Shown: positions 1-64,000 of the stretch, one piece after another | Layout: every line of letters begins with the position of its first letter | Position numbering within the stretch: position 1 is the first letter of the stretch | NCBI GenBank assembly: GCA_964592385.1 | Contig: CAZQEQ010000003.1 | Location: forward strand, 13,759 to 77,758 | From: an uncultured candidatus Brocadiaceae bacterium | Lineage (GTDB): Bacteria; Planctomycetota; Brocadiia; SM23-32 | Direction of reading: 5' to 3' | DNA length: 64,000 bases | The notes under the pieces: generated by a model | Databases searched by the model: none | The model's input: only the letters and a program-made list of their open reading frames with translations | What the model was told of the DNA's origin: nothing | Made by a program: the position numbers and the translations under genes

Positions 1-80
1 TCGTCCAGCCGGAGGAAGGAACGGTCTACGCCGCGTGAGCGGCGGGCCGCCCCGTCAGAACACAGAGGAGGGAAGCCGCA

Positions 81-827
81 ATGGCGACGATGCGAGTGGG
101 TCTCTTCGGCGATTCGATCTCCAAGCAGGCGAACATGACCGTGTTGCTGCCCGACCGCGTCGAGGCCGGCGGTCCGTACCCCGTGCTGTACCTGCTGCAC
201 GGCATGTCGGACGACGACACCATCTGGACGCGGCGCACGTCGCTGGAGCGATACACGGCGGACATGCCGCTGATCGTCGTCATGCCGGACGGTGCCCGCA
301 GCTTCTACACCGACGCCCGGCGGGGGCCGGCCTACGAGAGCCACATCATGAAGGACGTCATCGGGTTCACGGAGCGTTTCTTCCCGGCCATCCGCGAGCG
401 GCGCGGACGGGTCATCGGGGGGCTCTCGATGGGCGGATACGGCGCCATGAAACTGGCCCTCAAGCACCCGGACATCTTCTGCAGCGTCGTCTCCCATTCG
501 AGCGCCTTCGACATCGCCAAGCGGCTCAAGGACCGCGAGGACCTGCAGGACGCACTGGCACTCATATTCGGCGACGACCCGGCCGAGGGCGGCAACGACA
601 TCTTCGCACTGGCCGAGCAGATCGACCGGAGCAAGCTGCCCGCCATCCGGTTCGACTGCGGCACGGAGGACGGCCTGCTTGAGGACAGCCGGGACTTCCA
701 CAAGCACCTGGAGAAGCTGGGCATCGAGCACGAATACGAGGAGTTCCCCGGCTCGCACAACTGGGGCTACTGGGACGTGCACGTGCAGGAGGCCCTGGCC
801 TTCCACGCGCGCGCGCTGGGCCTGTGA
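81..827 (+). CDS. Esterase of the esterase D / S-formylglutathione hydrolase-like alpha/beta-hydrolase family
   Basis: 248-aa ORF with a GLSMGG nucleophile-elbow motif and HG..D motifs. A GAGGAGGG RBS lies 8 nt upstream of the ATG. Confidence 0.8.
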   Translation: MATMRVGLFGDSISKQANMTVLLPDRVEAGGPYPVLYLLHGMSDDDTIWTRRTSLERYTADMPLIVVMPDGARSFYTDARRGPAYESHIMKDVIGFTERFFPAIRERRGRVIGGLSMGGYGAMKLALKHPDIFCSVVSHSSAFDIAKRLKDREDLQDALALIFGDDPAEGGNDIFALAEQIDRSKLPAIRFDCGTEDGLLEDSRDFHKHLEKLGIEHEYEEFPGSHNWGYWDVHVQEALAFHARALGL

Positions 828-1017
828 CGGCCTGCCGGCATGGGGCCGCGGGGCCCCTTCAGCGCGGCCGGCGGCAACTGTGGGCGGGCATGAGCCACGG
901 CGGGGGGACGGCTTTCTGCCGTAATGTTTCCTTGACAACGCCCTCTGCGCGGTTAAGATTGTGGGTCTGTCGTTTGCTTTGGCTTCGTTACTGGTGCGCG
1001 GGAAAGGAGTTGCGCAG

Positions 1018-2385
1018 ATGTCTGAGTTGACGCGTGTCATCCTGAGGGAAGACGACCTTCCGAGGCAGTGGTACAACATACAGGCGGACCTGCCCAATCC
1101 GCTTCAGCCGCCTCTGCACCCCGGCACGGGGCAGCCGATAGGGCCTGAGGACCTGGCCCCCGTCTTCCCGATGAACCTGATCGAGCAGGAAGTCAGCCAG
1201 GAGCGATGGATTGACATCCCCGAGGAAATCCTGGAGAAATACAGTCTCTGGCGCCCCTCGCCCCTGCACCGCGCCAAGTTCCTGGAGGAGGCGCTCGATA
1301 CGCCCGCCAGGATCTACTACAAGAATGAAGGCGTCTCCCCGCCCGGCAGCCACAAGCCCAACACGGCCGTGGCGCAGGCGTACTACAACAAGGAATTCGG
1401 GATCAAGCGCCTGACTACCGAGACGGGCGCCGGGCAATGGGGCAGCGCGCTCTCGATGGCCTGCAAGCTGTTCGGCCTCGAGTGCAAGGTTTACATGGTC
1501 CGCATCAGCTTCGACCAGAAGCCCTTCCGCAAGCTGATGATGAGCGTCTGGGGGGCGGACTGCGTGGCCAGCCCCAGCGAGGAAACCCAGATCGGCCGGA
1601 AGATCCTGCAAGAGATGCCCGACACGCCCGGCAGCCTGGGCATAGCCATCAGTGAGGCCATCGAGGACGCCGTCACCTCCGAGAACACGCGATACTCCCT
1701 GGGCAGCGTCCTGAACCACGTCCTGATGCACCAGACGGTCATCGGCCTCGAAGCGAAGAAGCAGTTCGAGTTGATCGGCGAGTATCCGGACGTAGTGATC
1801 GGCTGCGCGGGTGGCGGCTCCAACTTCGCCGGCACGGTCTTCCCGTTCGTGTGCGACAAGATCCACGGCAAGGAGGTGCGGGTCGTCGCCACGGAGCCGA
1901 CGGCTTGCCCCACGATGACGCGCGCGCCTTTCATTTATGACTTCGGCGACACGGGCGAGACGACGCCGCTGCTGCCGATGTACTCGCTGGGTCACGACTT
2001 CGTCCCGCCGCCCATTCACGCCGGCGGGCTGCGTTACCACGGCATGGCTCCCCTGGTCTCCCAGTTGCTCAGAGACGGGCTGATAGAAGCGCAGGCACTG
2101 CACCAGTTGGAGTGCTACGAGAGCGCCGTCCTGTTCGCCCGCACCGAGGGATTCATCCCGGCCCCCGAGACCGCTCATGCCATCGCATCCGTCATCCGGG
2201 AGGCCCGGAAGGCCAAAGAAGAAGGCAAGGAGAAGGTCCTCCTCTTCAACTGGTCGGGACACGGCCTGATGGACCTGACGGGCTACGACGCCTACTTCAG
2301 CGGCCAGCTTCACGACTACGCGCTTCCCGACGAGGAACTGGAGAAGTCCCTGGCGAGGGTGACGGACCTGCCCAAGCCGAAGTGA
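1018..2385 (+). CDS. TrpB-like PLP-dependent enzyme (tryptophan synthase beta, TrpB2 type)
   Basis: The ORF track starts it at 961. The internal ATG at 1018 is preferred because it is preceded by AAAGGAG. The sequence has the length and conserved blocks of stand-alone TrpB2 (HKPN lysine region and a GGGSN glycine loop). Confidence 0.8.
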
Positions 2386-2407
2386 CCCACGCGCAAGGAG
2401 CCCGGCG

Positions 2408-2689
2408 TTGCTGGAGGAGCACGACGAGCGGTCCCGGCGCTGCCCGCGCCTGGGGCACGAGGTCACCTTCCACTACTGCCGCACGCAGGAGGGCAGCTCG
2501 CTCTGCGGGCGCATCCTGGACTGCTGGTGGGAGGCGTTCGACGTCCGCGCCTTCGTGGCGGAGCACTTCGGCCCGGAGAAGGTCGAAGAACTGCTCGACC
2601 GCGAACACCCCAACAAGGTGATGAGCATCCTGGACATCGTGCAGCAGGTGCAGCAGAGGGCGGCCCGGGACCGGGAGTCTTCCCAGTAG
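2408..2689 (+). CDS. Hypothetical small Cys/His-rich protein (93 aa)
   Basis: TTG start preceded by AAGGAG at a 7-nt spacing. Strong GC3 codon bias consistent with real coding. Contains C-x-x-x-x-H...H-x-C...C...C. No family recognised. Confidence 0.35.
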   Translation: MLEEHDERSRRCPRLGHEVTFHYCRTQEGSSLCGRILDCWWEAFDVRAFVAEHFGPEKVEELLDREHPNKVMSILDIVQQVQQRAARDRESSQ

Positions 2690-2722
2690 GGGCCGCGCCG
2701 CCCCCAGGCGCCGGCGGGGCGC

Positions 2723-4042
2723 TTATTCTTCCGCCTGTTCGGGCCGGCGCCTGTCAATGACGCGGACGGCCTTGCCCTTCGGCCGCGGCAGGGAGCCGGG
2801 CTCCACCAGCTTGATGTCGGTGCTCAAGCTGAGGGCCTCGTTAAGGCGCTGCTCGATCTCCTCCTCCATCCGGCGCAGGTTCTTCATCTCGTCGGAGAGC
2901 ATCTGCTCGGTGACCTCTATCTTCACCTCGAGCGTGTCCAGCGCGCCCTTGCGGTCCACGATGATCTGGTAATTCGGGCTGGTGCCCTCCATCTCCAGGA
3001 AGGCGTGCTCGATCTGGCTGGGGAAGACGTTGACGCCCCGGATGATCAGCATGTCGTCCGTGCGCCCGGTGACGCGCGCCATCCGACGCGACGTTCGGCC
3101 GCACTCGCAGGGCTGGTCCTGCAGCGAGGTGACGTCGCGCGTGCGGTAGCGCAGCACGGGCAGCGCCTCCCTGGTCAGGGTCGTCAGGACCAGTTCCCCC
3201 TCTTCGCCCGGCGGCAGCACCTCGCCCGTGTTCGGGTCGATCACCTCCGGGTAGAAGTGGTCCTCGAAGACGTGCATCCCGCCTCGCATCCGGCACTCGC
3301 CGCTGACGCCGGGGCCGATCACCTCGCTCAGTCCATAGTTGTCGTAGCCGGCCAGGCCGTACTGCTCCTCCATCTGCTGGCGCATCTGGTCGGACCACGG
3401 CTCCGCGCCGAAGCAGCCCACGCGCAGGCTGGTGTCCCTGACCAGGTCAACCCCCATCTCGTGCGCCGTCTCGCACAGGTAGAACCCGTACGAGGGCGTG
3501 CAGACGATGTGCGTTGTGCCCAGGTCCTGGATGAGCTGGATGTGGCGCCGCGTGTTCCCGGCGGCGGCCGGCACGACCTGCGCGCCGACGCGCTCGACGC
3601 CGTAGTGCAGCCCGAAGCCGCCGGTGAACAACCCGTAGCTGAAGGCCACCTGGACGACCGACTCCTGGCTGACGCCGGCCATGGCCAAAAAGCGCGCCAC
3701 CAGGTCGGCCCAGGTCTCCAGGTCCCGCCTGGTGTAGGCGACGACGGTCGCCGCGCCGGTCGTGCCGCTGGAGGCGTGCACGCGCACCACCTCCCGCCGC
3801 GCCACAGCCAGCAGGCCGTATGGGTAAGCGTCCCGGAAGTCGTCCTTGACGGTGAAGGGAAGGCGCTGAACGTCATCGAGGGAGCGGACGTCCTCCGGTC
3901 GCACGCCCGCCTCGTCCAGCTTCCTCCTGTAGAAAGGAACGTGCGCGTATGCGCGGGCGACGGTGTTCTTCAGGCGTTCGGTTTGCAGGTCAAGCAGTTG
4001 CGCACGAGGCATGCACTCGTGCTGCGCGTCCCATGTGTACAT
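2723..4042 (-). CDS. paaK: Phenylacetate-CoA ligase family (PaaK / coenzyme F390 synthetase-like) acyl-CoA synthetase
   Basis: 439 aa with an SSGTTG AMP-binding motif and overall PaaK-like organisation. A GGAGGG RBS precedes the ATG. Last gene of the iorAB cluster. Confidence 0.85.
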   Translation of the reverse strand: MYTWDAQHECMPRAQLLDLQTERLKNTVARAYAHVPFYRRKLDEAGVRPEDVRSLDDVQRLPFTVKDDFRDAYPYGLLAVARREVVRVHASSGTTGAATVVAYTRRDLETWADLVARFLAMAGVSQESVVQVAFSYGLFTGGFGLHYGVERVGAQVVPAAAGNTRRHIQLIQDLGTTHIVCTPSYGFYLCETAHEMGVDLVRDTSLRVGCFGAEPWSDQMRQQMEEQYGLAGYDNYGLSEVIGPGVSGECRMRGGMHVFEDHFYPEVIDPNTGEVLPPGEEGELVLTTLTREALPVLRYRTRDVTSLQDQPCECGRTSRRMARVTGRTDDMLIIRGVNVFPSQIEHAFLEMEGTSPNYQIIVDRKGALDTLEVKIEVTEQMLSDEMKNLRRMEEEIEQRLNEALSLSTDIKLVEPGSLPRPKGKAVRVIDRRRPEQAEE

Positions 4043-4058
4043 GTCGGCCCTCCGAGGC

Positions 4059-4490
4059 TCACTCGCCCAGCACGTCCACCTTGCCCATCACGCTGAAGCC
4101 GGCGTCGCCGAGGCACTGGATCGCCGCCTGGGGATCCTCGAAGCGGAAGATCAGCGCCGCCCGCCGGACCTTGAGCGACGAGAAGGCGTACATGTACTCC
4201 ACGTTGATCCCGCCCTCATCCAGGGCGCTGAGCAGGCTGGCGAGCCCGCCCGGCCTGTCCTCCACCTCAACCGCCAGAACGTCGTTCATGACGACGGTGA
4301 AGCCGGCTTCCTTGAGGGCACCGCGGGCGGTCTCGGCATCGGACACGATCAGTCTCAGTATCCCGAAGTCCGCCGTGTCGGCCAGGCTGAGCGCCACGAT
4401 GTTGACTCCGTGGTCCGCCAGCGCAGTTGTGGCGGCCGCCAGGCGGCCGGACCGGTTCTCAACGAAAACGGAGAGCTGTCTGACGAGCAT
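4059..4490 (-). CDS. ACT-domain protein (two ACT repeats)
   Basis: 143 aa with an ACT-like repeated beta-alpha-beta-beta-alpha-beta pattern. It is the usual small partner gene between paaK copies in IOR operons. AGGAGG RBS. Confidence 0.8.
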   Translation of the reverse strand: MLVRQLSVFVENRSGRLAAATTALADHGVNIVALSLADTADFGILRLIVSDAETARGALKEAGFTVVMNDVLAVEVEDRPGGLASLLSALDEGGINVEYMYAFSSLKVRRAALIFRFEDPQAAIQCLGDAGFSVMGKVDVLGE

Positions 4491-4505
4491 CTCTGCACCT
4501 CCTGC

Positions 4506-5798
4506 TCACTTTTTCCGCTGGTCAATGACGCGCTTCGCCTTGCCCATGCTCCGCTCGATGGAGCCGGGCTCCATCAGCCTGACGCGCACGTGCAGGCCCA
4601 GCACGTTCTCGATCTTCGTGCGCACGTTCTGCCCGAAGGCCTCCAGCTCGCGCACCTTGTCCGAGAAGAAAGCTTCCTCCACCTCGACCTGCACCTCCAT
4701 GTCGTCCAGCGCGCCCTTGCGGTCAACGACGATCTGGTAGTGCGGCTGCGTGCCCTCGATGCCCAGCAGAATGGACTCGATCTGGCTGGGGAACACGTTC
4801 GTGCCGCGGATGATCAGCATGTCGTCGGTGCGGCCCGCAATGCGCTCCATGCGGCACGTCGTCCGCCCACAGGCGCACTTGTCCCAGTGCAGGCGGGTGA
4901 TGTCGCGCGTGCGGAACCGGATCACCGGCATGCCGGTCTTGGTAATGGTGGTGAGGATCAACTCGCCCTCGTCCTGGGCCGGCTCCAGCGTCTCCGGGTC
5001 CACGAGTTCGGGCATGAAGTGGTCCTCGAAGATGTGCAGGCCGTTCTGGGCCTCGCACTCGCTGGACACGCCGGGCCCGATGATCTCCGTCAGCCCGTAG
5101 ATGTCGTAGGCCTTGACGCCCATCCGCTCCTCGATCTCGTCCCGCATCTGGTCCGTCCAGGGCTCCGCGCCGAAGATGCCGATGCGCAGGTTCGTGTCCC
5201 GGAAGTCCACCCCCATCTGGTGCGCCACCTCGACGAGGTACATGCAGTAGCTGGGCGTGCCCATCCAGGCCGTGACGCCGAAGTCCTGGATCAGCATCAC
5301 CTGCCGCTCGGTGTTGCCGCCGGAGACGGGGATCACGGTCGCGCCGAGGCGTTCAAGGCCGTAGTGGGCCCCCAGCCCTCCCGTGAACAGCCCGTAGCCC
5401 CAGGCCACCTGGCAGACGTCCCGCGGCGTCACGCCGATCAGGTGGAACGTGCGGGCCATGACCTCGCTCCACAGGTCAATGTCGCCCCTGGTGTAGCCGG
5501 CCACGATGGGCTTGCCAGTAGTGCCGCTGGAGCAGTGCGTGCGCACGATCTGGTCCATCGGGGCGGCGAACAGGCCGAAGGGGTAATTGTCCCTCAGGTC
5601 GTTCTTCACCGTGAAGGGCAGCTTGCGGATATCCTCCAGGGATTGCAGGTCGTTCTCGGTGACGCCCTTCTCTTCCAGCGCACGCGCGTAGAAGGGCACG
5701 TTCTGTCGTGCGTAAGCCACCGTGCGCCGCAGCCGCTCCAGCTTCAGTGCGTCCAACTCCTCACGCGGCATGTGGTCTTTGTTCCACAGTTCTTCCAT
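4506..5798 (-). CDS. paaK: Phenylacetate-CoA ligase family acyl-CoA synthetase (second copy)
   Basis: Start moved to the ATG at 5798 (peptide MEELWNK...), 8 nt after GGAGGG. The track start at 5864 has no RBS. Contains an SSGTTGKP motif. Confidence 0.85.
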
Positions 5799-5814
5799 GA
5801 GCATCTCCCTCCGA

Positions 5815-6306
5815 TCAATCGTCGAAACGCCGGCCCGTTTCAAACGCGGCGACATTTGCCTCAACGGTCCTCTCGGGCAGGCAGCGCCTGACGGCGTCGT
5901 GCCAGGATTGCGGCTCGACGTCGAAAAACCGGGAAAGCCTGCCCAGGGCGGCCATGTTCACCGAACGCGGATTCGCCACCTGCCCGCGCAGTTCCGCCGG
6001 CACGCCGATGAGCCGCCCGCGCTCACTGCGCAGGCGCGGCGCCGCCCGTCTGCCCTCGCTGTCGTCCAGCGCGACGATGAAGTCGGCCTCCTCGTAAGCG
6101 GCCAGCGGCGAGAACACGCGCTCGCCGCAGCGCACTTCGCTCAAGACGCTGCCTCCCCGTTGCGCCATGCCGTGGACTTCGCTCTGCTTGACGTCGTAAC
6201 CCTGGCCCATCAGCACCTCGGCCAGGACCTGGCTGGTCTTCAGCACGCCCTGCCCGCCGACGCCGACTATGAGCACGTTGACTGTCTCACTCGCCGCCAA
6301 CTTCAC
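5815..6306 (-). CDS. iorB: Indolepyruvate:ferredoxin oxidoreductase subunit beta
   Basis: 163 aa with GVGGQG at the N-terminus (POR gamma-like fold). GTG start overlaps the iorA stop (GTGA). Confidence 0.8.
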
Positions 6307-8072
6307 ACCTCTTCAACGGCGTCGAACTTGCACACGTCGAAGCACAGGCCGCAGCCCGTGCAGTAGAGCGGATTGATCTCGACGTGGCCCTCGGCCTGCT
6401 CCAGCGCCGGGCAGCCGGTCTTCAGGCACGCGCCGCAGTCCTTGCACAGATCGGGGGCGATACGGTAGCGCCTGCGCTCGGCGTCCCTGCGCAGAAGCAG
6501 GCAGGGCCGCCGGCAGACGATGACGCTGTACTCCGCTCGGCCCAGGCTCTCCTCCAGCGCTTCCTGAAGCCCCGACCTGTCGTAGGAATCGACCACCTTC
6601 ACGTCCCTGACGCCCAGTCCCCGGCAGGCATTCTCGGGGGTCACCGTCGGCGCGGGCTCGCCGTCCAGCCGAAGGCCCGTCCCCGGGTGCGCCTGGCCTC
6701 CCGTCATGGCTGTCGTGCCGTTGTCCAGGATCAGCAGCGTGCCGGTCGAGCCGTTGTACACGGCATCCAGCACGCCGGTCAGCCCGGAGTGAAAGAACGT
6801 GCTGTCGCCGATGACCGCCACGACCCGCCGGGCCTCCTCCTGCGACACCACCCGTTCAATCCCCAGCGCATTGCCCACGCTGGCGCCCATGCAGATGCAC
6901 GTATCCAGGTTCGACAGCGGGGGGAGCGCACCGAGAGTGTAGCAGCCGATGTCGCCGGTGACAATCAGTTTCAGTTTCTTCAGCACGTGGAAGACACTGC
7001 GATGGCCACAGCCGGCGCAGAGCACGGGCGGACGCGGCGGCGGCAGGTCGGACGGCGCCTCGCGGGCCGCGTCCGGCCGGCCCTCGATGATGGCGCGCAC
7101 GCGGTCCGGGTTCAGCTCGCCCAGGCGGAAGCACCGGTCCTTGCCCCGCGCCTCGATGCCCGCCGCACGGATGTTCTCCAGCATGAAGTCGCTCAGTTCC
7201 TCGACGACCAGCAGGTCGCCGACGGCCCGGCCGAACTCGCCGATGCTCTTCAGCGGCAACGGCCAGGACATGCCCACCTTGAAGACCGGCACGTTCGGGG
7301 CCACCTCCCGCACGTATTGGTAGGCCACGCCGGCAGCCACGATGCCCAGCGGCGCCCCTTCGGGGTCGCCCACGCACGCGTTCACCTCGACGGTCTCGCT
7401 CAACTCCTCCAGTCTTGCCAGCCTCTCTTCGAGGGCCGCGTGGCGCTTCCTGGCGTTGCCCGGCACCATGACGAAACGCTCTATGTCTCGCTCGAAAGTG
7501 TGGTCCCGCTGCACGTCCTCCGGCGCGCCCGGCGTGACGACGCTCTTGCTGTGGCAGATGCGCGTGGTCAGCCGCAGCAGCACGATGGTCTCGAACTGCT
7601 CGCTCAGCGCGAACGCCGTGCGCGTGAAATCGTACGCTTCCCGGCTGGACGACGGCTCCAGCATGGGCAGGCCGGCGAACCGGGCGTAGTGCCGGTTGTC
7701 CTGCTCGTTCTGGGAGGAGTGCATGCCGGGGTCGTCGGCGCTCACGAGGACCAGGCCGCCCTTGACCCCGGTGTAGGCGCCAGTCATCAGGGGGTCGGAG
7801 GCCACGTTCAGGCCCACGTGCTTCATCGTGACCAGTGAGCGCGCCCGGGCGAAGGAAGAGCCCAGGGCCACTTCCAGGGCCACTTTCTCATTGGGCGCCC
7901 AGCGCGTGACGACGCGCCTGTCGCCGAAGGAGGCGAGCGTCTCCAGGATCTCCGTGCTCGGCGTGCCGGGGTATCCGGTGGCCATCCTGACGCCGACGTG
8001 CAGCGCGGCCAGGGCGACGGCCTCGTTGCCGGCCAGGAGTTGTCTCGCTTGCGCAGTCGCAGGGGAAGTCAT
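6303..8072 (-). CDS. iorA: Indolepyruvate:ferredoxin oxidoreductase subunit alpha
   Basis: 589 aa with a TPP-binding GDS...N motif (GDSTFFHSG) and a C-terminal double 4Fe-4S cluster (CKDCGAC...C ... CTGCGLC...C). Confidence 0.9.
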   Translation of the reverse strand: MTSPATAQARQLLAGNEAVALAALHVGVRMATGYPGTPSTEILETLASFGDRRVVTRWAPNEKVALEVALGSSFARARSLVTMKHVGLNVASDPLMTGAYTGVKGGLVLVSADDPGMHSSQNEQDNRHYARFAGLPMLEPSSSREAYDFTRTAFALSEQFETIVLLRLTTRICHSKSVVTPGAPEDVQRDHTFERDIERFVMVPGNARKRHAALEERLARLEELSETVEVNACVGDPEGAPLGIVAAGVAYQYVREVAPNVPVFKVGMSWPLPLKSIGEFGRAVGDLLVVEELSDFMLENIRAAGIEARGKDRCFRLGELNPDRVRAIIEGRPDAAREAPSDLPPPRPPVLCAGCGHRSVFHVLKKLKLIVTGDIGCYTLGALPPLSNLDTCICMGASVGNALGIERVVSQEEARRVVAVIGDSTFFHSGLTGVLDAVYNGSTGTLLILDNGTTAMTGGQAHPGTGLRLDGEPAPTVTPENACRGLGVRDVKVVDSYDRSGLQEALEESLGRAEYSVIVCRRPCLLLRRDAERRRYRIAPDLCKDCGACLKTGCPALEQAEGHVEINPLYCTGCGLCFDVCKFDAVEEV

Positions 8073-8159
8073 TCGTTCACGCTCGCTGATACGGCGGAGC
8101 GGGCGGCCCGCGGCTGCGGCCGCCCGCTGCGAGATTCCGCCTCGCGTCTCGCGCCCGTC

Positions 8160-9968
8160 CTATTGCTGCTCGGGCTTCGCTCCCCCGAAGCAGTAATCGA
8201 CGTGGGCCTTCTCCATGGGTTGGGTCAGCATCGAGACCACGATGGCCGTGATGAGCGCCAGGGGCAATGCGATGACAACCGGGTCCACGACGTCCCAGTT
8301 GGGCGAACCCGACAGGATGCTCTTCTGGACCAAGCCTATCGCCAGGGCTTCCTGCGCCTTCACGAACACCAGCCAGAACGCGCTGACGCCGAAACCCACC
8401 AGGATCGAGGCGATCGCACCGGTCCTGGTCATGCGCTTCCAGAACAGGCAGCCCAGGTAGGCCGGCAGGAAGGCCGAGCCGCAGAGCCCGAAGAATATGG
8501 CGGTCGCACGCGCGATAAAGATGCCGCCGTGCCCCTTGTAGCTGATTATCACCGCGATCACGATGCCGACCATGATCGCTATCCGGGTCACCCCAATGCT
8601 TTTCTCATGATGGCCGGTGGCCTGCTCGTACACGTCGCGCCCGATGCTGGCTCCCAGCGCGTGGAACTGGCTGGACAGCGTGCTCATCGCCGCCGCCAGC
8701 AACGTCAGCAGGAACACCAGCCCGAACCACTTCGGCATCGCCGAGGTGATGTACTGTGGGATGATCTGCTCGGGCCTCTTCGCGTAGACAATGGAAATGC
8801 TGCGGCCCTGGGCGATCTTCAGTGTCTCGTCGTCCTCGGTCAGCTCGGCCTCGAGGTAAGGGGTCTCCTCGTCCAGCAGGACCGGGACCATCTTGGGGCT
8901 GCCGTCATCGCCGAAGACGTGCTCCCAACCGCCGTCCTCTTTCTCGGCGGCCAGGTGCAGCACGGCCAGCCCCTTGCCTTCATCCTTGACCACACTCACT
9001 GTGCCCTTGAAGAGCGGGCCGTTCTGCGAGAAGTAGGCATTCGAAAGGGCCCCGACCGTGAAGGCCGCTCCGGTCATCAGCAGGATGAAGATACCGCCGA
9101 CCAGGACGGCCCGGTTCAGCTCCCGTTTGCTCTTGACGGTCATGAATCGCACGACGAGCTGGGGCTGCGCCAGCACGCCGATGCCGACGCCCATGGTGAT
9201 GGTCGAGACGACGATCCACCAGAGGTTGTACTCCTTCCCGCCCCAGCCAAACTCGGGCATCGCCGTCCAGCCCCGGTGACCGATGGACGCCAGGCTGCCG
9301 GGCACCAGGGGGGCGAGGTCGGTCAGGTCCGAGTGCGCCCGAAGCGGACCTCCCAGCTTGCCATACGTGAACACCAACAGGATCAACATGCCCACCGCCA
9401 TGATGGAGCCCTGCAGGGCGTCGGTGTACATCACGCCCTTCAGCCCGCCGACCACGACGTAGACCGCGATGATCACGCTGAATACGAGCAGCGCGACGTT
9501 ATAGTCGATCGCGAACCGCGCGGCGATGAACTCGGTGCCACCGATCAACACGGCGGCCGAGTAGAGAGGCATGAAGAGAAAAATGACCAGCCCGGCGAAA
9601 ACCTGGATGAACTTGCTGTCGAACCGCCGTCCGAGCAGTTCAGGGAAGGTGTGCGCGTCCAAGTGATGTCCCATTCGGCGGGTGGGCCCGCCCAGAAAGA
9701 CGAAGGCGATGAATATCCCCACGAAGATGTTCAGGAACGTCAGCCACAGCAGGCTCATGCCGAACAGGCCGGCAACGCCGCCGAACCCCACGATGGCCGA
9801 CGTGCTGATAAAGGTGGCGCCGTACGAGAGCGCCATGACGAAGGGGTGGATGCTCCGACCGGCCACCAGGAAGTCCGCGGCCGTCTTGGTCCGCTGGAAG
9901 CCGCGGTAACCCAGGTAGCCGATCGCCATCAGGTAAACAACGACCACGATAATCTCGAGCAGTCCCAT
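8160..9968 (-). CDS. Sodium:solute symporter family (SSS) transporter
   Basis: 602 aa and about 13 predicted TM helices, with a large soluble loop inserted after TM helix 8 or 9. GGGAGGG RBS. Confidence 0.85.
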   Translation of the reverse strand: MGLLEIIVVVVYLMAIGYLGYRGFQRTKTAADFLVAGRSIHPFVMALSYGATFISTSAIVGFGGVAGLFGMSLLWLTFLNIFVGIFIAFVFLGGPTRRMGHHLDAHTFPELLGRRFDSKFIQVFAGLVIFLFMPLYSAAVLIGGTEFIAARFAIDYNVALLVFSVIIAVYVVVGGLKGVMYTDALQGSIMAVGMLILLVFTYGKLGGPLRAHSDLTDLAPLVPGSLASIGHRGWTAMPEFGWGGKEYNLWWIVVSTITMGVGIGVLAQPQLVVRFMTVKSKRELNRAVLVGGIFILLMTGAAFTVGALSNAYFSQNGPLFKGTVSVVKDEGKGLAVLHLAAEKEDGGWEHVFGDDGSPKMVPVLLDEETPYLEAELTEDDETLKIAQGRSISIVYAKRPEQIIPQYITSAMPKWFGLVFLLTLLAAAMSTLSSQFHALGASIGRDVYEQATGHHEKSIGVTRIAIMVGIVIAVIISYKGHGGIFIARATAIFFGLCGSAFLPAYLGCLFWKRMTRTGAIASILVGFGVSAFWLVFVKAQEALAIGLVQKSILSGSPNWDVVDPVVIALPLALITAIVVSMLTQPMEKAHVDYCFGGAKPEQQ

Positions 9969-10054
9969 CTGTCAGACCCTCCCGATTGCGGTTTCGCGCC
10001 TTCGTCCGCCGGCGGCATCCGTCGCGGCGTGCCACCCCTGGCCATCGAGCCCTT

Positions 10055-10225
10055 TCAGAGCACCTCCTCCTCCTCCTTCTCTTCCCTGGCCCACTCCACG
10101 TCCTCTTGCGTGACGGGTTCCTCACCCCTGTTCCAGTTAACCGCCCCGTAAACGACACAGAGCGCGGAACTCAGAACGCACAGCACATAGGCCAGCACGA
10201 CCCATCCGTCCTCAATGCCGAGCAT
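10055..10225 (-). CDS. Small membrane protein, putative SSS accessory subunit (DUF4212-like)
   Basis: Start moved to the ATG at 10225, 7 nt after AGGAGG. One TM helix plus an acidic tail. Sits directly upstream of the SSS gene as in ActP-type loci. Confidence 0.55.
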   Translation of the reverse strand: MLGIEDGWVVLAYVLCVLSSALCVVYGAVNWNRGEEPVTQEDVEWAREEKEEEEVL

Positions 10226-10264
10226 GGACCTGCCTCCTGACCAGAACAGAACTCGGCGCATATT

Positions 10265-10291
10265 CTTGACATAGTGGCGCGTAATGTCAAG
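10265..10291. promoter_or_regulatory. Perfect inverted repeat CTTGACAT-N11-ATGTCAAG in a divergent promoter region
   Basis: 8-bp arms seen directly in the sequence, between the divergent SSS small-subunit gene and the porin gene. Candidate operator site. Confidence 0.3.
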
Positions 10292-10475
10292 TGTTTCTCG
10301 GGTTTCTGAGGGGGGCTTTCAAGCGCAACTATTGCCAGAATATGCTTGAAGTGGGGTCCGTGGAGACGGTAGAATTGCGCCGGCTTTTGTCTGATGCCGG
10401 TGAGAGGCGCGCGAGTTTTCCCTCAGCGCAGCAGTGTGAGTTGAGTCTGGAGCGGGTCCTTGGGAGGAAGGTGCG

Positions 10476-11873
10476 ATGGATTGGAAGAGGCTTGTCGGCG
10501 TGGCCTTTGTCGTGGGGATGTTATGTGCGGTTCCGACCGCTCTGGCTGCGGAGCCCGCCGGCTCCGAGCTGGCGCCCTCCGAGAGCGCGCTGGTAGAGTG
10601 GTTTCAGGGTGTGACACATCCGGCGGACTGCTTCTGCTGGGGCGGCGACCTCCGCCTGCGCCAGGTTTACTACAAGAACGCCATAGACATGACGGACGAG
10701 GCAGACGACACTTCCCATTTCTTCCGCACCCGTGCGCGGCTGTGGGGCCAGATAATACCTTCCAAGCTATTGGACGGCATGGACTGGGCCGAAGGCATGA
10801 AGCTCTACGTCCGCATGACGGCCGAGCCTCGCTACTTCATGGAAAGGCCCGGTTCGGAGCGGCCCACCTGGGACGAGGTGGTCTATGACAACCTCTACCT
10901 GGACTGGCCCAGGGTCGGCGGGCTGCCCATCTCGGTGCGGATCGGCCGCCAGGACATCCTTTACGGCAGGGGGTTCGTGATCCTCGATGGCACGCCGCTG
11001 GACGGTTCGCGAACCATTTACAGCGACGGCATCAAGGCCACGCTGCACCTGGACGACCAGGCCACGACAATCGACGCCTTCTACATCAACAACAAGGCCA
11101 ACGAGAAGCGTCTCCGTCCCTTCAACGAGACCGGACAGTGGACCAGCGAGTTCGACACCACGCTTGTCGGCGCGTACCTGATCAACAAGTCCATGGAAGG
11201 GCACGAACTGAACGCCTATTACATCTACAAGGACCAGAACTCCACCACCGGCAGCATGTGCCCCGAGATCCTGCACACGGTCGGCGGCCTGGCCCAGGGC
11301 AAGTTGGACTCCAACTACGATTACTACGTCGAGGCAGCCGGCCAGTGGGGCGCCTGCAGGAGGGTGACGGACCCGGAACCGGTGGAAGCATTTGGAGTGA
11401 GCGCCGAGGTCGGCCGCACATGGCCTGACGCCGGCTGGAAGCCGCGGGTCTTCGGCGCTTACGAATACCTCTCGGGCGACGACCCCGACACGAGGAAGGT
11501 CGAAGGCTGGGACCCCGTCCTGGCCAGATGGCCGCACTGGAGCGAGCTGTACGTCTATAGCTGGGCCGCGGAACTCCGCCCGCCGGGCTATTACACGAAC
11601 GTGCAGCGCTTCGCCCTCGGCGCCCAGGCAAAGCCCGGACCCAATACCTCCCTCGCGGTGGATTGGAGCTGGCTCCGAGCGAACGAGCGCACCGGGGGCC
11701 AGGACGGCCACGGCCGGGGCCAACTCGTCACAGCCAAGCTGATCCACAAGTTCAGCGAGTGGGTTTCCGGGCACGTGTGGGTGGAGTACTTCCATCCCTC
11801 CAGCGAGTACTACATGCCCAGTTCGGATGCCGCCGTGTTCGCACGATGGCAACTGGAGATCAAACTGCCCTGA
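10476..11873 (+). CDS. Outer-membrane beta-barrel porin, alginate-export (AlgE-like) family
   Basis: 465 aa with an N-terminal signal peptide (…ALAAEP). Aromatic-rich alternating strands throughout and the sequence ends in a C-terminal aromatic residue pattern. GGGAGGAAGG RBS. Confidence 0.6.
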   Translation: MDWKRLVGVAFVVGMLCAVPTALAAEPAGSELAPSESALVEWFQGVTHPADCFCWGGDLRLRQVYYKNAIDMTDEADDTSHFFRTRARLWGQIIPSKLLDGMDWAEGMKLYVRMTAEPRYFMERPGSERPTWDEVVYDNLYLDWPRVGGLPISVRIGRQDILYGRGFVILDGTPLDGSRTIYSDGIKATLHLDDQATTIDAFYINNKANEKRLRPFNETGQWTSEFDTTLVGAYLINKSMEGHELNAYYIYKDQNSTTGSMCPEILHTVGGLAQGKLDSNYDYYVEAAGQWGACRRVTDPEPVEAFGVSAEVGRTWPDAGWKPRVFGAYEYLSGDDPDTRKVEGWDPVLARWPHWSELYVYSWAAELRPPGYYTNVQRFALGAQAKPGPNTSLAVDWSWLRANERTGGQDGHGRGQLVTAKLIHKFSEWVSGHVWVEYFHPSSEYYMPSSDAAVFARWQLEIKLP

Positions 11874-11897
11874 CGGGCTGTCTTGACCGAACACGAG

Positions 11898-11933
11898 GAC
11901 CGGGCGGCACGCGCGCCGCCCGGTCTTTTTTTT
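11898..11933 (+). terminator. Rho-independent terminator
   Basis: GACCGGGCGGC-ACGCGC-GCCGCCCGGTC hairpin followed by T8, 25 nt after the porin stop. Confidence 0.65.
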
Positions 11934-12039
11934 CGCCGCCGGGGCGACCGCGCCCTGCGCCTGAGCTTACCGTGGACAGCCGCCTCGGCCGTGGCTATGA
12001 TGGCGCATTCCGAAAACGCGAGCACACGGGAGCAAGGGC

Positions 12040-13287
12040 ATGTCCTCAATCCGCGAGTACGTCGCAGCCGAACCTCTGTTCGACAACCACGAGCACCAGG
12101 GAGGCTTCGCCGCCCTGGAGGGGCGCAAGGGTGAACTGGCCTTCCGCGAGTTCGTCGGCTACGCCAACGCCGACGTCGCCACCAGCATGGGTCCCGACTG
12201 CAAGGCCCCTGGCAACCTTTCGGACGAGGAATTCTTCCACTGGTGGTCTTTCGTGCGGACCACCGGATACGGGCAGGCGACGGAGTTGACGTGCCGCTCG
12301 CTCCTCGGCCTCGACTACACGCAGGCGAACGCAGACGCCATCCGTGACGCCCTGGCGGAGTTCGTCCGGGACAGGAACGGAGAGCAGATATACGACGACA
12401 TGCTCGGGCGCGCCAACATCGTGGGCGCCGTCAACGACGCCTGCTGGAACTCCCCCACCGAACTGGACTTCTTCACCGGGCGGGAGCATCCGTCCTACTA
12501 CGGCCATGCGCTCCGCTACGACAACCTGCTCGTCCTGTCGGCCCGCTCCGACATGGAGCGCCTGGAGAGGGCGCTCGACCTCTCGATCCACCGGCTCGCC
12601 GACCTGGACGCGGCGCTTGACGCCTACACCGAGAGGGCCCGGGAGGCCGGCAAGCTGGTCGCGATGAAGTGCGGTCTGGCCTACAGACGGCCGCTGTCGT
12701 TCGAGGGCTCATCCTTCGCAGAAGCGGAGACGGCGTTCGAAGCCGTCATGCAGGAGAGGCCGGCCGACCTTCGCCCGCTCCACGATTACCTGTTCCATCG
12801 GTTCGTGCAGCGCGCGGCCGAGTTCGGCCTGCCCGTGCAGGTGCACACGGGCTACCTGGCCGGCAACTGGGGGATGCTGGGCCAGACGAATCCGGAACTC
12901 CTCATCCCCATCCTCCGGCGCTACAAGAACGTCCGCTTCGACCTGTTCCACGCGGGCTGGCCCTACTCGGAAGTGGCCGGCGCCATCGGCAAAGAGTTCC
13001 CGAACGTCTGGCTGGACCTCTGCTGGGCCTGGACGATGAACCCCGCGCAGATGGAGCGCATCCTGTCCGAATGGCTCGCCGCCGTGCCGCACAACAAGGT
13101 ATTCGCCTTCGGCGGCGACACAGGGTCACCCTTCCCCATGCTGGGCTACGCCCTTCAGGCGCGGGACGGCATCGCCAACGTCCTGGCCGAGGCGGTGGAG
13201 CGTGGCCGCTACGACGAGGCCACGGCACAGCAGGTGGCGCGGCGCATCATGCACGCCAACGCGCGCGAGTTCTACCGCGTGGATTGA
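12040..13287 (+). CDS. Amidohydrolase-2 family metal-dependent hydrolase (TIM barrel)
   Basis: 415 aa with an N-terminal HEHQ metal-binding motif, and conserved His and Asp residues later. GGGAG RBS. Confidence 0.7.
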   Translation: MSSIREYVAAEPLFDNHEHQGGFAALEGRKGELAFREFVGYANADVATSMGPDCKAPGNLSDEEFFHWWSFVRTTGYGQATELTCRSLLGLDYTQANADAIRDALAEFVRDRNGEQIYDDMLGRANIVGAVNDACWNSPTELDFFTGREHPSYYGHALRYDNLLVLSARSDMERLERALDLSIHRLADLDAALDAYTERAREAGKLVAMKCGLAYRRPLSFEGSSFAEAETAFEAVMQERPADLRPLHDYLFHRFVQRAAEFGLPVQVHTGYLAGNWGMLGQTNPELLIPILRRYKNVRFDLFHAGWPYSEVAGAIGKEFPNVWLDLCWAWTMNPAQMERILSEWLAAVPHNKVFAFGGDTGSPFPMLGYALQARDGIANVLAEAVERGRYDEATAQQVARRIMHANAREFYRVD

Positions 13288-13367
13288 CGGGCGCCGCGTT
13301 TGACCCTCGCCGGCCGCGGGGCTATACTGTGCCGCCTGCTTGTCGGATCAAAGGAGGGCGGCCCGGG

Positions 13368-14660
13368 ATGAAGGTGCTGGTCGTCGGCGGTGGCGGCAGG
13401 GAACATGCTCTGGCCTGGAAGATAGCGGACTCCCCCCTGGTGGACCGGATCTTCTGCGCGCCCGGCAACGCGGGCATCGCCGAACTGGCCGAGTGCGTGA
13501 ACATCGAGGCGACGGACGTCCTGAACCTGCGCCGGTTCGCCCGCGAGAACAGCGTTGACCTGACCGTCGTCGGCCCGGAAGCGCCGCTGGTCAAGGGCAT
13601 CGTGGACGCGTTCGGCGGCTCGGGACTCCGGGTCTTCGGCCCCACGCAGCAGGCCGCCCGGATCGAAGGCAGCAAGGTCTTCGCCAAGCAGCTCATGCAG
13701 CGCAACGGGATCCCGACGGCCGAGTTCCGCACCTTCACCGCCCCCGACCGGGCCAAGGCGTACCTGGACATGGTCGGCGCGCCCATCGTGGTCAAGGCGG
13801 ACGGCCTGGCCGCCGGCAAGGCGGCCATCGTCTGCCAGGACCTGGAGGAGGCCTACGAGGCGGTCAACCGGATCATGGTCCGCAAGGAGTTCGGCGACGC
13901 GGGCGCCCAGGTCGTCATTGAAAGCTGCCTCGCCGGTGAAGAGGCGAGCATGATCGCTTTCACCGACGGCCGGACGATCGCCGTCATGCCCTCCTCCCAG
14001 GATCACAAGCCCGCCTACGACGGCGACCAGGGCCCCAACACCGGCGGCATGGGCGCTTACAGCCCCGCGCCCGTCGTCACGGACGAGCTGGCAGCGTTTA
14101 TCGAGCGCGACGTCCTCGTCCAAACCGTCCATGCAATGAACCGCGAGGACAAGCCCTACCGGGGCGTGCTCTACGCGGGCATCATGGTCACCGAAGACGG
14201 CCCCAGGGTGCTGGAATACAACTGCCGCATGGGCGACCCCGAGACCCAGCCGCTCCTGATGCGACTTGAGAGCGACATCGTTCCCGTCCTTCTGGCGATA
14301 ATCGACGGGACACTCGCGGACGCCGACATCCGCTGGGACCCGAGGCCCACCATCTGCGTGGTCATGGCCTCGGGCGGATACCCTGTCGGCTACCAGAAGG
14401 GCTTCCCCATCGAAGGCCTGGACGACGCGGCGAAGATGGCGGACGTCGTCGTCTTTCACGCCGGCACGAGCCGCGACGAGGACCAGGTCGTGACCAGCGG
14501 CGGCCGCGTGCTCGGCGTCACGGCGCGGGGCGAGACGATCCGGCAGGCCAGGGACCGCGCCTACGAGGCCGTCTCGAGGATACACTTCGACGGCGCCCAC
14601 TACCGCACCGACATCGGCCAGAAGGCCATCGCCCGCATGTCGGCCGGGGAACCCGAATAG
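13368..14660 (+). CDS. purD: Phosphoribosylamine-glycine ligase
   Basis: Start at the ATG after AAAGGAGGG, not the track start at 12669. MKVLVVGGGGREHALAWK N-terminus and ATP-grasp motifs. Confidence 0.9.
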   Translation: MKVLVVGGGGREHALAWKIADSPLVDRIFCAPGNAGIAELAECVNIEATDVLNLRRFARENSVDLTVVGPEAPLVKGIVDAFGGSGLRVFGPTQQAARIEGSKVFAKQLMQRNGIPTAEFRTFTAPDRAKAYLDMVGAPIVVKADGLAAGKAAIVCQDLEEAYEAVNRIMVRKEFGDAGAQVVIESCLAGEEASMIAFTDGRTIAVMPSSQDHKPAYDGDQGPNTGGMGAYSPAPVVTDELAAFIERDVLVQTVHAMNREDKPYRGVLYAGIMVTEDGPRVLEYNCRMGDPETQPLLMRLESDIVPVLLAIIDGTLADADIRWDPRPTICVVMASGGYPVGYQKGFPIEGLDDAAKMADVVVFHAGTSRDEDQVVTSGGRVLGVTARGETIRQARDRAYEAVSRIHFDGAHYRTDIGQKAIARMSAGEPE

Positions 14661-14663
14661 TCC

Positions 14664-15320
14664 TCATTCCGCGCCGCCGACGGACAGGTCCACGATGATC
14701 GGCCGGTGATCGGACCGGAGCGCCGGCCCCGTCTCGAAGCCGTCCACGCCGACCTCCCCGGACACCAGGCAGTGGTCAATGGGGATGAGCAGGGGCCGGA
14801 AGAAAGCCGGCCAGGTCGGCCGGAGGCCGTGTCCGGCCCGCCCGTCCCGCAGGCCGCCCTCGCGGAGGAGACGCCCGAAATACGGGGACCACGGCGTCAT
14901 ATTCAGGTCCCCGACCACGACGAGGGGCTTCGCCGCCGAGGCGCAGACGGCCGCCAGGTCCGCCAACTGCCCGCTGCGGCAGGCCGCGTGGGCCGCGCTC
15001 ACGGGCGGGAATACGCGCGCGGCGACGTACAGCGGGGCCACGAAGACGAGGTTGAGCGCGGCAAAGGCCAGGGCGAGAAAGCCGAAAAGGCGTCTCCTGC
15101 CCGCCAGCAAGGCGAGGCCGGCGACCGTCAGAAGGACCAGGTACTGCACGCGGAAGTGGGCCGCCAGCTCGAACCGCCACCAGAGCCGCGCCAGGAATCC
15201 CGCGACCGTGCAGGCCGCGACGACCGCTACCCCGGCGGACGCGAGCCCCAGAAGCGTAACGAGGGCGCCGCGCCGCGCCCTGCCGTCGGGCCGGGCCTCT
15301 GGTGGAGCCGTCGCCGCCAC
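14664..15320 (-). CDS. Membrane-anchored endonuclease/exonuclease/phosphatase (EEP)-family protein, apparently truncated
   Basis: About 100 aa of TM helices followed by only the C-terminal EEP motifs (VVGDLN, SDHRP). The N-terminal catalytic half is absent. Confidence 0.55.
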   Translation of the reverse strand: MAATAPPEARPDGRARRGALVTLLGLASAGVAVVAACTVAGFLARLWWRFELAAHFRVQYLVLLTVAGLALLAGRRRLFGFLALAFAALNLVFVAPLYVAARVFPPVSAAHAACRSGQLADLAAVCASAAKPLVVVGDLNMTPWSPYFGRLLREGGLRDGRAGHGLRPTWPAFFRPLLIPIDHCLVSGEVGVDGFETGPALRSDHRPIIVDLSVGGAE

Positions 15321-15329
15321 TGCCGCGCC

Positions 15330-16496
15330 TCAGTGCAGGAACCACCGCATGCCGGAGTGCACCATCACCATCCCGTACTGGTCGGCCGCCGCCGTGACGT
15401 CCTCGTCCCTGGCCGACCCGCCCGGCTGGAGGACGTACTGCACGTTGGTGCGGCTGGCCCGGTCTATGCTGTCGCGGAACGGGAAGAACGCGTCGGAACT
15501 GATGCAGATCCCCTCGATGCCGGCGACCCATTCCTGCCGTTCCTCGAGCGTCAACGGCTTCGACTCCGTCGTCAGGCCACCGAGCATCTGCTCCTTCTCG
15601 ACTTCCGAAAGCTCGTCCCACAGCAGGAACTGGTCGACGATGTTGGTCCTCTCGGGTCGGCCCAGGTCGCCCCTGAACTTCAGGCCCAGCACGCGCGGAT
15701 GCATCTGAAGGAGCCATTTCTCGGCCTTCGCGCAGGCCAGGCGCGTGCAGTGAATCCGCGACTGCTGCCCCGCCCCCATGCCGATCACCTGGCCGTCACA
15801 GGCCACGCAGACCGAGTTCGACTGCGTGTACTTCAGGGCGATCGTCGCCACCAACAACGTCTCGACTACGTCTTCCGGCACCTCCGTCGCGGCGGTGACG
15901 ACGTTGGCGAGCAGGTCCCGCGTCACCTGCGCCGTGTTCCTCTGCTCCTCCAGCCTCATCCCGAAGGCGTCCCGGTACTCCATGTCGGGCGGCTCGTAGT
16001 CCGGGTCGATCTCCAGGACGAGATACTTGCTCCCCTTCTTGCCCTTCAGCATATCGAGGGCGTCCGGCTCGTAGGCGGGCGCGATGATGCCGTCCGAGAC
16101 CTCACGGGCCAGGACGCCGGCCAGCGAGGCATCCACCCTGTCGCTGACGGCGGCCATGTCGCCGAACGAGGAGAGCCTGTCCGCCCCGCGCGCGCGCACG
16201 TAGGCGGCAGCAACCGGCGAAAGCTCCTCCTCCGGCAGCATCTGCGAGCGGCGGAACTCATCGGATAAGGGCCTGGCGACAGCGGCGCCGGCCGGGCTGA
16301 CGTGCTTGAACGAAGCCGCACCCGGCGCGCCGGTCGCCTCCTTCAGCTCCCGGGCCAGCGGCCAGGCGCCCAGCGCGTCCAGGATGTTGATGTAGCCCGG
16401 CGCGCCGTTCAGCACGCGCAGGGGGCCCTGCCCTTCCATGATCAGCCGTGCGGACTTCTGATGCGGGTTCAGACCGTACTTCAGCGCTATCTCCAT
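15330..16496 (-). CDS. purH: AICAR formyltransferase, stand-alone PurH C-terminal (AICARFT) domain
   Basis: 388 aa beginning MEIALKYGLNPHQ, which is the AICARFT-domain signature. No MGS-like IMP cyclohydrolase domain. AGGAG RBS. Confidence 0.8.
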   Translation of the reverse strand: MEIALKYGLNPHQKSARLIMEGQGPLRVLNGAPGYINILDALGAWPLARELKEATGAPGAASFKHVSPAGAAVARPLSDEFRRSQMLPEEELSPVAAAYVRARGADRLSSFGDMAAVSDRVDASLAGVLAREVSDGIIAPAYEPDALDMLKGKKGSKYLVLEIDPDYEPPDMEYRDAFGMRLEEQRNTAQVTRDLLANVVTAATEVPEDVVETLLVATIALKYTQSNSVCVACDGQVIGMGAGQQSRIHCTRLACAKAEKWLLQMHPRVLGLKFRGDLGRPERTNIVDQFLLWDELSEVEKEQMLGGLTTESKPLTLEERQEWVAGIEGICISSDAFFPFRDSIDRASRTNVQYVLQPGGSARDEDVTAAADQYGMVMVHSGMRWFLH

Positions 16497-16585
16497 TCAG
16501 GCGTCTCCTGGTCGGTGAAAAAGCCCTGCAAACTCCAACGTCAGCGCGCCGGCCGACCGGCCCGGCCGCCGAAATCGACGGGACG

Positions 16586-18679
16586 CTATTCCGACCCGTC
16601 CGCCGTCTCGATCACGTAGAGGTCCGCAAAGCGCTCCGCGAAGAGCCGGTAGATCCAGCCGCAGAGCGACTTGCGGTTCAGACGAACCGCCTCGTCCTCA
16701 ACGTTTACGAAGACTTCCTCGAAGAAATCGTGTACAAGCCCGGCGAAGACGGAACAGTAACGTTCGGCGGCCTCCACGTACTCGCCGTCGTCAAAGAGCC
16801 GCTCGATTGTCTCGCGATTGCCCTCCAGCGCGGCCGCCAGCTCCCTCTCCAGCGGCTCCTGGAGGAGCTCTCCGTTAACGGGCAGGATGCCGTCCGCGTC
16901 GCGCTGGATGCGGTACGTCCTGTCAACCAGCTCCACCAACGCGGGCCACCAGTCGCGCCCAGAGCATTCGGCCAGAGCCTCCAGCCTCGCCCAGAAACCG
17001 GCCACGTCCTCGTGTCCCGCTGCCAGCGCGGCGCGGACGAAGTCGTGGCGGTACCCCCTGTCCAGGGCCGCGTGGTAGAGCCTGTCCCGGAAGAACTCTC
17101 CCACGCCGGCCGCCGCCTCGTCGTCGCAGCGGATGTCGTGCCCGGCGGCGACCTGCCGGGCCGCCTCCACAAGCTCGCCCAGGTGGAGGCCCGGCCCCTT
17201 CTTCTCGATTATCAACAGGATGCCCAGCGCGTTGCGGCGCAGGGCGTAGGGGTCCTGCGAGCCCTTGGGCAGCAGACCCAGCGAGAAGCAGCCGATGATG
17301 ACGTCCAGCCTGTCGGCGAGCGCGACCGCGCAGCCCTCCGGCGAGCCGGGCAGGGCGCTCTCCGCCCCGGCCGGCAGGTAGTGGTCGGCGATGGCCTGCG
17401 CCACGGCCTCCGGCTCGCCGTGGGCGCGCGCCAGCTCGCGGCCGACGACGCCCTGTAGGCTCGGGAACTCGCCGACCAGGCCCGTCAGCAGGTCCGCCTT
17501 GCACAGGTGCGCGGCCCGGCGCACGTCCTCGGCTGAGACGTCGCCGCCCATCATCCCCGCGACCCGCGCGCCCAGTTCGACCAGGCGCTCGGTCCTCTGC
17601 AGGTTGCTGCCCAGACCGCCCAGGAACACGACGCCGCCCAGCTGCGGCACCAGGTCATCCAGGTTCGTCCCGCGGTCCTGATCCCAGTAGAACCTGGCGT
17701 CCTCCAGCCGGGCACGCAGCACCCGCTCGTTGCCGGTCCGGACCAGGTCGTCCTGCTCGGCTGTCCGGTTGGAGACGGTGATGAAGCGCGGCAGCATCCG
17801 TCCCTCGCCGTCGCGGACCGGGAAGTATCGCTGATGCTCCTTCATGGCGGCCGTGAGCACTGCGTCGGGGACGTCCAGGAATCCGCCGTCGAACGACCCC
17901 TCGACGGCGTGCGGCCACTCGACCAGGTTCGTCACCTCGCGCAGCAGGTCCTCGTCGTCGAGCCGGGAGCCGTGCCCCTCCAGGACGGCGTTGATTTCGG
18001 CGCGGACGGCCTCCCGCCGCTCCCCGACGTCGGCCATGACGCGGGCGGCGCGGAGGGCGTCGAGGTAGGCGTCCCACGATGCACCCTTCAGCTCGATGGG
18101 GTCGGGCGCCAGGAACGGGTGGCCGGCCGTCGCCCTGCCGGCCTCGACGCCCGCGATGGCCAGCGGGAGCACCCGGTCGTCGAGCAGCGCCACCAGCCGG
18201 CGGATGGGCCGGGCAAACGTGAAGCCGCTTGCCTCCCATCGCATGGACTTGGGGAAGACGGCCGCCGCCGTCGCCTCGCGAAGCAACTGCGGCAGCAGGT
18301 CCGCGGCCAGCCGGCCGGCCTCCTCCCGCACGACGACCACATACGGGCCCTTCTCAGTTTCCTCGACGCGCAGGTCGTCCACGGCGACTCCCCTGGAGGC
18401 AGCAAAGCCGCGCGCCGCGTCGGTGGGGTTGCCGTCCGAATCTAAGGCCACCCTGGCCGGGGGCCCGACGGTGCGAACCTGCCGGGCGGGCTGGCACTCG
18501 GGGATGCCCTCGACAGCGACCGCCATGCGCCGGGGCGTGCCAGCGGTGCGGACCCGGCCGGGGGGGAGATAGAGTTCCTCCAACCCGGCCCGCACGGCCT
18601 CCGCGAACTGCGCGAGGCCGGGCTCCAGGTAGCCGGCCGGCAGTTCCTCGGTTCCGATCTCGTAGAGCAGGTCAGCCAT
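16586..18679 (-). CDS. glyS: Glycine-tRNA ligase beta subunit
   Basis: Start taken at MADLLYEIGTEELPAGY, the canonical GlyS N-terminus. The track start lies 123 nt further upstream. Confidence 0.9.
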   Translation of the reverse strand: MADLLYEIGTEELPAGYLEPGLAQFAEAVRAGLEELYLPPGRVRTAGTPRRMAVAVEGIPECQPARQVRTVGPPARVALDSDGNPTDAARGFAASRGVAVDDLRVEETEKGPYVVVVREEAGRLAADLLPQLLREATAAAVFPKSMRWEASGFTFARPIRRLVALLDDRVLPLAIAGVEAGRATAGHPFLAPDPIELKGASWDAYLDALRAARVMADVGERREAVRAEINAVLEGHGSRLDDEDLLREVTNLVEWPHAVEGSFDGGFLDVPDAVLTAAMKEHQRYFPVRDGEGRMLPRFITVSNRTAEQDDLVRTGNERVLRARLEDARFYWDQDRGTNLDDLVPQLGGVVFLGGLGSNLQRTERLVELGARVAGMMGGDVSAEDVRRAAHLCKADLLTGLVGEFPSLQGVVGRELARAHGEPEAVAQAIADHYLPAGAESALPGSPEGCAVALADRLDVIIGCFSLGLLPKGSQDPYALRRNALGILLIIEKKGPGLHLGELVEAARQVAAGHDIRCDDEAAAGVGEFFRDRLYHAALDRGYRHDFVRAALAAGHEDVAGFWARLEALAECSGRDWWPALVELVDRTYRIQRDADGILPVNGELLQEPLERELAAALEGNRETIERLFDDGEYVEAAERYCSVFAGLVHDFFEEVFVNVEDEAVRLNRKSLCGWIYRLFAERFADLYVIETADGSE

Positions 18680-18695
18680 TTGCACGGGGTACGGC

Positions 18696-19169
18696 TCACA
18701 CGGGCATTCCGATGATGGTGCCCTCGTAAACCATCCTTCCTTCCACGAAGGCCTGGCAGTCGAAGACGGCGCGGCGCGGACCCAGTTCGGTCCGTTTGGC
18801 AACCAGGATCAGCCGGTCCCCTGGCGCGACGGGACGGCGGAACTTGACGGACTCCATGCCGCCGAACCCCAGGAAACGCTCGTGGTGCGTGGTCTCGTGG
18901 TAGACGTAGCTGCACAACTGGGCCACCGCCTCGCACATCAGAACCCCAGGCAGCAAGGGCCTGCCGGGGATGTGCCCCCGGACCCAGAACTCGTCTTCCT
19001 TTACGTCCTTGAACCCCACCGCCACCCCCTCGTCCAGGTCGAGGTGGACGATGCCGTTGAGCTGCTCCATCTCGAAGCGCTGCGGATTGCGGCGACGGAT
19101 CTCCTCCGGCCCGGCCACCACGCGGGACAGGTCAATCGAGTCCAGGTCTATCAGCGCTCTGGGGGGCAT
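18696..19169 (-). CDS. fabZ: 3-hydroxyacyl-ACP dehydratase (FabZ/FabA hot-dog fold)
   Basis: Start at MPPRALIDLD, after a GGGAGG RBS. Contains GHIPGRPLLPGVLMCEAVAQ, the FabZ active-site region. Confidence 0.8.
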   Translation of the reverse strand: MPPRALIDLDSIDLSRVVAGPEEIRRRNPQRFEMEQLNGIVHLDLDEGVAVGFKDVKEDEFWVRGHIPGRPLLPGVLMCEAVAQLCSYVYHETTHHERFLGFGGMESVKFRRPVAPGDRLILVAKRTELGPRRAVFDCQAFVEGRMVYEGTIIGMPV

Positions 19170-19327
19170 GGGACCTCCCGAAAGAGAAACGGACGCCGTT
19201 CGCCGGGCGAGAGGGGATTTTAGCCGCCGTACGGTCAGGATGCAAGGGACCGGAGCCGCGCCTTGCCTGTGGCAGTCGCGCGGGATAGAATCAAGGGTTC
19301 TCATGCTCTCTGTGGCACGCGCTGCTC

Positions 19328-20272
19328 ATGCCCCCTGTCACGAAAGCCGTTATCCCGGCCGCCGGTCTCGGCACGCGGCAGTATCCCGCCACGTCCTGCG
19401 TCCGCAAGGAACTGTTCCCGCTCGTGGACAGGGACGGTTACACGAAGCCCGCCATTCACCTGGCGGTGGAGGAGGCGCTGGCGGCGGGCGTCGAGGAGGT
19501 CTGCCTGGTGTGCCAGCCCGACGCGGCGGGGGAGTTCAGGCGGTACTTCTCGGCCATGCCGGAGCAGTGGCGGGCCCGCTACGAGGACAAGCAGTGGGCG
19601 CAGGAGTGGTCGGCGCGGCTCCGGCGGATGGGCGAGCGACTGGCGTTCGTCGAGCAGCCGACGCAGGACGGCCTCGGCCACGCCGTCTGGTGCGCGCGCG
19701 ACTGGCTCGGGCGGGAGCCGTTCCTGGTGCTGCTGGGCGACCACGTGTACGTCAGCCGGACGGGCAAGTCCTGCGCGGCCCAGCTCATCGAGGCGTTCTC
19801 GGACGCCAGCGTGACGGCACTTGCGCTCATCCCGGAGGACCAGGTGCATGGGTTCGGCCTCATTCGGTCCCGTCCGGCCGACACGGACGCGCGCTTGCTG
19901 CGGGCTGATGGGTTTGTCGAGAAGCCGCCGATTGACGTGGCCCGGCGCGAGTGCCGGGCCGTGGGCGCGCCGGACGGCTGCTACCTGGGCCACTTCGGCA
20001 TGCACGTTTTCACGCCCGGGATCCTGGACGTGCTCGACGAGATGGTCCGGGCGGACCGGCGGGACAACGGCGAGTTCCAACTCACCACGGCCCAGGACAC
20101 CCTCTGCGGGCGGGAGCCGTACTTCGGCCTGGTCATCGAGGGCGCCCGTTTCGACATCGGCACCCCCCTGGGCCTGCTGGAGGCCCAGATGGCGCTTGCG
20201 CTGGCCGGCGACCTGCGCGCCGAATCGGAACGTCTCTGGTCGCTCCTCTCGCAGGAGTCCGAAGGCGCATGA
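19328..20272 (+). CDS. galU: UTP-glucose-1-phosphate uridylyltransferase (GalU-like sugar nucleotidyltransferase)
   Basis: KAVIPAAGLGTR N-terminal nucleotidyltransferase motif. 314 aa. Confidence 0.8.
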   Translation: MPPVTKAVIPAAGLGTRQYPATSCVRKELFPLVDRDGYTKPAIHLAVEEALAAGVEEVCLVCQPDAAGEFRRYFSAMPEQWRARYEDKQWAQEWSARLRRMGERLAFVEQPTQDGLGHAVWCARDWLGREPFLVLLGDHVYVSRTGKSCAAQLIEAFSDASVTALALIPEDQVHGFGLIRSRPADTDARLLRADGFVEKPPIDVARRECRAVGAPDGCYLGHFGMHVFTPGILDVLDEMVRADRRDNGEFQLTTAQDTLCGREPYFGLVIEGARFDIGTPLGLLEAQMALALAGDLRAESERLWSLLSQESEGA

Positions 20273-22569
20273 GCTTCGAGATACTACACAAGGAAGAACT
20301 GGCGAAGGACATCTTCCGCGTCTCCATCCACGCGCCGCGCATAGCCGTGGCACGGCAGGTGGGGCAGTTCGTGGTCGTGCGCCCCGCCGAAACGGGCGAG
20401 CGCGTGCCGCTCACCGTGGCTGAGGCGGACCGGCGGGCGCTGTCCATAACCGTCATCTTCCAGGCCGTCGGGGACTCCACGCGGCGGTTGGCCGCGATGG
20501 AGGTGGGTGACGCCATCCCGGACGTGGTCGGGCCGCTCGGGCAGCCCACCGAGATGCACCCGGGCCGGCACGCGGTGGCCATGGGCGGCGGTGTGGGCAT
20601 CGCCCTGATCTGGCCCATCGCCGAGGCCCTGAAGCGCGAGTTCTCCCGCCTGACGGGCATCATCAGCGCCCGCACGGCCGGACTGCTGATACTCGAGGAG
20701 GAGCTGAAGTCCGTCTGCGACGAACTGCTCATCGCCACCGACGACGGATCGCGCGGACATCACGGCTTCCCGACCGAGTTATTGGGGGAAGTCCTGGAGT
20801 CCGGGGAAAAGCCGGACGCCGTCTATGCGGTCGGCCCGGTGCCCATGATGGCCGCCGTCAGCGACGTGACCCGTCCGTTCGGCATAAGGACCATCGTCAG
20901 CCTGAACCCCATCATGGTGGACGGGACGGGCATGTGCGGCGGCTGCCGCGTCACGGTGGGCGGGAAGACGAGGTTCGCCTGCGTGGACGGGCCGGAGTTC
21001 AACGGCCACCTGGTGGACTTCAAGGAGTTGCACCGGAGGCTCACCCAGTACGATGACGATCCGCGGGCCCGCGCCCTGCCCCGCTACGAACCGGCGCATT
21101 CCTGTGACCAGGAGCATACGGCCCTCCAGGAAGCGATGATCGAGGCCGGAAGCGCCGCCGAGCGTGCCGCCGACATACCACGCCAGCCCATGCCAGACCA
21201 GCCCGCCCGGAGCCGAATCCGCAACTTCGAGGAGGTGCCCTTCGGCCTGCGGCCGGACCAGGCGGTGATCGAGGCCCGCCGCTGCCTCCAGTGCAAGAAG
21301 CCGAAGTGCGTCGAGGGATGCCCCGTCGGAATCGACATCCCGGGGTTCATCAAGTGCATCGTCGAAGGGGACCTCCCGGGCGCGGCAAGGACGCTCAAAG
21401 AGGACAACGCCCTGCCGGCCGTCTGCGGGCGCGTCTGCCCCCAGGAGGACGAATGCGAGGGGCTCTGCGTGCTCGCGCAGCGCGGGAGCCCCGTGGCCAT
21501 CGGCAACCTGGAGCGCTACGTCGCCGACTGGGAGCGCGAGGGCGGCCACGTCGAAAAACCGGTGCCGGCCCCATCGCGCGGGATCAAGGTGGCGGTGGTC
21601 GGCTCCGGACCGGCGGGTCTGACGGCGGCGGGCGAGCTGGCCCGGCGCGGCTACGCCCCCACCATCTTCGAGGCGCTCCACGAGCCGGGTGGCGTGCTGG
21701 TTTACGGCATCCCCGCCTTCCGCCTGCCCAAGGACATCGTCGCACAGGAGGTGGAGTACGTCCGCTCGATGGGGGTCGAGATCGTACGCGACTTCGTCGT
21801 CGGCAAGACGGCCACGATACAGGATATGCTCGATGAGGGCTACGAGGCCGTCTTCGTCGGCTCGGGCGCGGGCACGCCCATCTTCGGCGGCACACCCGGC
21901 GAGAACCTGAACGGCGTTCTCAGCGCGAACGAGTACCTGACGCGCGTCAACCTCATGCGCGCCTACCTGAGCGAATACTCCACGCCCGTCATGGTCAGGG
22001 ACCGCGTCGCGGTGCTGGGCGGCGGGAACGTCGCCATGGACGCCGCGCGCTGCGCGCTGCGGCTCGGGGCGAAGGAAGTGCGCATCGTTTACCGGCGCTC
22101 CGTCGAGGAGTCGCCCGCCCGCGACGCCGAACTGAAGCACGCCGAGGAAGAGGGAATCCAGTTCATGTGGCTGACCAACGCCGTCGAGGTGCTGGGCGAC
22201 GAGAAGGGCTGGGTCCGGGCGCTGCGCTGCGTCAGGATGAAACTGGGCGAGCCGGGCGCCGACGGCCGCCGCCGGCCCCATCCCATCGAGGGTTCGGAGC
22301 TCGAGTTCCCGACCGACCTGGTGATCGTGGCCTACGGCAACAGGCCGCACCCGCTGGTCCCCCAGACCACGCCAGGCCTGAAGATCACCCAATGGGGCAC
22401 CATCGCGGCGGACGAGGCCACCGGCCGGACGAACCTGGAGGGCGTCTACGCCGGGGGCGACATCGTGACGGGCGCCGCCACCGTGATCCAGGCGATGGGC
22501 GCCGGCAAACGCGCAGCGGAGGCCATCGACGTCTACCTGACCGACAAGCATGGCGGGATTCTCCCGTAG
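20269..22569 (+). CDS. Fused NfnA-NfnB-like oxidoreductase
   Basis: ATG overlaps the galU stop (ATGA). N-terminal ~280 aa are NfnA/SudB/PyrK-like (FAD/NAD-binding and 2Fe-2S electron-transfer domain with a C-x-x-C...C cluster). C-terminal ~470 aa are a GltD-like NADPH oxidoreductase (NfnB) with two Cys clusters and two GxGxxG dinucleotide motifs (VVGSGPAG, VLGGGNVAMD). Confidence 0.8.
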   Translation: MSFEILHKEELAKDIFRVSIHAPRIAVARQVGQFVVVRPAETGERVPLTVAEADRRALSITVIFQAVGDSTRRLAAMEVGDAIPDVVGPLGQPTEMHPGRHAVAMGGGVGIALIWPIAEALKREFSRLTGIISARTAGLLILEEELKSVCDELLIATDDGSRGHHGFPTELLGEVLESGEKPDAVYAVGPVPMMAAVSDVTRPFGIRTIVSLNPIMVDGTGMCGGCRVTVGGKTRFACVDGPEFNGHLVDFKELHRRLTQYDDDPRARALPRYEPAHSCDQEHTALQEAMIEAGSAAERAADIPRQPMPDQPARSRIRNFEEVPFGLRPDQAVIEARRCLQCKKPKCVEGCPVGIDIPGFIKCIVEGDLPGAARTLKEDNALPAVCGRVCPQEDECEGLCVLAQRGSPVAIGNLERYVADWEREGGHVEKPVPAPSRGIKVAVVGSGPAGLTAAGELARRGYAPTIFEALHEPGGVLVYGIPAFRLPKDIVAQEVEYVRSMGVEIVRDFVVGKTATIQDMLDEGYEAVFVGSGAGTPIFGGTPGENLNGVLSANEYLTRVNLMRAYLSEYSTPVMVRDRVAVLGGGNVAMDAARCALRLGAKEVRIVYRRSVEESPARDAELKHAEEEGIQFMWLTNAVEVLGDEKGWVRALRCVRMKLGEPGADGRRRPHPIEGSELEFPTDLVIVAYGNRPHPLVPQTTPGLKITQWGTIAADEATGRTNLEGVYAGGDIVTGAATVIQAMGAGKRAAEAIDVYLTDKHGGILP

Positions 22570-22651
22570 GAGTGTGGCCCCTTGCGACGCCTCCCGCCGG
22601 AAGTACAATTCACACCGTGCGAATCCAGGCAGTTCCTCGGGAGATTGTGGG

Positions 22652-25327
22652 ATGGACGCTATTGGGAAGGTTCGTCGGACGGCGGTAGCTGTCGCGGCCT
22701 TTTGCCTGGCCGCCTTTGGGATGGGCGTGCGCCCCGTTCGTGCCGATGAGGAGCCGCTCTACGAGTTGGATCCCGGCACGGACAGCGGGCGGGTCCTTGG
22801 CGTGCGAGTCGATTCAGCCGATCTCGTCACCGTCGTCGCGCAATCCTGGGCGTATGACTATCTGTGGCAGGGGACGCGGCTCACGTGCGCCGAGCGCGCC
22901 GCCGACGGCGGCATCCCGTTCACGTGGGGCGTCGCGGAGATGGGGATCAGCGGGCAGGGGGTCCTGCGCAGCACCGCGCCGAACGCGCTGCAATGGCGCT
23001 GGGACCTGACGCTCGCCAAAGACCTTCCCATCCGCCCCGAGTCGAACGCCGAGGATTACGCCAGACAACCGCACGGCGGCCTGACCTTCGTCCTCAATCT
23101 GCAATCCCTCGCCCGGCGCGGCTGCACGGCCGAGCCCGTCCTGCGCGACGACGGAACGGGCTGGACCTGGGAGGTGACCCCCGGCCGGACCGTCTCCGTG
23201 GCCTTCTCCCGGCCCCTGGCCTCACTGTACTTCGAGCGCGGCATTAAGGACCAGATCCGCGCCATGTTCTACAACGCCCCGATGAAGCCCGGCAAGCTGG
23301 ACCTGACCATGACGGTCACGGGGCCTGAGGGCAGCAAGATCCTCAGGCCCATGGCGGAGCGCTACGCGGCGGACACGACGAACTGGTTCAAGAGGGCACT
23401 CGACCCGCAGGCGGCATTCGTGGACCTGAGCTACCTGAATGACAAGCCGGCCGGCAAGCACGGCCTTGTGAGGGCCGTGGGGGACTCTTACGCGTTCGAG
23501 GACGGCACGCCGGCCCGGTTCTGGGGCGCAGCGGTGTCGGCGGCGGCGCTGTACGTACATGACAAGGAAGGCAATCCGGACACGGAACTGATCGACCGGC
23601 ATGCCCGCCGCCTGGCGCAGCTCGGCTTCAACATGGTGCGGATGACGCACGTGGACAGTTGGTGGTTCGGCACGAACCTGATCGCTCCTGGTTCGACAAC
23701 CGATCAGATCGATGACAAGGGGCTGGCTTCCCTGTTCTACTGGATCAAGGCCCTCAAAGAGCAGGGCATCTACGTGCACGTGGACATGATCACCTACCGC
23801 CCTTTCAAGACGGGGGACAACATCCCCGGCTTCGACGAGATACGGCGCCACCGGCCCAAGGGCGAGGACGGGGCACTGGTCGAGGGCTTCAGCTACCTGA
23901 ACCCCCGCATCAAGGAACTCTGGCGCAAGACGAGCGAGGCGTTCGTCACGCGCGTCAACCCCTACACGGGGCTGGCGCTGAAGGACGACCCGTCCGTGGT
24001 GGGGATCATGGTCTGGAACGAGAACGACCTGACCTTTCACTTCGGCAACGCCTTCCTGGCGGACAAGAACACCCCCTGGCACAGGGCGATCTTCCTGGAG
24101 AAGCTGAAGGCCTTCGCCGCCCGGACCGGGCTGAGCGAACGGGAGTGCGAGACGACCTGGCTGCCAAGCCCGAGCAAGCTTTTCCTGAACGACCTGGAGT
24201 ACACCTGGAATCGCGGCGCGGCCGACTTCCTGCGCTCCTGTGGCGTCAGTGCCCCGATCTGCGCCGGCCACATGTGGAGCGGGCCGGTCGCCTTTTGCCT
24301 GCCTGCCCTGACGGCAGGGGACGTGGTGGACAACCATTCCTACTCCCCGCCGGAGTTCCTGCGGACCAACCCCCATTACGTGACGAGCTTCGCTCACATG
24401 ATCGCCGTCTCGCAGTTGGCGGACCGGCCCAAGTTCGTGTCCGAATACAACATGAGCCCGGCGGGAACAAACCGCGATGCCTTCACGACGATGCCCTACG
24501 TCGCCACCCTGGGCGCCTTCCAGGGATGGGACATGCTGTCGCTCTTCGGGTACTCGCAGGACGACCTTGTCGCCGAGTTCCCCGGTCCCTGGACCAGCTA
24601 CACCCATCCGCAGATCATGGGTCTGGCGCCGGCGGCCGCCGTGATCTTCCGCAAGCAGCACGTGAGCCCCGCGCGGCAAACGGTGTTCGTGCCCCTGACG
24701 CGCGAGCAAACTTACTTGCAGGACACCAGCCCTCAGGCCTGCGCAACGCTGCGCACCGTCATGGAGCGGCACGGGCTCGCCCTGGGGCTGCCGAAGGTGC
24801 CGGAGCTGGCCTGGTCCGAGACGACGCCCGCCCCCGCCGGGGCCGAGGTCGTCACCGACCTGGACCGGGACTTCATCCCGCCCGGCGACGAGGTCGTGGC
24901 GGACACCGGCGAGTTCCGGCGCAACTGGGTCAAAGGCACGTTCGTCGTGGACACGCCGAAGTCGCAGCTCGTGATGGGATCGCTGGACGGAGAGACGCTG
25001 CGGACGGCGGACGCGACGTTCGCCATCGCCAGCCCCATCGCCGCCGTGGCGCTGACGAGCCTGGACGAGCAGTCGCTCAAGTCCTCGCGGCGGATGCTGC
25101 TCTCCACGTCGGGGCGCGTCCTGCTCCAGCGCGGCCAGCCGACGCTCTCGGAGCCCGTGCAGGGAACCGTCACCCTCTCGTCCGGCGTCAGCGGACTGCG
25201 CCTGGTCCCCCTCGCCTCGGATGGAAGCAAGATGGCGGCCGTCGCCTTGGGGAAGAGCGGCGGGAGCTACGCCGTCGAGATCCCGACCGACCGGGGCACA
25301 CACTGGTTCCTGCTGGAGTCCGAGTGA
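22652..25327 (+). CDS. Secreted glycoside hydrolase, clan GH-A TIM barrel (GH5-like) with C-terminal beta-sandwich domains
   Basis: Start at MDAIGKVRRTAVAVAAFCLAAF (signal peptide) after GGGAG. Contains LGFNMVRMTH (GH5 motif-1 type) and VWNEND (an NE acid/base motif). Confidence 0.55.
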   Translation: MDAIGKVRRTAVAVAAFCLAAFGMGVRPVRADEEPLYELDPGTDSGRVLGVRVDSADLVTVVAQSWAYDYLWQGTRLTCAERAADGGIPFTWGVAEMGISGQGVLRSTAPNALQWRWDLTLAKDLPIRPESNAEDYARQPHGGLTFVLNLQSLARRGCTAEPVLRDDGTGWTWEVTPGRTVSVAFSRPLASLYFERGIKDQIRAMFYNAPMKPGKLDLTMTVTGPEGSKILRPMAERYAADTTNWFKRALDPQAAFVDLSYLNDKPAGKHGLVRAVGDSYAFEDGTPARFWGAAVSAAALYVHDKEGNPDTELIDRHARRLAQLGFNMVRMTHVDSWWFGTNLIAPGSTTDQIDDKGLASLFYWIKALKEQGIYVHVDMITYRPFKTGDNIPGFDEIRRHRPKGEDGALVEGFSYLNPRIKELWRKTSEAFVTRVNPYTGLALKDDPSVVGIMVWNENDLTFHFGNAFLADKNTPWHRAIFLEKLKAFAARTGLSERECETTWLPSPSKLFLNDLEYTWNRGAADFLRSCGVSAPICAGHMWSGPVAFCLPALTAGDVVDNHSYSPPEFLRTNPHYVTSFAHMIAVSQLADRPKFVSEYNMSPAGTNRDAFTTMPYVATLGAFQGWDMLSLFGYSQDDLVAEFPGPWTSYTHPQIMGLAPAAAVIFRKQHVSPARQTVFVPLTREQTYLQDTSPQACATLRTVMERHGLALGLPKVPELAWSETTPAPAGAEVVTDLDRDFIPPGDEVVADTGEFRRNWVKGTFVVDTPKSQLVMGSLDGETLRTADATFAIASPIAAVALTSLDEQSLKSSRRMLLSTSGRVLLQRGQPTLSEPVQGTVTLSSGVSGLRLVPLASDGSKMAAVALGKSGGSYAVEIPTDRGTHWFLLESE

Positions 25328-25356
25328 GGGCGCGCGCGCCGGCCGGCGCGTGAGTT

Positions 25357-26148
25357 TCAGCCCTGCGCGCGCATGGCGCGGATGTAGTTCATGCAGAACT
25401 CGTCCCGCCCGGCCAGGGCCTCGGTCGCCCGCACCGTGTCCATCAGCCCCTCGGCCGTCGGGTCCACGATGGCCGAGTCGAGCCCCGCCGCAATCAGGCA
25501 GCCGAGGTAGGTGCGGTTTATCAGGCCGCGGTTCGGCAAGCCGAAGCTGATGTTGGAGAGCCCGCACGTCGTGTGTACGCCGGGGAACGCTTCCATGATC
25601 TGCCGGACGGCGGAGATGACCGCCATGCCCTGCTCGGGGCTCGTGCTGATGGGCTGGATGCAGGGGTCCACGTAAACGCGCTCGCGCGCGACGCCAGCCC
25701 CCTCGGCGGCCTCGATGAGGCGGCCGGCGATCTCGACGCGTCGCTCGGCCGTCTCCGGCAGGCCCCGCCCGTCCAGGGCCAGCGCGACCAGCAAGGCGCC
25801 GGATCCCGCGGCGATGGGCAGCACCTGCGCCATCCGCTCCGGTTCGGCAGTCACCGAGTTGAGCATGACGGTGTCGCCCTCGACGAGTTCCAGCCCGGCG
25901 CGGAGAGCGTCAGGGTTGGCCGAGTCCAGGCAGAGCGGCAGGTCGGTGTTCCGCTGGACGACCTCGACGGCCCATTGGAGGTTTTCGACCTCGCGGGCGG
26001 GGTCGCTGCCGGCGTTGACGTCGATGAAGTCCGCCTCGGCCTCCGACTGTCGCTTCGTCTCCCGGGCGATGCGGTCGGCGTCACGCTCCAGGAGCGCCCG
26101 GGCGATGGTCTTCCTCGTGGCGTTGATTCTCTCGGCTATGATCAGCAT
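25357..26148 (-). CDS. Methyltetrahydrofolate:corrinoid methyltransferase-like pterin-binding protein (AcsE/MtrH/MtxH family)
   Basis: Start at MLIIAERINATRK, the typical AcsE/MeTr N-terminus, after an AGGAG RBS. DHPS-like TIM barrel. Confidence 0.7.
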   Translation of the reverse strand: MLIIAERINATRKTIARALLERDADRIARETKRQSEAEADFIDVNAGSDPAREVENLQWAVEVVQRNTDLPLCLDSANPDALRAGLELVEGDTVMLNSVTAEPERMAQVLPIAAGSGALLVALALDGRGLPETAERRVEIAGRLIEAAEGAGVARERVYVDPCIQPISTSPEQGMAVISAVRQIMEAFPGVHTTCGLSNISFGLPNRGLINRTYLGCLIAAGLDSAIVDPTAEGLMDTVRATEALAGRDEFCMNYIRAMRAQG

Positions 26149-26316
26149 GGTAACTCTCCTGTCGGGAAAGAGGCGAGGCGGCACTATAGGGCACGGTCGG
26201 GATAGAGTCAACGGTGCGGGCGGAGGGCCTTTCGGTTGCGTCTTCGGCCGGCCTGTGATAACCTACCGACTGACCTGCTGAGCGTTGATCTGGCCTTTGC
26301 CGAGTAGAGATCGTGG

Positions 26317-26587
26317 GCCGTGCTAAGTGGGGCGCTAGCGGTGCCCTGTAACCTGCAAACCGCTCCAGCAGGGCTGACCACTTCGTGAGGCTTGAAGCCC
26401 TCGTGGGGTACAGGACCAGCCGGGCGGCATTGACGGGCGGGTCCCATGGAGCCGGGCGGCCGTGAACCTGGTCAGGGGCGGAAGCCAGCAGCCATAAGCG
26501 GTACCCCGGACTGCCGTGGGGTAGCCTACCCCGAGTCACACGGCGGTTGCTGCCTCCGAGGGCAGAGTCGATCGAAGCGCACGGCCC
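26317..26587 (+). ncRNA. ffs: Signal recognition particle RNA, long (Bacillus-type, Alu-domain-containing) form
   Basis: The 5' end GCCGTGCTAAG...GGTGCCCTGTAACCTGCAAACCGCTCCAGCAGGGC is near-identical in pattern to B. subtilis scRNA. The domain IV motif CTGGTCAGGGGCGGAAGCCAGCAGCC is present. The 3' end GCACGGCCC pairs with the 5' end and is followed by a T-rich tract. Lies immediately upstream of dnaX as in many bacteria. Confidence 0.8.
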
Positions 26588-26614
26588 TTTTCTTTTCACT
26601 TGCGGGCAGCGCCG

Positions 26615-28111
26615 ATGTACGTCGTCTTCGCACGGAAATACCGGCCCCTGCGCTTTGAAGACGTCGTCGGGCAGGAGCACGTGACCCGGACGCTTCAGAA
26701 CGCGGTCCGCACGGGGCGGGTCGCGCACGCCTACCTCTTCTGCGGCTCGCGCGGCGTCGGCAAGACGACGGTGGCACGCATCCTGGCCAAGGCGCTCAAC
26801 TGCGCCCAGGGACCGACGGCTGACCCCTGCTGCGAGTGCGACGCCTGCCGCCGGATCGCCGCCGGCTCCGACATCGACGTGCTGGAGATAGACGGCGCCT
26901 CGAACCGCGGCATCAACAGCGTGCGCGAGCTGCGCCAGAACGTGGGCCTCGCGCCGGCCCGCAGCCGATTCAAGGTCTATTACATCGACGAGGTCCACAT
27001 GCTGACGGCGGAGGCCTTCAACGCCCTCCTGAAGACGCTGGAGGAGCCGCCGGGCCACGTGAAGTTCATCTTCTCGACGACCGACCCGCAGAAGCTGCCG
27101 GAGACGGTGAGGAGCCGGTGCCAGCGGTTCGATTTCCGGCGCCTCTCCGACGCCGACGTGGTGGGCTTCCTGCAAAGCGTCTGCGAGGAGGAAGGCATCG
27201 AGGTCGAGCAGGGAGGGCTGCCGGCCATAGCGCGGGCGGCGCGCGGGAGCATGCGCGACGCGCTCGGCGCCCTGGACCAGCTCGCGGCTTTCGGTGAGCA
27301 AGTGCAACTGGACGACGTGCTGGCGGTGTTGGGCGCGGTGGACCGGACGGTGCTCACCCAGATGGTGGACGCACTGGCGGCCCAGGACGCCGGCGAGGCG
27401 CTGCGCGTGCTGGACCAAGCCCTGGGCGGGGGCGTCGCCATAGAGGACTTCGCCGAACAGCTTGCCCAGTACCTGCGGGACCTAATAGTCGGCTCCTACT
27501 GCGGGCCGGACGCGGCGCTTCTGGCGGGATCCGCGGCTGATTCGGAGACGGTCGGCCGGCAGTCGGCGCTGTTCTCGGCCGAGCAGTTGACCTACATGAT
27601 TCAGCTTGTCAGGGAGGCGGCCCTGCGCGCGCGCCGGGAGACCACGGGCCGCATCGCGCTGGAGCTGGCCGTGATAAAGATGAGCCGACTGGCGGACCTG
27701 GTGCCCGTGCAGGAGGCACTGGAGGGCCTCAGCCGGGGCGGAAGTCCGTCCATGGCGGCCAGCGCGCCAGCACCGGCCGCGCCCGTGGCGCCGGCGCAGG
27801 CTACCGGCCGGCTGCGCCGCATGCGCGAGAGGCTCAAGAACGGCCCGCCGAAGGCGCGCGCTCCCGCCCCGCCCAGGCAGCCGGCGCCGGAGGGCATGAA
27901 CGGCGGCAAGTACCGCGAGCTGCTGGCGGCGGCGGAAAGCCCGGAGTGCGCGGCCGAAGCCGTCAAGGAGCAGCCGCTCATGCAGGCGTTCATGGAGGCG
28001 GACAAGGCGCTGGGGCTGACCCCTCAGCGGCTCGAAAGACGCGCGGCCGCGCCCGAGGAGTCGGACGAGGAGGCCGCACCAACCGATGACGAGTTGACCG
28101 AAGGGGAGTGA
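26615..28111 (+). CDS. dnaX: DNA polymerase III subunits gamma/tau
   Basis: MYVVFARKYRP...GQEHV...GSRGVGKTT Walker A and a zinc-module CCECDAC. Start at the first ATG; the track has an in-frame TTG 15 nt upstream. Confidence 0.9.
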   Translation: MYVVFARKYRPLRFEDVVGQEHVTRTLQNAVRTGRVAHAYLFCGSRGVGKTTVARILAKALNCAQGPTADPCCECDACRRIAAGSDIDVLEIDGASNRGINSVRELRQNVGLAPARSRFKVYYIDEVHMLTAEAFNALLKTLEEPPGHVKFIFSTTDPQKLPETVRSRCQRFDFRRLSDADVVGFLQSVCEEEGIEVEQGGLPAIARAARGSMRDALGALDQLAAFGEQVQLDDVLAVLGAVDRTVLTQMVDALAAQDAGEALRVLDQALGGGVAIEDFAEQLAQYLRDLIVGSYCGPDAALLAGSAADSETVGRQSALFSAEQLTYMIQLVREAALRARRETTGRIALELAVIKMSRLADLVPVQEALEGLSRGGSPSMAASAPAPAAPVAPAQATGRLRRMRERLKNGPPKARAPAPPRQPAPEGMNGGKYRELLAAAESPECAAEAVKEQPLMQAFMEADKALGLTPQRLERRAAAPEESDEEAAPTDDELTEGE

Positions 28112-28112
28112 C

Positions 28113-28466
28113 ATGATGAGAGTCCCGGGAGGCTTCAAGAACCTCGGCGGCATGATGAAGCAGGCCCAGAAGCAGATGCGCGACCTGCAGCACAAGATGC
28201 GCGAGGTGGAGGACGACCTGCGCGACCGCGTCGTCGAGGGCAGCGCGGGCGGCGGGATGGTGCGGGTCATGTTCAACGGCCTGCAGGAGCCGCTCGACGT
28301 GAAGATAGACGAGCAGGTCCTCCAGGAGGAGTCGCCGGAGTTCCTCCAGGAGATGATACTGGCGGCCATGCGCCAGGGGCTGAAGAAGGCCAAAGAGCTG
28401 GAGGAGACCGAGCGCGAGAAGGTCAGCGGCAGCCTGAACATACCCGGGCTGGACGGCCTGATCTGA
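28113..28466 (+). CDS. ybaB: Nucleoid-associated protein YbaB/EbfC
   Basis: 117 aa beginning MMKQAQKQMRDLQ... Directly follows dnaX (GGGGAG RBS). Confidence 0.85.
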   Translation: MMRVPGGFKNLGGMMKQAQKQMRDLQHKMREVEDDLRDRVVEGSAGGGMVRVMFNGLQEPLDVKIDEQVLQEESPEFLQEMILAAMRQGLKKAKELEETEREKVSGSLNIPGLDGLI

Positions 28467-28528
28467 CCCGTTGCCAGCAGCGCGGGAGGCAGTTACAATA
28501 CGGGCGCAGTCGCACTGAGGATAGATGC

Positions 28529-29173
28529 GTGGGCAAAGGATACACTGAATCTCTGGACCGGCTCATGGAACTGCTCGGCCACATGCCGGGGGTCGGCGAG
28601 AAGACCGCCGAGCGGCTCGCGTATCACATCCTGCGCCTCTCGCGGGACGAGGCGCTGGCACTGGCCGACGCCATCCGGGAGGTCAAGGAGCGGGTCAAGC
28701 AGTGCTCGGTCTGCTACCACTTCTCGGAGAGCGACCCCTGCCCCATCTGCAGCGACCCGCGCCGCGACCATTCGACCATCTGCGTGGTGGAGGAATCCCG
28801 GGACCTGGTCGCGATAGAGCAGAGCGGCTACGGCGGCGTGTACCACGTCCTGTGCGGCCGCCTGGCGCCGTTGGAGGGCATCGAACCGGATGACCTGACC
28901 GCTGACAAACTGACAGAACGCGTGGCCAAAGGTCCGGTCGAGGAGGTCATTCTGGCCTGCAACGCGGACATGGAAGGAGAGGCCACCGCGCTGTTCGTCA
29001 GCCAGGCCCTGGAGGGGCTGCCGGTCAAAGTGACGAGGCTTGCCCGGGGCATCCCGGCCGGCAGTCAACTGGAGTACGCCAACGCGTCCGTGCTGGCGGA
29101 TGCCCTGGAAGGCCGACGGGAAGTGAACCGGCGGGAAGGGCCGGAGAGTAAGGCGGGCGAGGGGGATAGATGA
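28529..29173 (+). CDS. recR: Recombination protein RecR
   Basis: GTG start 6 nt after GAGGA. LPGVGEKTAERLA helix-hairpin-helix, a C4 zinc finger CSVC...CPIC, and a Toprim domain. Confidence 0.9.
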   Translation: MGKGYTESLDRLMELLGHMPGVGEKTAERLAYHILRLSRDEALALADAIREVKERVKQCSVCYHFSESDPCPICSDPRRDHSTICVVEESRDLVAIEQSGYGGVYHVLCGRLAPLEGIEPDDLTADKLTERVAKGPVEEVILACNADMEGEATALFVSQALEGLPVKVTRLARGIPAGSQLEYANASVLADALEGRREVNRREGPESKAGEGDR

Positions 29174-30639
29174 GGCTCGAGGCCAGCCTGCAGGCACGCC
29201 AGGAGATGCGGCTCAAGCTCGCGCCTCAAATCATACAATCAATAGAAATATTGCAGCTCTCCCTCATGGAGTTGCAGGGGCGGATCGACCAGGAACTGCT
29301 CGAGAACCCACTGCTGGAAGTGGGCCCGGAAGAGGAAGAGACCTCCGAAGAAGAGGAGGCCGCCAGCAGCGAGGAGGCCGGACCCGTCGAGGCCGTCGAA
29401 GAGGAGCCGGAAGGCGAGGCTGAACCGCTGGAGAGCGAAGACTTCGACGCGCTCGAGGAGTTGATCCAGCCGGCCGAGTACGACACCTACGGCTCCCGGC
29501 CCCGCGCCAGTTCAGGCGACGAGAGGGATGCCAAGCTGGCCGCCCTGGAGAACTCCCCCGCCCCCGAGATATCGCTCGAGGAGCACCTGCGCAGGCAACT
29601 CGCCTATTTCGAGATCGCTCCCGACACGCGCCAGATATGCGAGAACATCGTCGCCAACCTCGACTGGCGCGGCTACCTGGAGCATCCCCTGGAGGATATC
29701 GCATCGTCCATGGAGACGGACGTGACGGTGGAGCAGGCGGAAGAGGCGCTCCGGATCGTCCAGCAGCTCGAGCCCCCGGGGGTCGGCGCCCGGGACATCA
29801 AGGAGTGCCTGCTGCTCCAGTTGGACGAGCGGGACCCGCGCTACGAGTTCACCCGCCGCCTGATCGCCGACCACTTCGAGGACATCGCCAGGAACAGGTA
29901 CCCGAAGATCACAAGGGCCATGAGCTGCACGATGGCGCAGTTGAAGGAAGCCGTCGAGGAGATCGCCGGCCTCAACCCCATCCCGGGCGCCCTGTTCGCT
30001 CAAGCGCCCGCCCCGCACGTGATCCCGGACTTGCGCGTGGACCTGGTGGAAGGCGAGTTCCGCGTTATGCTCGAGGAGGAGACACTGCCCCCCCTGCGCA
30101 TATGCAGCTACTACGCCCGGCGACTCCAGCAAACCAACCTCGACCCGAAGACCCGCCAGTACCTGAGGGACAGGCTCCAGAGCGCCCGATGGCTCATCGA
30201 CGCCATCCAGCAGCGCCGCAGCACGATCTACAACATCGCCAGCTCCATCGTCGATGAGCAGAAGGACTTCTTCGCCAAGGGCCCCATGCACCTGAAGCCC
30301 CTGAAGATGCAGGAGATCGCCGACAAGGTCCGCGTCCACGTCTCGACCGTCAGCCGCGCCATCTCCGACAAGTACATCCAGACCCCCCAGGGCATCTTCT
30401 CGATGAAGCACTTCTTCACCGGCGGCGTGGCCAAGGACGACGGGGAGATGGAGTCCTGGGAAGTGGTCCGCCAGAAACTCCTTTACGTCGTCGAGAACGA
30501 GGACAAGAAGAACCCCCTCAGCGACAAGGACCTGGCGGACGAACTGGCCAAGCAGGGCATTGACATCGCGCGCCGCACGATATCCAAGTACCGCAAGATA
30601 CTCAACATCCCCTCTTCCCGCGCGCGTCGCCAGTACTGA
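29170..30639 (+). CDS. rpoN: RNA polymerase sigma-54 factor
   Basis: ATG overlaps the recR stop. Gln/Leu-rich region I (LKLAPQIIQSIEILQLSLMELQ), an acidic region II, and a C-terminal RpoN box (ARRTISKYR). Confidence 0.9.
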   Translation: MRLEASLQARQEMRLKLAPQIIQSIEILQLSLMELQGRIDQELLENPLLEVGPEEEETSEEEEAASSEEAGPVEAVEEEPEGEAEPLESEDFDALEELIQPAEYDTYGSRPRASSGDERDAKLAALENSPAPEISLEEHLRRQLAYFEIAPDTRQICENIVANLDWRGYLEHPLEDIASSMETDVTVEQAEEALRIVQQLEPPGVGARDIKECLLLQLDERDPRYEFTRRLIADHFEDIARNRYPKITRAMSCTMAQLKEAVEEIAGLNPIPGALFAQAPAPHVIPDLRVDLVEGEFRVMLEEETLPPLRICSYYARRLQQTNLDPKTRQYLRDRLQSARWLIDAIQQRRSTIYNIASSIVDEQKDFFAKGPMHLKPLKMQEIADKVRVHVSTVSRAISDKYIQTPQGIFSMKHFFTGGVAKDDGEMESWEVVRQKLLYVVENEDKKNPLSDKDLADELAKQGIDIARRTISKYRKILNIPSSRARRQY

Positions 30640-31099
30640 CCGCGACTCTCACGACCATCTCCAGCTCGACCGGCGCGTTGCGGGGCAGGGAGTTGGTGCC
30701 CACCGCCGAACGGACGTGTCTGCCCGCATCGCCGAACAGCTCGACCAAGAGCTCGGACGCCCCGTTGACCACCTCCGGCTGCATGTCGAAGCCCGGCGCG
30801 CTGTTGACGAACCCGCGCACCTGCACGACCTCGGCCACGCGGCCCAGGTCCCCGACGACGCCCTTGACGGCCGCCAGGCAGTTCAGCGCGCAGAGCCGGG
30901 CGCACTCGCGGCCCTCCTCCAGGGCGACGCCCGCCCCGACCTGCCCGGTGCAGCGCAGCCCGCCCTCCGCCATGGGCAGTTGCCCGGAGCAGTACACCAT
31001 GTCGCCCACTAGCTTCGCCGGGACGTATTGCGCCAGCGGCGCGGGCGGCTCCGGAAGGGCCAGACCCATCTCCCTCAGCCTCTTGTCCACCTCACCCAT
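30602..31099 (-). CDS. ridA: RidA/YjgF/TdcF (Rid) family protein
   Basis: Start at MGEVDKRLREMGLALPEP after GGGGAGAG. Chorismate-mutase-like Rid fold motifs. About 12 aa longer than usual at the C-terminus, overlapping the rpoN 3' end. Confidence 0.7.
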   Translation of the reverse strand: MGEVDKRLREMGLALPEPPAPLAQYVPAKLVGDMVYCSGQLPMAEGGLRCTGQVGAGVALEEGRECARLCALNCLAAVKGVVGDLGRVAEVVQVRGFVNSAPGFDMQPEVVNGASELLVELFGDAGRHVRSAVGTNSLPRNAPVELEMVVRVAVSTGDARGKRGC

Positions 31100-31399
31100 A
31101 TCTCTCCCCGTCCACGGCAAAGTCTTCACAAGGGATTTGCGTTGAGGATCGCGTGTGGCGCCGGCATCCTGCCCGCAGCTAAGCCGCCGAGACGGCGGCG
31201 CCACACAGCGGGGCTCGGCGCATGAGCGCGTCCCGGGTGCTGAGCATCCCGTCCGAACGACAAACACGTTGCTGACAAGGCAAATGGTTGCCGATGAGCC
31301 TTAGTTTACCGCCCGCGGGGCCGGCTGTATAATGCAGGGGCCAACCCCAACCGCGTGACGGAGCGCCGCGAAGTGGCCGGACAGCAGCACGAGAGCGCG

Positions 31400-32746
31400 A
31401 TGGCGGTCATGACCCTGGGCGAGCACCTGGAGGAACTGCGCCGGCGGCTCATCGTGTGCCTCGTGGCCGTCGCGGCCGTCTTCATCGTCTGCTGGCTGCG
31501 CAGAGGGTACGTCATGGCCGTGCTGCGCGGGCCGCACGAGCGCGTGATGCGCGCGTTCGACCTGAGCACGCTCCTGAAGTACCAGAGCTACCTGGAGCCC
31601 GTCTGGACGCAGCTGACGGCCTGCTTCGTCGTGGCGCTCATCATCGCCGCGCCGATCATCATCTACCAGACGTGGGCCTTCGTCGCGCCGGGCCTCTTCC
31701 CGCACGAGCGGCGCAAGGTGTTCCGCCTGGGCACGGCCTGCGTCGTCTGCTTCTTCGCGGGCATCAGTTTCGGCTACTTCGTGTTCGAGCCGGTCGCGTT
31801 CAGCTACCTGCTCCGCCTGGCCGGGCCGGGCACGGAGCCGGTGCTGATGATCGGGCCCTACGTGAAGGTATTCTTCCTGCTCACGTTCGCGCTGGGCATC
31901 GCCTTCCAGACGCCGGTGGTCATCTATCACCTGATTCGCTGGGGTGTTATCACCGTGGAGGGCCTCCGGCGCAGCCGCAAGGGAGTCATCCTCGGGGCGT
32001 TTATCCTGGGGGCGGTCCTGACGCCGCCCGACCCGCTGACCCAGATCATGATGGCGACCACGCTCATCATACTCTACGACCTGGGGGCCCTCGTGGCCGC
32101 GCCGGGCCGGGCGACGTTCGGCGCCTTCCTTCGCTTCACGGGCGTGGTCGTCCTCGTCGCGGCCGGCCTGGCCCTCTGGTTCAACTTCCGGAACGTTGCG
32201 GAACTGACGGTCCTGAAGGGCGAAGCGAGCGTGGGAGAGCTGGTGCTTGCGCGGGGCGAGAGCGCCGGCATCCGCCGGGGGGCGGCCTGCGAGGCGGGGC
32301 CGGACGCAGTCACCCGGCTCACCTTCGGCTCGAAGGAAGGCAAGGCGGCCTATCTGGCGGGCGAGGGGCGCCTGCGGGTCCACGCGCCCGACAGCCTTAG
32401 CCTGCTCGGCGGCGAGTGCCTCGTCCAGAGCGACGGCCGGGGCGGTCCCGTCCAGGTGCACGCGCCCGCCGCCACGGTGCTGGTCGAGAAGGCCAGCGTG
32501 GAACTGCTCGCGCCGCGTCCCGACGTCCTGACCGTCACGGTATTCACCGGCGAGGTAACGGCAAGGGCCGGCGAGGCGAGCAAACGCATAACGGCCGGGC
32601 ACACGGCGACCTTCCACAGCGGCGGCACGCCGGCGGACGTCACGGAGGCCGTCCGCCGCTGGGAGGAACGCCTGAAGCCCGAAGATCACCACAACGACAC
32701 GACGAGCACGACGACGAAGGAACCAGAACAACGGCCAACGGAATGA
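31400..32746 (+). CDS. tatC: Sec-independent protein translocase TatC with a C-terminal FecR-like domain extension
   Basis: The TatC core is complete: MTLGEHLEELRRRL plus 6 TM helices. An extra TM helix and a ~200-aa domain follow, with FecR-like beta-rich patterning (RLTFGSKEGKAAYLAGEGRLRV...PVQVHAPAATVLVEKASVELL). The start is uncertain (GTG at 31355 or ATG at 31400/31409). Confidence 0.7.
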   Translation: MAVMTLGEHLEELRRRLIVCLVAVAAVFIVCWLRRGYVMAVLRGPHERVMRAFDLSTLLKYQSYLEPVWTQLTACFVVALIIAAPIIIYQTWAFVAPGLFPHERRKVFRLGTACVVCFFAGISFGYFVFEPVAFSYLLRLAGPGTEPVLMIGPYVKVFFLLTFALGIAFQTPVVIYHLIRWGVITVEGLRRSRKGVILGAFILGAVLTPPDPLTQIMMATTLIILYDLGALVAAPGRATFGAFLRFTGVVVLVAAGLALWFNFRNVAELTVLKGEASVGELVLARGESAGIRRGAACEAGPDAVTRLTFGSKEGKAAYLAGEGRLRVHAPDSLSLLGGECLVQSDGRGGPVQVHAPAATVLVEKASVELLAPRPDVLTVTVFTGEVTARAGEASKRITAGHTATFHSGGTPADVTEAVRRWEERLKPEDHHNDTTSTTTKEPEQRPTE

Positions 32747-32923
32747 AGCGCCAAGGCCGCAGAGTCCGCCGAGACGGCGCGTTCGGGATCAAAGCGTCAA
32801 CAGCAATGTTGCCTTCCCTGCGTTCTCCGCGCTCTCTGCGCTGAATCCCGTTGTTTGCCCTCTGCCTTTGTCGTTCGTCGTGCTCGTCGTGTCGTTGTGG
32901 TGAATCTTTTCCCGGCGCTGCCG

Positions 32924-35900
32924 TCACAACGGCCGGCGGATGCTCAGCCGCGGGGCCGCCAGGCAGCCGGTTGGCACGAGGCTGTACTCGTCCTGCCACT
33001 GCTCGCCGCTAGTGGTGAAGCTGTGCGGCCCGACAAACTGGGGACGCGCCTCGGCATGGTGCAGCGGGCCGAAGGCGTTCCGGCGGTGCGTCACGACCTC
33101 CACGGCCAGCTCGACCTCGTCCTTGCCGGCCGCCAGGTCGGTCACGTCCACCTCGTGCGGTTGCCAGCCGACGACGCCGGCCTCCTGCCCGTCCACCAGG
33201 ACGCGGACGCATACGCCGCCGAACTCCGGCACCTCGACGCAGAGCCGCTCGCCATCGCCGAGGTCCGGCTGGACCCGCGTCCTGAAGACCACGGAGCCGC
33301 CGTAGAAGGGCAGCCCCTGCTCCCGCCAGTCGCCGAAGCCGACCCCCGGCAGCGGGCCGGTGACGCGGGCGTCCGCCCCGTCCACCGTGACGCCGAACTC
33401 TCCGAGCAGGAAGCACGCCTCCAGGTTGCAGTCGGCGTCCATGGTCCCGGCGAGCTCGAGCACGTTCCGCCCGGGTACAAGCGCCGCCTCGTCCAGAGGC
33501 AACAGCCGGATGCACCTGTCCACCCACCATCCGCAATCGGCGTCAAGCGATACCGCGCTGCCGTTCAGCGTGATATCGAAGTACTCGGGGTTCTCGACGG
33601 CCAGGAACACTGGCCCGCCAGGAAGGGCGTCCACCTGGAACGAGTAACGCAGTGAGACCGCCGCGGTCGGGCCGTCCTTCTTCTCTCGGGCCCAGGGCTG
33701 GACCATCTGGCCGCCACGCCAGGGCAGGCCGATGGCCTCCCTTATCTCGGCGTCGGCCTTCAGTATCTCCTTCGGGCCGCGCCAGTCGCCGTCGCCGACT
33801 CTGAACTCCGGCGCGTCGAGCACGAGCACGTTGTGGTCCGTCAGCTCCGCCGACCACGCCTGCTCGGCCAGGTCAACGGACCGCACCTCTTCCAGCGCCG
33901 GCAGGGCCGGTAGCTGCTCCGCACCGGGCGCCATCACGAAGAGGCGGCTGCCCGTAGGCGGCATGTCGGTGCGGAAGCGCACGGCCCCGTCGGCGGCCTC
34001 GCACTCCAGCGAATAACGGCGCCCGGTCCGGGCGTCCCAGAGCTGCACGGCGCCCCCGCCCTGAACGGTGACGGTCAGCTCGCCCGTCGCGTTCTCGCGG
34101 TCCGTGTTGCACATGAACAGACGGAGTTCATCGCCCTCCCGGTGGAGCCGGTAGAGGACGCCGTCCTTCTCGCCGCCGTCCTCGCCCCGTATGCTCGCGT
34201 CGCGCGCCCCGGCAACGGCAGCGGCGATAACCGCGCGCTCGAACGGAACGCTCTCGCACTGCGCGGCAAGCCCGGCGGCCGCGTCAGACTCTTCGGCGTC
34301 CACCCAGGCGGGGACGGGCTGGCAGAAGACCACCGTGCCGCCCGCGTCGTTGAACCGGCCCAGCAGGTCCAACGTGCTCGACCGCACCGTGTCCGCCGGC
34401 GGGACGAGAACGGCCGCGTAGGCGGCCTGCCCGACGACGAGCGACGGCTCCTCCCCCTCCTCGACGGACCCGAGGCGGGACATCATCTCCTCATCGCCGT
34501 AATCGAAGTCCAGGTGCTCGTCGAGCAGCCACGCGATGAGCGCCGCGAAGTCGTCCTCGAGGCGGTTGATGCTCGCGTCCTCGCCCCAGCCCGGGATGGC
34601 CCTGGCCCAGACGCTCTCGACGGGATGGACGACGAGGAGCCTGCGCACCGGCTCGCCGCGACTCATCACGGCGTTGACGCGCGCGAAGTAGTCCTCCACC
34701 GCGCCGTAGCGCTCCCACCACGGCGACTGGTAGGAGATGGAGGCCGGGTAATCGCGCTTGGCCTGGCCCGCCATCGTGTACCAGGACAGATGCTGGCAAC
34801 GCAGGTTGACCCCGAGGGCGGCCTGCCAGTCGCCGACGTACTTGTGCCCCTCGAACGGCCAGTCCCAGCCGGTGCAGCCGTAGAGCTCGGACAGCATCCA
34901 GCGCCGGCCCATCTGGTGCTGGACGCTGGCGCACTGCTTGGCGGTCGTCACCTCGTACCAGTGCTCGGTCAACTGGTCGATGCCGGGGGCCTGCATGAAC
35001 TCGTAGAAGCGCATCGGCGCCCCGCCCACCGACGCCTGAGAGCGCAGCGTGCTCTCGGCCAGCACGTGGCCCGTGCTCATGACGCCGTTCGCCTCGCACC
35101 ACTCGAATATGAGCCGTGCGAACGCGTCCACGAACAGGAACGTCGTGCAATCGTGGTAGTGGTGCCTGGGGCGGGAGACTTTCTGGCCGTCCACGTTGAA
35201 GAACAGGTGCGGCAGGCGGTCGAGTATGTCGTAACCGTAACGGTCCCGGAAGTGCTCCGGCAGCCTGTCCGTCCAGGGCACGCCGAGCGCCTCGCGCCTT
35301 TCCACGGAGCCTTTGACAAAGAGGCCGCCGTGGTGCGGCTCGTCGGTGAAGATGCCGGGCATGACGGTCCCCAAGTCGCCGCCCACTTCGCGGCCGTACG
35401 CCTCGTGCGTCACCTCGATGAACTTGCGGACGGCCTCGTGGCTCATCGTGTCCAGGTAAGTCGCGTCGTTGAACCAGGAACTGGGCTCATCGGGCACGAC
35501 GAAGAAAGCCAGCACCTTCGCGCCGTCCGGGGCGCCCTTGGCCTCGGCCAGGCGCCTGACGTCGGTCGCGTTCCTGCCGTCCACGCGCGCGCTGAACAGC
35601 GCGAGCGGCGCCGCCTCGAACTGCGCTTCGGCCGGGTCGCAGATGACCATGTGTAGGTTCCGGTGCCGGTAGCGCGGGTCGCTGGTGACCAGCCCGCCCC
35701 CGGCGCCGGAGGGCCAGCGGTCCTCGTCATAGAGCCAGGCCTCCATGCCGAGCTCACGGGCCTCGTCGACGCAGACCTTGATCATCCGGAACCATTCGTC
35801 GGACAGGTAAGCGGTGCCGAGGCCGACCCTGGAGTGCATGAAGAAGCCCCCCAGGCCCATGCGATGCATCACGCGTATCTGGCGCCGCAGCTCTTCGGCG

Positions 35901-35983
35901 TCCAGCTTCCCGTTCCACGCCCAGAAGGGCTTGCCGCGGTAGGCCGCCCCGGGATTCTCGAAGGCTTCTCTCAGTTCGTCCAT
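32924..35983 (-). CDS. Large cytoplasmic putative glycoside hydrolase (family unassigned)
   Basis: Start at MDELREAFENPGAAYRGKPFWAWNG after GGAAGG. 1019 aa with no signal peptide. The N-terminal KPFWAWNGKL block and TIM-barrel-like catalytic region resemble uncharacterised glycosidase families. Multiple beta-sandwich domains at the C-terminus. Confidence 0.5.
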   Translation of the reverse strand: MDELREAFENPGAAYRGKPFWAWNGKLDAEELRRQIRVMHRMGLGGFFMHSRVGLGTAYLSDEWFRMIKVCVDEARELGMEAWLYDEDRWPSGAGGGLVTSDPRYRHRNLHMVICDPAEAQFEAAPLALFSARVDGRNATDVRRLAEAKGAPDGAKVLAFFVVPDEPSSWFNDATYLDTMSHEAVRKFIEVTHEAYGREVGGDLGTVMPGIFTDEPHHGGLFVKGSVERREALGVPWTDRLPEHFRDRYGYDILDRLPHLFFNVDGQKVSRPRHHYHDCTTFLFVDAFARLIFEWCEANGVMSTGHVLAESTLRSQASVGGAPMRFYEFMQAPGIDQLTEHWYEVTTAKQCASVQHQMGRRWMLSELYGCTGWDWPFEGHKYVGDWQAALGVNLRCQHLSWYTMAGQAKRDYPASISYQSPWWERYGAVEDYFARVNAVMSRGEPVRRLLVVHPVESVWARAIPGWGEDASINRLEDDFAALIAWLLDEHLDFDYGDEEMMSRLGSVEEGEEPSLVVGQAAYAAVLVPPADTVRSSTLDLLGRFNDAGGTVVFCQPVPAWVDAEESDAAAGLAAQCESVPFERAVIAAAVAGARDASIRGEDGGEKDGVLYRLHREGDELRLFMCNTDRENATGELTVTVQGGGAVQLWDARTGRRYSLECEAADGAVRFRTDMPPTGSRLFVMAPGAEQLPALPALEEVRSVDLAEQAWSAELTDHNVLVLDAPEFRVGDGDWRGPKEILKADAEIREAIGLPWRGGQMVQPWAREKKDGPTAAVSLRYSFQVDALPGGPVFLAVENPEYFDITLNGSAVSLDADCGWWVDRCIRLLPLDEAALVPGRNVLELAGTMDADCNLEACFLLGEFGVTVDGADARVTGPLPGVGFGDWREQGLPFYGGSVVFRTRVQPDLGDGERLCVEVPEFGGVCVRVLVDGQEAGVVGWQPHEVDVTDLAAGKDEVELAVEVVTHRRNAFGPLHHAEARPQFVGPHSFTTSGEQWQDEYSLVPTGCLAAPRLSIRRPL

Positions 35984-36002
35984 CTGTTCCTTCCGCCGAT
36001 TG

Positions 36003-36977
36003 TCAGGAGGCCTTCTGACTTGCCTGGCCGCCGTCGTCCTCGGCGACCTTCTGCTCAAAGTAGCCCAGTGCCATCCGCAGTCCGTCGAGCCGGTCCACCT
36101 CGGGCTCCCAGCCGAGCGCGCGCTTCGCCTTCGCGATGTCTGGCTGGCGCACCTTGGGGTCGTCCACGGGCAGCGGCTCGAAAACGATCTTGCTCCTGGA
36201 CCCAGTCAGCTCCACTATCTCCTCGGCCAGTTGCATGATGGTGATCTCTGCGGGGTTGCCCAGGTTGACGGGCTCGTTCTCCTCGCTCTCCAGCAGCATG
36301 TGTACGCCGCGGACCATGTCGCTTATGTAGCAGAAACTGCGCGTCTGGGAGCCGTCGCCGTAAACTGTAAGGTCCTCGCCCTTGAGCGCCTGGCGGAAGA
36401 AGGTGGGCAGGGCCCGCCCGTCGCGCAGGCGCATCCGCGAGCCGTAGGTGTTGAATATCCGCGCGATGCGGGTGCTGAGGCCGTGGACGCGGTGGTAGGC
36501 CATGGTTAGGGCCTCGGCGTAGCGCTTGGCCTCGTCGTAAACGCCGCGCGGGCCGACGGGGTTGACGTTGCCCCAGTAATCCTCCGGCTGGGGGTGTATC
36601 TGCGGGTCGCCGTAGCACTCGCTGGTGGAAGCCAGCAAGAAGCGCGCCCCCTTCTCCCGGGCCAGGCCGAGGGCCTTGTGCGTGCCCAGCGCGCCCACCT
36701 TGAGCGTCTCAATCGGGTATTCGAGGTAGTCCACCGGGCTGGCGGGAGAGGCGAAGTGCAGCACGTTGTCCACCCGGTCCCCGATGTGGATGTACTCGGT
36801 GACGTCGTGGCGGATGAACCTGAACCGCTCGTGCCCGAACAGGTGCTCAACGTTGCCCCCGCTGCCCGTGAGCAGGTTGTCCAGGCAGATGACCTCGTGC
36901 CCGGCCTCGATGAAATGGTCGCACAGGTGCGACCCGATGAAGCCCGCCCCGCCGGTTATCACGGTCCTCTCTGGCAT
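36003..36977 (-). CDS. uxs: UDP-glucuronate decarboxylase (UDP-xylose synthase)
   Basis: [11 protein letters not shown] Rossmann motif, a YxxxK catalytic motif, and an overall UXS1-like sequence. Confidence 0.85.
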
Positions 36978-36998
36978 GAGTCCTCCCTCGTCCCGAGT

Positions 36999-38322
36999 CT
37001 ATATCCTGTGGATGTGCCCCCCGTCGAGGCCCTTGAGCGCGTTCCGCGTGTCCAGCACCAGGGGCGCGTGGCGCACCACCCAGTCCCATGGGAAGTCCGA
37101 ATGGTCCGTCACGACCAACGCGCAGTCGCAGTCGGGCAGGCCGCTCTCTTCCAGTTCGACGGACTCGAGCCGCGCCCCGTCCGACAGGCGAACGGAGGGG
37201 ACGTGCGGGTCGCTATAGCTGACCTCGGCCCCCTTGCGCAGCAGCAGCTCGATGATCGTCAGCGCGGGGGACTCCCGCACGTCGGAGACGTCGCGCTTGT
37301 AGGCGACGCCCAGGACGTGGACGCGCGAGCCGCGCACGGGTTTGCCGGCGTCGTTGAGCAGGTCGGCCAGGCGCTGCACCACGTAGCGGGGCATCGAAGA
37401 GTTCACCCGGCCCGCCAGGTCGATGAAACGCGGCTCGAAGCCGTGCAGCCGCGCCTTCCACGCCAGGTAGAACGGGTCCACCGGGATGCAGTGCCCGCCC
37501 AGCCCGGGGCCCGGGTAGAATGCCTGGAAGCCGTAGGGCTTGGTTCCGGCGGCATCCACCACCTCCCAGACGTCCACGCCCAGCTCGTGGCACATCAGCG
37601 CCAGCTCGTTGACCATGGCGATGTTGATGCTGCGGTAGGTGTTCTCCAACAGCTTGACCATCTCGGCCACCGTGCTGCTGGAGACGGGGACGACCGTGTT
37701 CAGTATCCTGCCGTAGAACTCGGCGGCCGCGCGCGTGCAATGCGCCGTGACCCCGCCCACCACCTTCGGCACGTTCTCAATGCCGTATTCGCGTTGGGCC
37801 GGCCCGGGGTCTATGCGCTCCGGGCTGAAGGCCAGCCAGAAGTCTTCCCCCACCCTGAGCCCATCCCGCTCCAGCCTGGGCCGGACCAGCTCGTCGGTGG
37901 TGCCCGGATACGTGGTGCTCTCCAGGACCACCAGCTTCCCCGGGCTCATGTGCTCCGCTATCGCATCGACGCTCCGCACGATGAAAGACACGTCCGGCTC
38001 GCCCGTCTTGCGCAGCGGCGTGGGCACGCAGATGAGGATGACGTCGCTGTCGGCCACAGCGTCGTAGTCGCTGGTGGCGGTGAAGCCTTCCCCCGCCGCC
38101 CGCGCCAGGTCCTCGTCCGACAGGTCGTCAATGTAGGAACGCCCTTCGGCGATGCCCCGCACGCGCGAGGCGTCCACGTCTATGCCGACGACGCGCTCGG
38201 CGCCGCGCATGCACTGCATGGCCATGGGCAGGCCGACGTAGCCGAGGCCCGCCACGGCCGCCGTGAAGCGCCCGGAGCGCACCTTGCCGATGAACTCGTC
38301 CAGGGAAGCCGCCGCTGCCACT
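36999..38322 (-). CDS. ugd: UDP-glucose 6-dehydrogenase (nucleotide-sugar dehydrogenase family)
   Basis: GTG start after GAGGG, chosen because no ATG precedes the AVAGLGYVGLP Rossmann motif. Catalytic Cys context GGHCIPVDP. Confidence 0.8.
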
Positions 38323-38323
38323 T

Positions 38324-39319
38324 TCAGCCCTCGTCCCGCCGGGGTATCAGGAAGCGCCTGGGCTCGTCCATGATGTAAACGTCGCCGGTCCAGGACTCGC
38401 CCTCGGGGGCCTGCTCGACGGCGCCGAGGCAGGAGTGCATCGTGGCGCTGAGGATGTCGCAGTAGTGCAGGAGCACGGCCTCCGGCGTCCGCGGCAGCAC
38501 GGGCGAACCCCAGGTGAGCTTGCCGTGGTGGCTCAGAATGACGTGCAGCAGGAGGGTCTTGGTGTGGTTGGCCTGCTCCGCCTCGTCGCGGGGCACGCCG
38601 GGCTTCACCGCGCTGTCCCAGACGTTGCTGACCATGGAGCCGCTGATGAAGATGTGGTCCAGCAGGTCCCCCGCCACCGTGCGCTGGCTGACGCCTGCGG
38701 TCAACTGGTACGAGTTCACCTTGCCCACGTCGTGGAGCGCGGCGCCGCAGAGCAAGAGATCCTGGTCCAGCCGGCCCTTGTAGAACGCCCCCAGGCGCTC
38801 GGCCAGGTTCCACACCTCCAGCGTGTGCTCGGCGAGCCCGCCCTGGTAGTTGTGATGGTGGAAGCTGGCCGCCGGGCTCTCCTTGAAGGCGGCCGCGAAG
38901 GCATTGTTGTCATGGAACTCGGCCATCAGCCGCTTCAGGTGAGGGTCGCTGAACCTGTCGCCCTGCCAGTTGAAGAGCGTCTCGAAGGCCTCGTCCACGT
39001 CGGTCTCCGTGCGGTGGACGTAAGGCGACAGGTCGTATTCTTCGGGCAGGAGGACCTTGTAGCGCTGTATGTTGAGCTGTTTCCTGCCGCGATATTCGTC
39101 CACCCGCGCCAGGATCTCCAGCCCCTGGCCGGCCTTGATTTCGGCCCCGATGTTGTCGCTCCAGACCTTGCCCTCGATGGGGCGCCCACCCTCGGTGTTG
39201 AGCCTCAGGGTGTAATAGTTCTGCCCCCGCCGGTCCACGCCGAGCCTGGCCTCGGCAACCAGGACGACCTGGTCGGTGACGAGTTGACCTGCTTCCAGCC
39301 GGTCTATGTCCACTTGCAT
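38324..39319 (-). CDS. OB-fold plus HD-domain 3'-5' exoribonuclease (YhaM-like)
   Basis: N-terminal OB-fold nucleic-acid-binding domain and an HD domain (H...HD...H...D motifs: ALHDVGK, LSHHGK). Confidence 0.65.
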   Translation of the reverse strand: MQVDIDRLEAGQLVTDQVVLVAEARLGVDRRGQNYYTLRLNTEGGRPIEGKVWSDNIGAEIKAGQGLEILARVDEYRGRKQLNIQRYKVLLPEEYDLSPYVHRTETDVDEAFETLFNWQGDRFSDPHLKRLMAEFHDNNAFAAAFKESPAASFHHHNYQGGLAEHTLEVWNLAERLGAFYKGRLDQDLLLCGAALHDVGKVNSYQLTAGVSQRTVAGDLLDHIFISGSMVSNVWDSAVKPGVPRDEAEQANHTKTLLLHVILSHHGKLTWGSPVLPRTPEAVLLHYCDILSATMHSCLGAVEQAPEGESWTGDVYIMDEPRRFLIPRRDEG

Positions 39320-39547
39320 TCGCTCCCGAAGAAGCCTGGGCGGGAACGCCCAACGTAGCCTCTCGGGGCCGTTCTGTCAAGTGTGCGCGTCGGCCATTCG
39401 GGGGGCCTGATCGCCCGCTCGGGCGCATGGCAACGTTACATAACTAACTGCCTAAAGGGCGCATACGATGCATCCCCCCGGGCCGAACACGATTCCGCTT
39501 GCCCTCGGCCCGCGACGGGCGCTAACATCAGGTTGGAGCACTGGACC

Positions 39548-40435
39548 ATGAGCGCCTTGATTGACGATTTCCTGCACCGACTGGCTGTCGAGAGGGGCTA
39601 TTCGCCCAACACGCTGCGGGCGTACGCGGGCGACCTGTGCGCCCTGGAGGAATTCCTGGAGGACCGCCATCGCGGGATGGACGAGGCCACCGTCCACGAC
39701 GTGCGGGCCTTTCTGGCGACGCTCCGCATGCGGGGGCTCTCGCGCGCCACTATCGCGCGGCGCACGGCCGCCGTCCGCTCATTTCACAAGTTCCTGGCCC
39801 GCCAGGGCGTCCTCGATGCCAACCCCATGGCCGCCCTGCGCTCGCCCCGGCGCGAGCGCAGGCTGCCCATCTTCCTCACCGTCACGGAAGTCGAGCGCCT
39901 GCTGGAGCAGCCGGACACCGCGACGTGGATCGGCCTGCGCGACCTGGCCATGATCGAAACGCTCTACGGCGCGGGCCTGCGCGTGAGCGAGCTGGTCGCA
40001 CTCGACCATGACGACCTGGACCTGGGCGCCGGCCTCCTGCGCGTCCAGGGCAAGGGCAAGAAGGAGAGGGTCGCGCCGGCGGGAAGATGTGCCGTGTCGG
40101 CTATTCGGACCTACCTGTCCGCCGGCGGCGAGGACGCGCCGCCCCGGCGCGACCCGCACGCGGTCTTCGTGAACGCCCGCGAAGGCGCCCGCCTCACCAC
40201 CCGGAGCGTCAACAGGAGGCTGCGCCGCTACGTCCTGCAAGCCGGCCTCGACCCGCGCGTCAGCCCGCATTCCCTGCGCCACAGCTTCGCCACGCACATG
40301 CTGACCAACGGGGCCGACCTGCGGGCGATCCAGGAACTGCTCGGGCACGAGAACCTGAGCACGACGCAGATATACACCCACCTCTCGCACGAACACCTCA
40401 AGCAGACTTACGACGCCGCGCATCCTCGGGCCTGA
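39548..40435 (+). CDS. xerC: Tyrosine recombinase XerC/XerD
   Basis: Start at MSALIDDFL after GGAG. R...HxxR...Y catalytic pattern ([24 protein letters not shown]). Confidence 0.85.
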
Positions 40436-40448
40436 AGGAGGGCCGGGC

Positions 40449-40988
40449 ATGGCGCACGAAGAGCCGCAGGGCCGGATGCTGATCCTGGCGGGCGACGGCA
40501 AGGGCAAGACCACCGCCGCCCTCGGCACGGCGCTGCGTGCCGTGGGGCACGGGATGCGCGCGCTCGTCGTGCAGTTCGTCAAGGCCCGGCGATGCGGCGA
40601 GCACGCGGCGGCCCAGCGGCTCGGCGGCGCGCTGGAACTCCGCCTCGCCGGCACGGGCTTTCTGGCGCCCGGAGGGGACCCGCAGGCGAGACGGGAAGCC
40701 GCACAAGCGGCCAGGGGCGCACTGGAGCGCGCCGCAGCCGACCTGGCTTCCGCCGAGTACGGCCTCGTGGTCCTCGACGAAGTGCTCTATGCCCTGCGGC
40801 TCGGGCTGCTGGACGCCACGGACGTCCGCGCCGCCGTCGAGGGCCGCGCCCCGGGCGTGCACGTCATCCTGACCGGCGACGGGCCTTACGAGGAACTGGC
40901 GGACCTGGCGGACACGATCACGTGCATGTGCAGCGTCCGGCACGCCCTCGAACAGGGGCGGCCCGCCGAGCCGGGCATCGAGTTCTGA
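40449..40988 (+). CDS. cobO: Cob(I)yrinic acid a,c-diamide (corrinoid) adenosyltransferase
   Basis: [13 protein letters not shown]-loop typical of CobA/CobO/BtuR. 179 aa. Confidence 0.85.
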
Positions 40989-41004
40989 GCGCTGCGGCGT
41001 GGGC

Positions 41005-42072
41005 CTATGCCCCCTCCCGCGCGACCTCCACCATGGCCCGGAAGGCGCGCGCGGCGCGCTCGGTGTAGGTCCCGCTGGCGGATCCCCCCAGGCATATCCC
41101 CCGCGTCCCGAACCGGCGCAGGCGTTCCCGGGCGGCCTCTTGGATGCGTTCCAGCGGCCACTTCTCGAGCACTTCCATGTCGTCGAACGTGCCCACGACG
41201 CAGAACCGGCCTGCGATGATCTCACGCGCGCGCTCCAGGTCCAAGTCGCCGTAGGGCGGCATCTCCACCGGGTCGAGATAGTCCACGCCGATCTCCGCGA
41301 TGGCGTCCAGGTACCGCATCATGGGCCCGTGGTTGTGGTAGTAGGCGAGCGCGCCGTGGCGGTGCATGATCTCCACCAGGCGCCGGTCGTGCAGGACGAC
41401 GAGTTCGTCGAAGGCCTTCGGCCCGAGTTGGGTCGAGGCGTATTCTCCCCCGATGATCCTGAAGCCCTCGACGCCGGCCCGGCAGGCGGCCTCGACGCAG
41501 GACTCAACCCGCCGCGCGGCCTCGGCGACGACCTCCGCCATGAACGCCGGCTCGTCCGCCCAGAGCAGGCAGAAGTCCACGGGGCTGCACAGTTCGGCGG
41601 GCATGCAGATGGCGTCGGGACAACCGGCCAGCACCATGGCCTCCTCGCCGTGGCGGCCGACGCTGTCCCTGTAACGCGCGGTTTCGGGCTCTGGGGGTTC
41701 CCACGGGATCGAAAGGAACTTCTCCAGGTCGGCCGCGCCCCCGCACGGGAACTCCACGGTGGCGCGGGCGACGGCCGTGCTCTTGATCGTGCGTCTCAGG
41801 TCGCCCCGGGGCGTGGGGATTGTCACGTGCACCATGTCCCCGTCTTCGCGCGCCTCCTGGCGGTAGCGAGCACCGCCGAAGACGTTGACCCCGAGCCAGG
41901 TCTCCAGGAAGGAGTCCGTCTCCCTGATCAGTTCGGCCGCGGCGGCGCCCCCGGGGTCCAGGTGGCCCAGCCCGAAGGGCGAGACCGGGACCCTGTCGCA
42001 GGGCTCGCACCGGCCGGCGGCCAGCAGTCTCCGGCGAGAAGTCATGTGCTCTTCGGCGTTGCTGCCGTCCAT
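41005..42072 (-). CDS. Uroporphyrinogen-decarboxylase (URO-D) family protein, likely corrinoid-dependent methyltransferase subunit (MtaA/CmuA-like)
   Basis: TIM-barrel URO-D family pattern, including an N-terminal DRVPV block. Start chosen at MDGSNAEEH... because of an upstream AAAGG RBS. Confidence 0.6.
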   Translation of the reverse strand: MDGSNAEEHMTSRRRLLAAGRCEPCDRVPVSPFGLGHLDPGGAAAAELIRETDSFLETWLGVNVFGGARYRQEAREDGDMVHVTIPTPRGDLRRTIKSTAVARATVEFPCGGAADLEKFLSIPWEPPEPETARYRDSVGRHGEEAMVLAGCPDAICMPAELCSPVDFCLLWADEPAFMAEVVAEAARRVESCVEAACRAGVEGFRIIGGEYASTQLGPKAFDELVVLHDRRLVEIMHRHGALAYYHNHGPMMRYLDAIAEIGVDYLDPVEMPPYGDLDLERAREIIAGRFCVVGTFDDMEVLEKWPLERIQEAARERLRRFGTRGICLGGSASGTYTERAARAFRAMVEVAREGA

Positions 42073-42218
42073 CCTGTCCGCCTTTCCCGCAAGAACCAGG
42101 CATTGGATTGTAGTGACGCGCCAGTGCGCTGGCAAGAAAACGGTGGCTTCGACAGGCCGTCCTCTGTATAATGCATTTTCAGGCGCGTTTGCTGCCCGAC
42201 ACGTGGGAGATGTTTGGA

Positions 42219-43808
42219 ATGGCCAAGTCGCTCTGGGAAAGCGGTCGGGTTCAGCGGGTCAGGCCGAGTGAGTTTTCCCCGGAGCCCTACCAGGAGATAC
42301 TGGACGGCCTCGCGGAAGCGTCCGACTTGCAGTTGGAGTTCGCCCGCGAGGGTAAGCTGCCGCGACCCGGGCTGCCGCACGTGCCGGTACGGCTGCGCGG
42401 CAGGCGGACCGGATGGGTCGTCGTCGCAAGCCGGTCCACGGAGGAGGCCCATCGGGTGCTCCGGGCCGCCGGGGAGATCGCCAGTCGCGCTTTTACCACC
42501 GACCGGGATGTCGCCAGGCTCTCCACGGAGGTGGCCGACCGCTACGAGGAGCTGGATTTCGTCTATGAGATGGCCAACCAGGTCGGCGCGCTCCTGGACG
42601 AAGACGAGATTTGCGCGTTCGTGGCCGAGGAGGCCGCCTGGCGGCTCGGGTGCGAGCGCGCCTCGGTCATGATGGCCGACCGGCAAACGGGCGAGCTGAA
42701 GATCCGCGCTGCCGTCGGGCTGCCCGAAGAGATATCCAGCGAGGTCAGCGTCCAGCCGGGCGAGCGCATCAGCGGCAAGGTCTTCGAGAGCGGCCGGCCC
42801 ACCGTGGTCAATGAAGGCGACCCGATGCCGGCCGAATCGCTCAACGTCGAGGAACTGCGCGAATCCGACTCCTTCCTCTGCGTGCCGCTGAAGGTCAGCG
42901 GCACCGCCGACAGGGAGGAGAGGGTCCTCGGCGTGATCAACCTCACGCGCAAACGCCGCAGCAAGATGTTCACGGCCAGCGACCTGAAGCTGGTCAGCGC
43001 CGTGGCCGTCACCACCGCCACGCAGATACACAATTGCCGCCTCATAAACGCCGACCGGGAACGCCAGAAGCTGGAACACGAACTGGAGCTGGCAGCCCGG
43101 ATACAGCTCGGCCTGCTGCCGGAGAAACCGTTGTCCGCCGGGCCGCTCGTAGTGGGCGGCTGCTGCCAGCCGGCCCGCCACGTGGGAGGCGATCTGTTCG
43201 ACTACTGGGTCCTGGACGGCAATGTATTCCTGGTCATGGCGGACGTGGCCGGACATGACATGGGGGCCGCGCTGATGGCTGCCGCCGTCAGGAGCGTCGT
43301 CCGCAGCGAGACCGCCCACATGGCCTCCGTCGCCGAGCTGCTGGGCAGCGTGAACCGCGCGCTGTTCAACGACCTGGTCCGGGCCGAGCTTTTCATTACG
43401 GCCTTCTTCGCGCAGATCGACGTCACGAGCGGCGAGATGACTTACTGCCGCGCCGGGCATCCCAAGCCGGTGCTCTTTCAGGCCGACCAGAAGCAGTGGT
43501 TGGACACGGAGGGAATGCTGCTCGGGATGCAGGAGGACGGCCAGTACGAGCAGAAAACCGTCCCCCTGAAGCCCGGCGACATGCTGGTCATGTACACCGA
43601 CGGCGTCATGGACGCCGCGAACGCCCAGGGGCGTATGTTCGGCCCGGAGGGGGTCGGCGCCGTCGCGGCCAATTCGGTCGGCATTGCTCCTGTGGAAACC
43701 GCCCACCGCATCGTCGAGGCGGCGCAGAAACACACGAACGAAGCGCCGCAGGTGGACGACATGACCACCCTGGTCGCGGTCTATGGGGAAGCGGCCGGCT
43801 CCGCCTGA
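42219..43808 (+). CDS. GAF-domain PP2C-type serine phosphatase (SpoIIE/RsbU family)
   Basis: An N-terminal uncharacterised region, a GAF domain, and a C-terminal PPM fold with GGDLFDY and DGVMDA motifs. Start is either 42210 or 42219. Confidence 0.8.
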   Translation: MAKSLWESGRVQRVRPSEFSPEPYQEILDGLAEASDLQLEFAREGKLPRPGLPHVPVRLRGRRTGWVVVASRSTEEAHRVLRAAGEIASRAFTTDRDVARLSTEVADRYEELDFVYEMANQVGALLDEDEICAFVAEEAAWRLGCERASVMMADRQTGELKIRAAVGLPEEISSEVSVQPGERISGKVFESGRPTVVNEGDPMPAESLNVEELRESDSFLCVPLKVSGTADREERVLGVINLTRKRRSKMFTASDLKLVSAVAVTTATQIHNCRLINADRERQKLEHELELAARIQLGLLPEKPLSAGPLVVGGCCQPARHVGGDLFDYWVLDGNVFLVMADVAGHDMGAALMAAAVRSVVRSETAHMASVAELLGSVNRALFNDLVRAELFITAFFAQIDVTSGEMTYCRAGHPKPVLFQADQKQWLDTEGMLLGMQEDGQYEQKTVPLKPGDMLVMYTDGVMDAANAQGRMFGPEGVGAVAANSVGIAPVETAHRIVEAAQKHTNEAPQVDDMTTLVAVYGEAAGSA

Positions 43809-43831
43809 GGCGGCCAGGCGGCTGCGCTCGA

Positions 43832-46800
43832 TCAGCCGGCCTTTGCGCGCGGGGTGTGTTCGGCCGGCGCGTGTTCGTCCACTTCTTCGAGCTTCACCGA
43901 TATCTTCTTCGTGACCCCGTCGGCCATCGTCACGCCGTAGAGAACCTGGGCGACGCTCATCGTGAGCTTGTTGTGCGTGACAATGATGAACTGGGTGTCA
44001 CGGGAGAACTCCTCCAGCAGCATCAGGAACCGCTCGACGTTGCTGTCGTCCAGCGGGGCGTCCACTTCGTCCAGCAGGCAGAAGGGGCTGGGCTTCGTCT
44101 GGAAGATGGCCAGCAGGAGCGCGACCGTGGTCAGCGCCCTCTCCCCGCCGCTCAACAGGGAGATCGAGTTGGTCTCCTTGCCGGGCGGACGGGCGATTAT
44201 GTCGATGCCCGCCTCCAGGATGTCCTCTTCTTCGGAATCCAGCACGATGTCCGCGTTGCCGCCGCCGAACAGCTTCCGGAACAGGGCCTGGAAGTTCCCC
44301 TGGACCTGCTGGAAGGTCTCGCCGAACCGCTGCCGGCTCTGCTTGCTCAGCTCGCGGATGATCTCCCGCTCGTGCCGGCGGGCCTTCTCCAGGTCCTCCT
44401 TCTGATCGGTCAGGAACTGCAGGCGTACCTCCAGCTCCTCCTGCTGGCGGATGGCGGCGACGTTCACGTTGCCGATGCGATCGACCTTGGCCTTAAGTTG
44501 CGCGATCCGCCGCTTGATCCGTTCCCAGTCGGCCGACTCGTCGTCCGCCAGATCGAGGACCGCCCGGCGCAGCTCCGTCGCCTCCTCCAGGCTGATCAGC
44601 TCGGTCTGTTCCTCCTCCTCTTCCCCCCCGGCCTCCTCGCTGCGCCTGTACCACTCTGCGACGGCCCGGGCCGGCGCGGGCTGGTGCGCCCATTCGCGGA
44701 TCTGCCTGGTCAGGAAGGGCGAGTCCTCGCGCCAGCGCTCCGGCTCCAGCTCGAGCGCCCGCAGCCGGACGCCGTAGTCCTCCGTCGTCCGCTCCAGCAG
44801 GTCCTGGAGCTTGACGTTCGTCTCGTGCTGGGTGACCTGCAGTCCGTGGACCTTCTCCGCCCACTGCCGGGAGCGTTCGCCGGCAGCCTGGAGGCGCTCC
44901 GCCAGGTCGCTGATCTGCTGCTGGAACCCCTCGGCGGCTGCGGCCCCGGCCTCGAGGGAGGCGCACAGGCCCTCTTTCTCCGCCTTCAGAGATTGGCTCT
45001 CCTGGCGCGCGGCTTCGGCCGCCTTCTCGGTTTCGCGCTGCCACCGGACGCTGGTTTCCTGCTCGGACTGAAGCGCCTCTTGCTCGGCGCGGGCCCGTTC
45101 CCCGTCGGCGCAGAGCCTGTCGAGCAACTGCTGCTGGCTCTGCTGGCGCTCCCTCGCCCGCGCCAGCTCGGCGACGCGTTCGCCGGCTCGATCGTTCAGA
45201 GTCTGCTCCTGCTGCGCCAGTTCGGAGAGCGCCTGGCGTCCCTCCTCCACGGCGAGTTCAGCCACAGAACGGTCGCGTCCGGCGGTCTCACACTCCTGCT
45301 GGAGAGTCGCCTTCTTCAAGTCGAGCTCTTCGATGTCTTCGGTGATGGCCGACGCCTCGGTCGCGGCAAGCTGCATCTGATCGCGCAGTTCCTGAAGTCG
45401 GCTGTCCGTCAGTTTCAGGTGCCCCCGGACGTCGCCGGCGCTGCGCTGGAGCAGGTCCAGTTGCGCCGCCGCGGCCTCACGCCGGTCCGTCAGGTCTCGG
45501 ACCTGCGCCGCAGTGTCCTGTCTCTGGGCGTTCAGGGAAGCCTGCTCGCGCTGAAGATCGCGTATCTGGCCGTCGAGTTCCGCCAGTTCGCTGCGCCGGC
45601 TTATCAGGCTGGGCGTCTCCGGCAGGCCGCCCGACCAGATTCCGTCGGCGCCGTAGCATTCGCCGGCCGGCGTGACCAGCTTCACGTCGGGCGGCAGACG
45701 GTCGCCCAGCAGCGCCCTGGCCGCCGCCTCGTCGTCCACCAGGAAGGCGTTGGCCAGCAGCGACTCGACCGCGGGGCGCACGCGGTCGGGGCAACGGACC
45801 AGTTCGCTGAGCCGGCCCCGCACTCCGCTCAAGAGGGGCGTCTCCGCCGGTGTTCCGGCGGGGAGGTTGCTCAGCACAATCAGGTCGGACCGCCCGCTGC
45901 CCTCGTCCCTTAGCAGCCTGAGTGCCTCGTGCGCCTCGAAGGCCCCCTCGAAGACGGCGGCGTGGGCCAGCGGCCCGAGGATCGCCTCGACGGCCGCGGC
46001 CATGTCCAGGGGCACGTCGAGCAACTCGCCCAGTAGCCCGATCATGCCGGCGGGTCCGGCGTCGACCAGGCGCCTGGCGCCGGACCGGACGCCCTCCCCT
46101 CTCTGCTCCATGTCGCGCAGGACGTCGCGGCGCCCGGCCTTGCCGCTCAGTTCGGCCCTGACGCGGCTGAGTTCCGACGAGACCCGTTCGAGCCGCTGCT
46201 GCGCCTCGGCCAGCCGGTGCTTGAGGCCCGCAACTTCGCCCGCAACGGATGCCTGCCGGGCCTGGACTGATTCGAGCTTCTCCTCGGTCTGCGCGCGTTC
46301 GCGCTCGGCTTCGCCCAACTCCGCGTCGAGCTGGTCCCGGCGGCCACGAATGCGCGCGAGTCGCGCCTCCGCGGTGCGCCGTTCGGCAGCGATGATCTCG
46401 AGCTGGTTCCTGAGCTGGCTCTCACGCTCGAAGAGATCGAAAGCGCCCCGCTTCTTCGCTTCCAGTTCGGCCTCGACCTGCCGCGTGCGTTCCCGAACGC
46501 GCTCGACCGAACGTTTCTGCGCATCCAGTCCGGCGGTGGCGGCCTCGACTTCGCGTGCTGTTTCCTCCAGTCGCTGCCGGACGGTTCCGATCTCGTCCTC
46601 CAGGGCGCTGCATCGCTCGGACAGAACGGCGCGCCGCCGGGAGATGTCGCCGAGTTGCTGCTCGATCTCGGCGCTGCGCCTTCGATTGGCTTCCGCCTCC
46701 CGCGCCAGGCTCTCCAGCCGCGCCTCGACGCGCGTGAGGCGCTGGCGCGACAGGTTGAGTTCGTCACGGGCGGCCTCGCGCTCAGCCCGGGCGGATTCCA

Positions 46801-47605
46801 GCTCGCGCTCGGCCGAGCGAACGGTGCCCTCCAACTCGGCCCTCCGCTGGTCGGCCTCTTCGAGCCGGCGGGCGTTCTCCTCGGCGGCCACCTCGAACAG
46901 GCGGCACGAGTGGAGGCTGTGCGCCAGGCGGAGTCGCTGGAGTTCCTCGCTTTGCAGCTTGAAGGTCCGCGCCCGGCCGGCCTGGTACTTGACGCTGCGC
47001 AACTGGTGGTCCACCTCCTCGATGATGTCCGAGAGGCGCTCCAGGTTGGCGGCGACGCGTTCGAGCTTGCGTTCGGCTTCCTTCTTCTGTTCGAGGAAGC
47101 GGTTGATCCCCGCCGCTTCTTCGAAGATGACGCGTCTCTGCTTCGGGTCGGCGCGGAGCAGCTCGTCTATCTGGCCCTGCTCGATGAAGCTGTAACACGA
47201 CGTGCCGATGCCGGTGTCGAGCAGGATGTCCCGGATGTCCTTCAGGCGGCACTGCTGTCCGTTCAGGTAGTACTCGCTCTGCCCGGTCCGGTCCACGCGA
47301 CGCCGGATGGAGACCTCGTCGTACTCGACCGGCAGCCAGCCGTCGGCGTTGTCGATGGTGAGCGTGGCCTCGGCGTAGTTGAGGGGTTTGCGGGATTCGC
47401 TGCCGTTGAAGATAATGTTGACCATCTCGGCCCCGCGCAGCTTGCGCGCGCTGCGTTCCCCCAGGACCCACTTGATGGCGTCGGCGATATTGCTCTTGCC
47501 CGCGCCGTTCGGGCCGACCAGTGCGGAAAGGCTGTCCTCGAACTCGAAGCTCGTCCTGTCGGCGAAGGACTTGAACCCGTAGAGTTCCAGCTTCTTCAGC
47601 TTCAA
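43832..47605 (-). CDS. smc: Chromosome segregation protein SMC
   Basis: 1257 aa. TTG start. Walker A GPNGAGKSN, long coiled coils, a hinge, and C-terminal signature LSGGE plus Walker B. Confidence 0.9.
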   Translation of the reverse strand: MKLKKLELYGFKSFADRTSFEFEDSLSALVGPNGAGKSNIADAIKWVLGERSARKLRGAEMVNIIFNGSESRKPLNYAEATLTIDNADGWLPVEYDEVSIRRRVDRTGQSEYYLNGQQCRLKDIRDILLDTGIGTSCYSFIEQGQIDELLRADPKQRRVIFEEAAGINRFLEQKKEAERKLERVAANLERLSDIIEEVDHQLRSVKYQAGRARTFKLQSEELQRLRLAHSLHSCRLFEVAAEENARRLEEADQRRAELEGTVRSAERELESARAEREAARDELNLSRQRLTRVEARLESLAREAEANRRRSAEIEQQLGDISRRRAVLSERCSALEDEIGTVRQRLEETAREVEAATAGLDAQKRSVERVRERTRQVEAELEAKKRGAFDLFERESQLRNQLEIIAAERRTAEARLARIRGRRDQLDAELGEAERERAQTEEKLESVQARQASVAGEVAGLKHRLAEAQQRLERVSSELSRVRAELSGKAGRRDVLRDMEQRGEGVRSGARRLVDAGPAGMIGLLGELLDVPLDMAAAVEAILGPLAHAAVFEGAFEAHEALRLLRDEGSGRSDLIVLSNLPAGTPAETPLLSGVRGRLSELVRCPDRVRPAVESLLANAFLVDDEAAARALLGDRLPPDVKLVTPAGECYGADGIWSGGLPETPSLISRRSELAELDGQIRDLQREQASLNAQRQDTAAQVRDLTDRREAAAAQLDLLQRSAGDVRGHLKLTDSRLQELRDQMQLAATEASAITEDIEELDLKKATLQQECETAGRDRSVAELAVEEGRQALSELAQQEQTLNDRAGERVAELARARERQQSQQQLLDRLCADGERARAEQEALQSEQETSVRWQRETEKAAEAARQESQSLKAEKEGLCASLEAGAAAAEGFQQQISDLAERLQAAGERSRQWAEKVHGLQVTQHETNVKLQDLLERTTEDYGVRLRALELEPERWREDSPFLTRQIREWAHQPAPARAVAEWYRRSEEAGGEEEEEQTELISLEEATELRRAVLDLADDESADWERIKRRIAQLKAKVDRIGNVNVAAIRQQEELEVRLQFLTDQKEDLEKARRHEREIIRELSKQSRQRFGETFQQVQGNFQALFRKLFGGGNADIVLDSEEEDILEAGIDIIARPPGKETNSISLLSGGERALTTVALLLAIFQTKPSPFCLLDEVDAPLDDSNVERFLMLLEEFSRDTQFIIVTHNKLTMSVAQVLYGVTMADGVTKKISVKLEEVDEHAPAEHTPRAKAG

Positions 47606-47865
47606 GACGCGCGTCCCCAGATGGCCGTCGGCAAGAACCCTCGTCCAATCCCGAGCAAAGACGCCCCGCAGGGCATGTTTCGCAGGCCCGAAGCGCGGCG
47701 CCGCCTGGCAAGACGAATCCGTCTGCTTTGCGAATTCCCTCTGTGCGAACCGAGAATCAGAATTCTAAACAAAGGCGGCGGGCGAAGTCACAGGCGAACC
47801 GGGCGCACTCTCTCAGGGGGCGGGCAGGGCGGCATTACGCTCTCCGGCCACGACAGGACTCGCGC

Positions 47866-47884
47866 TGTAAGCGCTTTTTTCACA
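47866..47884 (+). terminator. Short hairpin plus T6 tract (possible intrinsic terminator) inside the 610-nt smc upstream intergenic region
   Basis: GCGCT-GTA-AGCGC followed by TTTTTT on the plus strand. There is no plus-strand CDS upstream. Confidence 0.3.
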
Positions 47885-48216
47885 ACCGGTTGTGGCAACG
47901 CCGCGGACGCAGACGGGCGCCCCAACATCCCGGCACCGGCAGCAGGGCCGACCCGGACCGGGCAAAAACCCCGGACGAAAATGGCCCCCCCTTGGACCCC
48001 TTCCGCCGCTAGTGGGCTGATAAGGAAGTCACCTTGGGTTTTCCGAGTTACGTCTGAACCGGGCGCGGGGCGGGACGTTCACGCGCCGAGGCGTGCCCCG
48101 CCTACCCCTATGTGGGTGGCCCCCGGCGCCCCTCAGGGGTCCTCGTCCCGAGAGCCCTTCGGGGTCGAGGGGTCTCGCCGGGGGGGGGGATGCAGGGCTA
48201 TCAGTTGAACAGGCTG

Positions 48217-48939
48217 CTAGGCCGTCAGCGCGTGGTCCCGCCCCCGCACCACGCACCGGTCCGTGAAAGGCGTGGCGAGCGCCTCGAACACGTCCATCTC
48301 GGCGGGCTTGAAGGGCGTGGTGGCGCTGAGTTCCTCGGAGAGGCAGCGTCCGGCCCTGAAGTTCTGAAGCGCTATCTGGCGGCTGCCTTCCAGCGCGGGC
48401 AGGATGCCCTCCAACTCGCCGCGCCCAACCAGGCCCGGCACGAGCGTGATCCGGAACTCGTACTCCAGCCCGCTGCCCTTGATGATCTCGATCGAGCGGC
48501 GCACCTGGGCCACGTCAACCTCCACGCCCGTGACGCGCGCGTAGTCAGCCTGCGTGAGCGGCGCTTTCACGTCCATTGACATGGCGTCAACCAACCCCTC
48601 GCCGATGAGCCTCGCCACCCAGTCCGGCCGGGTCCCGTTGGTCTCCACCAGGACGCTCACGGGCACCTCCCTGAGGGTCCCGATGAGGTCGATCAACTCC
48701 GGCCCGTGGAGGGTGGGCTCACCGCCGGTAATGGCGACGCCGTCAACCCAGCCGCTGTTCTCGCGCAGGTGAGCCGTCACCTCTTCGAGCGGCACGGTGT
48801 CGAGCGAATCGGGGTCAAGGACGAGGTCGACTGCGTGGCAGTAGAGGCAGCGCAGGTTGCACCGAGGCAGGAAGAGCACGCAACTGAGCCTGCCCTCCCA
48901 CTCCAGCAGGCTGCTCTTGAGGAAGCCTTTGATCTCCAT
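48217..48939 (-). CDS. nrdG: Anaerobic ribonucleoside-triphosphate reductase activating protein (radical SAM)
   Basis: Start at MEIKGFLKSSLLEW. CNLRCLYCH radical-SAM cluster motif. Last gene after nrdD. Confidence 0.8.
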   Translation of the reverse strand: MEIKGFLKSSLLEWEGRLSCVLFLPRCNLRCLYCHAVDLVLDPDSLDTVPLEEVTAHLRENSGWVDGVAITGGEPTLHGPELIDLIGTLREVPVSVLVETNGTRPDWVARLIGEGLVDAMSMDVKAPLTQADYARVTGVEVDVAQVRRSIEIIKGSGLEYEFRITLVPGLVGRGELEGILPALEGSRQIALQNFRAGRCLSEELSATTPFKPAEMDVFEALATPFTDRCVVRGRDHALTA

Positions 48940-48976
48940 CGCGTTCTTCGCAGGCGGACCGGGACGTCGCGCGGGC

Positions 48977-49249
48977 TCAGGCGCAGAGGCGTTGTTGGAG
49001 TTCGTCGCTGGGGGGCGCCTGCCCGTCCCAGCGGCCCATGACGTTGTCCGCGTCGCTCTTGAGCAACACGGACGGTATCTCGAACACGTCGAAGAAGTCG
49101 CCCTCGGCGGCACCCGCTTCCGTCTCCATGTCCTGGAAGATGATCGGGACGGCGTCGCTCATGTCCCACTTGCGCAGGAAGTGGGCGATCTTCTTCTTGG
49201 CGCTCTCGCACAACTGGCAGTCCTGCTTGCCGTAGATCTCAAGGATCAT
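48977..49249 (-). CDS. nrdH: Glutaredoxin-like (NrdH-type) redoxin
   Basis: Start at MILEIYGKQDCQLC after AGGGGGCAGGTG. CxxC in a thioredoxin-fold context. Positioned between nrdD and nrdG. Confidence 0.6.
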   Translation of the reverse strand: MILEIYGKQDCQLCESAKKKIAHFLRKWDMSDAVPIIFQDMETEAGAAEGDFFDVFEIPSVLLKSDADNVMGRWDGQAPPSDELQQRLCA

Positions 49250-49286
49250 CTTCACCTGCCCCCTGCCACTGTAACGATGCGGTTCA

Positions 49287-51716
49287 TCAAACGAGTGCCA
49301 CGCTGTAGTTGCCGCGGCGGCGGTCATTCAACTCGCCGATCTTGGAGTTGTTCCAGTTCCTGGTCCGGCTGAAGTACCCGACCACGCGGGTCATGCCGTA
49401 AACGTTATGGCTCTGGCAGTGGCCGCAGGTGCCCTTCAGGCCGGGCGTGGAGCGGTGACAGTCCTCGCAGATGGTGAACTCCGGGCTGACGGTGAGCTGC
49501 GCGGCCTGCGTGTGCCGGTACGTCTTTTCGACCAGGCTCATGATGCTGGCGGCCGGCGGGCGCTCCTCACCCACGAAGGCGTGGATTATGGCCCCGCTCT
49601 CGATGGCGCGATGGAACTTGCTCTGCAGCCGGATGCGCGTGAACAGGTCGACCGGCGCATCGGCCCGAAGGTGGATGCTGTTGGTGTAGTACATCTGGTC
49701 GTTATCTATGTCGCCCTTCAGCACGCCCTCAGCCTCGGGGAACCTGACCAGGTCCACTTTCGCCAGCCGGCGCGCGGCGCTTTCGGCGGGCGACTCCTCC
49801 AGGGCGACGCGCATGTCGTGCTTGCGGCCCAGTTGGCGGGCCTTGAACTGCATGTGCCGCACCAGGTGGAGGCCTCGGCGGATCAGCGACCTGTCCTCGT
49901 GCAGCTCCTTGCCCGTCATGTAGAACATGCACTCGTTCAGGCCGATCAGCCCGATGATGTAGGTCGCCTTCTTCAGGTCCACGTAGGGGCGCCCGTCCGG
50001 CGCTTCCTTGCCGATCTGCCACAGGGGCTTGCTCGGGTCGGTCATGAGCGAGCCGATGAACCGCTGTTTCTCCAGGTGGGCCTCCATGGCCAGCTCAATC
50101 ATGCGGTCCACTTCACCGTACAGGCCCTCGAAGTTGCCCTGGCCCGCCCGGTAGGCGGCCTGCGGCAGGTTGATCGTGATGTTCTGGAACCCGCAGAACC
50201 TCATGCTCTCCGGGTGCCGGATCATGTAGTCGTCCTTGATCGTCGTGCGCAGCCGGCAGCACGCGCTCAAGGTCACCTCGTCCCGGTCGAAGATGAAGTA
50301 CGGCACGCCGTTCTGGCTGGCTATCTGGCAGGCGTAGTCGAGTATCTCGCGCTGGGCCGGGTCCTCGAACGTCTCGTCGCTGACGTGCAGGTCGCACTTC
50401 GGGAACGCGAAGACGTTGCCGTACTGATCGCCCGCTCGCCACACGTCGAGCATCGCCTTGCAGAAGCGCTGCGCCGTCTTCTCGTAGTCGCCGTAGGTGC
50501 GCCCGTTGTAGCGGCCGGCCGGCCCGATCGCCGGGATGCTCTTCAGGTAGTTCGGCACGCCCGTGTGGACGTTGAAGTCCAGGAACAGCGTCTGCCCGCC
50601 CCGGCTGAACGCGTTCTGCGAGGAACTGAATATCAGGTGCTGCGCCTCCTGCTCCATCTCCCTGTACGACATCCCCTCCACGAACGGCGCGTAGAAGATG
50701 TTGATGTAGCCCACGCCGAGCGCGCCCGCGTAGTAAGCCTGCATCGACGCCAGGAAGGTGTTCAGGTGGCCCGTCAGCGTGCGGGCGTGCCGCGCCGGGG
50801 CGCTCGACGTGTCCAGGTTCTGAAGGTGCAGGCCATATTTCTTCAGGTATTCCAGAGAGTGGCTCGAGCAATAGACCCTCGTCGGGTAGCCCAGGTCATG
50901 GATGTGTATCTTGCCCAGCATGTGCGCCTCGCCGACGTGGTCGCTGAAGACTTCCTGGAGTGCGTACTGCTTCAGCGTGTGCTCGGCTATCGAGAGGTTG
51001 ATCGCCTCGGGGTTGTTCTGGGCGATGTTGGCGTTCTCTTTGCTCTTGCTGTGCAGTACCTGGTCCAGGTCGTACTTGGGCATGCCGATCACGGCCTGCT
51101 TGCGCAGCCGGGTCGTCAGGGACCGCTCGAACAGCTCGTTGTCCACCAGTTCCCGGATGAGTGCGGTGGAGATGCGCGTCAGGCCGCTCCTCATCACGCG
51201 CTGCTCGACGGCGGAGGCAATCTCCCTGGCCAGGGCCCGCGCCAGGTCGGCCTCCACCTCCAGGGCACGGGCGATCTTCGTCTTGTCCCACTCGATGACC
51301 TGGTCCTGCGTCTCGGTGTTGACCAGAAGCGAGATGTCCGTGGTCGTCCCTGCCCGGCGGACGGGCTTGCGCACCTGGAGGGACTGGCGGATGCGCGCGC
51401 GCTTGTCGCGATAAAGGATGTAGGCCTTGGCGGTCCTGGCGTGGCCCGTCTCAATCAGGACCTTCTCGACGACGTCCTGTATCTCCTCGATGGCCGGGGC
51501 CTCACCGTCGTACTCCCTTTCGAGCATCACGGTGACCGTCGAGGCAAGCTCTTCGGCCAGCACCCGGTCCTCGCCACCCACGGCCTGGGCCGCCTTGAAG
51601 ATCGCGTTGGCTATCTTGGTCTCATCAAATGGGACGAGGCCCCCGTCCCGTTTCCTGACTTGCTGGATGATCGAACGGCGGTTCTGTTCCTGCGTTGCGT
51701 CCATCTCAACGGACAT
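49287..51716 (-). CDS. nrdD: Anaerobic ribonucleoside-triphosphate reductase (class III)
   Basis: Second ATG (51716) chosen because of RBS spacing. N-terminal ATP-cone, a central ten-strand barrel, a C-terminal Zn-ribbon (CxxC...CxxC), and a glycyl-radical motif RVVGYF near the end. Confidence 0.9.
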   Translation of the reverse strand: MSVEMDATQEQNRRSIIQQVRKRDGGLVPFDETKIANAIFKAAQAVGGEDRVLAEELASTVTVMLEREYDGEAPAIEEIQDVVEKVLIETGHARTAKAYILYRDKRARIRQSLQVRKPVRRAGTTTDISLLVNTETQDQVIEWDKTKIARALEVEADLARALAREIASAVEQRVMRSGLTRISTALIRELVDNELFERSLTTRLRKQAVIGMPKYDLDQVLHSKSKENANIAQNNPEAINLSIAEHTLKQYALQEVFSDHVGEAHMLGKIHIHDLGYPTRVYCSSHSLEYLKKYGLHLQNLDTSSAPARHARTLTGHLNTFLASMQAYYAGALGVGYINIFYAPFVEGMSYREMEQEAQHLIFSSSQNAFSRGGQTLFLDFNVHTGVPNYLKSIPAIGPAGRYNGRTYGDYEKTAQRFCKAMLDVWRAGDQYGNVFAFPKCDLHVSDETFEDPAQREILDYACQIASQNGVPYFIFDRDEVTLSACCRLRTTIKDDYMIRHPESMRFCGFQNITINLPQAAYRAGQGNFEGLYGEVDRMIELAMEAHLEKQRFIGSLMTDPSKPLWQIGKEAPDGRPYVDLKKATYIIGLIGLNECMFYMTGKELHEDRSLIRRGLHLVRHMQFKARQLGRKHDMRVALEESPAESAARRLAKVDLVRFPEAEGVLKGDIDNDQMYYTNSIHLRADAPVDLFTRIRLQSKFHRAIESGAIIHAFVGEERPPAASIMSLVEKTYRHTQAAQLTVSPEFTICEDCHRSTPGLKGTCGHCQSHNVYGMTRVVGYFSRTRNWNNSKIGELNDRRRGNYSVALV

Positions 51717-51773
51717 TTCCATGCTCCCACGTGCTCACACAGGCTGACCTCTCGAAAGCAGTCTGCTCCTGGC

Positions 51774-52256
51774 TCAAGTGCTCGTCTGGCCGGATCCGTC
51801 CGACGCCGATCTCAGGACCGTGTCCGCCTCCTCCACGAAGTCGGAGACGTCTTTGAACTCGCGGTAAACCGACGCGAAGCGGATGTACGCCACATGGTCC
51901 AGGTCTCGCAGCTTCGCCATGGCGAGTTCGCCGATGCGACGGGATGGGACTTCGCCCTCGTACTCCCGGTGCAGTTCACGCTCGATAGCTTCGGCCAGTT
52001 CCGTGATCCGCTCGGCGGGAATGGGGCGCTTGTAGCAGGCCCTGTGCAGGCCCTCCAGCACCTTCCGCAGGTCGAAGTCCTCGCGGTTGCCGTCCTTCTT
52101 CACGACGCGCAATACGCTTTCCTCGATGCGTTCGTAAGTCGTATACCGCCGACCACAGGCGCCACACTCCCGACGTCGCTTCACGTATGTGCCGTCATTG
52201 CTGGGACGAGAGTTTACGACCCTGTCGTCGTCTTCCTTGCAGTAAGGACAGCGCAC
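51774..52256 (-). CDS. nrdR: Transcriptional repressor NrdR
   Basis: MRCPYCK...C..C zinc ribbon plus an ATP-cone. GTG start. Confidence 0.9.
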   Translation of the reverse strand: MRCPYCKEDDDRVVNSRPSNDGTYVKRRRECGACGRRYTTYERIEESVLRVVKKDGNREDFDLRKVLEGLHRACYKRPIPAERITELAEAIERELHREYEGEVPSRRIGELAMAKLRDLDHVAYIRFASVYREFKDVSDFVEEADTVLRSASDGSGQTST

Positions 52257-52334
52257 CGAGGAACCCCCGCGCTATCAGCATAAGCCCTGTTCCCAAGCGA
52301 CCTTACGAGCACTTAACTGTCAAGAACAGCTATG

Positions 52335-52384
52335 CTACATGTAGAACAAAGGGGTATAATAACGTCCAACATATGGTAAGTCAA
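52335..52384 (-). promoter_or_regulatory. Sigma70-type promoter (TTGACT-17-TATTAT) of the nrdR operon, overlapped by two NrdR-box-like palindromes
   Basis: Minus-strand -35 at 52384..52379 and -10 at 52361..52356. Palindromes CATATG (52370-75, inside the spacer) and CTACATGTAG (52335-44, just downstream of the TSS) have centres 33 bp apart. The region is an AT-rich island in a GC-rich genome. Confidence 0.4.
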
Positions 52385-52683
52385 GCCCATTTTTGGCCCA
52401 AAGAGCGCTTTTCGTGAGATTCCGGCAAGAACGCCTCGCACACACCCGTCGGCGCCGCACCTAAAGGGTTGCAGACACGGGGCTTAGCTTCCCAGGCCAT
52501 CTCCCGGTCGCGGCGCCCGTCATGTCTGTCCCGGGGAAGATTTCGTCCCCGGCAAAAGCAACCGCCCTCCGCCCGATTCACGCGCGGCGGGGCCTCGGGC
52601 GCAGGCGTCAGCGGTTGATTTGAGCGCAGACCGGGGCGAGAATGCAAATTTGGAACCTCCTCTCACCGAAGGGAGACATGACC

Positions 52684-53661
52684 ATGGCACCCGGCAACAA
52701 CCAGCAGCCCCCCTCCCCCGCGCACGGGGGGGCCTTCGACGCCGCCTTCCCCTACAGGGACAGCCTGCCCGGCGTCGTCAATGACATCCTGGAGGAAATA
52801 GACAAGCGCGACACCGTCCAGCACGTCTGCGAGCACCCCCTGCCCAGCGAGGAGCAGGTCATCCGCATCCTCAACCTGCTTACCGAGGCCCTCTTTCCGG
52901 GCTACTTCGGCAAGAAGGGCCTGAGCCGGGCGAACCTCGCCTTCCACGTGGGCGAGACGCTCAACGTGGTCTATGACCTGCTGGCCGCGGAGATCGGCGA
53001 TTGCCTAATGCACGAGCGCCACACCGGAGGCCACGAGGACCGGCACGCGCACGACCAGGAGGCGCAGGAACAGGCGTTCCGCTTCCTTCAGAAGCTCCCC
53101 GCGCTGCTCGACCTGCTCGACGGCGACGTGCGCGCCGCCTTCCAGGGCGATCCCGCGGCGACCGGCTACGACGAGATCATCTTCTGCTATCCCGGCTTCC
53201 GCGCGATCATGATCCACCGCATCGCCCACGAGCTCCACGTGCAGGGCGTCAGCTGGCTGCCGCGCATCATGACCGAGCACGCCCACCGCATCACGGGCAT
53301 CGACATCCACCCCGGCGCGACGATAGGCCGCAGCTTCTTCATCGACCACGGCACCGGCGTGGTCATCGGCGAGACGAGCGAGATCGGCGAGCGCGTGCGG
53401 ATGTACCAGGGCGTGACGCTCGGCGGCTACCGCTTCAAGACCGACGAGGAAGGCGCGCTCCTGCGCGGCTACAAGCGCCACCCGACCATCGAAGACGACG
53501 TGATCATCTACTCCAACGCCAGCATCCTCGGGCCGGTCACGGTGGGCAAGGGGTCAATAATCGGGGCGAACGTTTTCCTGACGCACTCCGTCGAGCCGGG
53601 CACGCAGGTCACCATCGAGACCCCGCGCCACCGCCTGCGCCAGCGGGAGAGCCCTGAGTAG
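52684..53661 (+). CDS. cysE: Serine O-acetyltransferase
   Basis: Start at MAPGNN..., 8 nt after AAGGGAG. N-terminal SATase helical domain and a C-terminal left-handed beta-helix with hexapeptide repeats (DIHPGATIG, GVTLGG). Confidence 0.85.
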   Translation: MAPGNNQQPPSPAHGGAFDAAFPYRDSLPGVVNDILEEIDKRDTVQHVCEHPLPSEEQVIRILNLLTEALFPGYFGKKGLSRANLAFHVGETLNVVYDLLAAEIGDCLMHERHTGGHEDRHAHDQEAQEQAFRFLQKLPALLDLLDGDVRAAFQGDPAATGYDEIIFCYPGFRAIMIHRIAHELHVQGVSWLPRIMTEHAHRITGIDIHPGATIGRSFFIDHGTGVVIGETSEIGERVRMYQGVTLGGYRFKTDEEGALLRGYKRHPTIEDDVIIYSNASILGPVTVGKGSIIGANVFLTHSVEPGTQVTIETPRHRLRQRESPE

Positions 53662-53792
53662 CGCGACCACGCGGGCCGTCGGTGTGTGGCGCGGCCGCCC
53701 CCGGCCGCGAGACCCTCAGGCGAGGGCGCCTGAGCCACATGTGAAGGCCTGAGCTAAGCCAGGGCGCCTGAGCCACGCGACGGCGCCGGCGC

Positions 53793-54680
53793 TCACCGCG
53801 CGTCCATAGCCTGCATCCTGCGCAATTCGAGCGCCTCGTAGCGCTTCCGCGCCACCGGCAACATGCCGCCGGGGATGACCGTCACCAGCACGCCCAGCAG
53901 CAGGAGCGGGTAGTAGACGGCGTACGGCTGCGAGCACGCCAGGGCGACGACGCCGGCGATCAGCGAGATGACGCCGCACGCGACCGCAGCGACCAGGAGT
54001 CCCCGGACCAGCCGCCGGGCCACACCCAGCCCCATTACCACGCCCAACAGCGCGCCCAGGCAGCCGAACGCGCCCCCGGCCAGTCCGCCGATCAGGCCGC
54101 CGGTCCGGTCGTCCCACCACTGGCCGGCGGCCGGCGGCGCTTCCAGTGCCTCCAGCGGCCCTTCTCCCGGCTGCGTCAGGCGTAGCGGGCCGAGGAATAC
54201 GGTGCCCCGCCCGGGCAGCACGACGTTCACCTGCAACTTCTCCGGCCGCCGGTCGGCGCCCTCAATGGAGAACGGCAGCGTGAACAGCCGCCACCCGGAC
54301 GTGCCCTCCAACTGCCCCATCGGGCCGCTCTCGCCGAGCGTCCTGGAGAAGTAATGCCCGCCGTCCGGGAAGAAGCTCCACATCTCCAGGAAACCCCTGT
54401 CCTCCAGGCCCTCGCAGCGCACCTGGCCCGAGATGGCGTAACTCGAAGCGGTGACGCCGGGCGCCTCGACCTCGAGGACCTGGGCCGCCATGAGCTCGCT
54501 CTCGGGGTTGACGACCTTCAGACACTCGAAGTCCGTCTCGGCGTCCGGCGGGAGGACCTCGCCGCTGTCGAGCCTGCCCTCCTCCTTCAAGCGCGACCAG
54601 GAGAACTCCATGAGGAGTTCCTCCGCCCGAGCCGCCCCCGCGCCGACCAGCAATGCAACCACAATCGCCCATGCCCTCAT
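53793..54680 (-). CDS. Membrane protein, paralog A: signal peptide, ~190-aa extracytoplasmic domain, 3 C-terminal TM helices, conserved cytoplasmic tail ELRRMQAMDA
   Basis: Start at MRAWAIVVALLVGAGAARA after GGAGGG. Clear paralogy with the gene at 56419..57261 (shared blocks F.W.RL, YAI.GQ.R.E, LE.W...PDG, G.W..F.L.F, LPG.GT..LG.L, and tail ELRRM.AMDA). No known family recognised. Confidence 0.6.
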   Translation of the reverse strand: MRAWAIVVALLVGAGAARAEELLMEFSWSRLKEEGRLDSGEVLPPDAETDFECLKVVNPESELMAAQVLEVEAPGVTASSYAISGQVRCEGLEDRGFLEMWSFFPDGGHYFSRTLGESGPMGQLEGTSGWRLFTLPFSIEGADRRPEKLQVNVVLPGRGTVFLGPLRLTQPGEGPLEALEAPPAAGQWWDDRTGGLIGGLAGGAFGCLGALLGVVMGLGVARRLVRGLLVAAVACGVISLIAGVVALACSQPYAVYYPLLLLGVLVTVIPGGMLPVARKRYEALELRRMQAMDAR

Positions 54681-54739
54681 CTCATCCCTCCATTTCCCGC
54701 CGGTGCACCGCGGGCAGTCGCAGAACCATTCACCGGGGG

Positions 54740-56362
54740 CTACCGCTTCTTGAGCACTATCTTGCCGTCGCGGATCTCGTACGTCAGCCCCTTGGGACCG
54801 AGGATCTCTCCAAGCGCTTGCTGGCACGGCACGTTCACAATGTGCGGCGTTATCCACACGCGGCAGGTCGGGTTCGTATTCTTGTAGGAAGCGTCCCAGT
54901 TGTAGGCCAACCCCGCCTGTTTGGCGATCGCAATCACAGCGTACTGGACGGCCATCTTGTCCGTGCGAGCCCCTTTGTAACTCTCCGGGTACGGTGCGGT
55001 CAGGGAGACCCGCTTGGTGAGCGCCTGGTGCACGGACACGGGCTCCTTCGTTAGCACGAGCGCGTTGCCCCGGATTTCGTAAGTCAGCCCCTTCGGACCC
55101 AGTATCTGTTCGAGCGCCTCATGGCACGGCACGTTCACAATGTGCGGCGTTATCCAGACGCGGCAGGTGGGGTTGGTATTCTCGTACGAAGTGGTCCAAT
55201 CGTAGCCCAGCCCGACCTCTTTTGCGATTGCCGTGACGGCATCCTGCACCGACATCTTGTCAGGGACGCAGTCCTTGTGAACCATCGGGTACGGCGCAGT
55301 CAGAGAAACCGGTTTCATCAGCGCCTGCCGGACGCCATCCGAGCCGGCCGGCGGCGCGCCGGTCGCGCGGCCCGGAGCAGCCGGCGTTTGCCGTGGCTCG
55401 CCCGAATCAGAGGCCGGTTCTAACTCGGCAACGGCTGTCTCCTCGGACGCCGCCACCAACACTTCGCCGGTCCGCACCTTCACCACGCGCGCGTGGACTT
55501 CCATCATCCCGGGCGCCTTCTTCACGACAGAGCCCGTCACGACGGCGTAGGCGCCGGCGAGCTTGCCAAGCTTCTCGGCCGTCTCGGCGTCCACCAGGCC
55601 CGTGTGCTGGAGGGCCAGCTCGGAGAGCACGCCGTCAAGCTGCTTCCGCTCGACCAGGGGCAGGCCGCGGTCGGCGAAGGTCGTCGCCCATTCGTCCCGC
55701 AGGCGGCGGGCCGGCCCGGCAAGTTCCGCGTCGCCCGCGCTCAACGGGAGCACCGCGAGCGCCTTGCACGCCGCGTCCACCTTGACCCGGTCGCCGGGCT
55801 GGATGTCCGCCTCCAGGTGGCTGTCCCTCCTGCCCTTGGCGAACTTCTCCTCGGCCTCCGTCACGGTTAGTTCGGCAATGAGGGCCTGCACTGCGCCCAG
55901 CTCCTCGCCCGTCTCGGGATCAATGAGCGCCTCGCCCTCGCGATAGACTCTTAACCGGTCCTCGAGCTCGATGCCGTTCCTTGAGCCCAGGTTCACGTAC
56001 ACGCTGGTCGGAGTCACCCTGACGACCTGTCCGGCCGCCGTCACCTTCACGGCCTGCCCCAGCCGCCACGCCAGGTAGGGAGCAAGACCCGCCCACTTTA
56101 CGGCCTCCTCGGTGGTTATGTCGCGCTCCAGCCTGCGAACGCTGTCCTGAGGCATGCTCGATTCCTTGCCCGTCTCGATATCCAGGAACTGGAGTATCTC
56201 CTCCTCAGCATCGGACAGGTCCACCACGTAAACCTGGCCCGACTTGCTCACTATCTTGGAGAGCGAGGGCGCGGGCTGCTCCTCGGCGCCCCGCACCGGC
56301 GAGAACCCAACCAGGCCAACGACGATGCACACGAAGGCCGCTGAAATCCGTACGCGTCCCAT
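54740..56362 (-). CDS. Secreted protein with two C-terminal tandem STN-like (secretin/TonB N-terminal-type) domains
   Basis: Start at MGRVRISAAFVCIVVGLVGF (signal peptide) after GGGAGG. The C-terminal ~200 aa are two ~100-aa repeats (…DAVTAIAKEVGLGYDW…RVWITPHIVNVPCHEALEQILGPKGLTYEIRGNALVL), matching the STN-domain pattern. Confidence 0.6.
   Translation of the reverse strand: MGRVRISAAFVCIVVGLVGFSPVRGAEEQPAPSLSKIVSKSGQVYVVDLSDAEEEILQFLDIETGKESSMPQDSVRRLERDITTEEAVKWAGLAPYLAWRLGQAVKVTAAGQVVRVTPTSVYVNLGSRNGIELEDRLRVYREGEALIDPETGEELGAVQALIAELTVTEAEEKFAKGRRDSHLEADIQPGDRVKVDAACKALAVLPLSAGDAELAGPARRLRDEWATTFADRGLPLVERKQLDGVLSELALQHTGLVDAETAEKLGKLAGAYAVVTGSVVKKAPGMMEVHARVVKVRTGEVLVAASEETAVAELEPASDSGEPRQTPAAPGRATGAPPAGSDGVRQALMKPVSLTAPYPMVHKDCVPDKMSVQDAVTAIAKEVGLGYDWTTSYENTNPTCRVWITPHIVNVPCHEALEQILGPKGLTYEIRGNALVLTKEPVSVHQALTKRVSLTAPYPESYKGARTDKMAVQYAVIAIAKQAGLAYNWDASYKNTNPTCRVWITPHIVNVPCQQALGEILGPKGLTYEIRDGKIVLKKR
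54762..55320 (-). repeat. Intragenic tandem direct repeat (2 x ~280 bp, ~303-bp period, high nucleotide identity)
   Basis: Near-identical DNA blocks (…TGGCACGGCACGTTCACAATGTGCGGCGTTATCCA[C/G]ACGCGGCAGGT…) are visible twice. They encode the two STN-like domains. Confidence 0.75.
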
Positions 56363-56418
56363 ATTCTGTGCCTCCCACAATGACGTCCAGACTCCCATGG
56401 ACCCCTTCGCCCGCCGCC

Positions 56419-57261
56419 TTACATTGCGTCCATTGCTTTCATCCGCCGCAGCTCCCTGTCGCGCAGTGAGCGCCTGAGGCGCCAGAGGCCCACCGCCGCC
56501 GGCAGCGCCAGAACCGCGCCCAACACCCAGAGGGACACCCGAAGGGCGCCGGCCCCGACCGCGAATCCGAGCCCCGCGCCGCCCAACCCCGCCAGCAGCA
56601 ATAGCGCCAGCAGGCCCGCCGCGAAGCCCCGCGCCCGGCCGCGAGTCGTCTGCCAGAAGACAAGGCCATGAGCAGCAACCGCCGCAACCGCCAGGCACCA
56701 CACGACGTAAACCGCGGAGCGCGATTCGAGCAACGAGGGCCTTTCAGCGGGGTACGCGACAACGCTCAGCGCCCCCAGCACCAGCGTCCCCCCGCCCGGA
56801 AAGACCGCGCTTAGCACCAGCCTGTCCGGCGTCTTCGCCGGGTCGTCCGCAGCGAATTCAAGGGCAAAGGACCGCCACTCGCCCGTGCCGCTGAAGGCGC
56901 GGGCGGGGCCCGAGCTTTGGTCCGTTCTGGTCACCCTCGTCTCCCCGTCGGGCAGCACGGCCCAGGCTTCCAGGCAAGCCCGACCCTCCACGTTCTCGTG
57001 CCGGAGTTGACCGGTTATCGCGTACTTGGCCCCGGTGATCCCGGGACGTCCGATGGTCAGTATCTCGACGGTGGAGGGGCCGCGGCCCGGCGCCGCGACC
57101 AGCAGCCGGCTGAACGGGGTTCCCGCGTCCGGCTCGATCACAACCCCCTGGGCCAGTTCCATGCCGTCCCCGAGGCGGTCCCACTGCACCTCTCGGACCA
57201 CCTCCTCGGCCGTGCAGAGGCTGCTGCACGCCAACAAGCCGCTGATCAGCAGTCCCCTCAT
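56419..57261 (-). CDS. Membrane protein, paralog B (same architecture as 53793..54680)
   Basis: Lipoprotein-like signal peptide (LLACSSLC), an extracytoplasmic domain, 3 TM helices, and a C-terminal tail RELRRMKAMDAM. Start overlaps the stop of the upstream DUF2089-like gene (ATGA). Confidence 0.6.
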   Translation of the reverse strand: MRGLLISGLLACSSLCTAEEVVREVQWDRLGDGMELAQGVVIEPDAGTPFSRLLVAAPGRGPSTVEILTIGRPGITGAKYAITGQLRHENVEGRACLEAWAVLPDGETRVTRTDQSSGPARAFSGTGEWRSFALEFAADDPAKTPDRLVLSAVFPGGGTLVLGALSVVAYPAERPSLLESRSAVYVVWCLAVAAVAAHGLVFWQTTRGRARGFAAGLLALLLLAGLGGAGLGFAVGAGALRVSLWVLGAVLALPAAVGLWRLRRSLRDRELRRMKAMDAM

Positions 57262-57566
57262 TCCTCCGCTCCCATCTCCCTGCGGTGCACCGTTAGCAGT
57301 TCTCTCAGCGCCGCCATCTCCAGCCTGCCGTCGGCATAGAGGGCACGAAGGAGGCGCTCGAAGTCGCTGGTGATCTCGCGGTCGTCGAGGACCTTGACCT
57401 TGGCGATGAGGCGGTCCAGCCGGCGCCTGACCGTGGGGTAGGAGACGCCGTACGTCTCGGCCAGGGCCTTCAGCGAGCCGCTTGCCAGGACGAACCGCTT
57501 GATGAAGGTCAGGTCCTCGTCGCCGAGGCCCTCGATCCAGCGCCCCGTTTCGAGTCGGTCAGACAT
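57258..57566 (-). CDS. DUF2089-family helix-turn-helix protein (short form lacking the N-terminal Zn-ribbon)
   Basis: 102 aa with DLTFIKRFVLASGSLKALAETYGVSYPTVRRRLDRL, matching the DUF2089 C-terminal HTH signature (…EFIK.F….G..K…..LGISYPTVR.RLD). First gene of the four-gene operon. Confidence 0.55.
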   Translation of the reverse strand: MSDRLETGRWIEGLGDEDLTFIKRFVLASGSLKALAETYGVSYPTVRRRLDRLIAKVKVLDDREITSDFERLLRALYADGRLEMAALRELLTVHRREMGAEE

Positions 57567-57599
57567 GCCGGCGGTTCCATTTATCGAATAGACGCATCA

Positions 57600-57627
57600 A
57601 TTATACTGTTCATAAATCGCAAGTCAA
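57600..57627 (-). promoter_or_regulatory. Near-consensus sigma70 promoter (TTGACT-16-TATAAT) for the DUF2089 operon
   Basis: Minus-strand -35 at 57627..57622 and -10 at 57605..57600, with an AT-rich UP-like tract upstream. Lies 34 nt upstream of the gene start. Confidence 0.45.
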
Positions 57628-58165
57628 TATGCATTTTAGTAAAAAGCGGGCGCAGTTTCTCCCCCGAACGGCTGCCGGGCGACGGCTCAGGTCCTGGCGG
57701 CCGCGCGGAGGACCTGGCCGAAATAAACGCGGTGCAGGTTGCCTGGATCGGTCAGTAGGGGACAGATCGGACACATCAGCGCCGGCAAACGAGTATAATG
57801 GCGGCGCGGCCGAGGTCTGCTCCGACCTCCCTCGTGCGATAGCGGGAGGAGGAGGTTTACAGGATGGGCATTATTGTATATGCCTGCTGACCGAATGACC
57901 GTTTTGTCACCCCCCAGAAAGGGTTCCTGACAAAACAAAACCCCTGCGGATGGCATCCGGGGGGGCTGTGGCCGCGAGAGGCTCTTTGACAGATTGTCCG
58001 GGCGGACAGGTCTGTCGGCGGAGCGGACGGCACTGCGAGTCAGTGCCCGGCTGTCGCAGACAACCGAACGGCCCTGGGAATGGGGCTGGCGTGTTGCGGG
58101 CTCCGGCCCCGATTGCCTATAATCCGGGCTCTGCCACTCTCACACGAGGAACCGGGAGGAAGACG

Positions 58166-59176
58166 ATGAACGTACTGGTGACCGGCGGGGCCGGTTACGT
58201 AGGCAGCCACGCGCTGATCGAGCTGCTCGGAGCGGGTCACACGCCCGTGGTGTTCGACAACCTGTCCGAGGGGCACGAGCAGGCCGTCGGCGGGTGCAGG
58301 CTCGTCCGGGGGGACCTGGCGGACGAGGAGCAGATCGCGGCGGCCCTCGAAGAGGCCGGCGCCGAGGCCGTGATGCACTTCGCCGCGAGCGCCTACGTCG
58401 GCGAGTCGGTGACGAACCCGGAGAAGTACTACTTCAACAACGTCGTCAGCTCGCTGCGGCTGCTGCGCGCGATGCGGCGGAAGGGGGTCGAGAAGCTGGT
58501 CTTCTCCAGCTCGTGCACTCTCTACGGCGTGCCCGCGAGCGTGCCGATAACCGAGGAGCTTCCCGTGCAGCCGATCAATCCGTACGGCCGCACGAAGGCG
58601 GCGGTGGAGGGCATCCTGGCGGATTACGCGGGGGCGTACGGCCTGCGGTACGCCTCGCTGCGCTACTTCAACGCGGCCGGCGCGGCCCCCGACGGCAGCA
58701 TCGGAGAGGACCACGACCCCGAGACGCACCTGATCCCGCTGGTGATCCACGCCGCGCAGGGCAAGCGAGACCACATCGCCGTCTTCGGCACGGATTACCC
58801 GACGCCGGACGGCACGTGCGTGCGGGACTACGTGCACGTGCTCGACCTGGCCACGGCGCACGTGGCGGCGTTGGAGGCGCTGGACGAGCGGCCCGTGATG
58901 ATCTACAACCTGAGCACAGGCGAAGGGCACTCGGTGCACGAGGTGATAGACGTGGTCAGGGATGTGTCCGGGCGGGAGTTCGAGGTGCGCGAGGCGCCCC
59001 GGCGGCCGGGCGACCCGCCCGAGCTGGTGGGGTCGCACGGCAAGGTCCGGCGGGAGCTGGGCTGGGAACCGCGCTATCCCTCGCTTCGGGAGATCGTCGA
59101 GACCGCCTGGGCGTGGCACAGCGCCCATCCGGAGGGCTTCGCGGGCACGGCGGCGCCCGGCCCTGCGACAGGATAA
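58166..59176 (+). CDS. galE: UDP-glucose 4-epimerase
   Basis: MNVLVTGGAGYVGSH Rossmann motif and a YxxxK (YGRTK) catalytic motif. GGGAGGAAG RBS. Putative promoter TTGCGG-18-TATAAT at 58094..58123. Confidence 0.9.
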   Translation: MNVLVTGGAGYVGSHALIELLGAGHTPVVFDNLSEGHEQAVGGCRLVRGDLADEEQIAAALEEAGAEAVMHFAASAYVGESVTNPEKYYFNNVVSSLRLLRAMRRKGVEKLVFSSSCTLYGVPASVPITEELPVQPINPYGRTKAAVEGILADYAGAYGLRYASLRYFNAAGAAPDGSIGEDHDPETHLIPLVIHAAQGKRDHIAVFGTDYPTPDGTCVRDYVHVLDLATAHVAALEALDERPVMIYNLSTGEGHSVHEVIDVVRDVSGREFEVREAPRRPGDPPELVGSHGKVRRELGWEPRYPSLREIVETAWAWHSAHPEGFAGTAAPGPATG

Positions 59177-59199
59177 AGCCCAGAGATCGAGGTCCCCAC

Positions 59200-60531
59200 G
59201 TGTTTCCTGGACCGATCAGCGAGGGCATGCTCCGCGAACTGCAGGACTACGTCCGGGTAGATCCCTACCCCTTCGTCATCGACCTGGACAGGTCCAGCGG
59301 CATGTACCTGGCCACCGTGGACGGCGAGATGGTCTTCGACTGGGGCGGCTACTACGGCTCCAAGCTCCTGGGCCACAATCACCCCGGCCTCGAAGACGCA
59401 GCCTACCTGAAGCGGCTGGCCCGGGCGGCAAACAACAAGGTGGCGAACCCGGACTGCCTGACCAGGGAGTGCCTGGACTATTACCGCCTGCTTCACGCGC
59501 GAGCGCCCAGGTGCATGAAGCGCCCGGAGTTGGAGGTTTACGTCGTGAACTCCGGGGCCGAGGCGGTGGAGAACATGATGAAGTACCTCCTGGTCCTGCA
59601 CGGCGAGAAGGCCGTGGCCCACGGGGACACACCGGCGGCCAGGAGGTTCCTGTACTTCGACCGCGCATTCCACGGGCGGACGGTGTTCGCCCTGAACATC
59701 ACGCGGATCACCCACGACCCGATGGTGACGAAGGGCTTCCAGGGGATCGTGCCCGGCAACTTGCAGGTGAAGTTCCCGAGCGTGGACACCTCGCAGCCGG
59801 ACCGGCGGAACGACGCCCGCACGGATTACTGCCTGGAGATCGTGGAGGACTGCCTGCGGCAATACCAGGGGGAGATCGTGGCCATTGTGGTCGAGCCCAT
59901 CCAGGGGGCGGGCGGCCATCGGGTGGCCCAGCCGCGCTTCTTCCAGGAGCTGAGCCGGCTGGCCCACCGCTACGAAACCTTCCTGGCGTTCGACGAGGTC
60001 CAGACGGCGGGGGGCCAGACGGGCGCACTGTTCACGTGCGACCAGTTGGACCTCCCCCACCCGCCGCAGGCGGTGGCGGTGGCGAAGAAGTTCGGCAACG
60101 GCGCGGTGTTCATGCTCGAGACCCTGGGCAACCGCGGCGTCCTGGACAGCACGTGGGGCGGATGCCTGGCCGACATGGTGCGCGTCTGCCGGGAGTTCGA
60201 GATCGTGGACCAGGAGGGCCTGATCGCTCAGGTGCCGGGCAAGACTGACCTGCTCATCGAGGGCCTCCAGGGACTGGCGCGCAAGCACCACGACACGATC
60301 TTCAACGTGCGGGGCATGGGCCTGTACCAGGGATTCTCCCTGCGCAATCCAGCCCACAAGAAACGGCTCATGGAAATCGCCCTGGAGACGGAGCTGATGT
60401 TGCTGTTGGGGGCGGGGGCCCAGTCGATCCGACTGCGGCCCGTGTTGGACGCGTCAAAGGAAGACATATCGCTGATGCTGGACAAGCTGGACCGGTGCCT
60501 GTCCCGGTTGGAGGGCCCGGGGAACGCCTGA
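59200..60531 (+). CDS. Class-III (omega) aminotransferase, PLP-dependent
   Basis: GTG start after GAGGT. The track ORF started far upstream inside galE. AT-III fold pattern with DEVQTAGG (a PLP-lysine region variant). 443 aa. Confidence 0.75.
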   Translation: MFPGPISEGMLRELQDYVRVDPYPFVIDLDRSSGMYLATVDGEMVFDWGGYYGSKLLGHNHPGLEDAAYLKRLARAANNKVANPDCLTRECLDYYRLLHARAPRCMKRPELEVYVVNSGAEAVENMMKYLLVLHGEKAVAHGDTPAARRFLYFDRAFHGRTVFALNITRITHDPMVTKGFQGIVPGNLQVKFPSVDTSQPDRRNDARTDYCLEIVEDCLRQYQGEIVAIVVEPIQGAGGHRVAQPRFFQELSRLAHRYETFLAFDEVQTAGGQTGALFTCDQLDLPHPPQAVAVAKKFGNGAVFMLETLGNRGVLDSTWGGCLADMVRVCREFEIVDQEGLIAQVPGKTDLLIEGLQGLARKHHDTIFNVRGMGLYQGFSLRNPAHKKRLMEIALETELMLLLGAGAQSIRLRPVLDASKEDISLMLDKLDRCLSRLEGPGNA

Positions 60532-60635
60532 CATCTCCGAACGGACCGGGCCAGATCACGTGACGGGATCAGACCACGCCGATTACGGCCGGGGGTGCCG
60601 CCCGAGCCTGGGGGATTCGGGGCACGTCGCCCGCC

Positions 60636-61352
60636 TCAGTAGTCCGCCTGGAGATCCCTGACCTTCTCGTCGGGGCCGATGACGACCAGCAGGTCGCCCT
60701 CCTGGATCACGTCTGCGGCGTGGGGCAGGTCGTTAATGTGGTATTCGCCCTTGCCCTCACCTTCCGGGCCGGCGGCGGGCTCGCGCGACTTTATGGCCAC
60801 GATGTTCAGGCCGTAGCGGTTGCGGAAGTCCAGCTCGCCCAGCGTCTTGCCGACGAACTCGGGCTTGGCCTTGAGTTCGGCCAGGACGTGGTCGGCCGTG
60901 ATGGGCGCGATGACCTGGATGCCGGGCATGATGATCTCCTGGGCCACCTGCTGCGCCATCTCCTTTTCCAGGCTGATGACGCGCTGCACGCCCATGGCTT
61001 CGAGGATCTGCGCCTGGTTCTGGTCGATGGCGCGCACCCAGATATCCTTCACGCCGACGCGCTGGAGCACGGCCGTCACGAGGAGCCCGGCCTCGATGTT
61101 CCTGCCAATGCTGACGACGGCCAGGTCTATGTCGGCCAGGCTGAGCTTCCGCATGGCGAACTCACTGGTGGCGTCCAGGCAGATGGCCCGGGAGACGCGG
61201 GGATCGACCTCTTCGACCAGGTCTTTGTCCGCGTCCACGGCCAGCACGTCCGCCCCCAGTGCGGCCAGGCGGACGGCAAGTCCGAGCCCGAACCGGCCGA
61301 GTCCGAAAACGGCAACGCGCAACTGGGCCTTCCTCTGTCGTTCCGTGTTCAT
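60636..61352 (-). CDS. trkA: TrkA/KtrA-family potassium transporter regulatory subunit (RCK_N + RCK_C)
   Basis: VAVFGLGRFG Rossmann motif and a C-terminal TrkA-C domain. Confidence 0.8.
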   Translation of the reverse strand: MNTERQRKAQLRVAVFGLGRFGLGLAVRLAALGADVLAVDADKDLVEEVDPRVSRAICLDATSEFAMRKLSLADIDLAVVSIGRNIEAGLLVTAVLQRVGVKDIWVRAIDQNQAQILEAMGVQRVISLEKEMAQQVAQEIIMPGIQVIAPITADHVLAELKAKPEFVGKTLGELDFRNRYGLNIVAIKSREPAAGPEGEGKGEYHINDLPHAADVIQEGDLLVVIGPDEKVRDLQADY

Positions 61353-61364
61353 CGGTGGCTCTCT

Positions 61365-62168
61365 CTACTTCTTGCGGAGGCTTTCCAGATAACGCCCGTG
61401 GACGCCCTTCTGAGAGCGCCGCAGGGATTCGATCAGGTAAAGGGTCTCGGGACAAGCATCGGCGTTGGCGGCGATCTCTTCGAAGATCAGGGCGCGGTTG
61501 AGCTTCTTGGTGCGGTAGATCGCCTTGTAGACGCTCCTCAACTCGTCTATGGTCGGGCGCTCATACCCGGCGCGCGCCAGGCCGATCTCGTTGACGCCCC
61601 TGACGCGGGACGGGTTTCCCTCGACGATCATAAAGGGGGGGACGTCCTGCACGATGCGCGTCAGCCCGCCGATGTAAGCCTGCGTGCCGACCGTGACGAA
61701 CTGGTGACAGGCGGCAGCGCCCATCAGCTTCGCCCCGCTCTCGATGTGGCAGTGGCCGCCGAGCAGGACAGCGTTGACCATCAGGACGTCGTCCTCCAGG
61801 TGGCAGTCGTGTCCCACGTGGCTGCAGATCATCAGGTAGTTGCGGCTGCCTACGCGCGTCACGCCGTGGCCCGTTACGGTCCCGATGTTAACGGTCACGA
61901 ACTCCCGGAACACGTTGTCGTCCCCGACCTCCAGCCGCGTGTCCTGCCCGTGGTAAGTCATGTCCTGCGGCGGGGTGCCCAGCATGACGTAGGGCGCCAG
62001 GATATTGTTGGCGCCCATCGTCACGTGCCCTTCGACGTGGCAGCCGTGACCAATGATGCAGTCATCGCCAATGACGACATTCGGCCCGACATAAGCGTGC
62101 GGGCCGATCTCGACGTTCTTGCCGACTTCCGCTCCCTCTTCCACAACGGCGGTGGGATGTACCTTCAC
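61365..62168 (-). CDS. lpxA: Acyl-ACP-UDP-N-acetylglucosamine O-acyltransferase
   Basis: GTG start. Hexapeptide-repeat left-handed beta-helix plus a C-terminal helical domain. MKVHPTAVVEEGAEVG N-terminus typical of LpxA. Confidence 0.9.
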   Translation of the reverse strand: MKVHPTAVVEEGAEVGKNVEIGPHAYVGPNVVIGDDCIIGHGCHVEGHVTMGANNILAPYVMLGTPPQDMTYHGQDTRLEVGDDNVFREFVTVNIGTVTGHGVTRVGSRNYLMICSHVGHDCHLEDDVLMVNAVLLGGHCHIESGAKLMGAAACHQFVTVGTQAYIGGLTRIVQDVPPFMIVEGNPSRVRGVNEIGLARAGYERPTIDELRSVYKAIYRTKKLNRALIFEEIAANADACPETLYLIESLRRSQKGVHGRYLESLRKK

Positions 62169-62206
62169 CAGGTCTTGTGCTCCGTTACTTGTATCGAGCT
62201 ACGGCT

Positions 62207-63520
62207 TCAGAGAGCGTCGGCATCCACCAGCATGAAGCTCATCTCCGCCTCGCAGGCGATCTCGCCGTTCACGGACCCTCTGGCCCTGACCAGGGCGGTC
62301 CGAGAGCGCACCCGCAGGGCCTCGACTTCCAGGATGAGTTGGTCTCCCGGCGTGACGGGCCGGCGGAGCTTGACGTCGTCCAGACTGACCAACATGCAGA
62401 CCTTGCCCGTGTGTTCGAGCTTGCGCAACAGCAGCAGACCGGCCGTCTGGGAGAGCGCCTCCAGCTGCAACACGCCCGGCAGTATCGGGTAGTCCGGGTA
62501 GTGGCCCTGGAAGTAGGGCTCGTTGACGGAGACGTTCTTGACGGCCACGATCCTGTTCTCGCCCTCGATGCGCAGCACCCGGTCGACCATCAGGAACGGG
62601 TAACGATGGGGCAGGATGCGGCGCACCTCCAGCACGTCCAGGTACTCCTCGCGGCCCGCCTCTTCCCGCAGGAGACGGTCCAATCGCCGCGCGAGCGCGA
62701 TATTCAGCTTGTGCCCGCTGCGCACCGCGAACACCCGGGCCCTTATGTCGGCGTTGACAAACGCCAGGTCGCCCAGCAGGTCCACCACTTTGTGCCGCAC
62801 GGCCTCGTTGGGAAAGAGCAGTTCCGCCGGTTGCCCGCTGTGCGGCCGCACCACCGACCCGTCCTTGCGCAGGACGAACGCGTTGTCGTCGGTCACGCCG
62901 CCCCCGATCGAGAGCCGCTTGAACTCCTCGTAGTCATCCCCCAGGCCGAACGTGCGAGCCGGCGCCAGTTCAGCCATGAAGCTGTCGGGATCGAGCGATA
63001 TGGTGAAGGCCTCGGTCGGCCAGTAGCCCTCGTCGAAATCGAGCACGTAGCTGACCGTCAGACCCTCCTCCTGGGGCATGGCCACGATCGTCGCGTGCCC
63101 TTCGGGCACGGAGACCGTGTCCTCCAGTTCGAGCAGCGGACGCTCGGCAGACTGGTCCACAATGCCGGCCTCCTGGAGGGCCCGGCCGTATTCCAGCGGG
63201 CAACCTCCCAGGGCGGGCACTTCGTCGCCGTCCACCTCGATCATCAGGTTATCCACGCCCAGGCCCACGCACGCGCTCAGCAGGTGCTCCACCGCCTTGA
63301 TCTCGACGTGGTTCCACGTCAGCGACGTGCAGCGATAGCTGTCGCTGAGCGCCTCGATATTGGCGGGAATGACGGGATTGTCGGGCAGGTCGGCCCGCAC
63401 GAACAGGAGCCCGGTGAACGCCTCTGCGGGCAAGAGGCGCACCTGCACGTCGCGGCCCGAAAAAAGCGCCGTGCCGGACAGTTCGACCGCCTTGCCGATG
63501 CTTCTCTGCGCTCGCCCCAT
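62207..63520 (-). CDS. lpxC: Bifunctional UDP-3-O-acyl-GlcNAc deacetylase / 3-hydroxyacyl-ACP dehydratase (LpxC-FabZ fusion)
   Basis: N-terminal LpxC (…GTALFSG…HxxxD zinc motifs) and a C-terminal FabZ hot-dog domain (HYPDYPILPGVLQLEALSQ). Confidence 0.9.
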   Translation of the reverse strand: MGRAQRSIGKAVELSGTALFSGRDVQVRLLPAEAFTGLLFVRADLPDNPVIPANIEALSDSYRCTSLTWNHVEIKAVEHLLSACVGLGVDNLMIEVDGDEVPALGGCPLEYGRALQEAGIVDQSAERPLLELEDTVSVPEGHATIVAMPQEEGLTVSYVLDFDEGYWPTEAFTISLDPDSFMAELAPARTFGLGDDYEEFKRLSIGGGVTDDNAFVLRKDGSVVRPHSGQPAELLFPNEAVRHKVVDLLGDLAFVNADIRARVFAVRSGHKLNIALARRLDRLLREEAGREEYLDVLEVRRILPHRYPFLMVDRVLRIEGENRIVAVKNVSVNEPYFQGHYPDYPILPGVLQLEALSQTAGLLLLRKLEHTGKVCMLVSLDDVKLRRPVTPGDQLILEVEALRVRSRTALVRARGSVNGEIACEAEMSFMLVDADAL

Positions 63521-63521
63521 G

Positions 63522-64000
63522 CTACTTCACTTCGATCGGGCCGGGGTAGTCGGCGTTGACAAGCTCGATGATGGCATCGCTGATGTCCAGCGCGCTCGTC
63601 GCATAGAGGACCTCCGTGGTGGCCAGCATCAGGTTCTGGTCAAGCCCCGTCACGTCGGCCGAATCCGCGCTCTCCCTCTTGAGGACAAGGTCAACGTGGT
63701 TCTCCTCGGCATAGGCCTTCACAGCGGCGCGGATCTTGACCAGCACGTCGCGAACAGCGTCATTGCTTTGCCGCGCGAGCTGCACCTCGAACTCGCGGTT
63801 AGTCTGCTCGAGCTCCGCCAACGCCTCGGCGAACTCCTGCTCCTTCTGGAGCCGCTCGTCGGTGTCGGGAGGAAGGTTCTCGCACTGGTTGCGCAGCGCC
63901 TGGACCTGCTGGCCCAGCTTGTTGACCGTGCGCCTCATGTTCTCCACCAGACTCAGGCGCTCCTGGGCCGAGTCCCGCCACTGCGCGCTGGCGCCGAGTA
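63522..64000 (-). CDS. skp: Skp/OmpH-family periplasmic chaperone (partial; 5' end beyond the window)
   Basis: Coiled-coil-rich OmpH-like sequence. The reading frame stays open upstream of the listed start to the window edge with no stop codon. Conserved lipid-A cluster order skp-lpxC/fabZ-lpxA. Confidence 0.65.
   Translation of the reverse strand, partial: LGASAQWRDSAQERLSLVENMRRTVNKLGQQVQALRNQCENLPPDTDERLQKEQEFAEALAELEQTNREFEVQLARQSNDAVRDVLVKIRAAVKAYAEENHVDLVLKRESADSADVTGLDQNLMLATTEVLYATSALDISDAIIELVNADYPGPIEVK

Follow-up and report, generated by a model that had tools for sequence, protein, structure and literature searches.

A TatC core joined to a seventh transmembrane helix and a divergent FecR-type domain in uncultured Planctomycetota

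Organisation of the fusion locus

In the 64-kb stretch of DNA analysed here (the window), one forward-strand reading frame encodes a TatC core, an additional transmembrane (TM) helix and a C-terminal FecR-type β-domain as a single polypeptide. The frame is uninterrupted from end to end (31355–32746), and yields 463 aa from its first GTG to a stop codon at 32744–32746. Three further in-frame starts lie at 31373 (GTG), 31400 (ATG, residue 16) and 31409 (ATG, Met19), of which the GTG at 31373 is the one chosen by public gene callers (457 aa), and Met19 is invariant in the alignment of the fusion family. The initial annotation placed the start at 31400, which is indeed an in-frame ATG, but the frame opens at the GTG at 31355. 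A shadow ORF of 476 aa occupies 31301–32731 on the opposite strand, long spurious ORFs being a trait of high-GC DNA. The features of the locus are:

31305–31333, forward strand: putative sigma-70-like promoter (TTTACC-17 nt-TATAAT), directly 5' of the fusion ORF, called by consensus match alone
31355–32746, forward strand: whole ORF of the TatC–TM7–FecR-like fusion
31409–32101, forward strand: TatC core with six TM helices, residues 19–249, from PF00902, TIGR00945, fold and key residues
32102–32125, forward strand: cytoplasmic TM6–TM7 loop, residues 250–257, family consensus AAPSRxTxxxF, net positive
32126–32188, forward strand: seventh TM helix (TM7), residues ~258–278, from hydropathy, AF2 and conservation
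32189–32683, forward strand: FecR-type (CJM-like) all-β domain and short C-terminal helix, residues 279–443, from AF2, fold and profile
32684–32743, forward strand: low-complexity C-terminal tail, residues 444–463, variable in the family, pLDDT ~50–60
54743–56701, reverse strand: protein with STN, CsgG and FlgT_C domains

The predicted promoter matches its consensus at 10 of 12 positions, with one site found against 0.2 expected in shuffled sequence, and would be consistent with transcription of the fusion gene on its own, its upstream neighbour being divergent and its downstream neighbour convergent. The neighbours of the fusion in the window are ridA-like, rpoN and GH106-like genes, and the same stretch encodes a glycoside hydrolase, sugar-nucleotide enzymes, SMC, glyS and purD. 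In locus L002 the fusion adjoins purD, and in loci L019–L021 its neighbours are again housekeeping genes. We count this solitary position among housekeeping genes in different lineages as pointing to a housekeeping role.

Searches by regular expression, small HMM and phmmer found neither a TatA/B-like ORF nor a second TatC in the window or in loci L001–L005, and the Pfam families listed for the genes around two more distant fusions did not include TatA/B. The initial remark that no tatA or tatB gene is adjacent therefore holds across all of these loci, and the second canonical tatC that it had seemed worth looking for did not appear within the window or loci L001–L005. Neither an ECF sigma factor nor a TonB-dependent transducer gene was found beside the fusion in the window or at the two distant fusion loci, and a crude scan of the window for Tat signal peptides returned nothing convincing. 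The STN protein at 54743–56701 was considered as a syntenic partner and rejected, having no match in any fetched fusion locus.

From the Tat core to a predicted periplasmic FecR-type domain

Folded proteins are exported by the twin-arginine (Tat) machine, in which TatC receives signal peptides and forms the organising core. The complete TatC core first read from the letters was borne out by family models, both of which score above their cutoffs on the fusion protein (PF00902, 195.6 bits against 25.1, E=1.2e-57; TIGR00945, 182.5 bits against 132.7), and by structure. The AF2 model of the whole protein, built like our other models from the fusion-family alignment, reached a pLDDT of 88.8, and its six-TM fold matched solved TatCs from E. 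coli, A. aeolicus and N. salsuginis (Foldseek against 9DZZ, 4B4A, 4HTS and 9E07, E=1e-10 to 4e-12, target TM-score 0.78–0.88). Residues E27, E118 and Q185 are the aligned counterparts of E. coli TatC E15, E103 and E170, and are unchanged in 52 of 52 members of the fusion family. We take E15 and E103 to be the glutamates of the twin-arginine recognition site of the E. coli protein, and E170 to be an intramembrane polar residue. The fused core is likely to be a working TatC, with Tat activity predicted from its conservation and fold.

Directly after TM6, a short loop carries a net charge of +1 to +3 in 51 of 52 family members, with an invariant proline (P250), and leads into the extra TM helix proposed in the initial annotation. 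This helix is evident from a Kyte–Doolittle peak of 2.05 and from the AF2 model, where it spans residues 252–278 at pLDDT >90, and every one of the 52 members has it, with almost no variation at F258, F261 and G263. Canonical TatC has an N-in/C-in topology; together with the charge bias of the loop, this would orient TM7 N-in/C-out, and one TM segment beyond the TatC topology would put the β-domain in the periplasm. FecR reportedly depends on the Tat system for its insertion, and in such dual Sec/Tat membrane proteins a twin-arginine motif is expected directly before the last TM helix. No such motif is conserved before TM7, adjacent basic residues occurring in 4 of 52 TM6–TM7 loops, and self-insertion of TM7 and its domain through Tat is not supported.

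The C-terminal domain was modelled by AF2 on its own at a pLDDT of 94.6, with 13 strands and one helix; the all-β part comprises residues 279–429 and the helix residues 430–440. Its only significant fold matches in the PDB were FecR-type structures, 4M0N/4M0H (E=1.8e-5) and PupR (6OVK_R, E=5.7e-5), at a probability of 1.00, a query TM-score of 0.58–0.61 and an rmsd of 2.5–3.0 Å over ~124 columns, and the next match fell to E=0.057 and a probability of 0.09. The suggested structural model thus recovered both the TatC and the FecR-type fold, and the beta-rich FecR-like C-terminus that had been recognised by its patterning alone gained a fold to match. By sequence the similarity is more remote. 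The FecR family PF04773 did not match the window protein itself even at E<=10, and the best non-TatC PDB sequence match was 4M0N at E=0.027. PF04773 was, nevertheless, found at E<=1 in 33 of the 52 family members (best 8.1e-6), and its gathering score of 24 was reached by five of ten more distant TatC fusions (24.2–39.4 bits).

A profile of the β-domain retrieved 3,536 proteins at E<=1e-3 among 1.84e9, classic FecR proteins (~320–340 aa) among them at E~1e-10 to 1e-8. These carry PF04773 at 39–58 bits, one of them (P0151) combining a zf-HC2 anti-sigma domain with FecR, and the β-domain is collinear with them in alignment; when non-TatC matches of the profile were sampled, nine of ten had PF04773, eight above the gathering score. 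Because family members, distant fusions, profile retrieval and fold matches agree, we regard the β-domain as a true FecR domain that has diverged, the counterpart of the CJM (juxtamembrane) subdomain in PupR and FecR. A cupin identity was also considered (weak matches to Cupin_3 in 17 of 52 members and to Cupin_2 in 9 of 52) and rejected; no cupin structure was among the significant fold matches, and we treat these hits as β-pattern noise or very remote similarity.

From TM7 onwards, the protein is built like E. coli FecR, P. aeruginosa FoxR, P. capeferrum PupR (6OVK) and BDI_1681 (4M0N), with a TM helix, a linker of ~20 residues and a CJM/FecR β-domain, and it has their fold and their Gly and Trp landmarks in common. 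Around these elements, however, it differs from FecR-type regulators at every point that bears on signalling. Where they have an N-terminal cytoplasmic anti-sigma domain, the fusion has TatC before the TM helix; the STN subdomain is missing, the chain ending ~25 residues past the CJM-like domain whereas classic FecRs run on for ~90 aa; and the Gly-Thr self-cleavage site is absent, the aligned residues being EKASVE in the window protein and GARAE in the family consensus, with Gly-Thr or a near equivalent in no more than two of the 52 sequences. That site (G181-T182 in FecR, G191-T192 in FoxR) is common in the regulator family, though not universal (PMC9249621). The fusion therefore possesses a FecR part without being a FecR-type sigma regulator. 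Coupling of Tat export to signalling, one of two roles floated in the initial annotation, is disfavoured, since every FecR part needed for sigma-factor signalling is missing; the other, recruitment of a substrate or partner in the periplasm, is possible.

Distribution and possible roles of the fusion

Five contigs, each assembled independently, encode the identical protein next to the same genes, and 51 full-length homologues (40–58% identity) align across the junction between TatC and the extension with no frame breaks. The same fusion, sought in related genomes, was found in more than 50 clusters at 90% identity, all from uncultured Planctomycetota, several of them labelled as class 'Candidatus Brocadiia' and none seen to bear the name of an anammox genus. 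Among the top 150 clusters at 50% identity, 24 had a TatC core, so the fusion occurs in at least that many. This family becomes visible only with a full-length query and an exhaustive HMM search: a word-indexed search with the extension returned one protein, and with the extension profile two. Two further proteins with TatC, TM7 and an extension of ~190 aa (P0057 and P0058) were set aside as having an extension of another kind, the profile alignment stopping after TM7. Mean pairwise identity is 0.37 in the extension against 0.60 in the TatC core, and the faster evolution of the extension fits partner-specific binding as well as it does a looser structural role.

On balance, we lean towards the view that this TatC works, and that its periplasmic domain is an accessory, structural or partner-binding, rather than a device for sigma signalling. 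After the TatC core, TM7 would take the chain back across the membrane and display a twisted β-solenoid of ~150 residues, of FecR/CJM type, in the periplasm. There, on the trans side of TatBC, the domain would serve as an accessory with a structural or protein-binding task, perhaps by stabilising or capping the TatC oligomer at its periplasmic face, or perhaps by docking a partner from the periplasm. The periplasmic inserts of two atypical TatCs, from Myxococcus xanthus and Nitratifractor salsuginis, would be analogous. We propose no sigma-factor signalling in this scheme because the anti-sigma domain, STN subdomain and Gly-Thr site are all missing.

An alternative, which we consider rather unlikely, is docking or sensing across the envelope, in which the CJM-type domain would bind a partner, for example an STN protein in trans, and so tether or gate Tat. 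The CJM of PupR and FecR forms part of the STN-fold binding surface, and the isolated CJM of PupR is unstable (PMC7186176), so that a CJM on its own may depend on a partner. The fusion lacks an STN of its own, and another protein could thus provide one in trans; an STN/CsgG/FlgT_C protein is encoded in the window (54743–56701, reverse strand); and divergence is faster in the extension than in the core, as expected of a co-evolving interface. Yet a partner gene is conserved beside the fusion in none of the loci examined, the STN protein of the window is unmatched in all of those fetched, and transducer binding by PupR needs CJM and STN together, CJM alone having failed in pulldowns (PMC7186176). 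A specific form of this proposal, in which the CJM-only domain is half of a split CJM and STN interface that docks an outer-membrane or periplasmic STN protein and couples Tat across the envelope, is improbable. Candidate partners would be a secretin-like, TonB-dependent or CsgG/STN protein such as that at 54743–56701.

It is likewise unlikely that the fusion is a specialised paralogue serving a subset of substrates, with a canonical TatC encoded elsewhere for general export. Precedent exists in the substrate-specific TatCd and TatCy pairs of Bacillus subtilis, and short canonical TatCs do occur in Planctomycetota MAGs (e.g. P0056, 256 aa, 43% identity). Set against this are the well-conserved core with all its key residues, the placement of the gene among housekeeping genes, the lack of another tatC within 64 kb, and the case of Candidatus Kuenenia stuttgartiensis, in which the fusion is the only tatC (PMC2881027).

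For that organism a role in sorting to the anammoxosome was put forward (PMC2881027), and several members of the present family are labelled 'Candidatus Brocadiia'. Here, such a role is highly improbable. Fusion-bearing lineages have 54–69% G+C, far from the ~40–45% of known anammox genera, and the lineage of the window, at 67%, is probably not anammox. The context of the gene is one of glycoside hydrolase, sugar-nucleotide and housekeeping genes, and no anammox marker was present among the window ORFs scanned, which for 64 kb is weak evidence. Finally, an artefact by which a frameshift, missed stop or chimeric assembly joined tatC to a FecR-like gene can be dismissed: a break between two genes was looked for and not found, and the continuous protein in five independent assemblies, the 51 homologues aligned through the junction and the conserved TM6–TM7 loop refute it.

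TatC is among the most uniform membrane proteins known, and seldom carries additional domains in nature. The combination of TatC, TM7 and FecR emerges from this analysis as conserved across a wide range of uncultured Planctomycetota, and its wide spread weakens anammoxosome sorting, the only published idea on its role. Structural work could also use the domain as a handle on the Tat core complex, one that is defined, well folded and periplasmic. TatA and TatB bind at TM5 and TM6 of TatC, and with TM7 following directly after TM6, a structure would therefore show how an extra helix is tolerated or used at these sites. Practical impact is modest for now. Were docking through a split interface true, it would amount to a trans-envelope extension of Tat specific to Planctomycetota, in which folded substrates are handed on or Tat is gated by a partner.

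Comparison with known Tat systems

Like canonical TatC from E. coli (9DZZ) and Aquifex aeolicus (4B4A), to which it has 33–34% identity, the window protein has the six-TM fold and counterparts of E15, E103 and E170. Canonical TatC, however, is ~250 aa long and has its C-terminus in the cytoplasm, following TM6, whereas the fusion adds TM7 and a periplasmic extension of ~185 aa. A large folded domain on the periplasmic face of a functional TatC core is known from M. xanthus (9E03/9E0S) and N. salsuginis (9E02); the insert of M. xanthus forms trimers and adds to TatC–TatC contacts, and in structural work on TatC the inserts of both species assisted particle alignment (PMC13323110). These proteins are a structural precedent for an accessory domain that takes part in packing TatC against TatC. 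In contrast to the C-terminal domain of the fusion, which is reached through TM7, the extra domains of M. xanthus and N. salsuginis are inserts in periplasmic loops with no extra TM segment, and the fold differs too, being of FecR/CJM type in the fusion alone among the three.

The closest parallel is in Kuenenia, for which Medema et al. (2010) described in silico a TatC–FecR protein (kustc0286, CAJ71031) as the single tatC of the organism, and called the fusion unique to it (PMC2881027). Both proteins come from the phylum Planctomycetota, both place a non-cytoplasmic C-terminal FecR domain (PF04773 in Kuenenia) after a TatC core, and in neither is tatA or tatB adjacent; by comparison with the Kuenenia type, the window protein is too divergent for its FecR domain to be detected directly by Pfam. 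The fusion, described as unusual in the initial annotation, is so relative to model organisms, but not by the standard of its own phylum, having been published for Kuenenia in 2010 and being widespread in Planctomycetota MAGs. The architecture has thus been known since 2010, and the window protein is a divergent additional case of it.

Gene, promoter and neighbourhood

The tatC-FecR gene forms a single uninterrupted reading frame in the window (67% G+C); it is listed here with the features upstream of it:

29170-30639, +: rpoN, upstream of tatC-FecR
30602-31267, -: ridA-like gene, the upstream neighbour, divergent from tatC-FecR
31305-31333, upstream of the ORF: sigma-70-like promoter match TTTACC-17-TATAAT (10/12 consensus positions)
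31355-32746, +: tatC-FecR ORF, 463 aa counted from the first GTG

The initial annotation began the gene at 31400, the ATG of residue 16, rather than at GTG 31355. Public gene callers choose GTG 31373 (457-aa protein), and Met19 (ATG 31409) is invariant in the alignment of the 52-member TatC-FecR family, which includes the window protein and whose residues are numbered here by its 463-aa form. One sigma-70-like promoter site was seen against 0.2 expected. A 476-aa ORF antisense to nearly the whole gene (31301-32731, -) was rejected as a spurious shadow ORF, Arg-/Ala-rich and typical of a high-GC genome.

Farther upstream, recR and dnaX accompany rpoN. The ridA/YjgF-like gene is convergent with the 3' end of rpoN, overlapping it by ~38 nt, and its product is 165 aa by public callers versus 221 aa for the maximal ORF. 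Downstream, a GH106-like glycoside hydrolase gene is convergent with tatC-FecR, and the order GH106-like, HD-domain protein, xerC-like is preserved in four related loci (L001, L002, L004 and L005). At 65-75% protein identity between genomes, this syntenic block (window 32924-40435) is clearly more conserved than tatC-FecR (55-58%). The upstream side is variable, with a divergent purD in L002, and more distant fusions (L019-L021) lie among other genes (Ser/Thr kinase, UDG, ribH-nusB-ftsY, rplT-rpmI-infC-thrS); synteny across the loci compared suggested no functional partner. The early remark that no tatA/tatB is adjacent held: neither a tatA/tatB-like ORF nor a second tatC was found in the 64-kb window or in L001-L005, and no TatA/B Pfam family was found among the neighbours in L019-L021.

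Elsewhere in the window, an ORF at 54743-56701 (-) carries Pfam STN (PF07660), CsgG and FlgT_C matches and ends in two near-identical ~75-aa repeats (…LTAPYP…TNPTCRVWITPHIVNVPC…LGPKGLTYEIR…). FecR periplasmic domains bind partners of the STN fold; this ORF had no match in any related locus compared. Intergenic regions of L002 (~5600-6250 and ~11800-12420) hold several copies of a repeat, possibly MITE-like or REP-like, that shows up as near-identical ORF fragments (…RAMKDEQRATALTGMDRVDRMTATTTAEGSLNNIAVSLASPRRHCCRVFILGILDIPVRGRC) and as a poly-Thr/poly-Val-coding run.

A TatC core joined to a FecR/CJM-type domain

The N-terminal half is a complete TatC core. Pfam TatC matches residues ~22-241 (E=1.2e-57), and the TIGR00945 score, 182.5 bits, exceeds the cutoff of 132.7. 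In an AlphaFold2 model of the full fusion, computed from the 52-sequence family alignment (mean pLDDT 88.8, pTM 0.78), this half superimposes in a fold search on the solved TatCs of E. coli, A. aeolicus and N. salsuginis (E=1e-10 to 4e-12; target TM-scores 0.78-0.88). The twin-arginine recognition site of TatC is formed by E15 and E103; residue-level alignment pairs E27, E118 and Q185, all invariant in the family, with E. coli E15, E103 and E170. Pfam, NCBIfam, fold and key-residue comparison gave no sign of degeneracy.

The extension of the window protein itself has no Pfam or NCBIfam match; across the family, FecR (PF04773) is matched at E<=1 by 33 of 52 members (best 8.1e-6), and in a PDB sequence search the best match of the family profile, TatCs aside, was 4M0N, a 'putative anti-sigma factor' (E=0.027, marginal). 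An exhaustive search of 1.84 billion representative proteins, with a profile made from 24 extension domains in isolation, retrieved 3,536 proteins at E<=1e-3. The family itself ranked first, then more divergent TatC fusions (five of ten tested reached the Pfam FecR gathering score), then classic FecR proteins of ~320-340 aa together with a zf-HC2 anti-sigma factor. When the domain was modelled by itself (pLDDT 94.6; 13 strands, one helix), just four PDB fold matches were significant, all FecR-type regulators: 4M0N, 4M0H (two chains) and 6OVK, the PupR C-terminal cell-surface signalling domain (probability 1.00, rmsd 2.5-3.0 A over ~124 columns, query TM-score ~0.6); the next match had probability 0.09. 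The part matched is the juxtamembrane subdomain (CJM), whose fold resembles a twisted beta-solenoid (PMC7186176). A cupin identity, hinted at by weak Pfam matches to Cupin_3 and Cupin_2, lacked fold support and was rejected. Family Pfam matches, profile search and fold search together establish a FecR/CJM-type domain, bearing out the beta-rich, FecR-like domain first proposed and, with it, the original structural interpretation.

That the fusion is an assembly artefact is scarcely conceivable, given an identical protein on five independently assembled contigs (shared context rpoN / ridA-like / tatC / GH106-like), full-length homologues in >50 clusters (424-474 aa, 41-58% identity, coverage >90%) and a junction aligned gap-free even in a truncated relative. 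Among the 150 top-ranking clusters (50% identity) of the exhaustive search, 24 contained a TatC core. Mean pairwise identity in the family falls from 0.60 in the core to 0.40 in the seventh helix (TM7) and 0.37 in the extension, which by this measure evolves faster than the core yet is maintained. Wherever a source is named, it is the MAG of an uncultured 'Planctomycetota bacterium' or 'Candidatus Brocadiia bacterium', and fusion-bearing loci span 54-69% G+C.

Topology and departure from FecR regulators

Between TM6 and the predicted extra helix lies a short loop that is conserved in the family (consensus AAPSRxTxxxF); the extra helix is a hydrophobic segment at ~258-278 (hydropathy peak 2.05), modelled by AlphaFold2 as a helix spanning 252-278. 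In 51 of 52 members the loop is net positive (+1 to +3), and the 12 residues C-terminal to TM7 are about neutral. Passmore et al. in 2020 are said to have found FecR export in E. coli to be Tat-dependent; a twin-arginine motif before TM7, looked for in the family TM6-TM7 loops, was absent. Because both TatC termini are cytoplasmic and one helix is added, we infer that the C-terminal domain sits in the periplasm. Three topology predictors likewise gave a non-cytoplasmic C-terminal domain for the Kuenenia TatC-FecR (PMC2881027).

Classic FecRs share the collinear order of TM helix, ~20-residue linker and beta domain, with Gly and Trp landmarks in common. In contrast, the fusion has TatC in place of the N-terminal anti-sigma domain and, since it ends in a short variable tail, lacks the ~90-aa C-terminal STN subdomain; transducer binding by PupR requires CJM and STN together (PMC7186176). 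The self-cleavage region, VGTxFEV in FecRs, reads GARAE in the fusion family and EKASVE in the window protein, and the Gly-Thr motif, defined as FecR G181-T182 and FoxR G191-T192 (PMC9249621), is missing from ~50 of the 52 members. No ECF sigma or TonB-dependent transducer gene adjoins the fusion in the window, L002 or the L019-L021 neighbourhoods. The FecR part is therefore used, but the protein is, on every test, not a FecR-type sigma regulator.

Role of the periplasmic domain

According to Medema et al. (2010), Kuenenia stuttgartiensis has a single TatC (kustc0286), which bears a C-terminal non-cytoplasmic FecR domain; they termed it unique among TatCs and speculated on a role in anammoxosome sorting (PMC2881027). 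Our literature search turned up no subsequent publication about the fusion. The window protein adds a new and divergent member to an architecture that is already described but unstudied. On balance we favour a TatC that is functional and probably housekeeping. Its periplasmic domain of CJM type would be an accessory to the Tat core complex on the trans side, with a structural or protein-binding role, rather than a device for sigma-factor signalling. It is conceivable but rather unlikely that the domain docks or senses a partner in the periplasm or outer membrane, which might be an STN-domain protein, and we also consider it unlikely that the fusion is a specialised second TatC. Anammoxosome sorting is very improbable, given the spread of the fusion into lineages of 54-69% G+C.

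Other TatCs from our sequence searches also vary. P0057 (472 aa) and P0058 (457 aa), of Planctomycetota type, likewise continue past TM6 with a seventh TM helix and a further ~190 aa at the C-terminus; this extension has no Pfam match and does not align with the FecR-like domain, the hhalign alignment stopping at TM7. Judged from these sequences, TatC+TM7 therefore seems to have served as a platform to which periplasmic domains of more than one kind were added. In two other cases, P0046 (636 aa) and the P0130 cluster (633-638 aa), a TatC-FecR fusion has an additional ~165-aa N-terminal extension, cytoplasmic, low-complexity and extremely acidic (Glu, Asp, Pro, Tyr-rich). Large loop inserts are indicated by split or >340-residue Pfam TatC matches in P0069 (567 aa), P0107/P0109 (476 aa), P0112 (495 aa), P0076 (341 aa) and P0083 (318 aa), reminiscent of the atypical TatCs of M. 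xanthus and N. salsuginis seen by cryo-EM (PMC13323110).

For the accessory role that we favour, those two proteins offer a precedent of a functional TatC with a periplasmic accessory domain: in the 2026 structural study both have large periplasmic loop inserts, and that of M. xanthus forms a homotrimer that, at the periplasmic face of the TatBC trimer, adds to the contacts between TatC subunits, with transport inferred at the periphery of the complex (PMC13323110).

Follow-up and report, generated by a model that had tools for sequence, protein, structure and literature searches.

Four co-oriented genes on the minus strand, at positions 53793-57627 of the 64-kb stretch of DNA analysed here (the window), lie behind a promoter of the form TTGACT-16-TATAAT. 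A preliminary description had taken all four products together as a candidate for an undescribed signalling system. The question raised by this locus is which of these genes form a functional unit, and how such a unit could carry a signal from the envelope to transcription.

Four genes behind one promoter

For the genes, named g1 to g4, the JGI/ENA annotation of this contig gives identical coordinates. The start chosen for g3 is the ATG preceded by GGGAGG, as the 653-aa open reading frame overlaps g2 and begins too early. The features of the locus are the following.

57597..57644, minus strand: conserved promoter and putative operator cassette, 48 bp
57627-57622, minus strand: -35 element, TTGACT
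57605-57600, minus strand: -10 element, TATAAT
Flanking the -35 element, minus strand: upstream element TTTACTAAAAT and spacer element GATTTAT
57258-57566, minus strand: g1, coding for H, a DUF2089 protein of 102 aa without Zn ribbon
56419-57261, minus strand: g2, coding for a B-type paralog of the membrane protein M, 280 aa, with signal peptide, beta-sandwich ectodomain, three transmembrane (TM) helices and tail RELRRMKAMDAM (tail at 56422-56475)
54740-56362, minus strand: g3, coding for an accessory secreted protein, 540 aa, with signal peptide at aa 1-25
55781-56005, minus strand: FlgT_C-like domain of g3, aa 120-194 (Pfam, 32.7 bits vs a cut-off of 27)
55439-55708, minus strand: CsgG/FlgO/LpoB-like domain of g3, aa 219-308 (Pfam)
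55043-55309, minus strand: STN-like unit 1 of g3, aa 352-440
54743-55009, minus strand: STN-like unit 2 of g3, aa 452-540
53793-54680, minus strand: g4, coding for a canonical A-type M, 295 aa, with signal peptide at aa 1-19
54168-54623, minus strand: CBM-like beta-sandwich of g4, aa 20-171
53856-54110, minus strand: membrane part of g4, aa 191-275, with TM1 carrying a Gly-zipper, TM2, and TM3 beginning SQPYAVYYPLLL
53796-53849, minus strand: cytoplasmic helical tail of g4, RKRYEALELRRMQAMDAR

The promoter matches the consensus at 11 of 12 positions, in agreement with the near-consensus sigma70 promoter described earlier, and it is the sole such site in 4.7 kb, where 0.3 would be expected from shuffles. 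The start of g2 overlaps the stop of g1 (ATGA), as had been noticed. Gaps of 56 and 59 nt follow g2 and g3, without a terminator-like site between the genes, and no intrinsic-terminator-like site was found on the minus strand. Downstream of g4, the RNA folds no better than shuffles (z -0.07), and therefore a structured terminator cannot be claimed. An Rfam search of 53400-58100 gave zero family matches.

H belongs to the DUF2089-HTH family PF09862, which g1 matches over aa 14-58 with 63.5 bits against a gathering cut-off of 33.4. Because g1 has no cysteine, it has no Zn ribbon, as the preliminary description had stated. All 109 relatives of H match the same family; they are 95-134 aa long and have a conserved N-terminus, W..L..EDL.F, in place of the zinc ribbon. 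The protein can be described as composed of a sigma-region-4/LuxR-like four-helix HTH domain (aa 4-61) and a two-helix, SHOCT-like C-terminus (aa 68-100), whose helices span residues 68-78 and 84-100 in the model of g1. Matches to the SHOCT-like DUF1707 are weak (7 of 109 members, best E 0.0032), and a sequence search of H against PDB chains gave noise only. We considered whether H is a true sigma factor and rejected it: Sigma70_r4 scores 16 bits, under its cut-off of 24.1, and this protein of 102 aa has a region-4-like domain only and cannot be a sigma factor because it lacks sigma region 2. DUF2089 proteins have been described as combining a Zn ribbon, an HTH and a SHOCT-like domain, and comparative genomics ties them to membrane-stress partners (PMC11237479). 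In the same study, SHOCT-like domains are predicted to place proteins at the inner leaflet (PMC11237479).

As had been proposed, g2 and g4 code for paralogous membrane proteins (E 3e-34, with 37% identity over 171 aa). In both, a signal-like segment stands at the N-terminus and hydrophobic segments follow past residue ~175; the g4 model has its N-terminus outside, three TM helices and a cytoplasmic C-terminal tail. The signal-like segments and the three helices thus agree with the anatomy first given, as does a topology reversed with respect to classical anti-sigma factors; the ectodomain measures ~150-170 aa and not 190. This ectodomain is modelled as a beta-jelly-roll fold that resembles solved CBMs, and MAM and ephrin-receptor ligand-binding domains score similarly; at the sequence level it has zero family matches in Pfam and NCBIfam. 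When all four proteins were searched against Pfam, NCBIfam and PADLOC, nothing was returned for g2 and g4 (Pfam and NCBIfam at E<=1), which upholds the view that they stand outside recognised families. Members of the M family, which fall into 2,546 clusters at 50% identity, occur in at least eight phyla. Neither Pfam nor NCBIfam has a model for the family, whose only annotation is 'hypothetical protein' and which is not known from experimental work.

The two paralogs are not equivalent. The canonical form of the family is g4; the family TM motifs WW.DRTGG and QPYAVYYP have been lost in g2. Their C-terminal ends are ELRRMKAMDAM and ELRRMQAMDAR, within tail peptides RRSLRDRELRRMKAMDAM in g2 and RKRYEALELRRMQAMDAR in g4. 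This basic tail, to which attention had been drawn earlier, is among the best conserved parts of M and is kept even in the divergent B-type copies without TM motifs. It is short, charged and helical, with the pattern R+RYE.hELR+M.A.D, and continues TM3 into the cytoplasm. Across 116 sequences, E285 is invariant and R280, Y281, L286, R287, M289, A291 and D293 are at least 90% conserved.

The conserved pair and its promoter

In 83 of the 86 fetched loci, which come from about eight phyla, the gene immediately ahead of M on the same strand codes for H; of the three loci where it does not, two are contig ends. Most often the end of the H gene runs into the start of M (by -4 in 22 pairs, -23 or -26 in 29, -80 in 6), and additional independent H+M pairs occur at loci L004-L006, L087 and L092. 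This adjacency and overlap support the earlier suggestion of a cognate relationship between the DUF2089 protein and the membrane protein. The gene order H-M is conserved in related genomes, and profile searches place M in no well-characterised family, two outcomes that favour the earlier description. M copies without an H of their own are found at L082 and in the window (g4). An all-against-all BLAST of the neighbours within 5 kb returned no family in more than 7 of ~77 loci, the most frequent being that of 7 closely related Sedimentisphaerales loci. With no recurrent third gene, H is therefore the sole constant cytoplasmic partner available for the tail of M. Judged by gene content across these genomes, the conserved unit is H+M, two genes rather than four.

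The pair could also be viewed as a toxin-antitoxin or phage-defence system, in which the HTH protein would be the antitoxin and the membrane protein the toxin. A small HTH gene that overlaps a membrane-protein gene, scattered across phyla, has that appearance, and H gives weak, HTH-level matches in PADLOC (E 4.5e-4 to PDC-M05A). We rejected this very improbable reading, since g2, g3 and g4 have no PADLOC match, the folded ectodomain of M is highly conserved and preceded by a signal peptide, mobile-element genes are not recurrent within 5 kb, and the pair is stably syntenic in Sedimentisphaerales, where it sits in a housekeeping neighbourhood from ffh to rpsP-trmD-rplS.

The third gene had been described as coding for a secreted tandem-STN protein. 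Both STN units are present (PF07660, 47.9 bits vs a gathering cut-off of 28.4, in two stretches), but the N-terminal 310 aa also hold the FlgT_C-like and CsgG/FlgO/LpoB-like domains. The CsgG match, 37 bits vs 20.8, spans only model positions 57-99 of 210, and FlgO scores 20.2 bits, under its cut-off of 22.6. There is no lipobox in g3, and among PDB chains it has a weak sequence match to TsaP.

In the four-gene view, the paralogous ectodomains would serve as docking sites for the secreted STN protein, and control of H would be shared by the two paralogs. Besides the co-orientation and close spacing of the genes, this view draws on locus L087, where H and a B-type M are again followed by a g3-like gene. 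At another locus (L089), a g3-like gene follows a BlaI/BlaR1-like repressor/sensor pair whose sensor scores 76.5 bits for Peptidase_M56 and has an STN-like unit as its ectodomain. This sensor is one lead for a contact between STN units and ectodomains, a contact that is speculative. However, g3 has just 10 homologues in 5.8 billion proteins and none at the 80 other species loci, the g3-like gene of L088 has no adjoining regulator pair, and, within the set of loci, a second M copy at an H locus occurs only on the window's own contig (L001, L002). We consider it unlikely that the four genes act as one unit, and the earlier claim to that effect is not supported; from its distribution, g3 is rare and accessory.

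The promoter is conserved together with the pair. A position weight matrix (PWM) built solely from the H promoters of other species gave the window cassette 60.8 bits. Elsewhere in the 64-kb window the best score was 3.1 bits, for an unrelated site upstream of nrdR, and the scan yielded no further H-type operator. The cross-phylum consensus is tTtaAtAAAAT..A..TTGACTTT.attTTaTt.a...TATAaTt.A. The motif TTGACTT occurs 3.61 times per kb upstream of H vs 0.039 per kb elsewhere, and positions outside the anchoring pair of hexamers hardly vary (T+6 in 35/35, A-3 in 33/35, A-9 in 31/35), although protein identity between loci is just 45-65%. The dyad register peaks at the -35 element, with a per-locus dyad complementarity of only 52%. 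An UP element ahead of a strong sigma-70 promoter, and not an operator, could explain the A/T elements conserved upstream.

A predicted relay across the membrane

We propose, with a probability of about one in two, that H+M is a self-contained two-gene transmembrane signalling module, in which an envelope ligand would act through M, its tail and H on operon expression. M would be an inner-membrane sensor, whose periplasmic CBM-type beta-sandwich would bind a conserved ligand, of the envelope or from outside the cell, and most likely, we infer, a glycan. The three-helix membrane domain would pass the resulting state to the cytoplasmic tail, which is presumed to contact H and would hold it at the membrane or release it. 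Free H may then bind an operator made up of TTGACTT between AATAAAAT and ATTTTATT, which overlaps the -35 element of the H promoter, and would there set the expression of the operon; this autoregulation and its sign are likewise inferred. The second M paralog and the periplasmic g3 would be additions to the H+M core in this genome. The proposal draws on the pairing of H with M, the lack of another recurrent neighbour, the conservation of tail and cassette, the exchange of H+M for a BlaI/BlaR1-like pair ahead of a g3-like gene at L089, and the published link of DUF2089 to membrane-stress partners (PMC11237479).

A part of the evidence fits a reading without relay. In it, H is an ordinary autoregulator of a two-gene operon and M is a glycan- or peptidoglycan-binding effector that acts through its Gly-zipper and QPYAVYYP helices, as a scaffold, channel or carrier-lipid binder, with the tail serving the oligomerisation of M. 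The TM motifs of A-type copies are conserved as strongly as the ectodomain, which hints at a role inside the membrane itself (oligomerisation, lipid/carrier binding, channel) that the relay model does not explain. Furthermore, the Gly-zipper of TM1 is typical of homo-oligomers, a heptad-like stripe of hydrophobic residues (Y281, L284, M289, M292) runs along the tail, and the housekeeping neighbourhood in Sedimentisphaerales would suit such an effector. Covariation between M and H (MI with APC, 73 non-redundant pairs) shows no enrichment at tail positions; the highest scores fall on ectodomain, TM region and tail without preference, which leaves no usable signal. Against this reading, B-type copies lose the TM motifs yet keep tail and ectodomain, the strict one-to-one pairing seen across phyla, with its overlapping frames, is a usual mark of antagonist pairs, the anatomy of ectodomain, three TM helices and short tail offers no catalytic candidate, and DUF2089/SHOCT-like proteins elsewhere are tied to membrane partners (PMC11237479). 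An M that works apart from H seems to us rather doubtful.

The signal could also pass by regulated proteolysis, with ligand-triggered cleavage of M in the style of site-1/site-2 proteases (cf. RsgI, RseA) and with a tail fragment released or destroyed, so that H is freed or inactivated. RsgI anti-sigma factors, the closest CBM-sensor analogues, signal by autoproteolysis and RseP cleavage (PMC10328401, PMC12203970), and the TM helices of M have conserved helix-perturbing residues (P252, P258 and Gly runs). However, Pfam and NCBIfam detected no anti-sigma, SEAL-like autoproteolytic or protease domain in M, no protease gene recurs within 5 kb of the pair, and three TM helices are unusual among site-2 protease substrates. 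Cleavage of M thus appears improbable.

The relay through an intact tail may have a wider form, which we put forward tentatively: H-M would be a widespread, unrecognised class of one-step signalling, in which H, as a free-standing sigma-region-4-like domain, would rest on the 20-residue tail of the CBM-type sensor M until a conserved envelope-glycan cue frees H for a -35-centred TTGACTT operator, where it would compete with housekeeping sigma region 4. If true, a sensor of reversed topology and a fragment of a sigma factor would together reproduce the 'anti-sigma/sigma' logic. The class would belong to diderm phyla with few model organisms (Planctomycetota, Acidobacteriota, Gemmatimonadota, Verrucomicrobiota and others).

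DUF2089 has so far been a computational family only, and H+M offers a minimal system for it, with two genes, one conserved 48-bp promoter and one 20-residue tail; the cross-phylum promoter cassette is a ready-made reporter. A true relay would add a signalling architecture beside two-component systems, ECF sigma/anti-sigma pairs, BlaR/BlaI and HAAS/PadR, and would suggest that a conserved envelope cue exists in Planctomycetota and Acidobacteriota, phyla whose envelope biology is poorly known.

Comparison with known systems

Among the closest known systems are the DUF2089 proteins of Toastrack/LiaI-LiaF-TM/PspC neighbourhoods (Ravi et al. 2024, PMC11237479). H shares their HTH family (PF09862), adjoins a membrane-protein gene and has a predicted two-helix C-terminus with a weak DUF1707 SHOCT-like match, and the relay of a membrane-proximal signal to transcription is the predicted role on both sides. 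Since this link between DUF2089 and membrane stress is already published, the kind of system is not wholly undescribed. H differs from the ZnR-HTH-SHOCT-like proteins in having no Zn ribbon, and its module has two genes, not four. In place of the partners Toastrack, LiaF, PspC and B-box, H has M, with a periplasmic CBM-like domain, three TM helices and the ELRRM tail.

SigI-RsgI of Clostridium thermocellum (PMC10328401, PMC6582324) likewise pairs a small regulator, whose DNA-binding domain has the sigma-4 fold, with a membrane protein whose extracytoplasmic module is of carbohydrate-binding type, as predicted for M. H+M is also co-transcribed from an autoregulated-looking promoter, like SigI-RsgI and ECF sigma/anti-sigma pairs. 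In contrast to sigma factors, H has the region-4-like domain without sigma-2. Anti-sigma factors such as ZAS, RskA, FecR and RsgI have a cytoplasmic N-terminal domain, a single TM helix and the C-terminus outside, whereas M has its N-terminus outside, three TM helices and a 20-aa C-terminal tail inside, and it differs from RsgI in having neither an anti-sigma nor a SEAL/autoproteolytic domain.

The order of a small regulator gene and then a membrane sensor gene recalls BlaI/MecI and BlaR1/MecR1, and the BlaI/BlaR1-like pair of L089 takes the same position upstream of a g3-like gene as H+M does in the window and in L087. However, H is not a winged-helix Penicillinase_R protein, and g2 and g4 have no Peptidase_M56 zinc-protease domain (Pfam, E<=1); therefore, the output cannot be cleavage of a repressor by the sensor itself. 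H+M also resembles the pairs of HAAS and PadR-like wHTH proteins (PMC11237479), a two-gene alternative to two-component signalling for which it has been proposed that the membrane protein controls its cognate small transcription factor by binding it. H is not a PadR protein and M has no HAAS/DUF1700 domain, so that these two-gene systems differ in both of their components.

Gene organization and predicted structures

The window carries four co-oriented genes, which span 53793-57566 on the minus strand:

57258-57566, minus strand: g1, the small DUF2089-type HTH protein (H), 102 aa
56419-57261, minus strand: g2, a membrane protein (M) of the B-type, 280 aa
54740-56362, minus strand: g3, an accessory secreted protein, 540 aa
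53793-54680, minus strand: g4, a canonical M protein, 295 aa

The preliminary description of a four-gene operon behind a near-consensus sigma-70 promoter is confirmed as an observation by these coordinates, by the same four genes in public calls for this contig (JGI 3300017987, ENA ERZ27256770), by the ATGA overlap of g1 with g2, and by gaps of 56 nt (g2-g3) and 59 nt (g3-g4), which hold no minus-strand terminator-like site. The promoter, TTGACT-16-TATAAT at 57627-57600, matches 11 of 12 consensus positions and is the sole sigma-70-like promoter within 53400-58100, where shuffles expect 0.3 sites. The start of g3 was set at the ATG eight bases past GGGAGG; a longer alternative ORF would run into g2.

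Right past the g4 stop, an exact 16-bp direct repeat, GTGGCTCAGGCGCCCT, occurs at 53761-53776 and 53723-53738 (minus strand); two matches arose in 1 of 100 shuffles. The second copy forms part of a hairpin, CTCAGGCG-CCCT-CGCCTGAG, and the whole segment 53715-53776 (minus strand) does not fold better than shuffles. Long ORFs at 49407-52283 (plus), 58040-59128 (minus) and 59074-60357 (minus), which run antisense to nrdD, galE and an aminotransferase gene, were rejected as genes, being typical artefacts of 67% GC DNA.

As had been proposed, g1 is a DUF2089-type HTH protein (63.5 bits to PF09862, Pfam cut-off 33.4), and it has no cysteine and therefore no Zn ribbon. Its AlphaFold2 model, built with 109 relatives (pLDDT 87), has six helices. 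The last two (FER.LRA.YAEGKID..TLK.LL) fit the SHOCT-like C-terminus assigned to DUF2089 by Ravi et al. (PMC11237479). Sub-threshold Sigma70_r4 matches are found in 73 of the 109 H members, and DUF1707 matches in just 7. The relatives are 55-69% identical to g1, with similar conservation across the multi-phylum locus set. The recognition helix SYPTVRLRLDRL and the N-terminal face (W10, E17, D18, F21, K23-R24-F25) are nearly invariant.

The proteins encoded by g2 and g4 are paralogs (ectodomain identity 37%, E 3e-34) and match nothing in Pfam, NCBIfam or PADLOC, so that M belongs to no curated family; both points agree with the earlier claims. That H and M form a TA or defence pair is very improbable. 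The g4 model (116 sequences, pLDDT 91) consists of a signal helix, a β-sandwich (aa 20-171) and three long helices (aa 191-218, 222-248 and 253-294), with the cytoplasmic tail as a straight extension of TM3. This topology is the reverse of that of classical anti-sigma factors, as first described. Conserved elements are YLEMW, FSRTL and WR.F.LPF in the ectodomain, WW.DRTGG and a Gly-zipper in TM1, SQPYAVYYPLLL where TM3 begins, and R+RYE.hELR+M.A.D in the tail, in which E285 is invariant and R287 is at least 90% conserved. The B-type proteins, g2 and the M protein of locus L087, have lost both TM motifs. Because the B-type copies keep the tail and the ectodomain, both of these ends appear to be indispensable.

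The conserved H-M module

Relatives of g4 number more than 623 at 90% clustering, every one annotated as hypothetical. When 1.84 billion representatives were searched with a profile, 2,546 M clusters matched at E≤1e-3, of which 974 reached E≤1e-30. The length is about 290 aa in most members. In some, the ectodomain is present in two or three tandem copies; in P0002, P0005, P0025, P0063, P0066 and P0254 two or three such CBM-like copies are followed by the usual three TM helices and tail. With one genome scanned for each GTDB species, 209 carriers were found, and 80 of these loci were fetched, several on megabase contigs. They come from Planctomycetota (Planctomycetales, Pirellulales, Phycisphaerae, Sedimentisphaerales), Acidobacteriota, Gemmatimonadota, Methylomirabilota, Verrucomicrobiota and Victivallales, with singletons from Myxococcota, Desulfobacterales, actinobacterial and Ca. 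Euphemobacter bins.

In 83 of 86 loci, the gene immediately upstream of M on the same strand encodes an H homologue; this bears out the expected neighbourhood conservation of short DUF2089 genes. Two of the other three are contig ends, and the third is a true absence. In this locus, L082, the 2.5 kb of sequence upstream of a Thermoanaerobaculia M gene (2533-3420) contain no H gene. Apart from g4, whose operon has one H for both M genes, no other M among the 86 loci is a genuine orphan. In most pairs the reading frame of H ends within M or right at its start (-4 in 22, -23/-26 in 29, -80 in 6, with heuristic start assignment). Independent look-ups that started with H (L092) or with relatives of g3 (L087) also led to M beside H. 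One Gemmatimonadales MAG (MFD09212.bin.1.36) has two pairs on separate contigs (L015 and L021; H 92%, M 91% identical), which indicates that recent duplication of the whole module occurs.

No other gene family recurs beyond 7 of about 77 loci, all 7 being closely related Sedimentisphaerales. In L004, L005, L006 and relatives of this group, the pair keeps its place in a housekeeping neighbourhood, with ffh and then an ORF of about 80 aa on one side and rpsP-trmD-rplS on the other. Relatives of g3 are found in none of the 80 fetched species loci. Thus, the four genes described are present in the window, but the conserved unit is H and M only, a real, strongly conserved, uncharacterised two-gene module, which in the window is expanded in an unusual way. 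It is unlikely that the four-gene operon is the functional unit.

The accessory gene g3

The g3 protein was described as a secreted tandem-STN protein. The signal peptide and two STN-like units of 89 aa (aa 352-440 and 452-540) are there, but the description was incomplete, as FlgT_C-like (aa 120-194) and CsgG/FlgO/LpoB-like (aa 219-308) domains precede them. Only 10 relatives were found among 5.8 billion proteins. In locus L087 (4788-10088), an H of 106 aa is encoded together with a B-type M of 289 aa, which like g2 lacks WW.DRTGG and QPYAVYYP. The locus also encodes a g3-like protein in which STN units are missing and a Wzc-like protein of 769 aa with coiled-coil, TM segments and AAA_31; this gene set may point to a connection with exopolysaccharide export. 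Both B-type M genes adjoin a g3-like gene.

In L089 (672-4448; GCA_004196315.1, SDBT01033518.1), a g3-like gene follows a BlaI-like repressor (Penicillinase_R, 79.7 bits) and a BlaR1-like sensor (Peptidase_M56, 76.5 bits), while that of L088 has no regulator pair alongside. Therefore, g3-like genes follow two unrelated repressor/membrane-sensor pairs, which supports, by analogy, reading H and M as such a pair. The extracytoplasmic end of the L089 sensor (aa 369-457) is itself a g3-type STN-like unit (39% identity, E 4e-14), and this suggests that the unit takes part in periplasmic sensing. The g3 protein is a candidate co-sensor or a candidate regulated output.

Promoter cassette, proposed mechanism and known systems

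The DNA upstream of H is an AT-rich island (58% AT; loci average 61% GC), with 3.61 TTGACTT per kb versus 0.039 elsewhere in the same loci. Thirty-five non-redundant H promoters with a 16-nt spacer, anchored on both hexamers, gave the consensus tTtaAtAAAAT..A..TTGACTTT.attTTaTt.a...TATAaTt.A. Non-anchor positions are nearly fixed: the T past the -35 hexamer (35/35), A-3 (33/35), A-9 (31/35) and A+30 (32/35). With a PWM built without the window sequence, 57597-57644 scores 60.8 bits, and the next unrelated site in the 64 kb scores 3.1 bits. This second-best match (52354-52401, minus strand; TTGACTTA...TATTAT), upstream of nrdR (51774-52256, minus strand), is probably an ordinary promoter because of that low score. 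The two A/T elements of the cassette are reverse-complementary in the consensus (AATAAAAT-N14-ATTTTATT, centred at -35), and per-locus dyad complementarity is highest in this register (52% versus 24-46% in others). Judged from its sequence, the cassette is under selection, since protein identity has fallen to 45-65%, a divergence at which neutral DNA would have been randomised. The role of the cassette may be that of an operator for H, of an UP element, or of both.

The most likely mechanism, to which we give a probability of about 0.5, is that the CBM-like domain of M detects a conserved ligand of the envelope or the cell exterior, which is probably a glycan. The tail would contact and govern H by sequestration and release, and H would bind the -35-centred cassette and regulate its own expression. 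Of this scheme, the analysis establishes the gene pairing, the predicted folds and the conservation of tail and cassette; the H-tail contact, the class of ligand, binding of DNA by H and the sign of regulation are inferred. Covariation across 73 H-M pairs gave no signal favouring the tail. An arrangement in which H simply regulates itself and M is the effector is less probable, though conceivable, and regulated proteolysis as the working mode of the module is improbable.

Comparative genomics earlier tied DUF2089 to the membrane-stress partners Toastrack, LiaF-TM and PspC, not to M (PMC11237479), and none of the 11 papers mentioning DUF2089 deals with the H-M module. H qualifies for DUF2089 by its HTH, but the defining Zn ribbon is missing. 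BlaI/BlaR1 would work alike, but M has no M56 protease. HAAS/PadR pairs would also work alike, but H-M has neither domain. In sigma/anti-sigma pairs, the nearest likeness is to CBM-bearing RsgI sensors (PMC10328401, PMC6582324), but H has no sigma region 2, and M has no anti-sigma domain and a reversed topology. The H-M module, while resembling these three classes in its predicted working, falls outside all of them.
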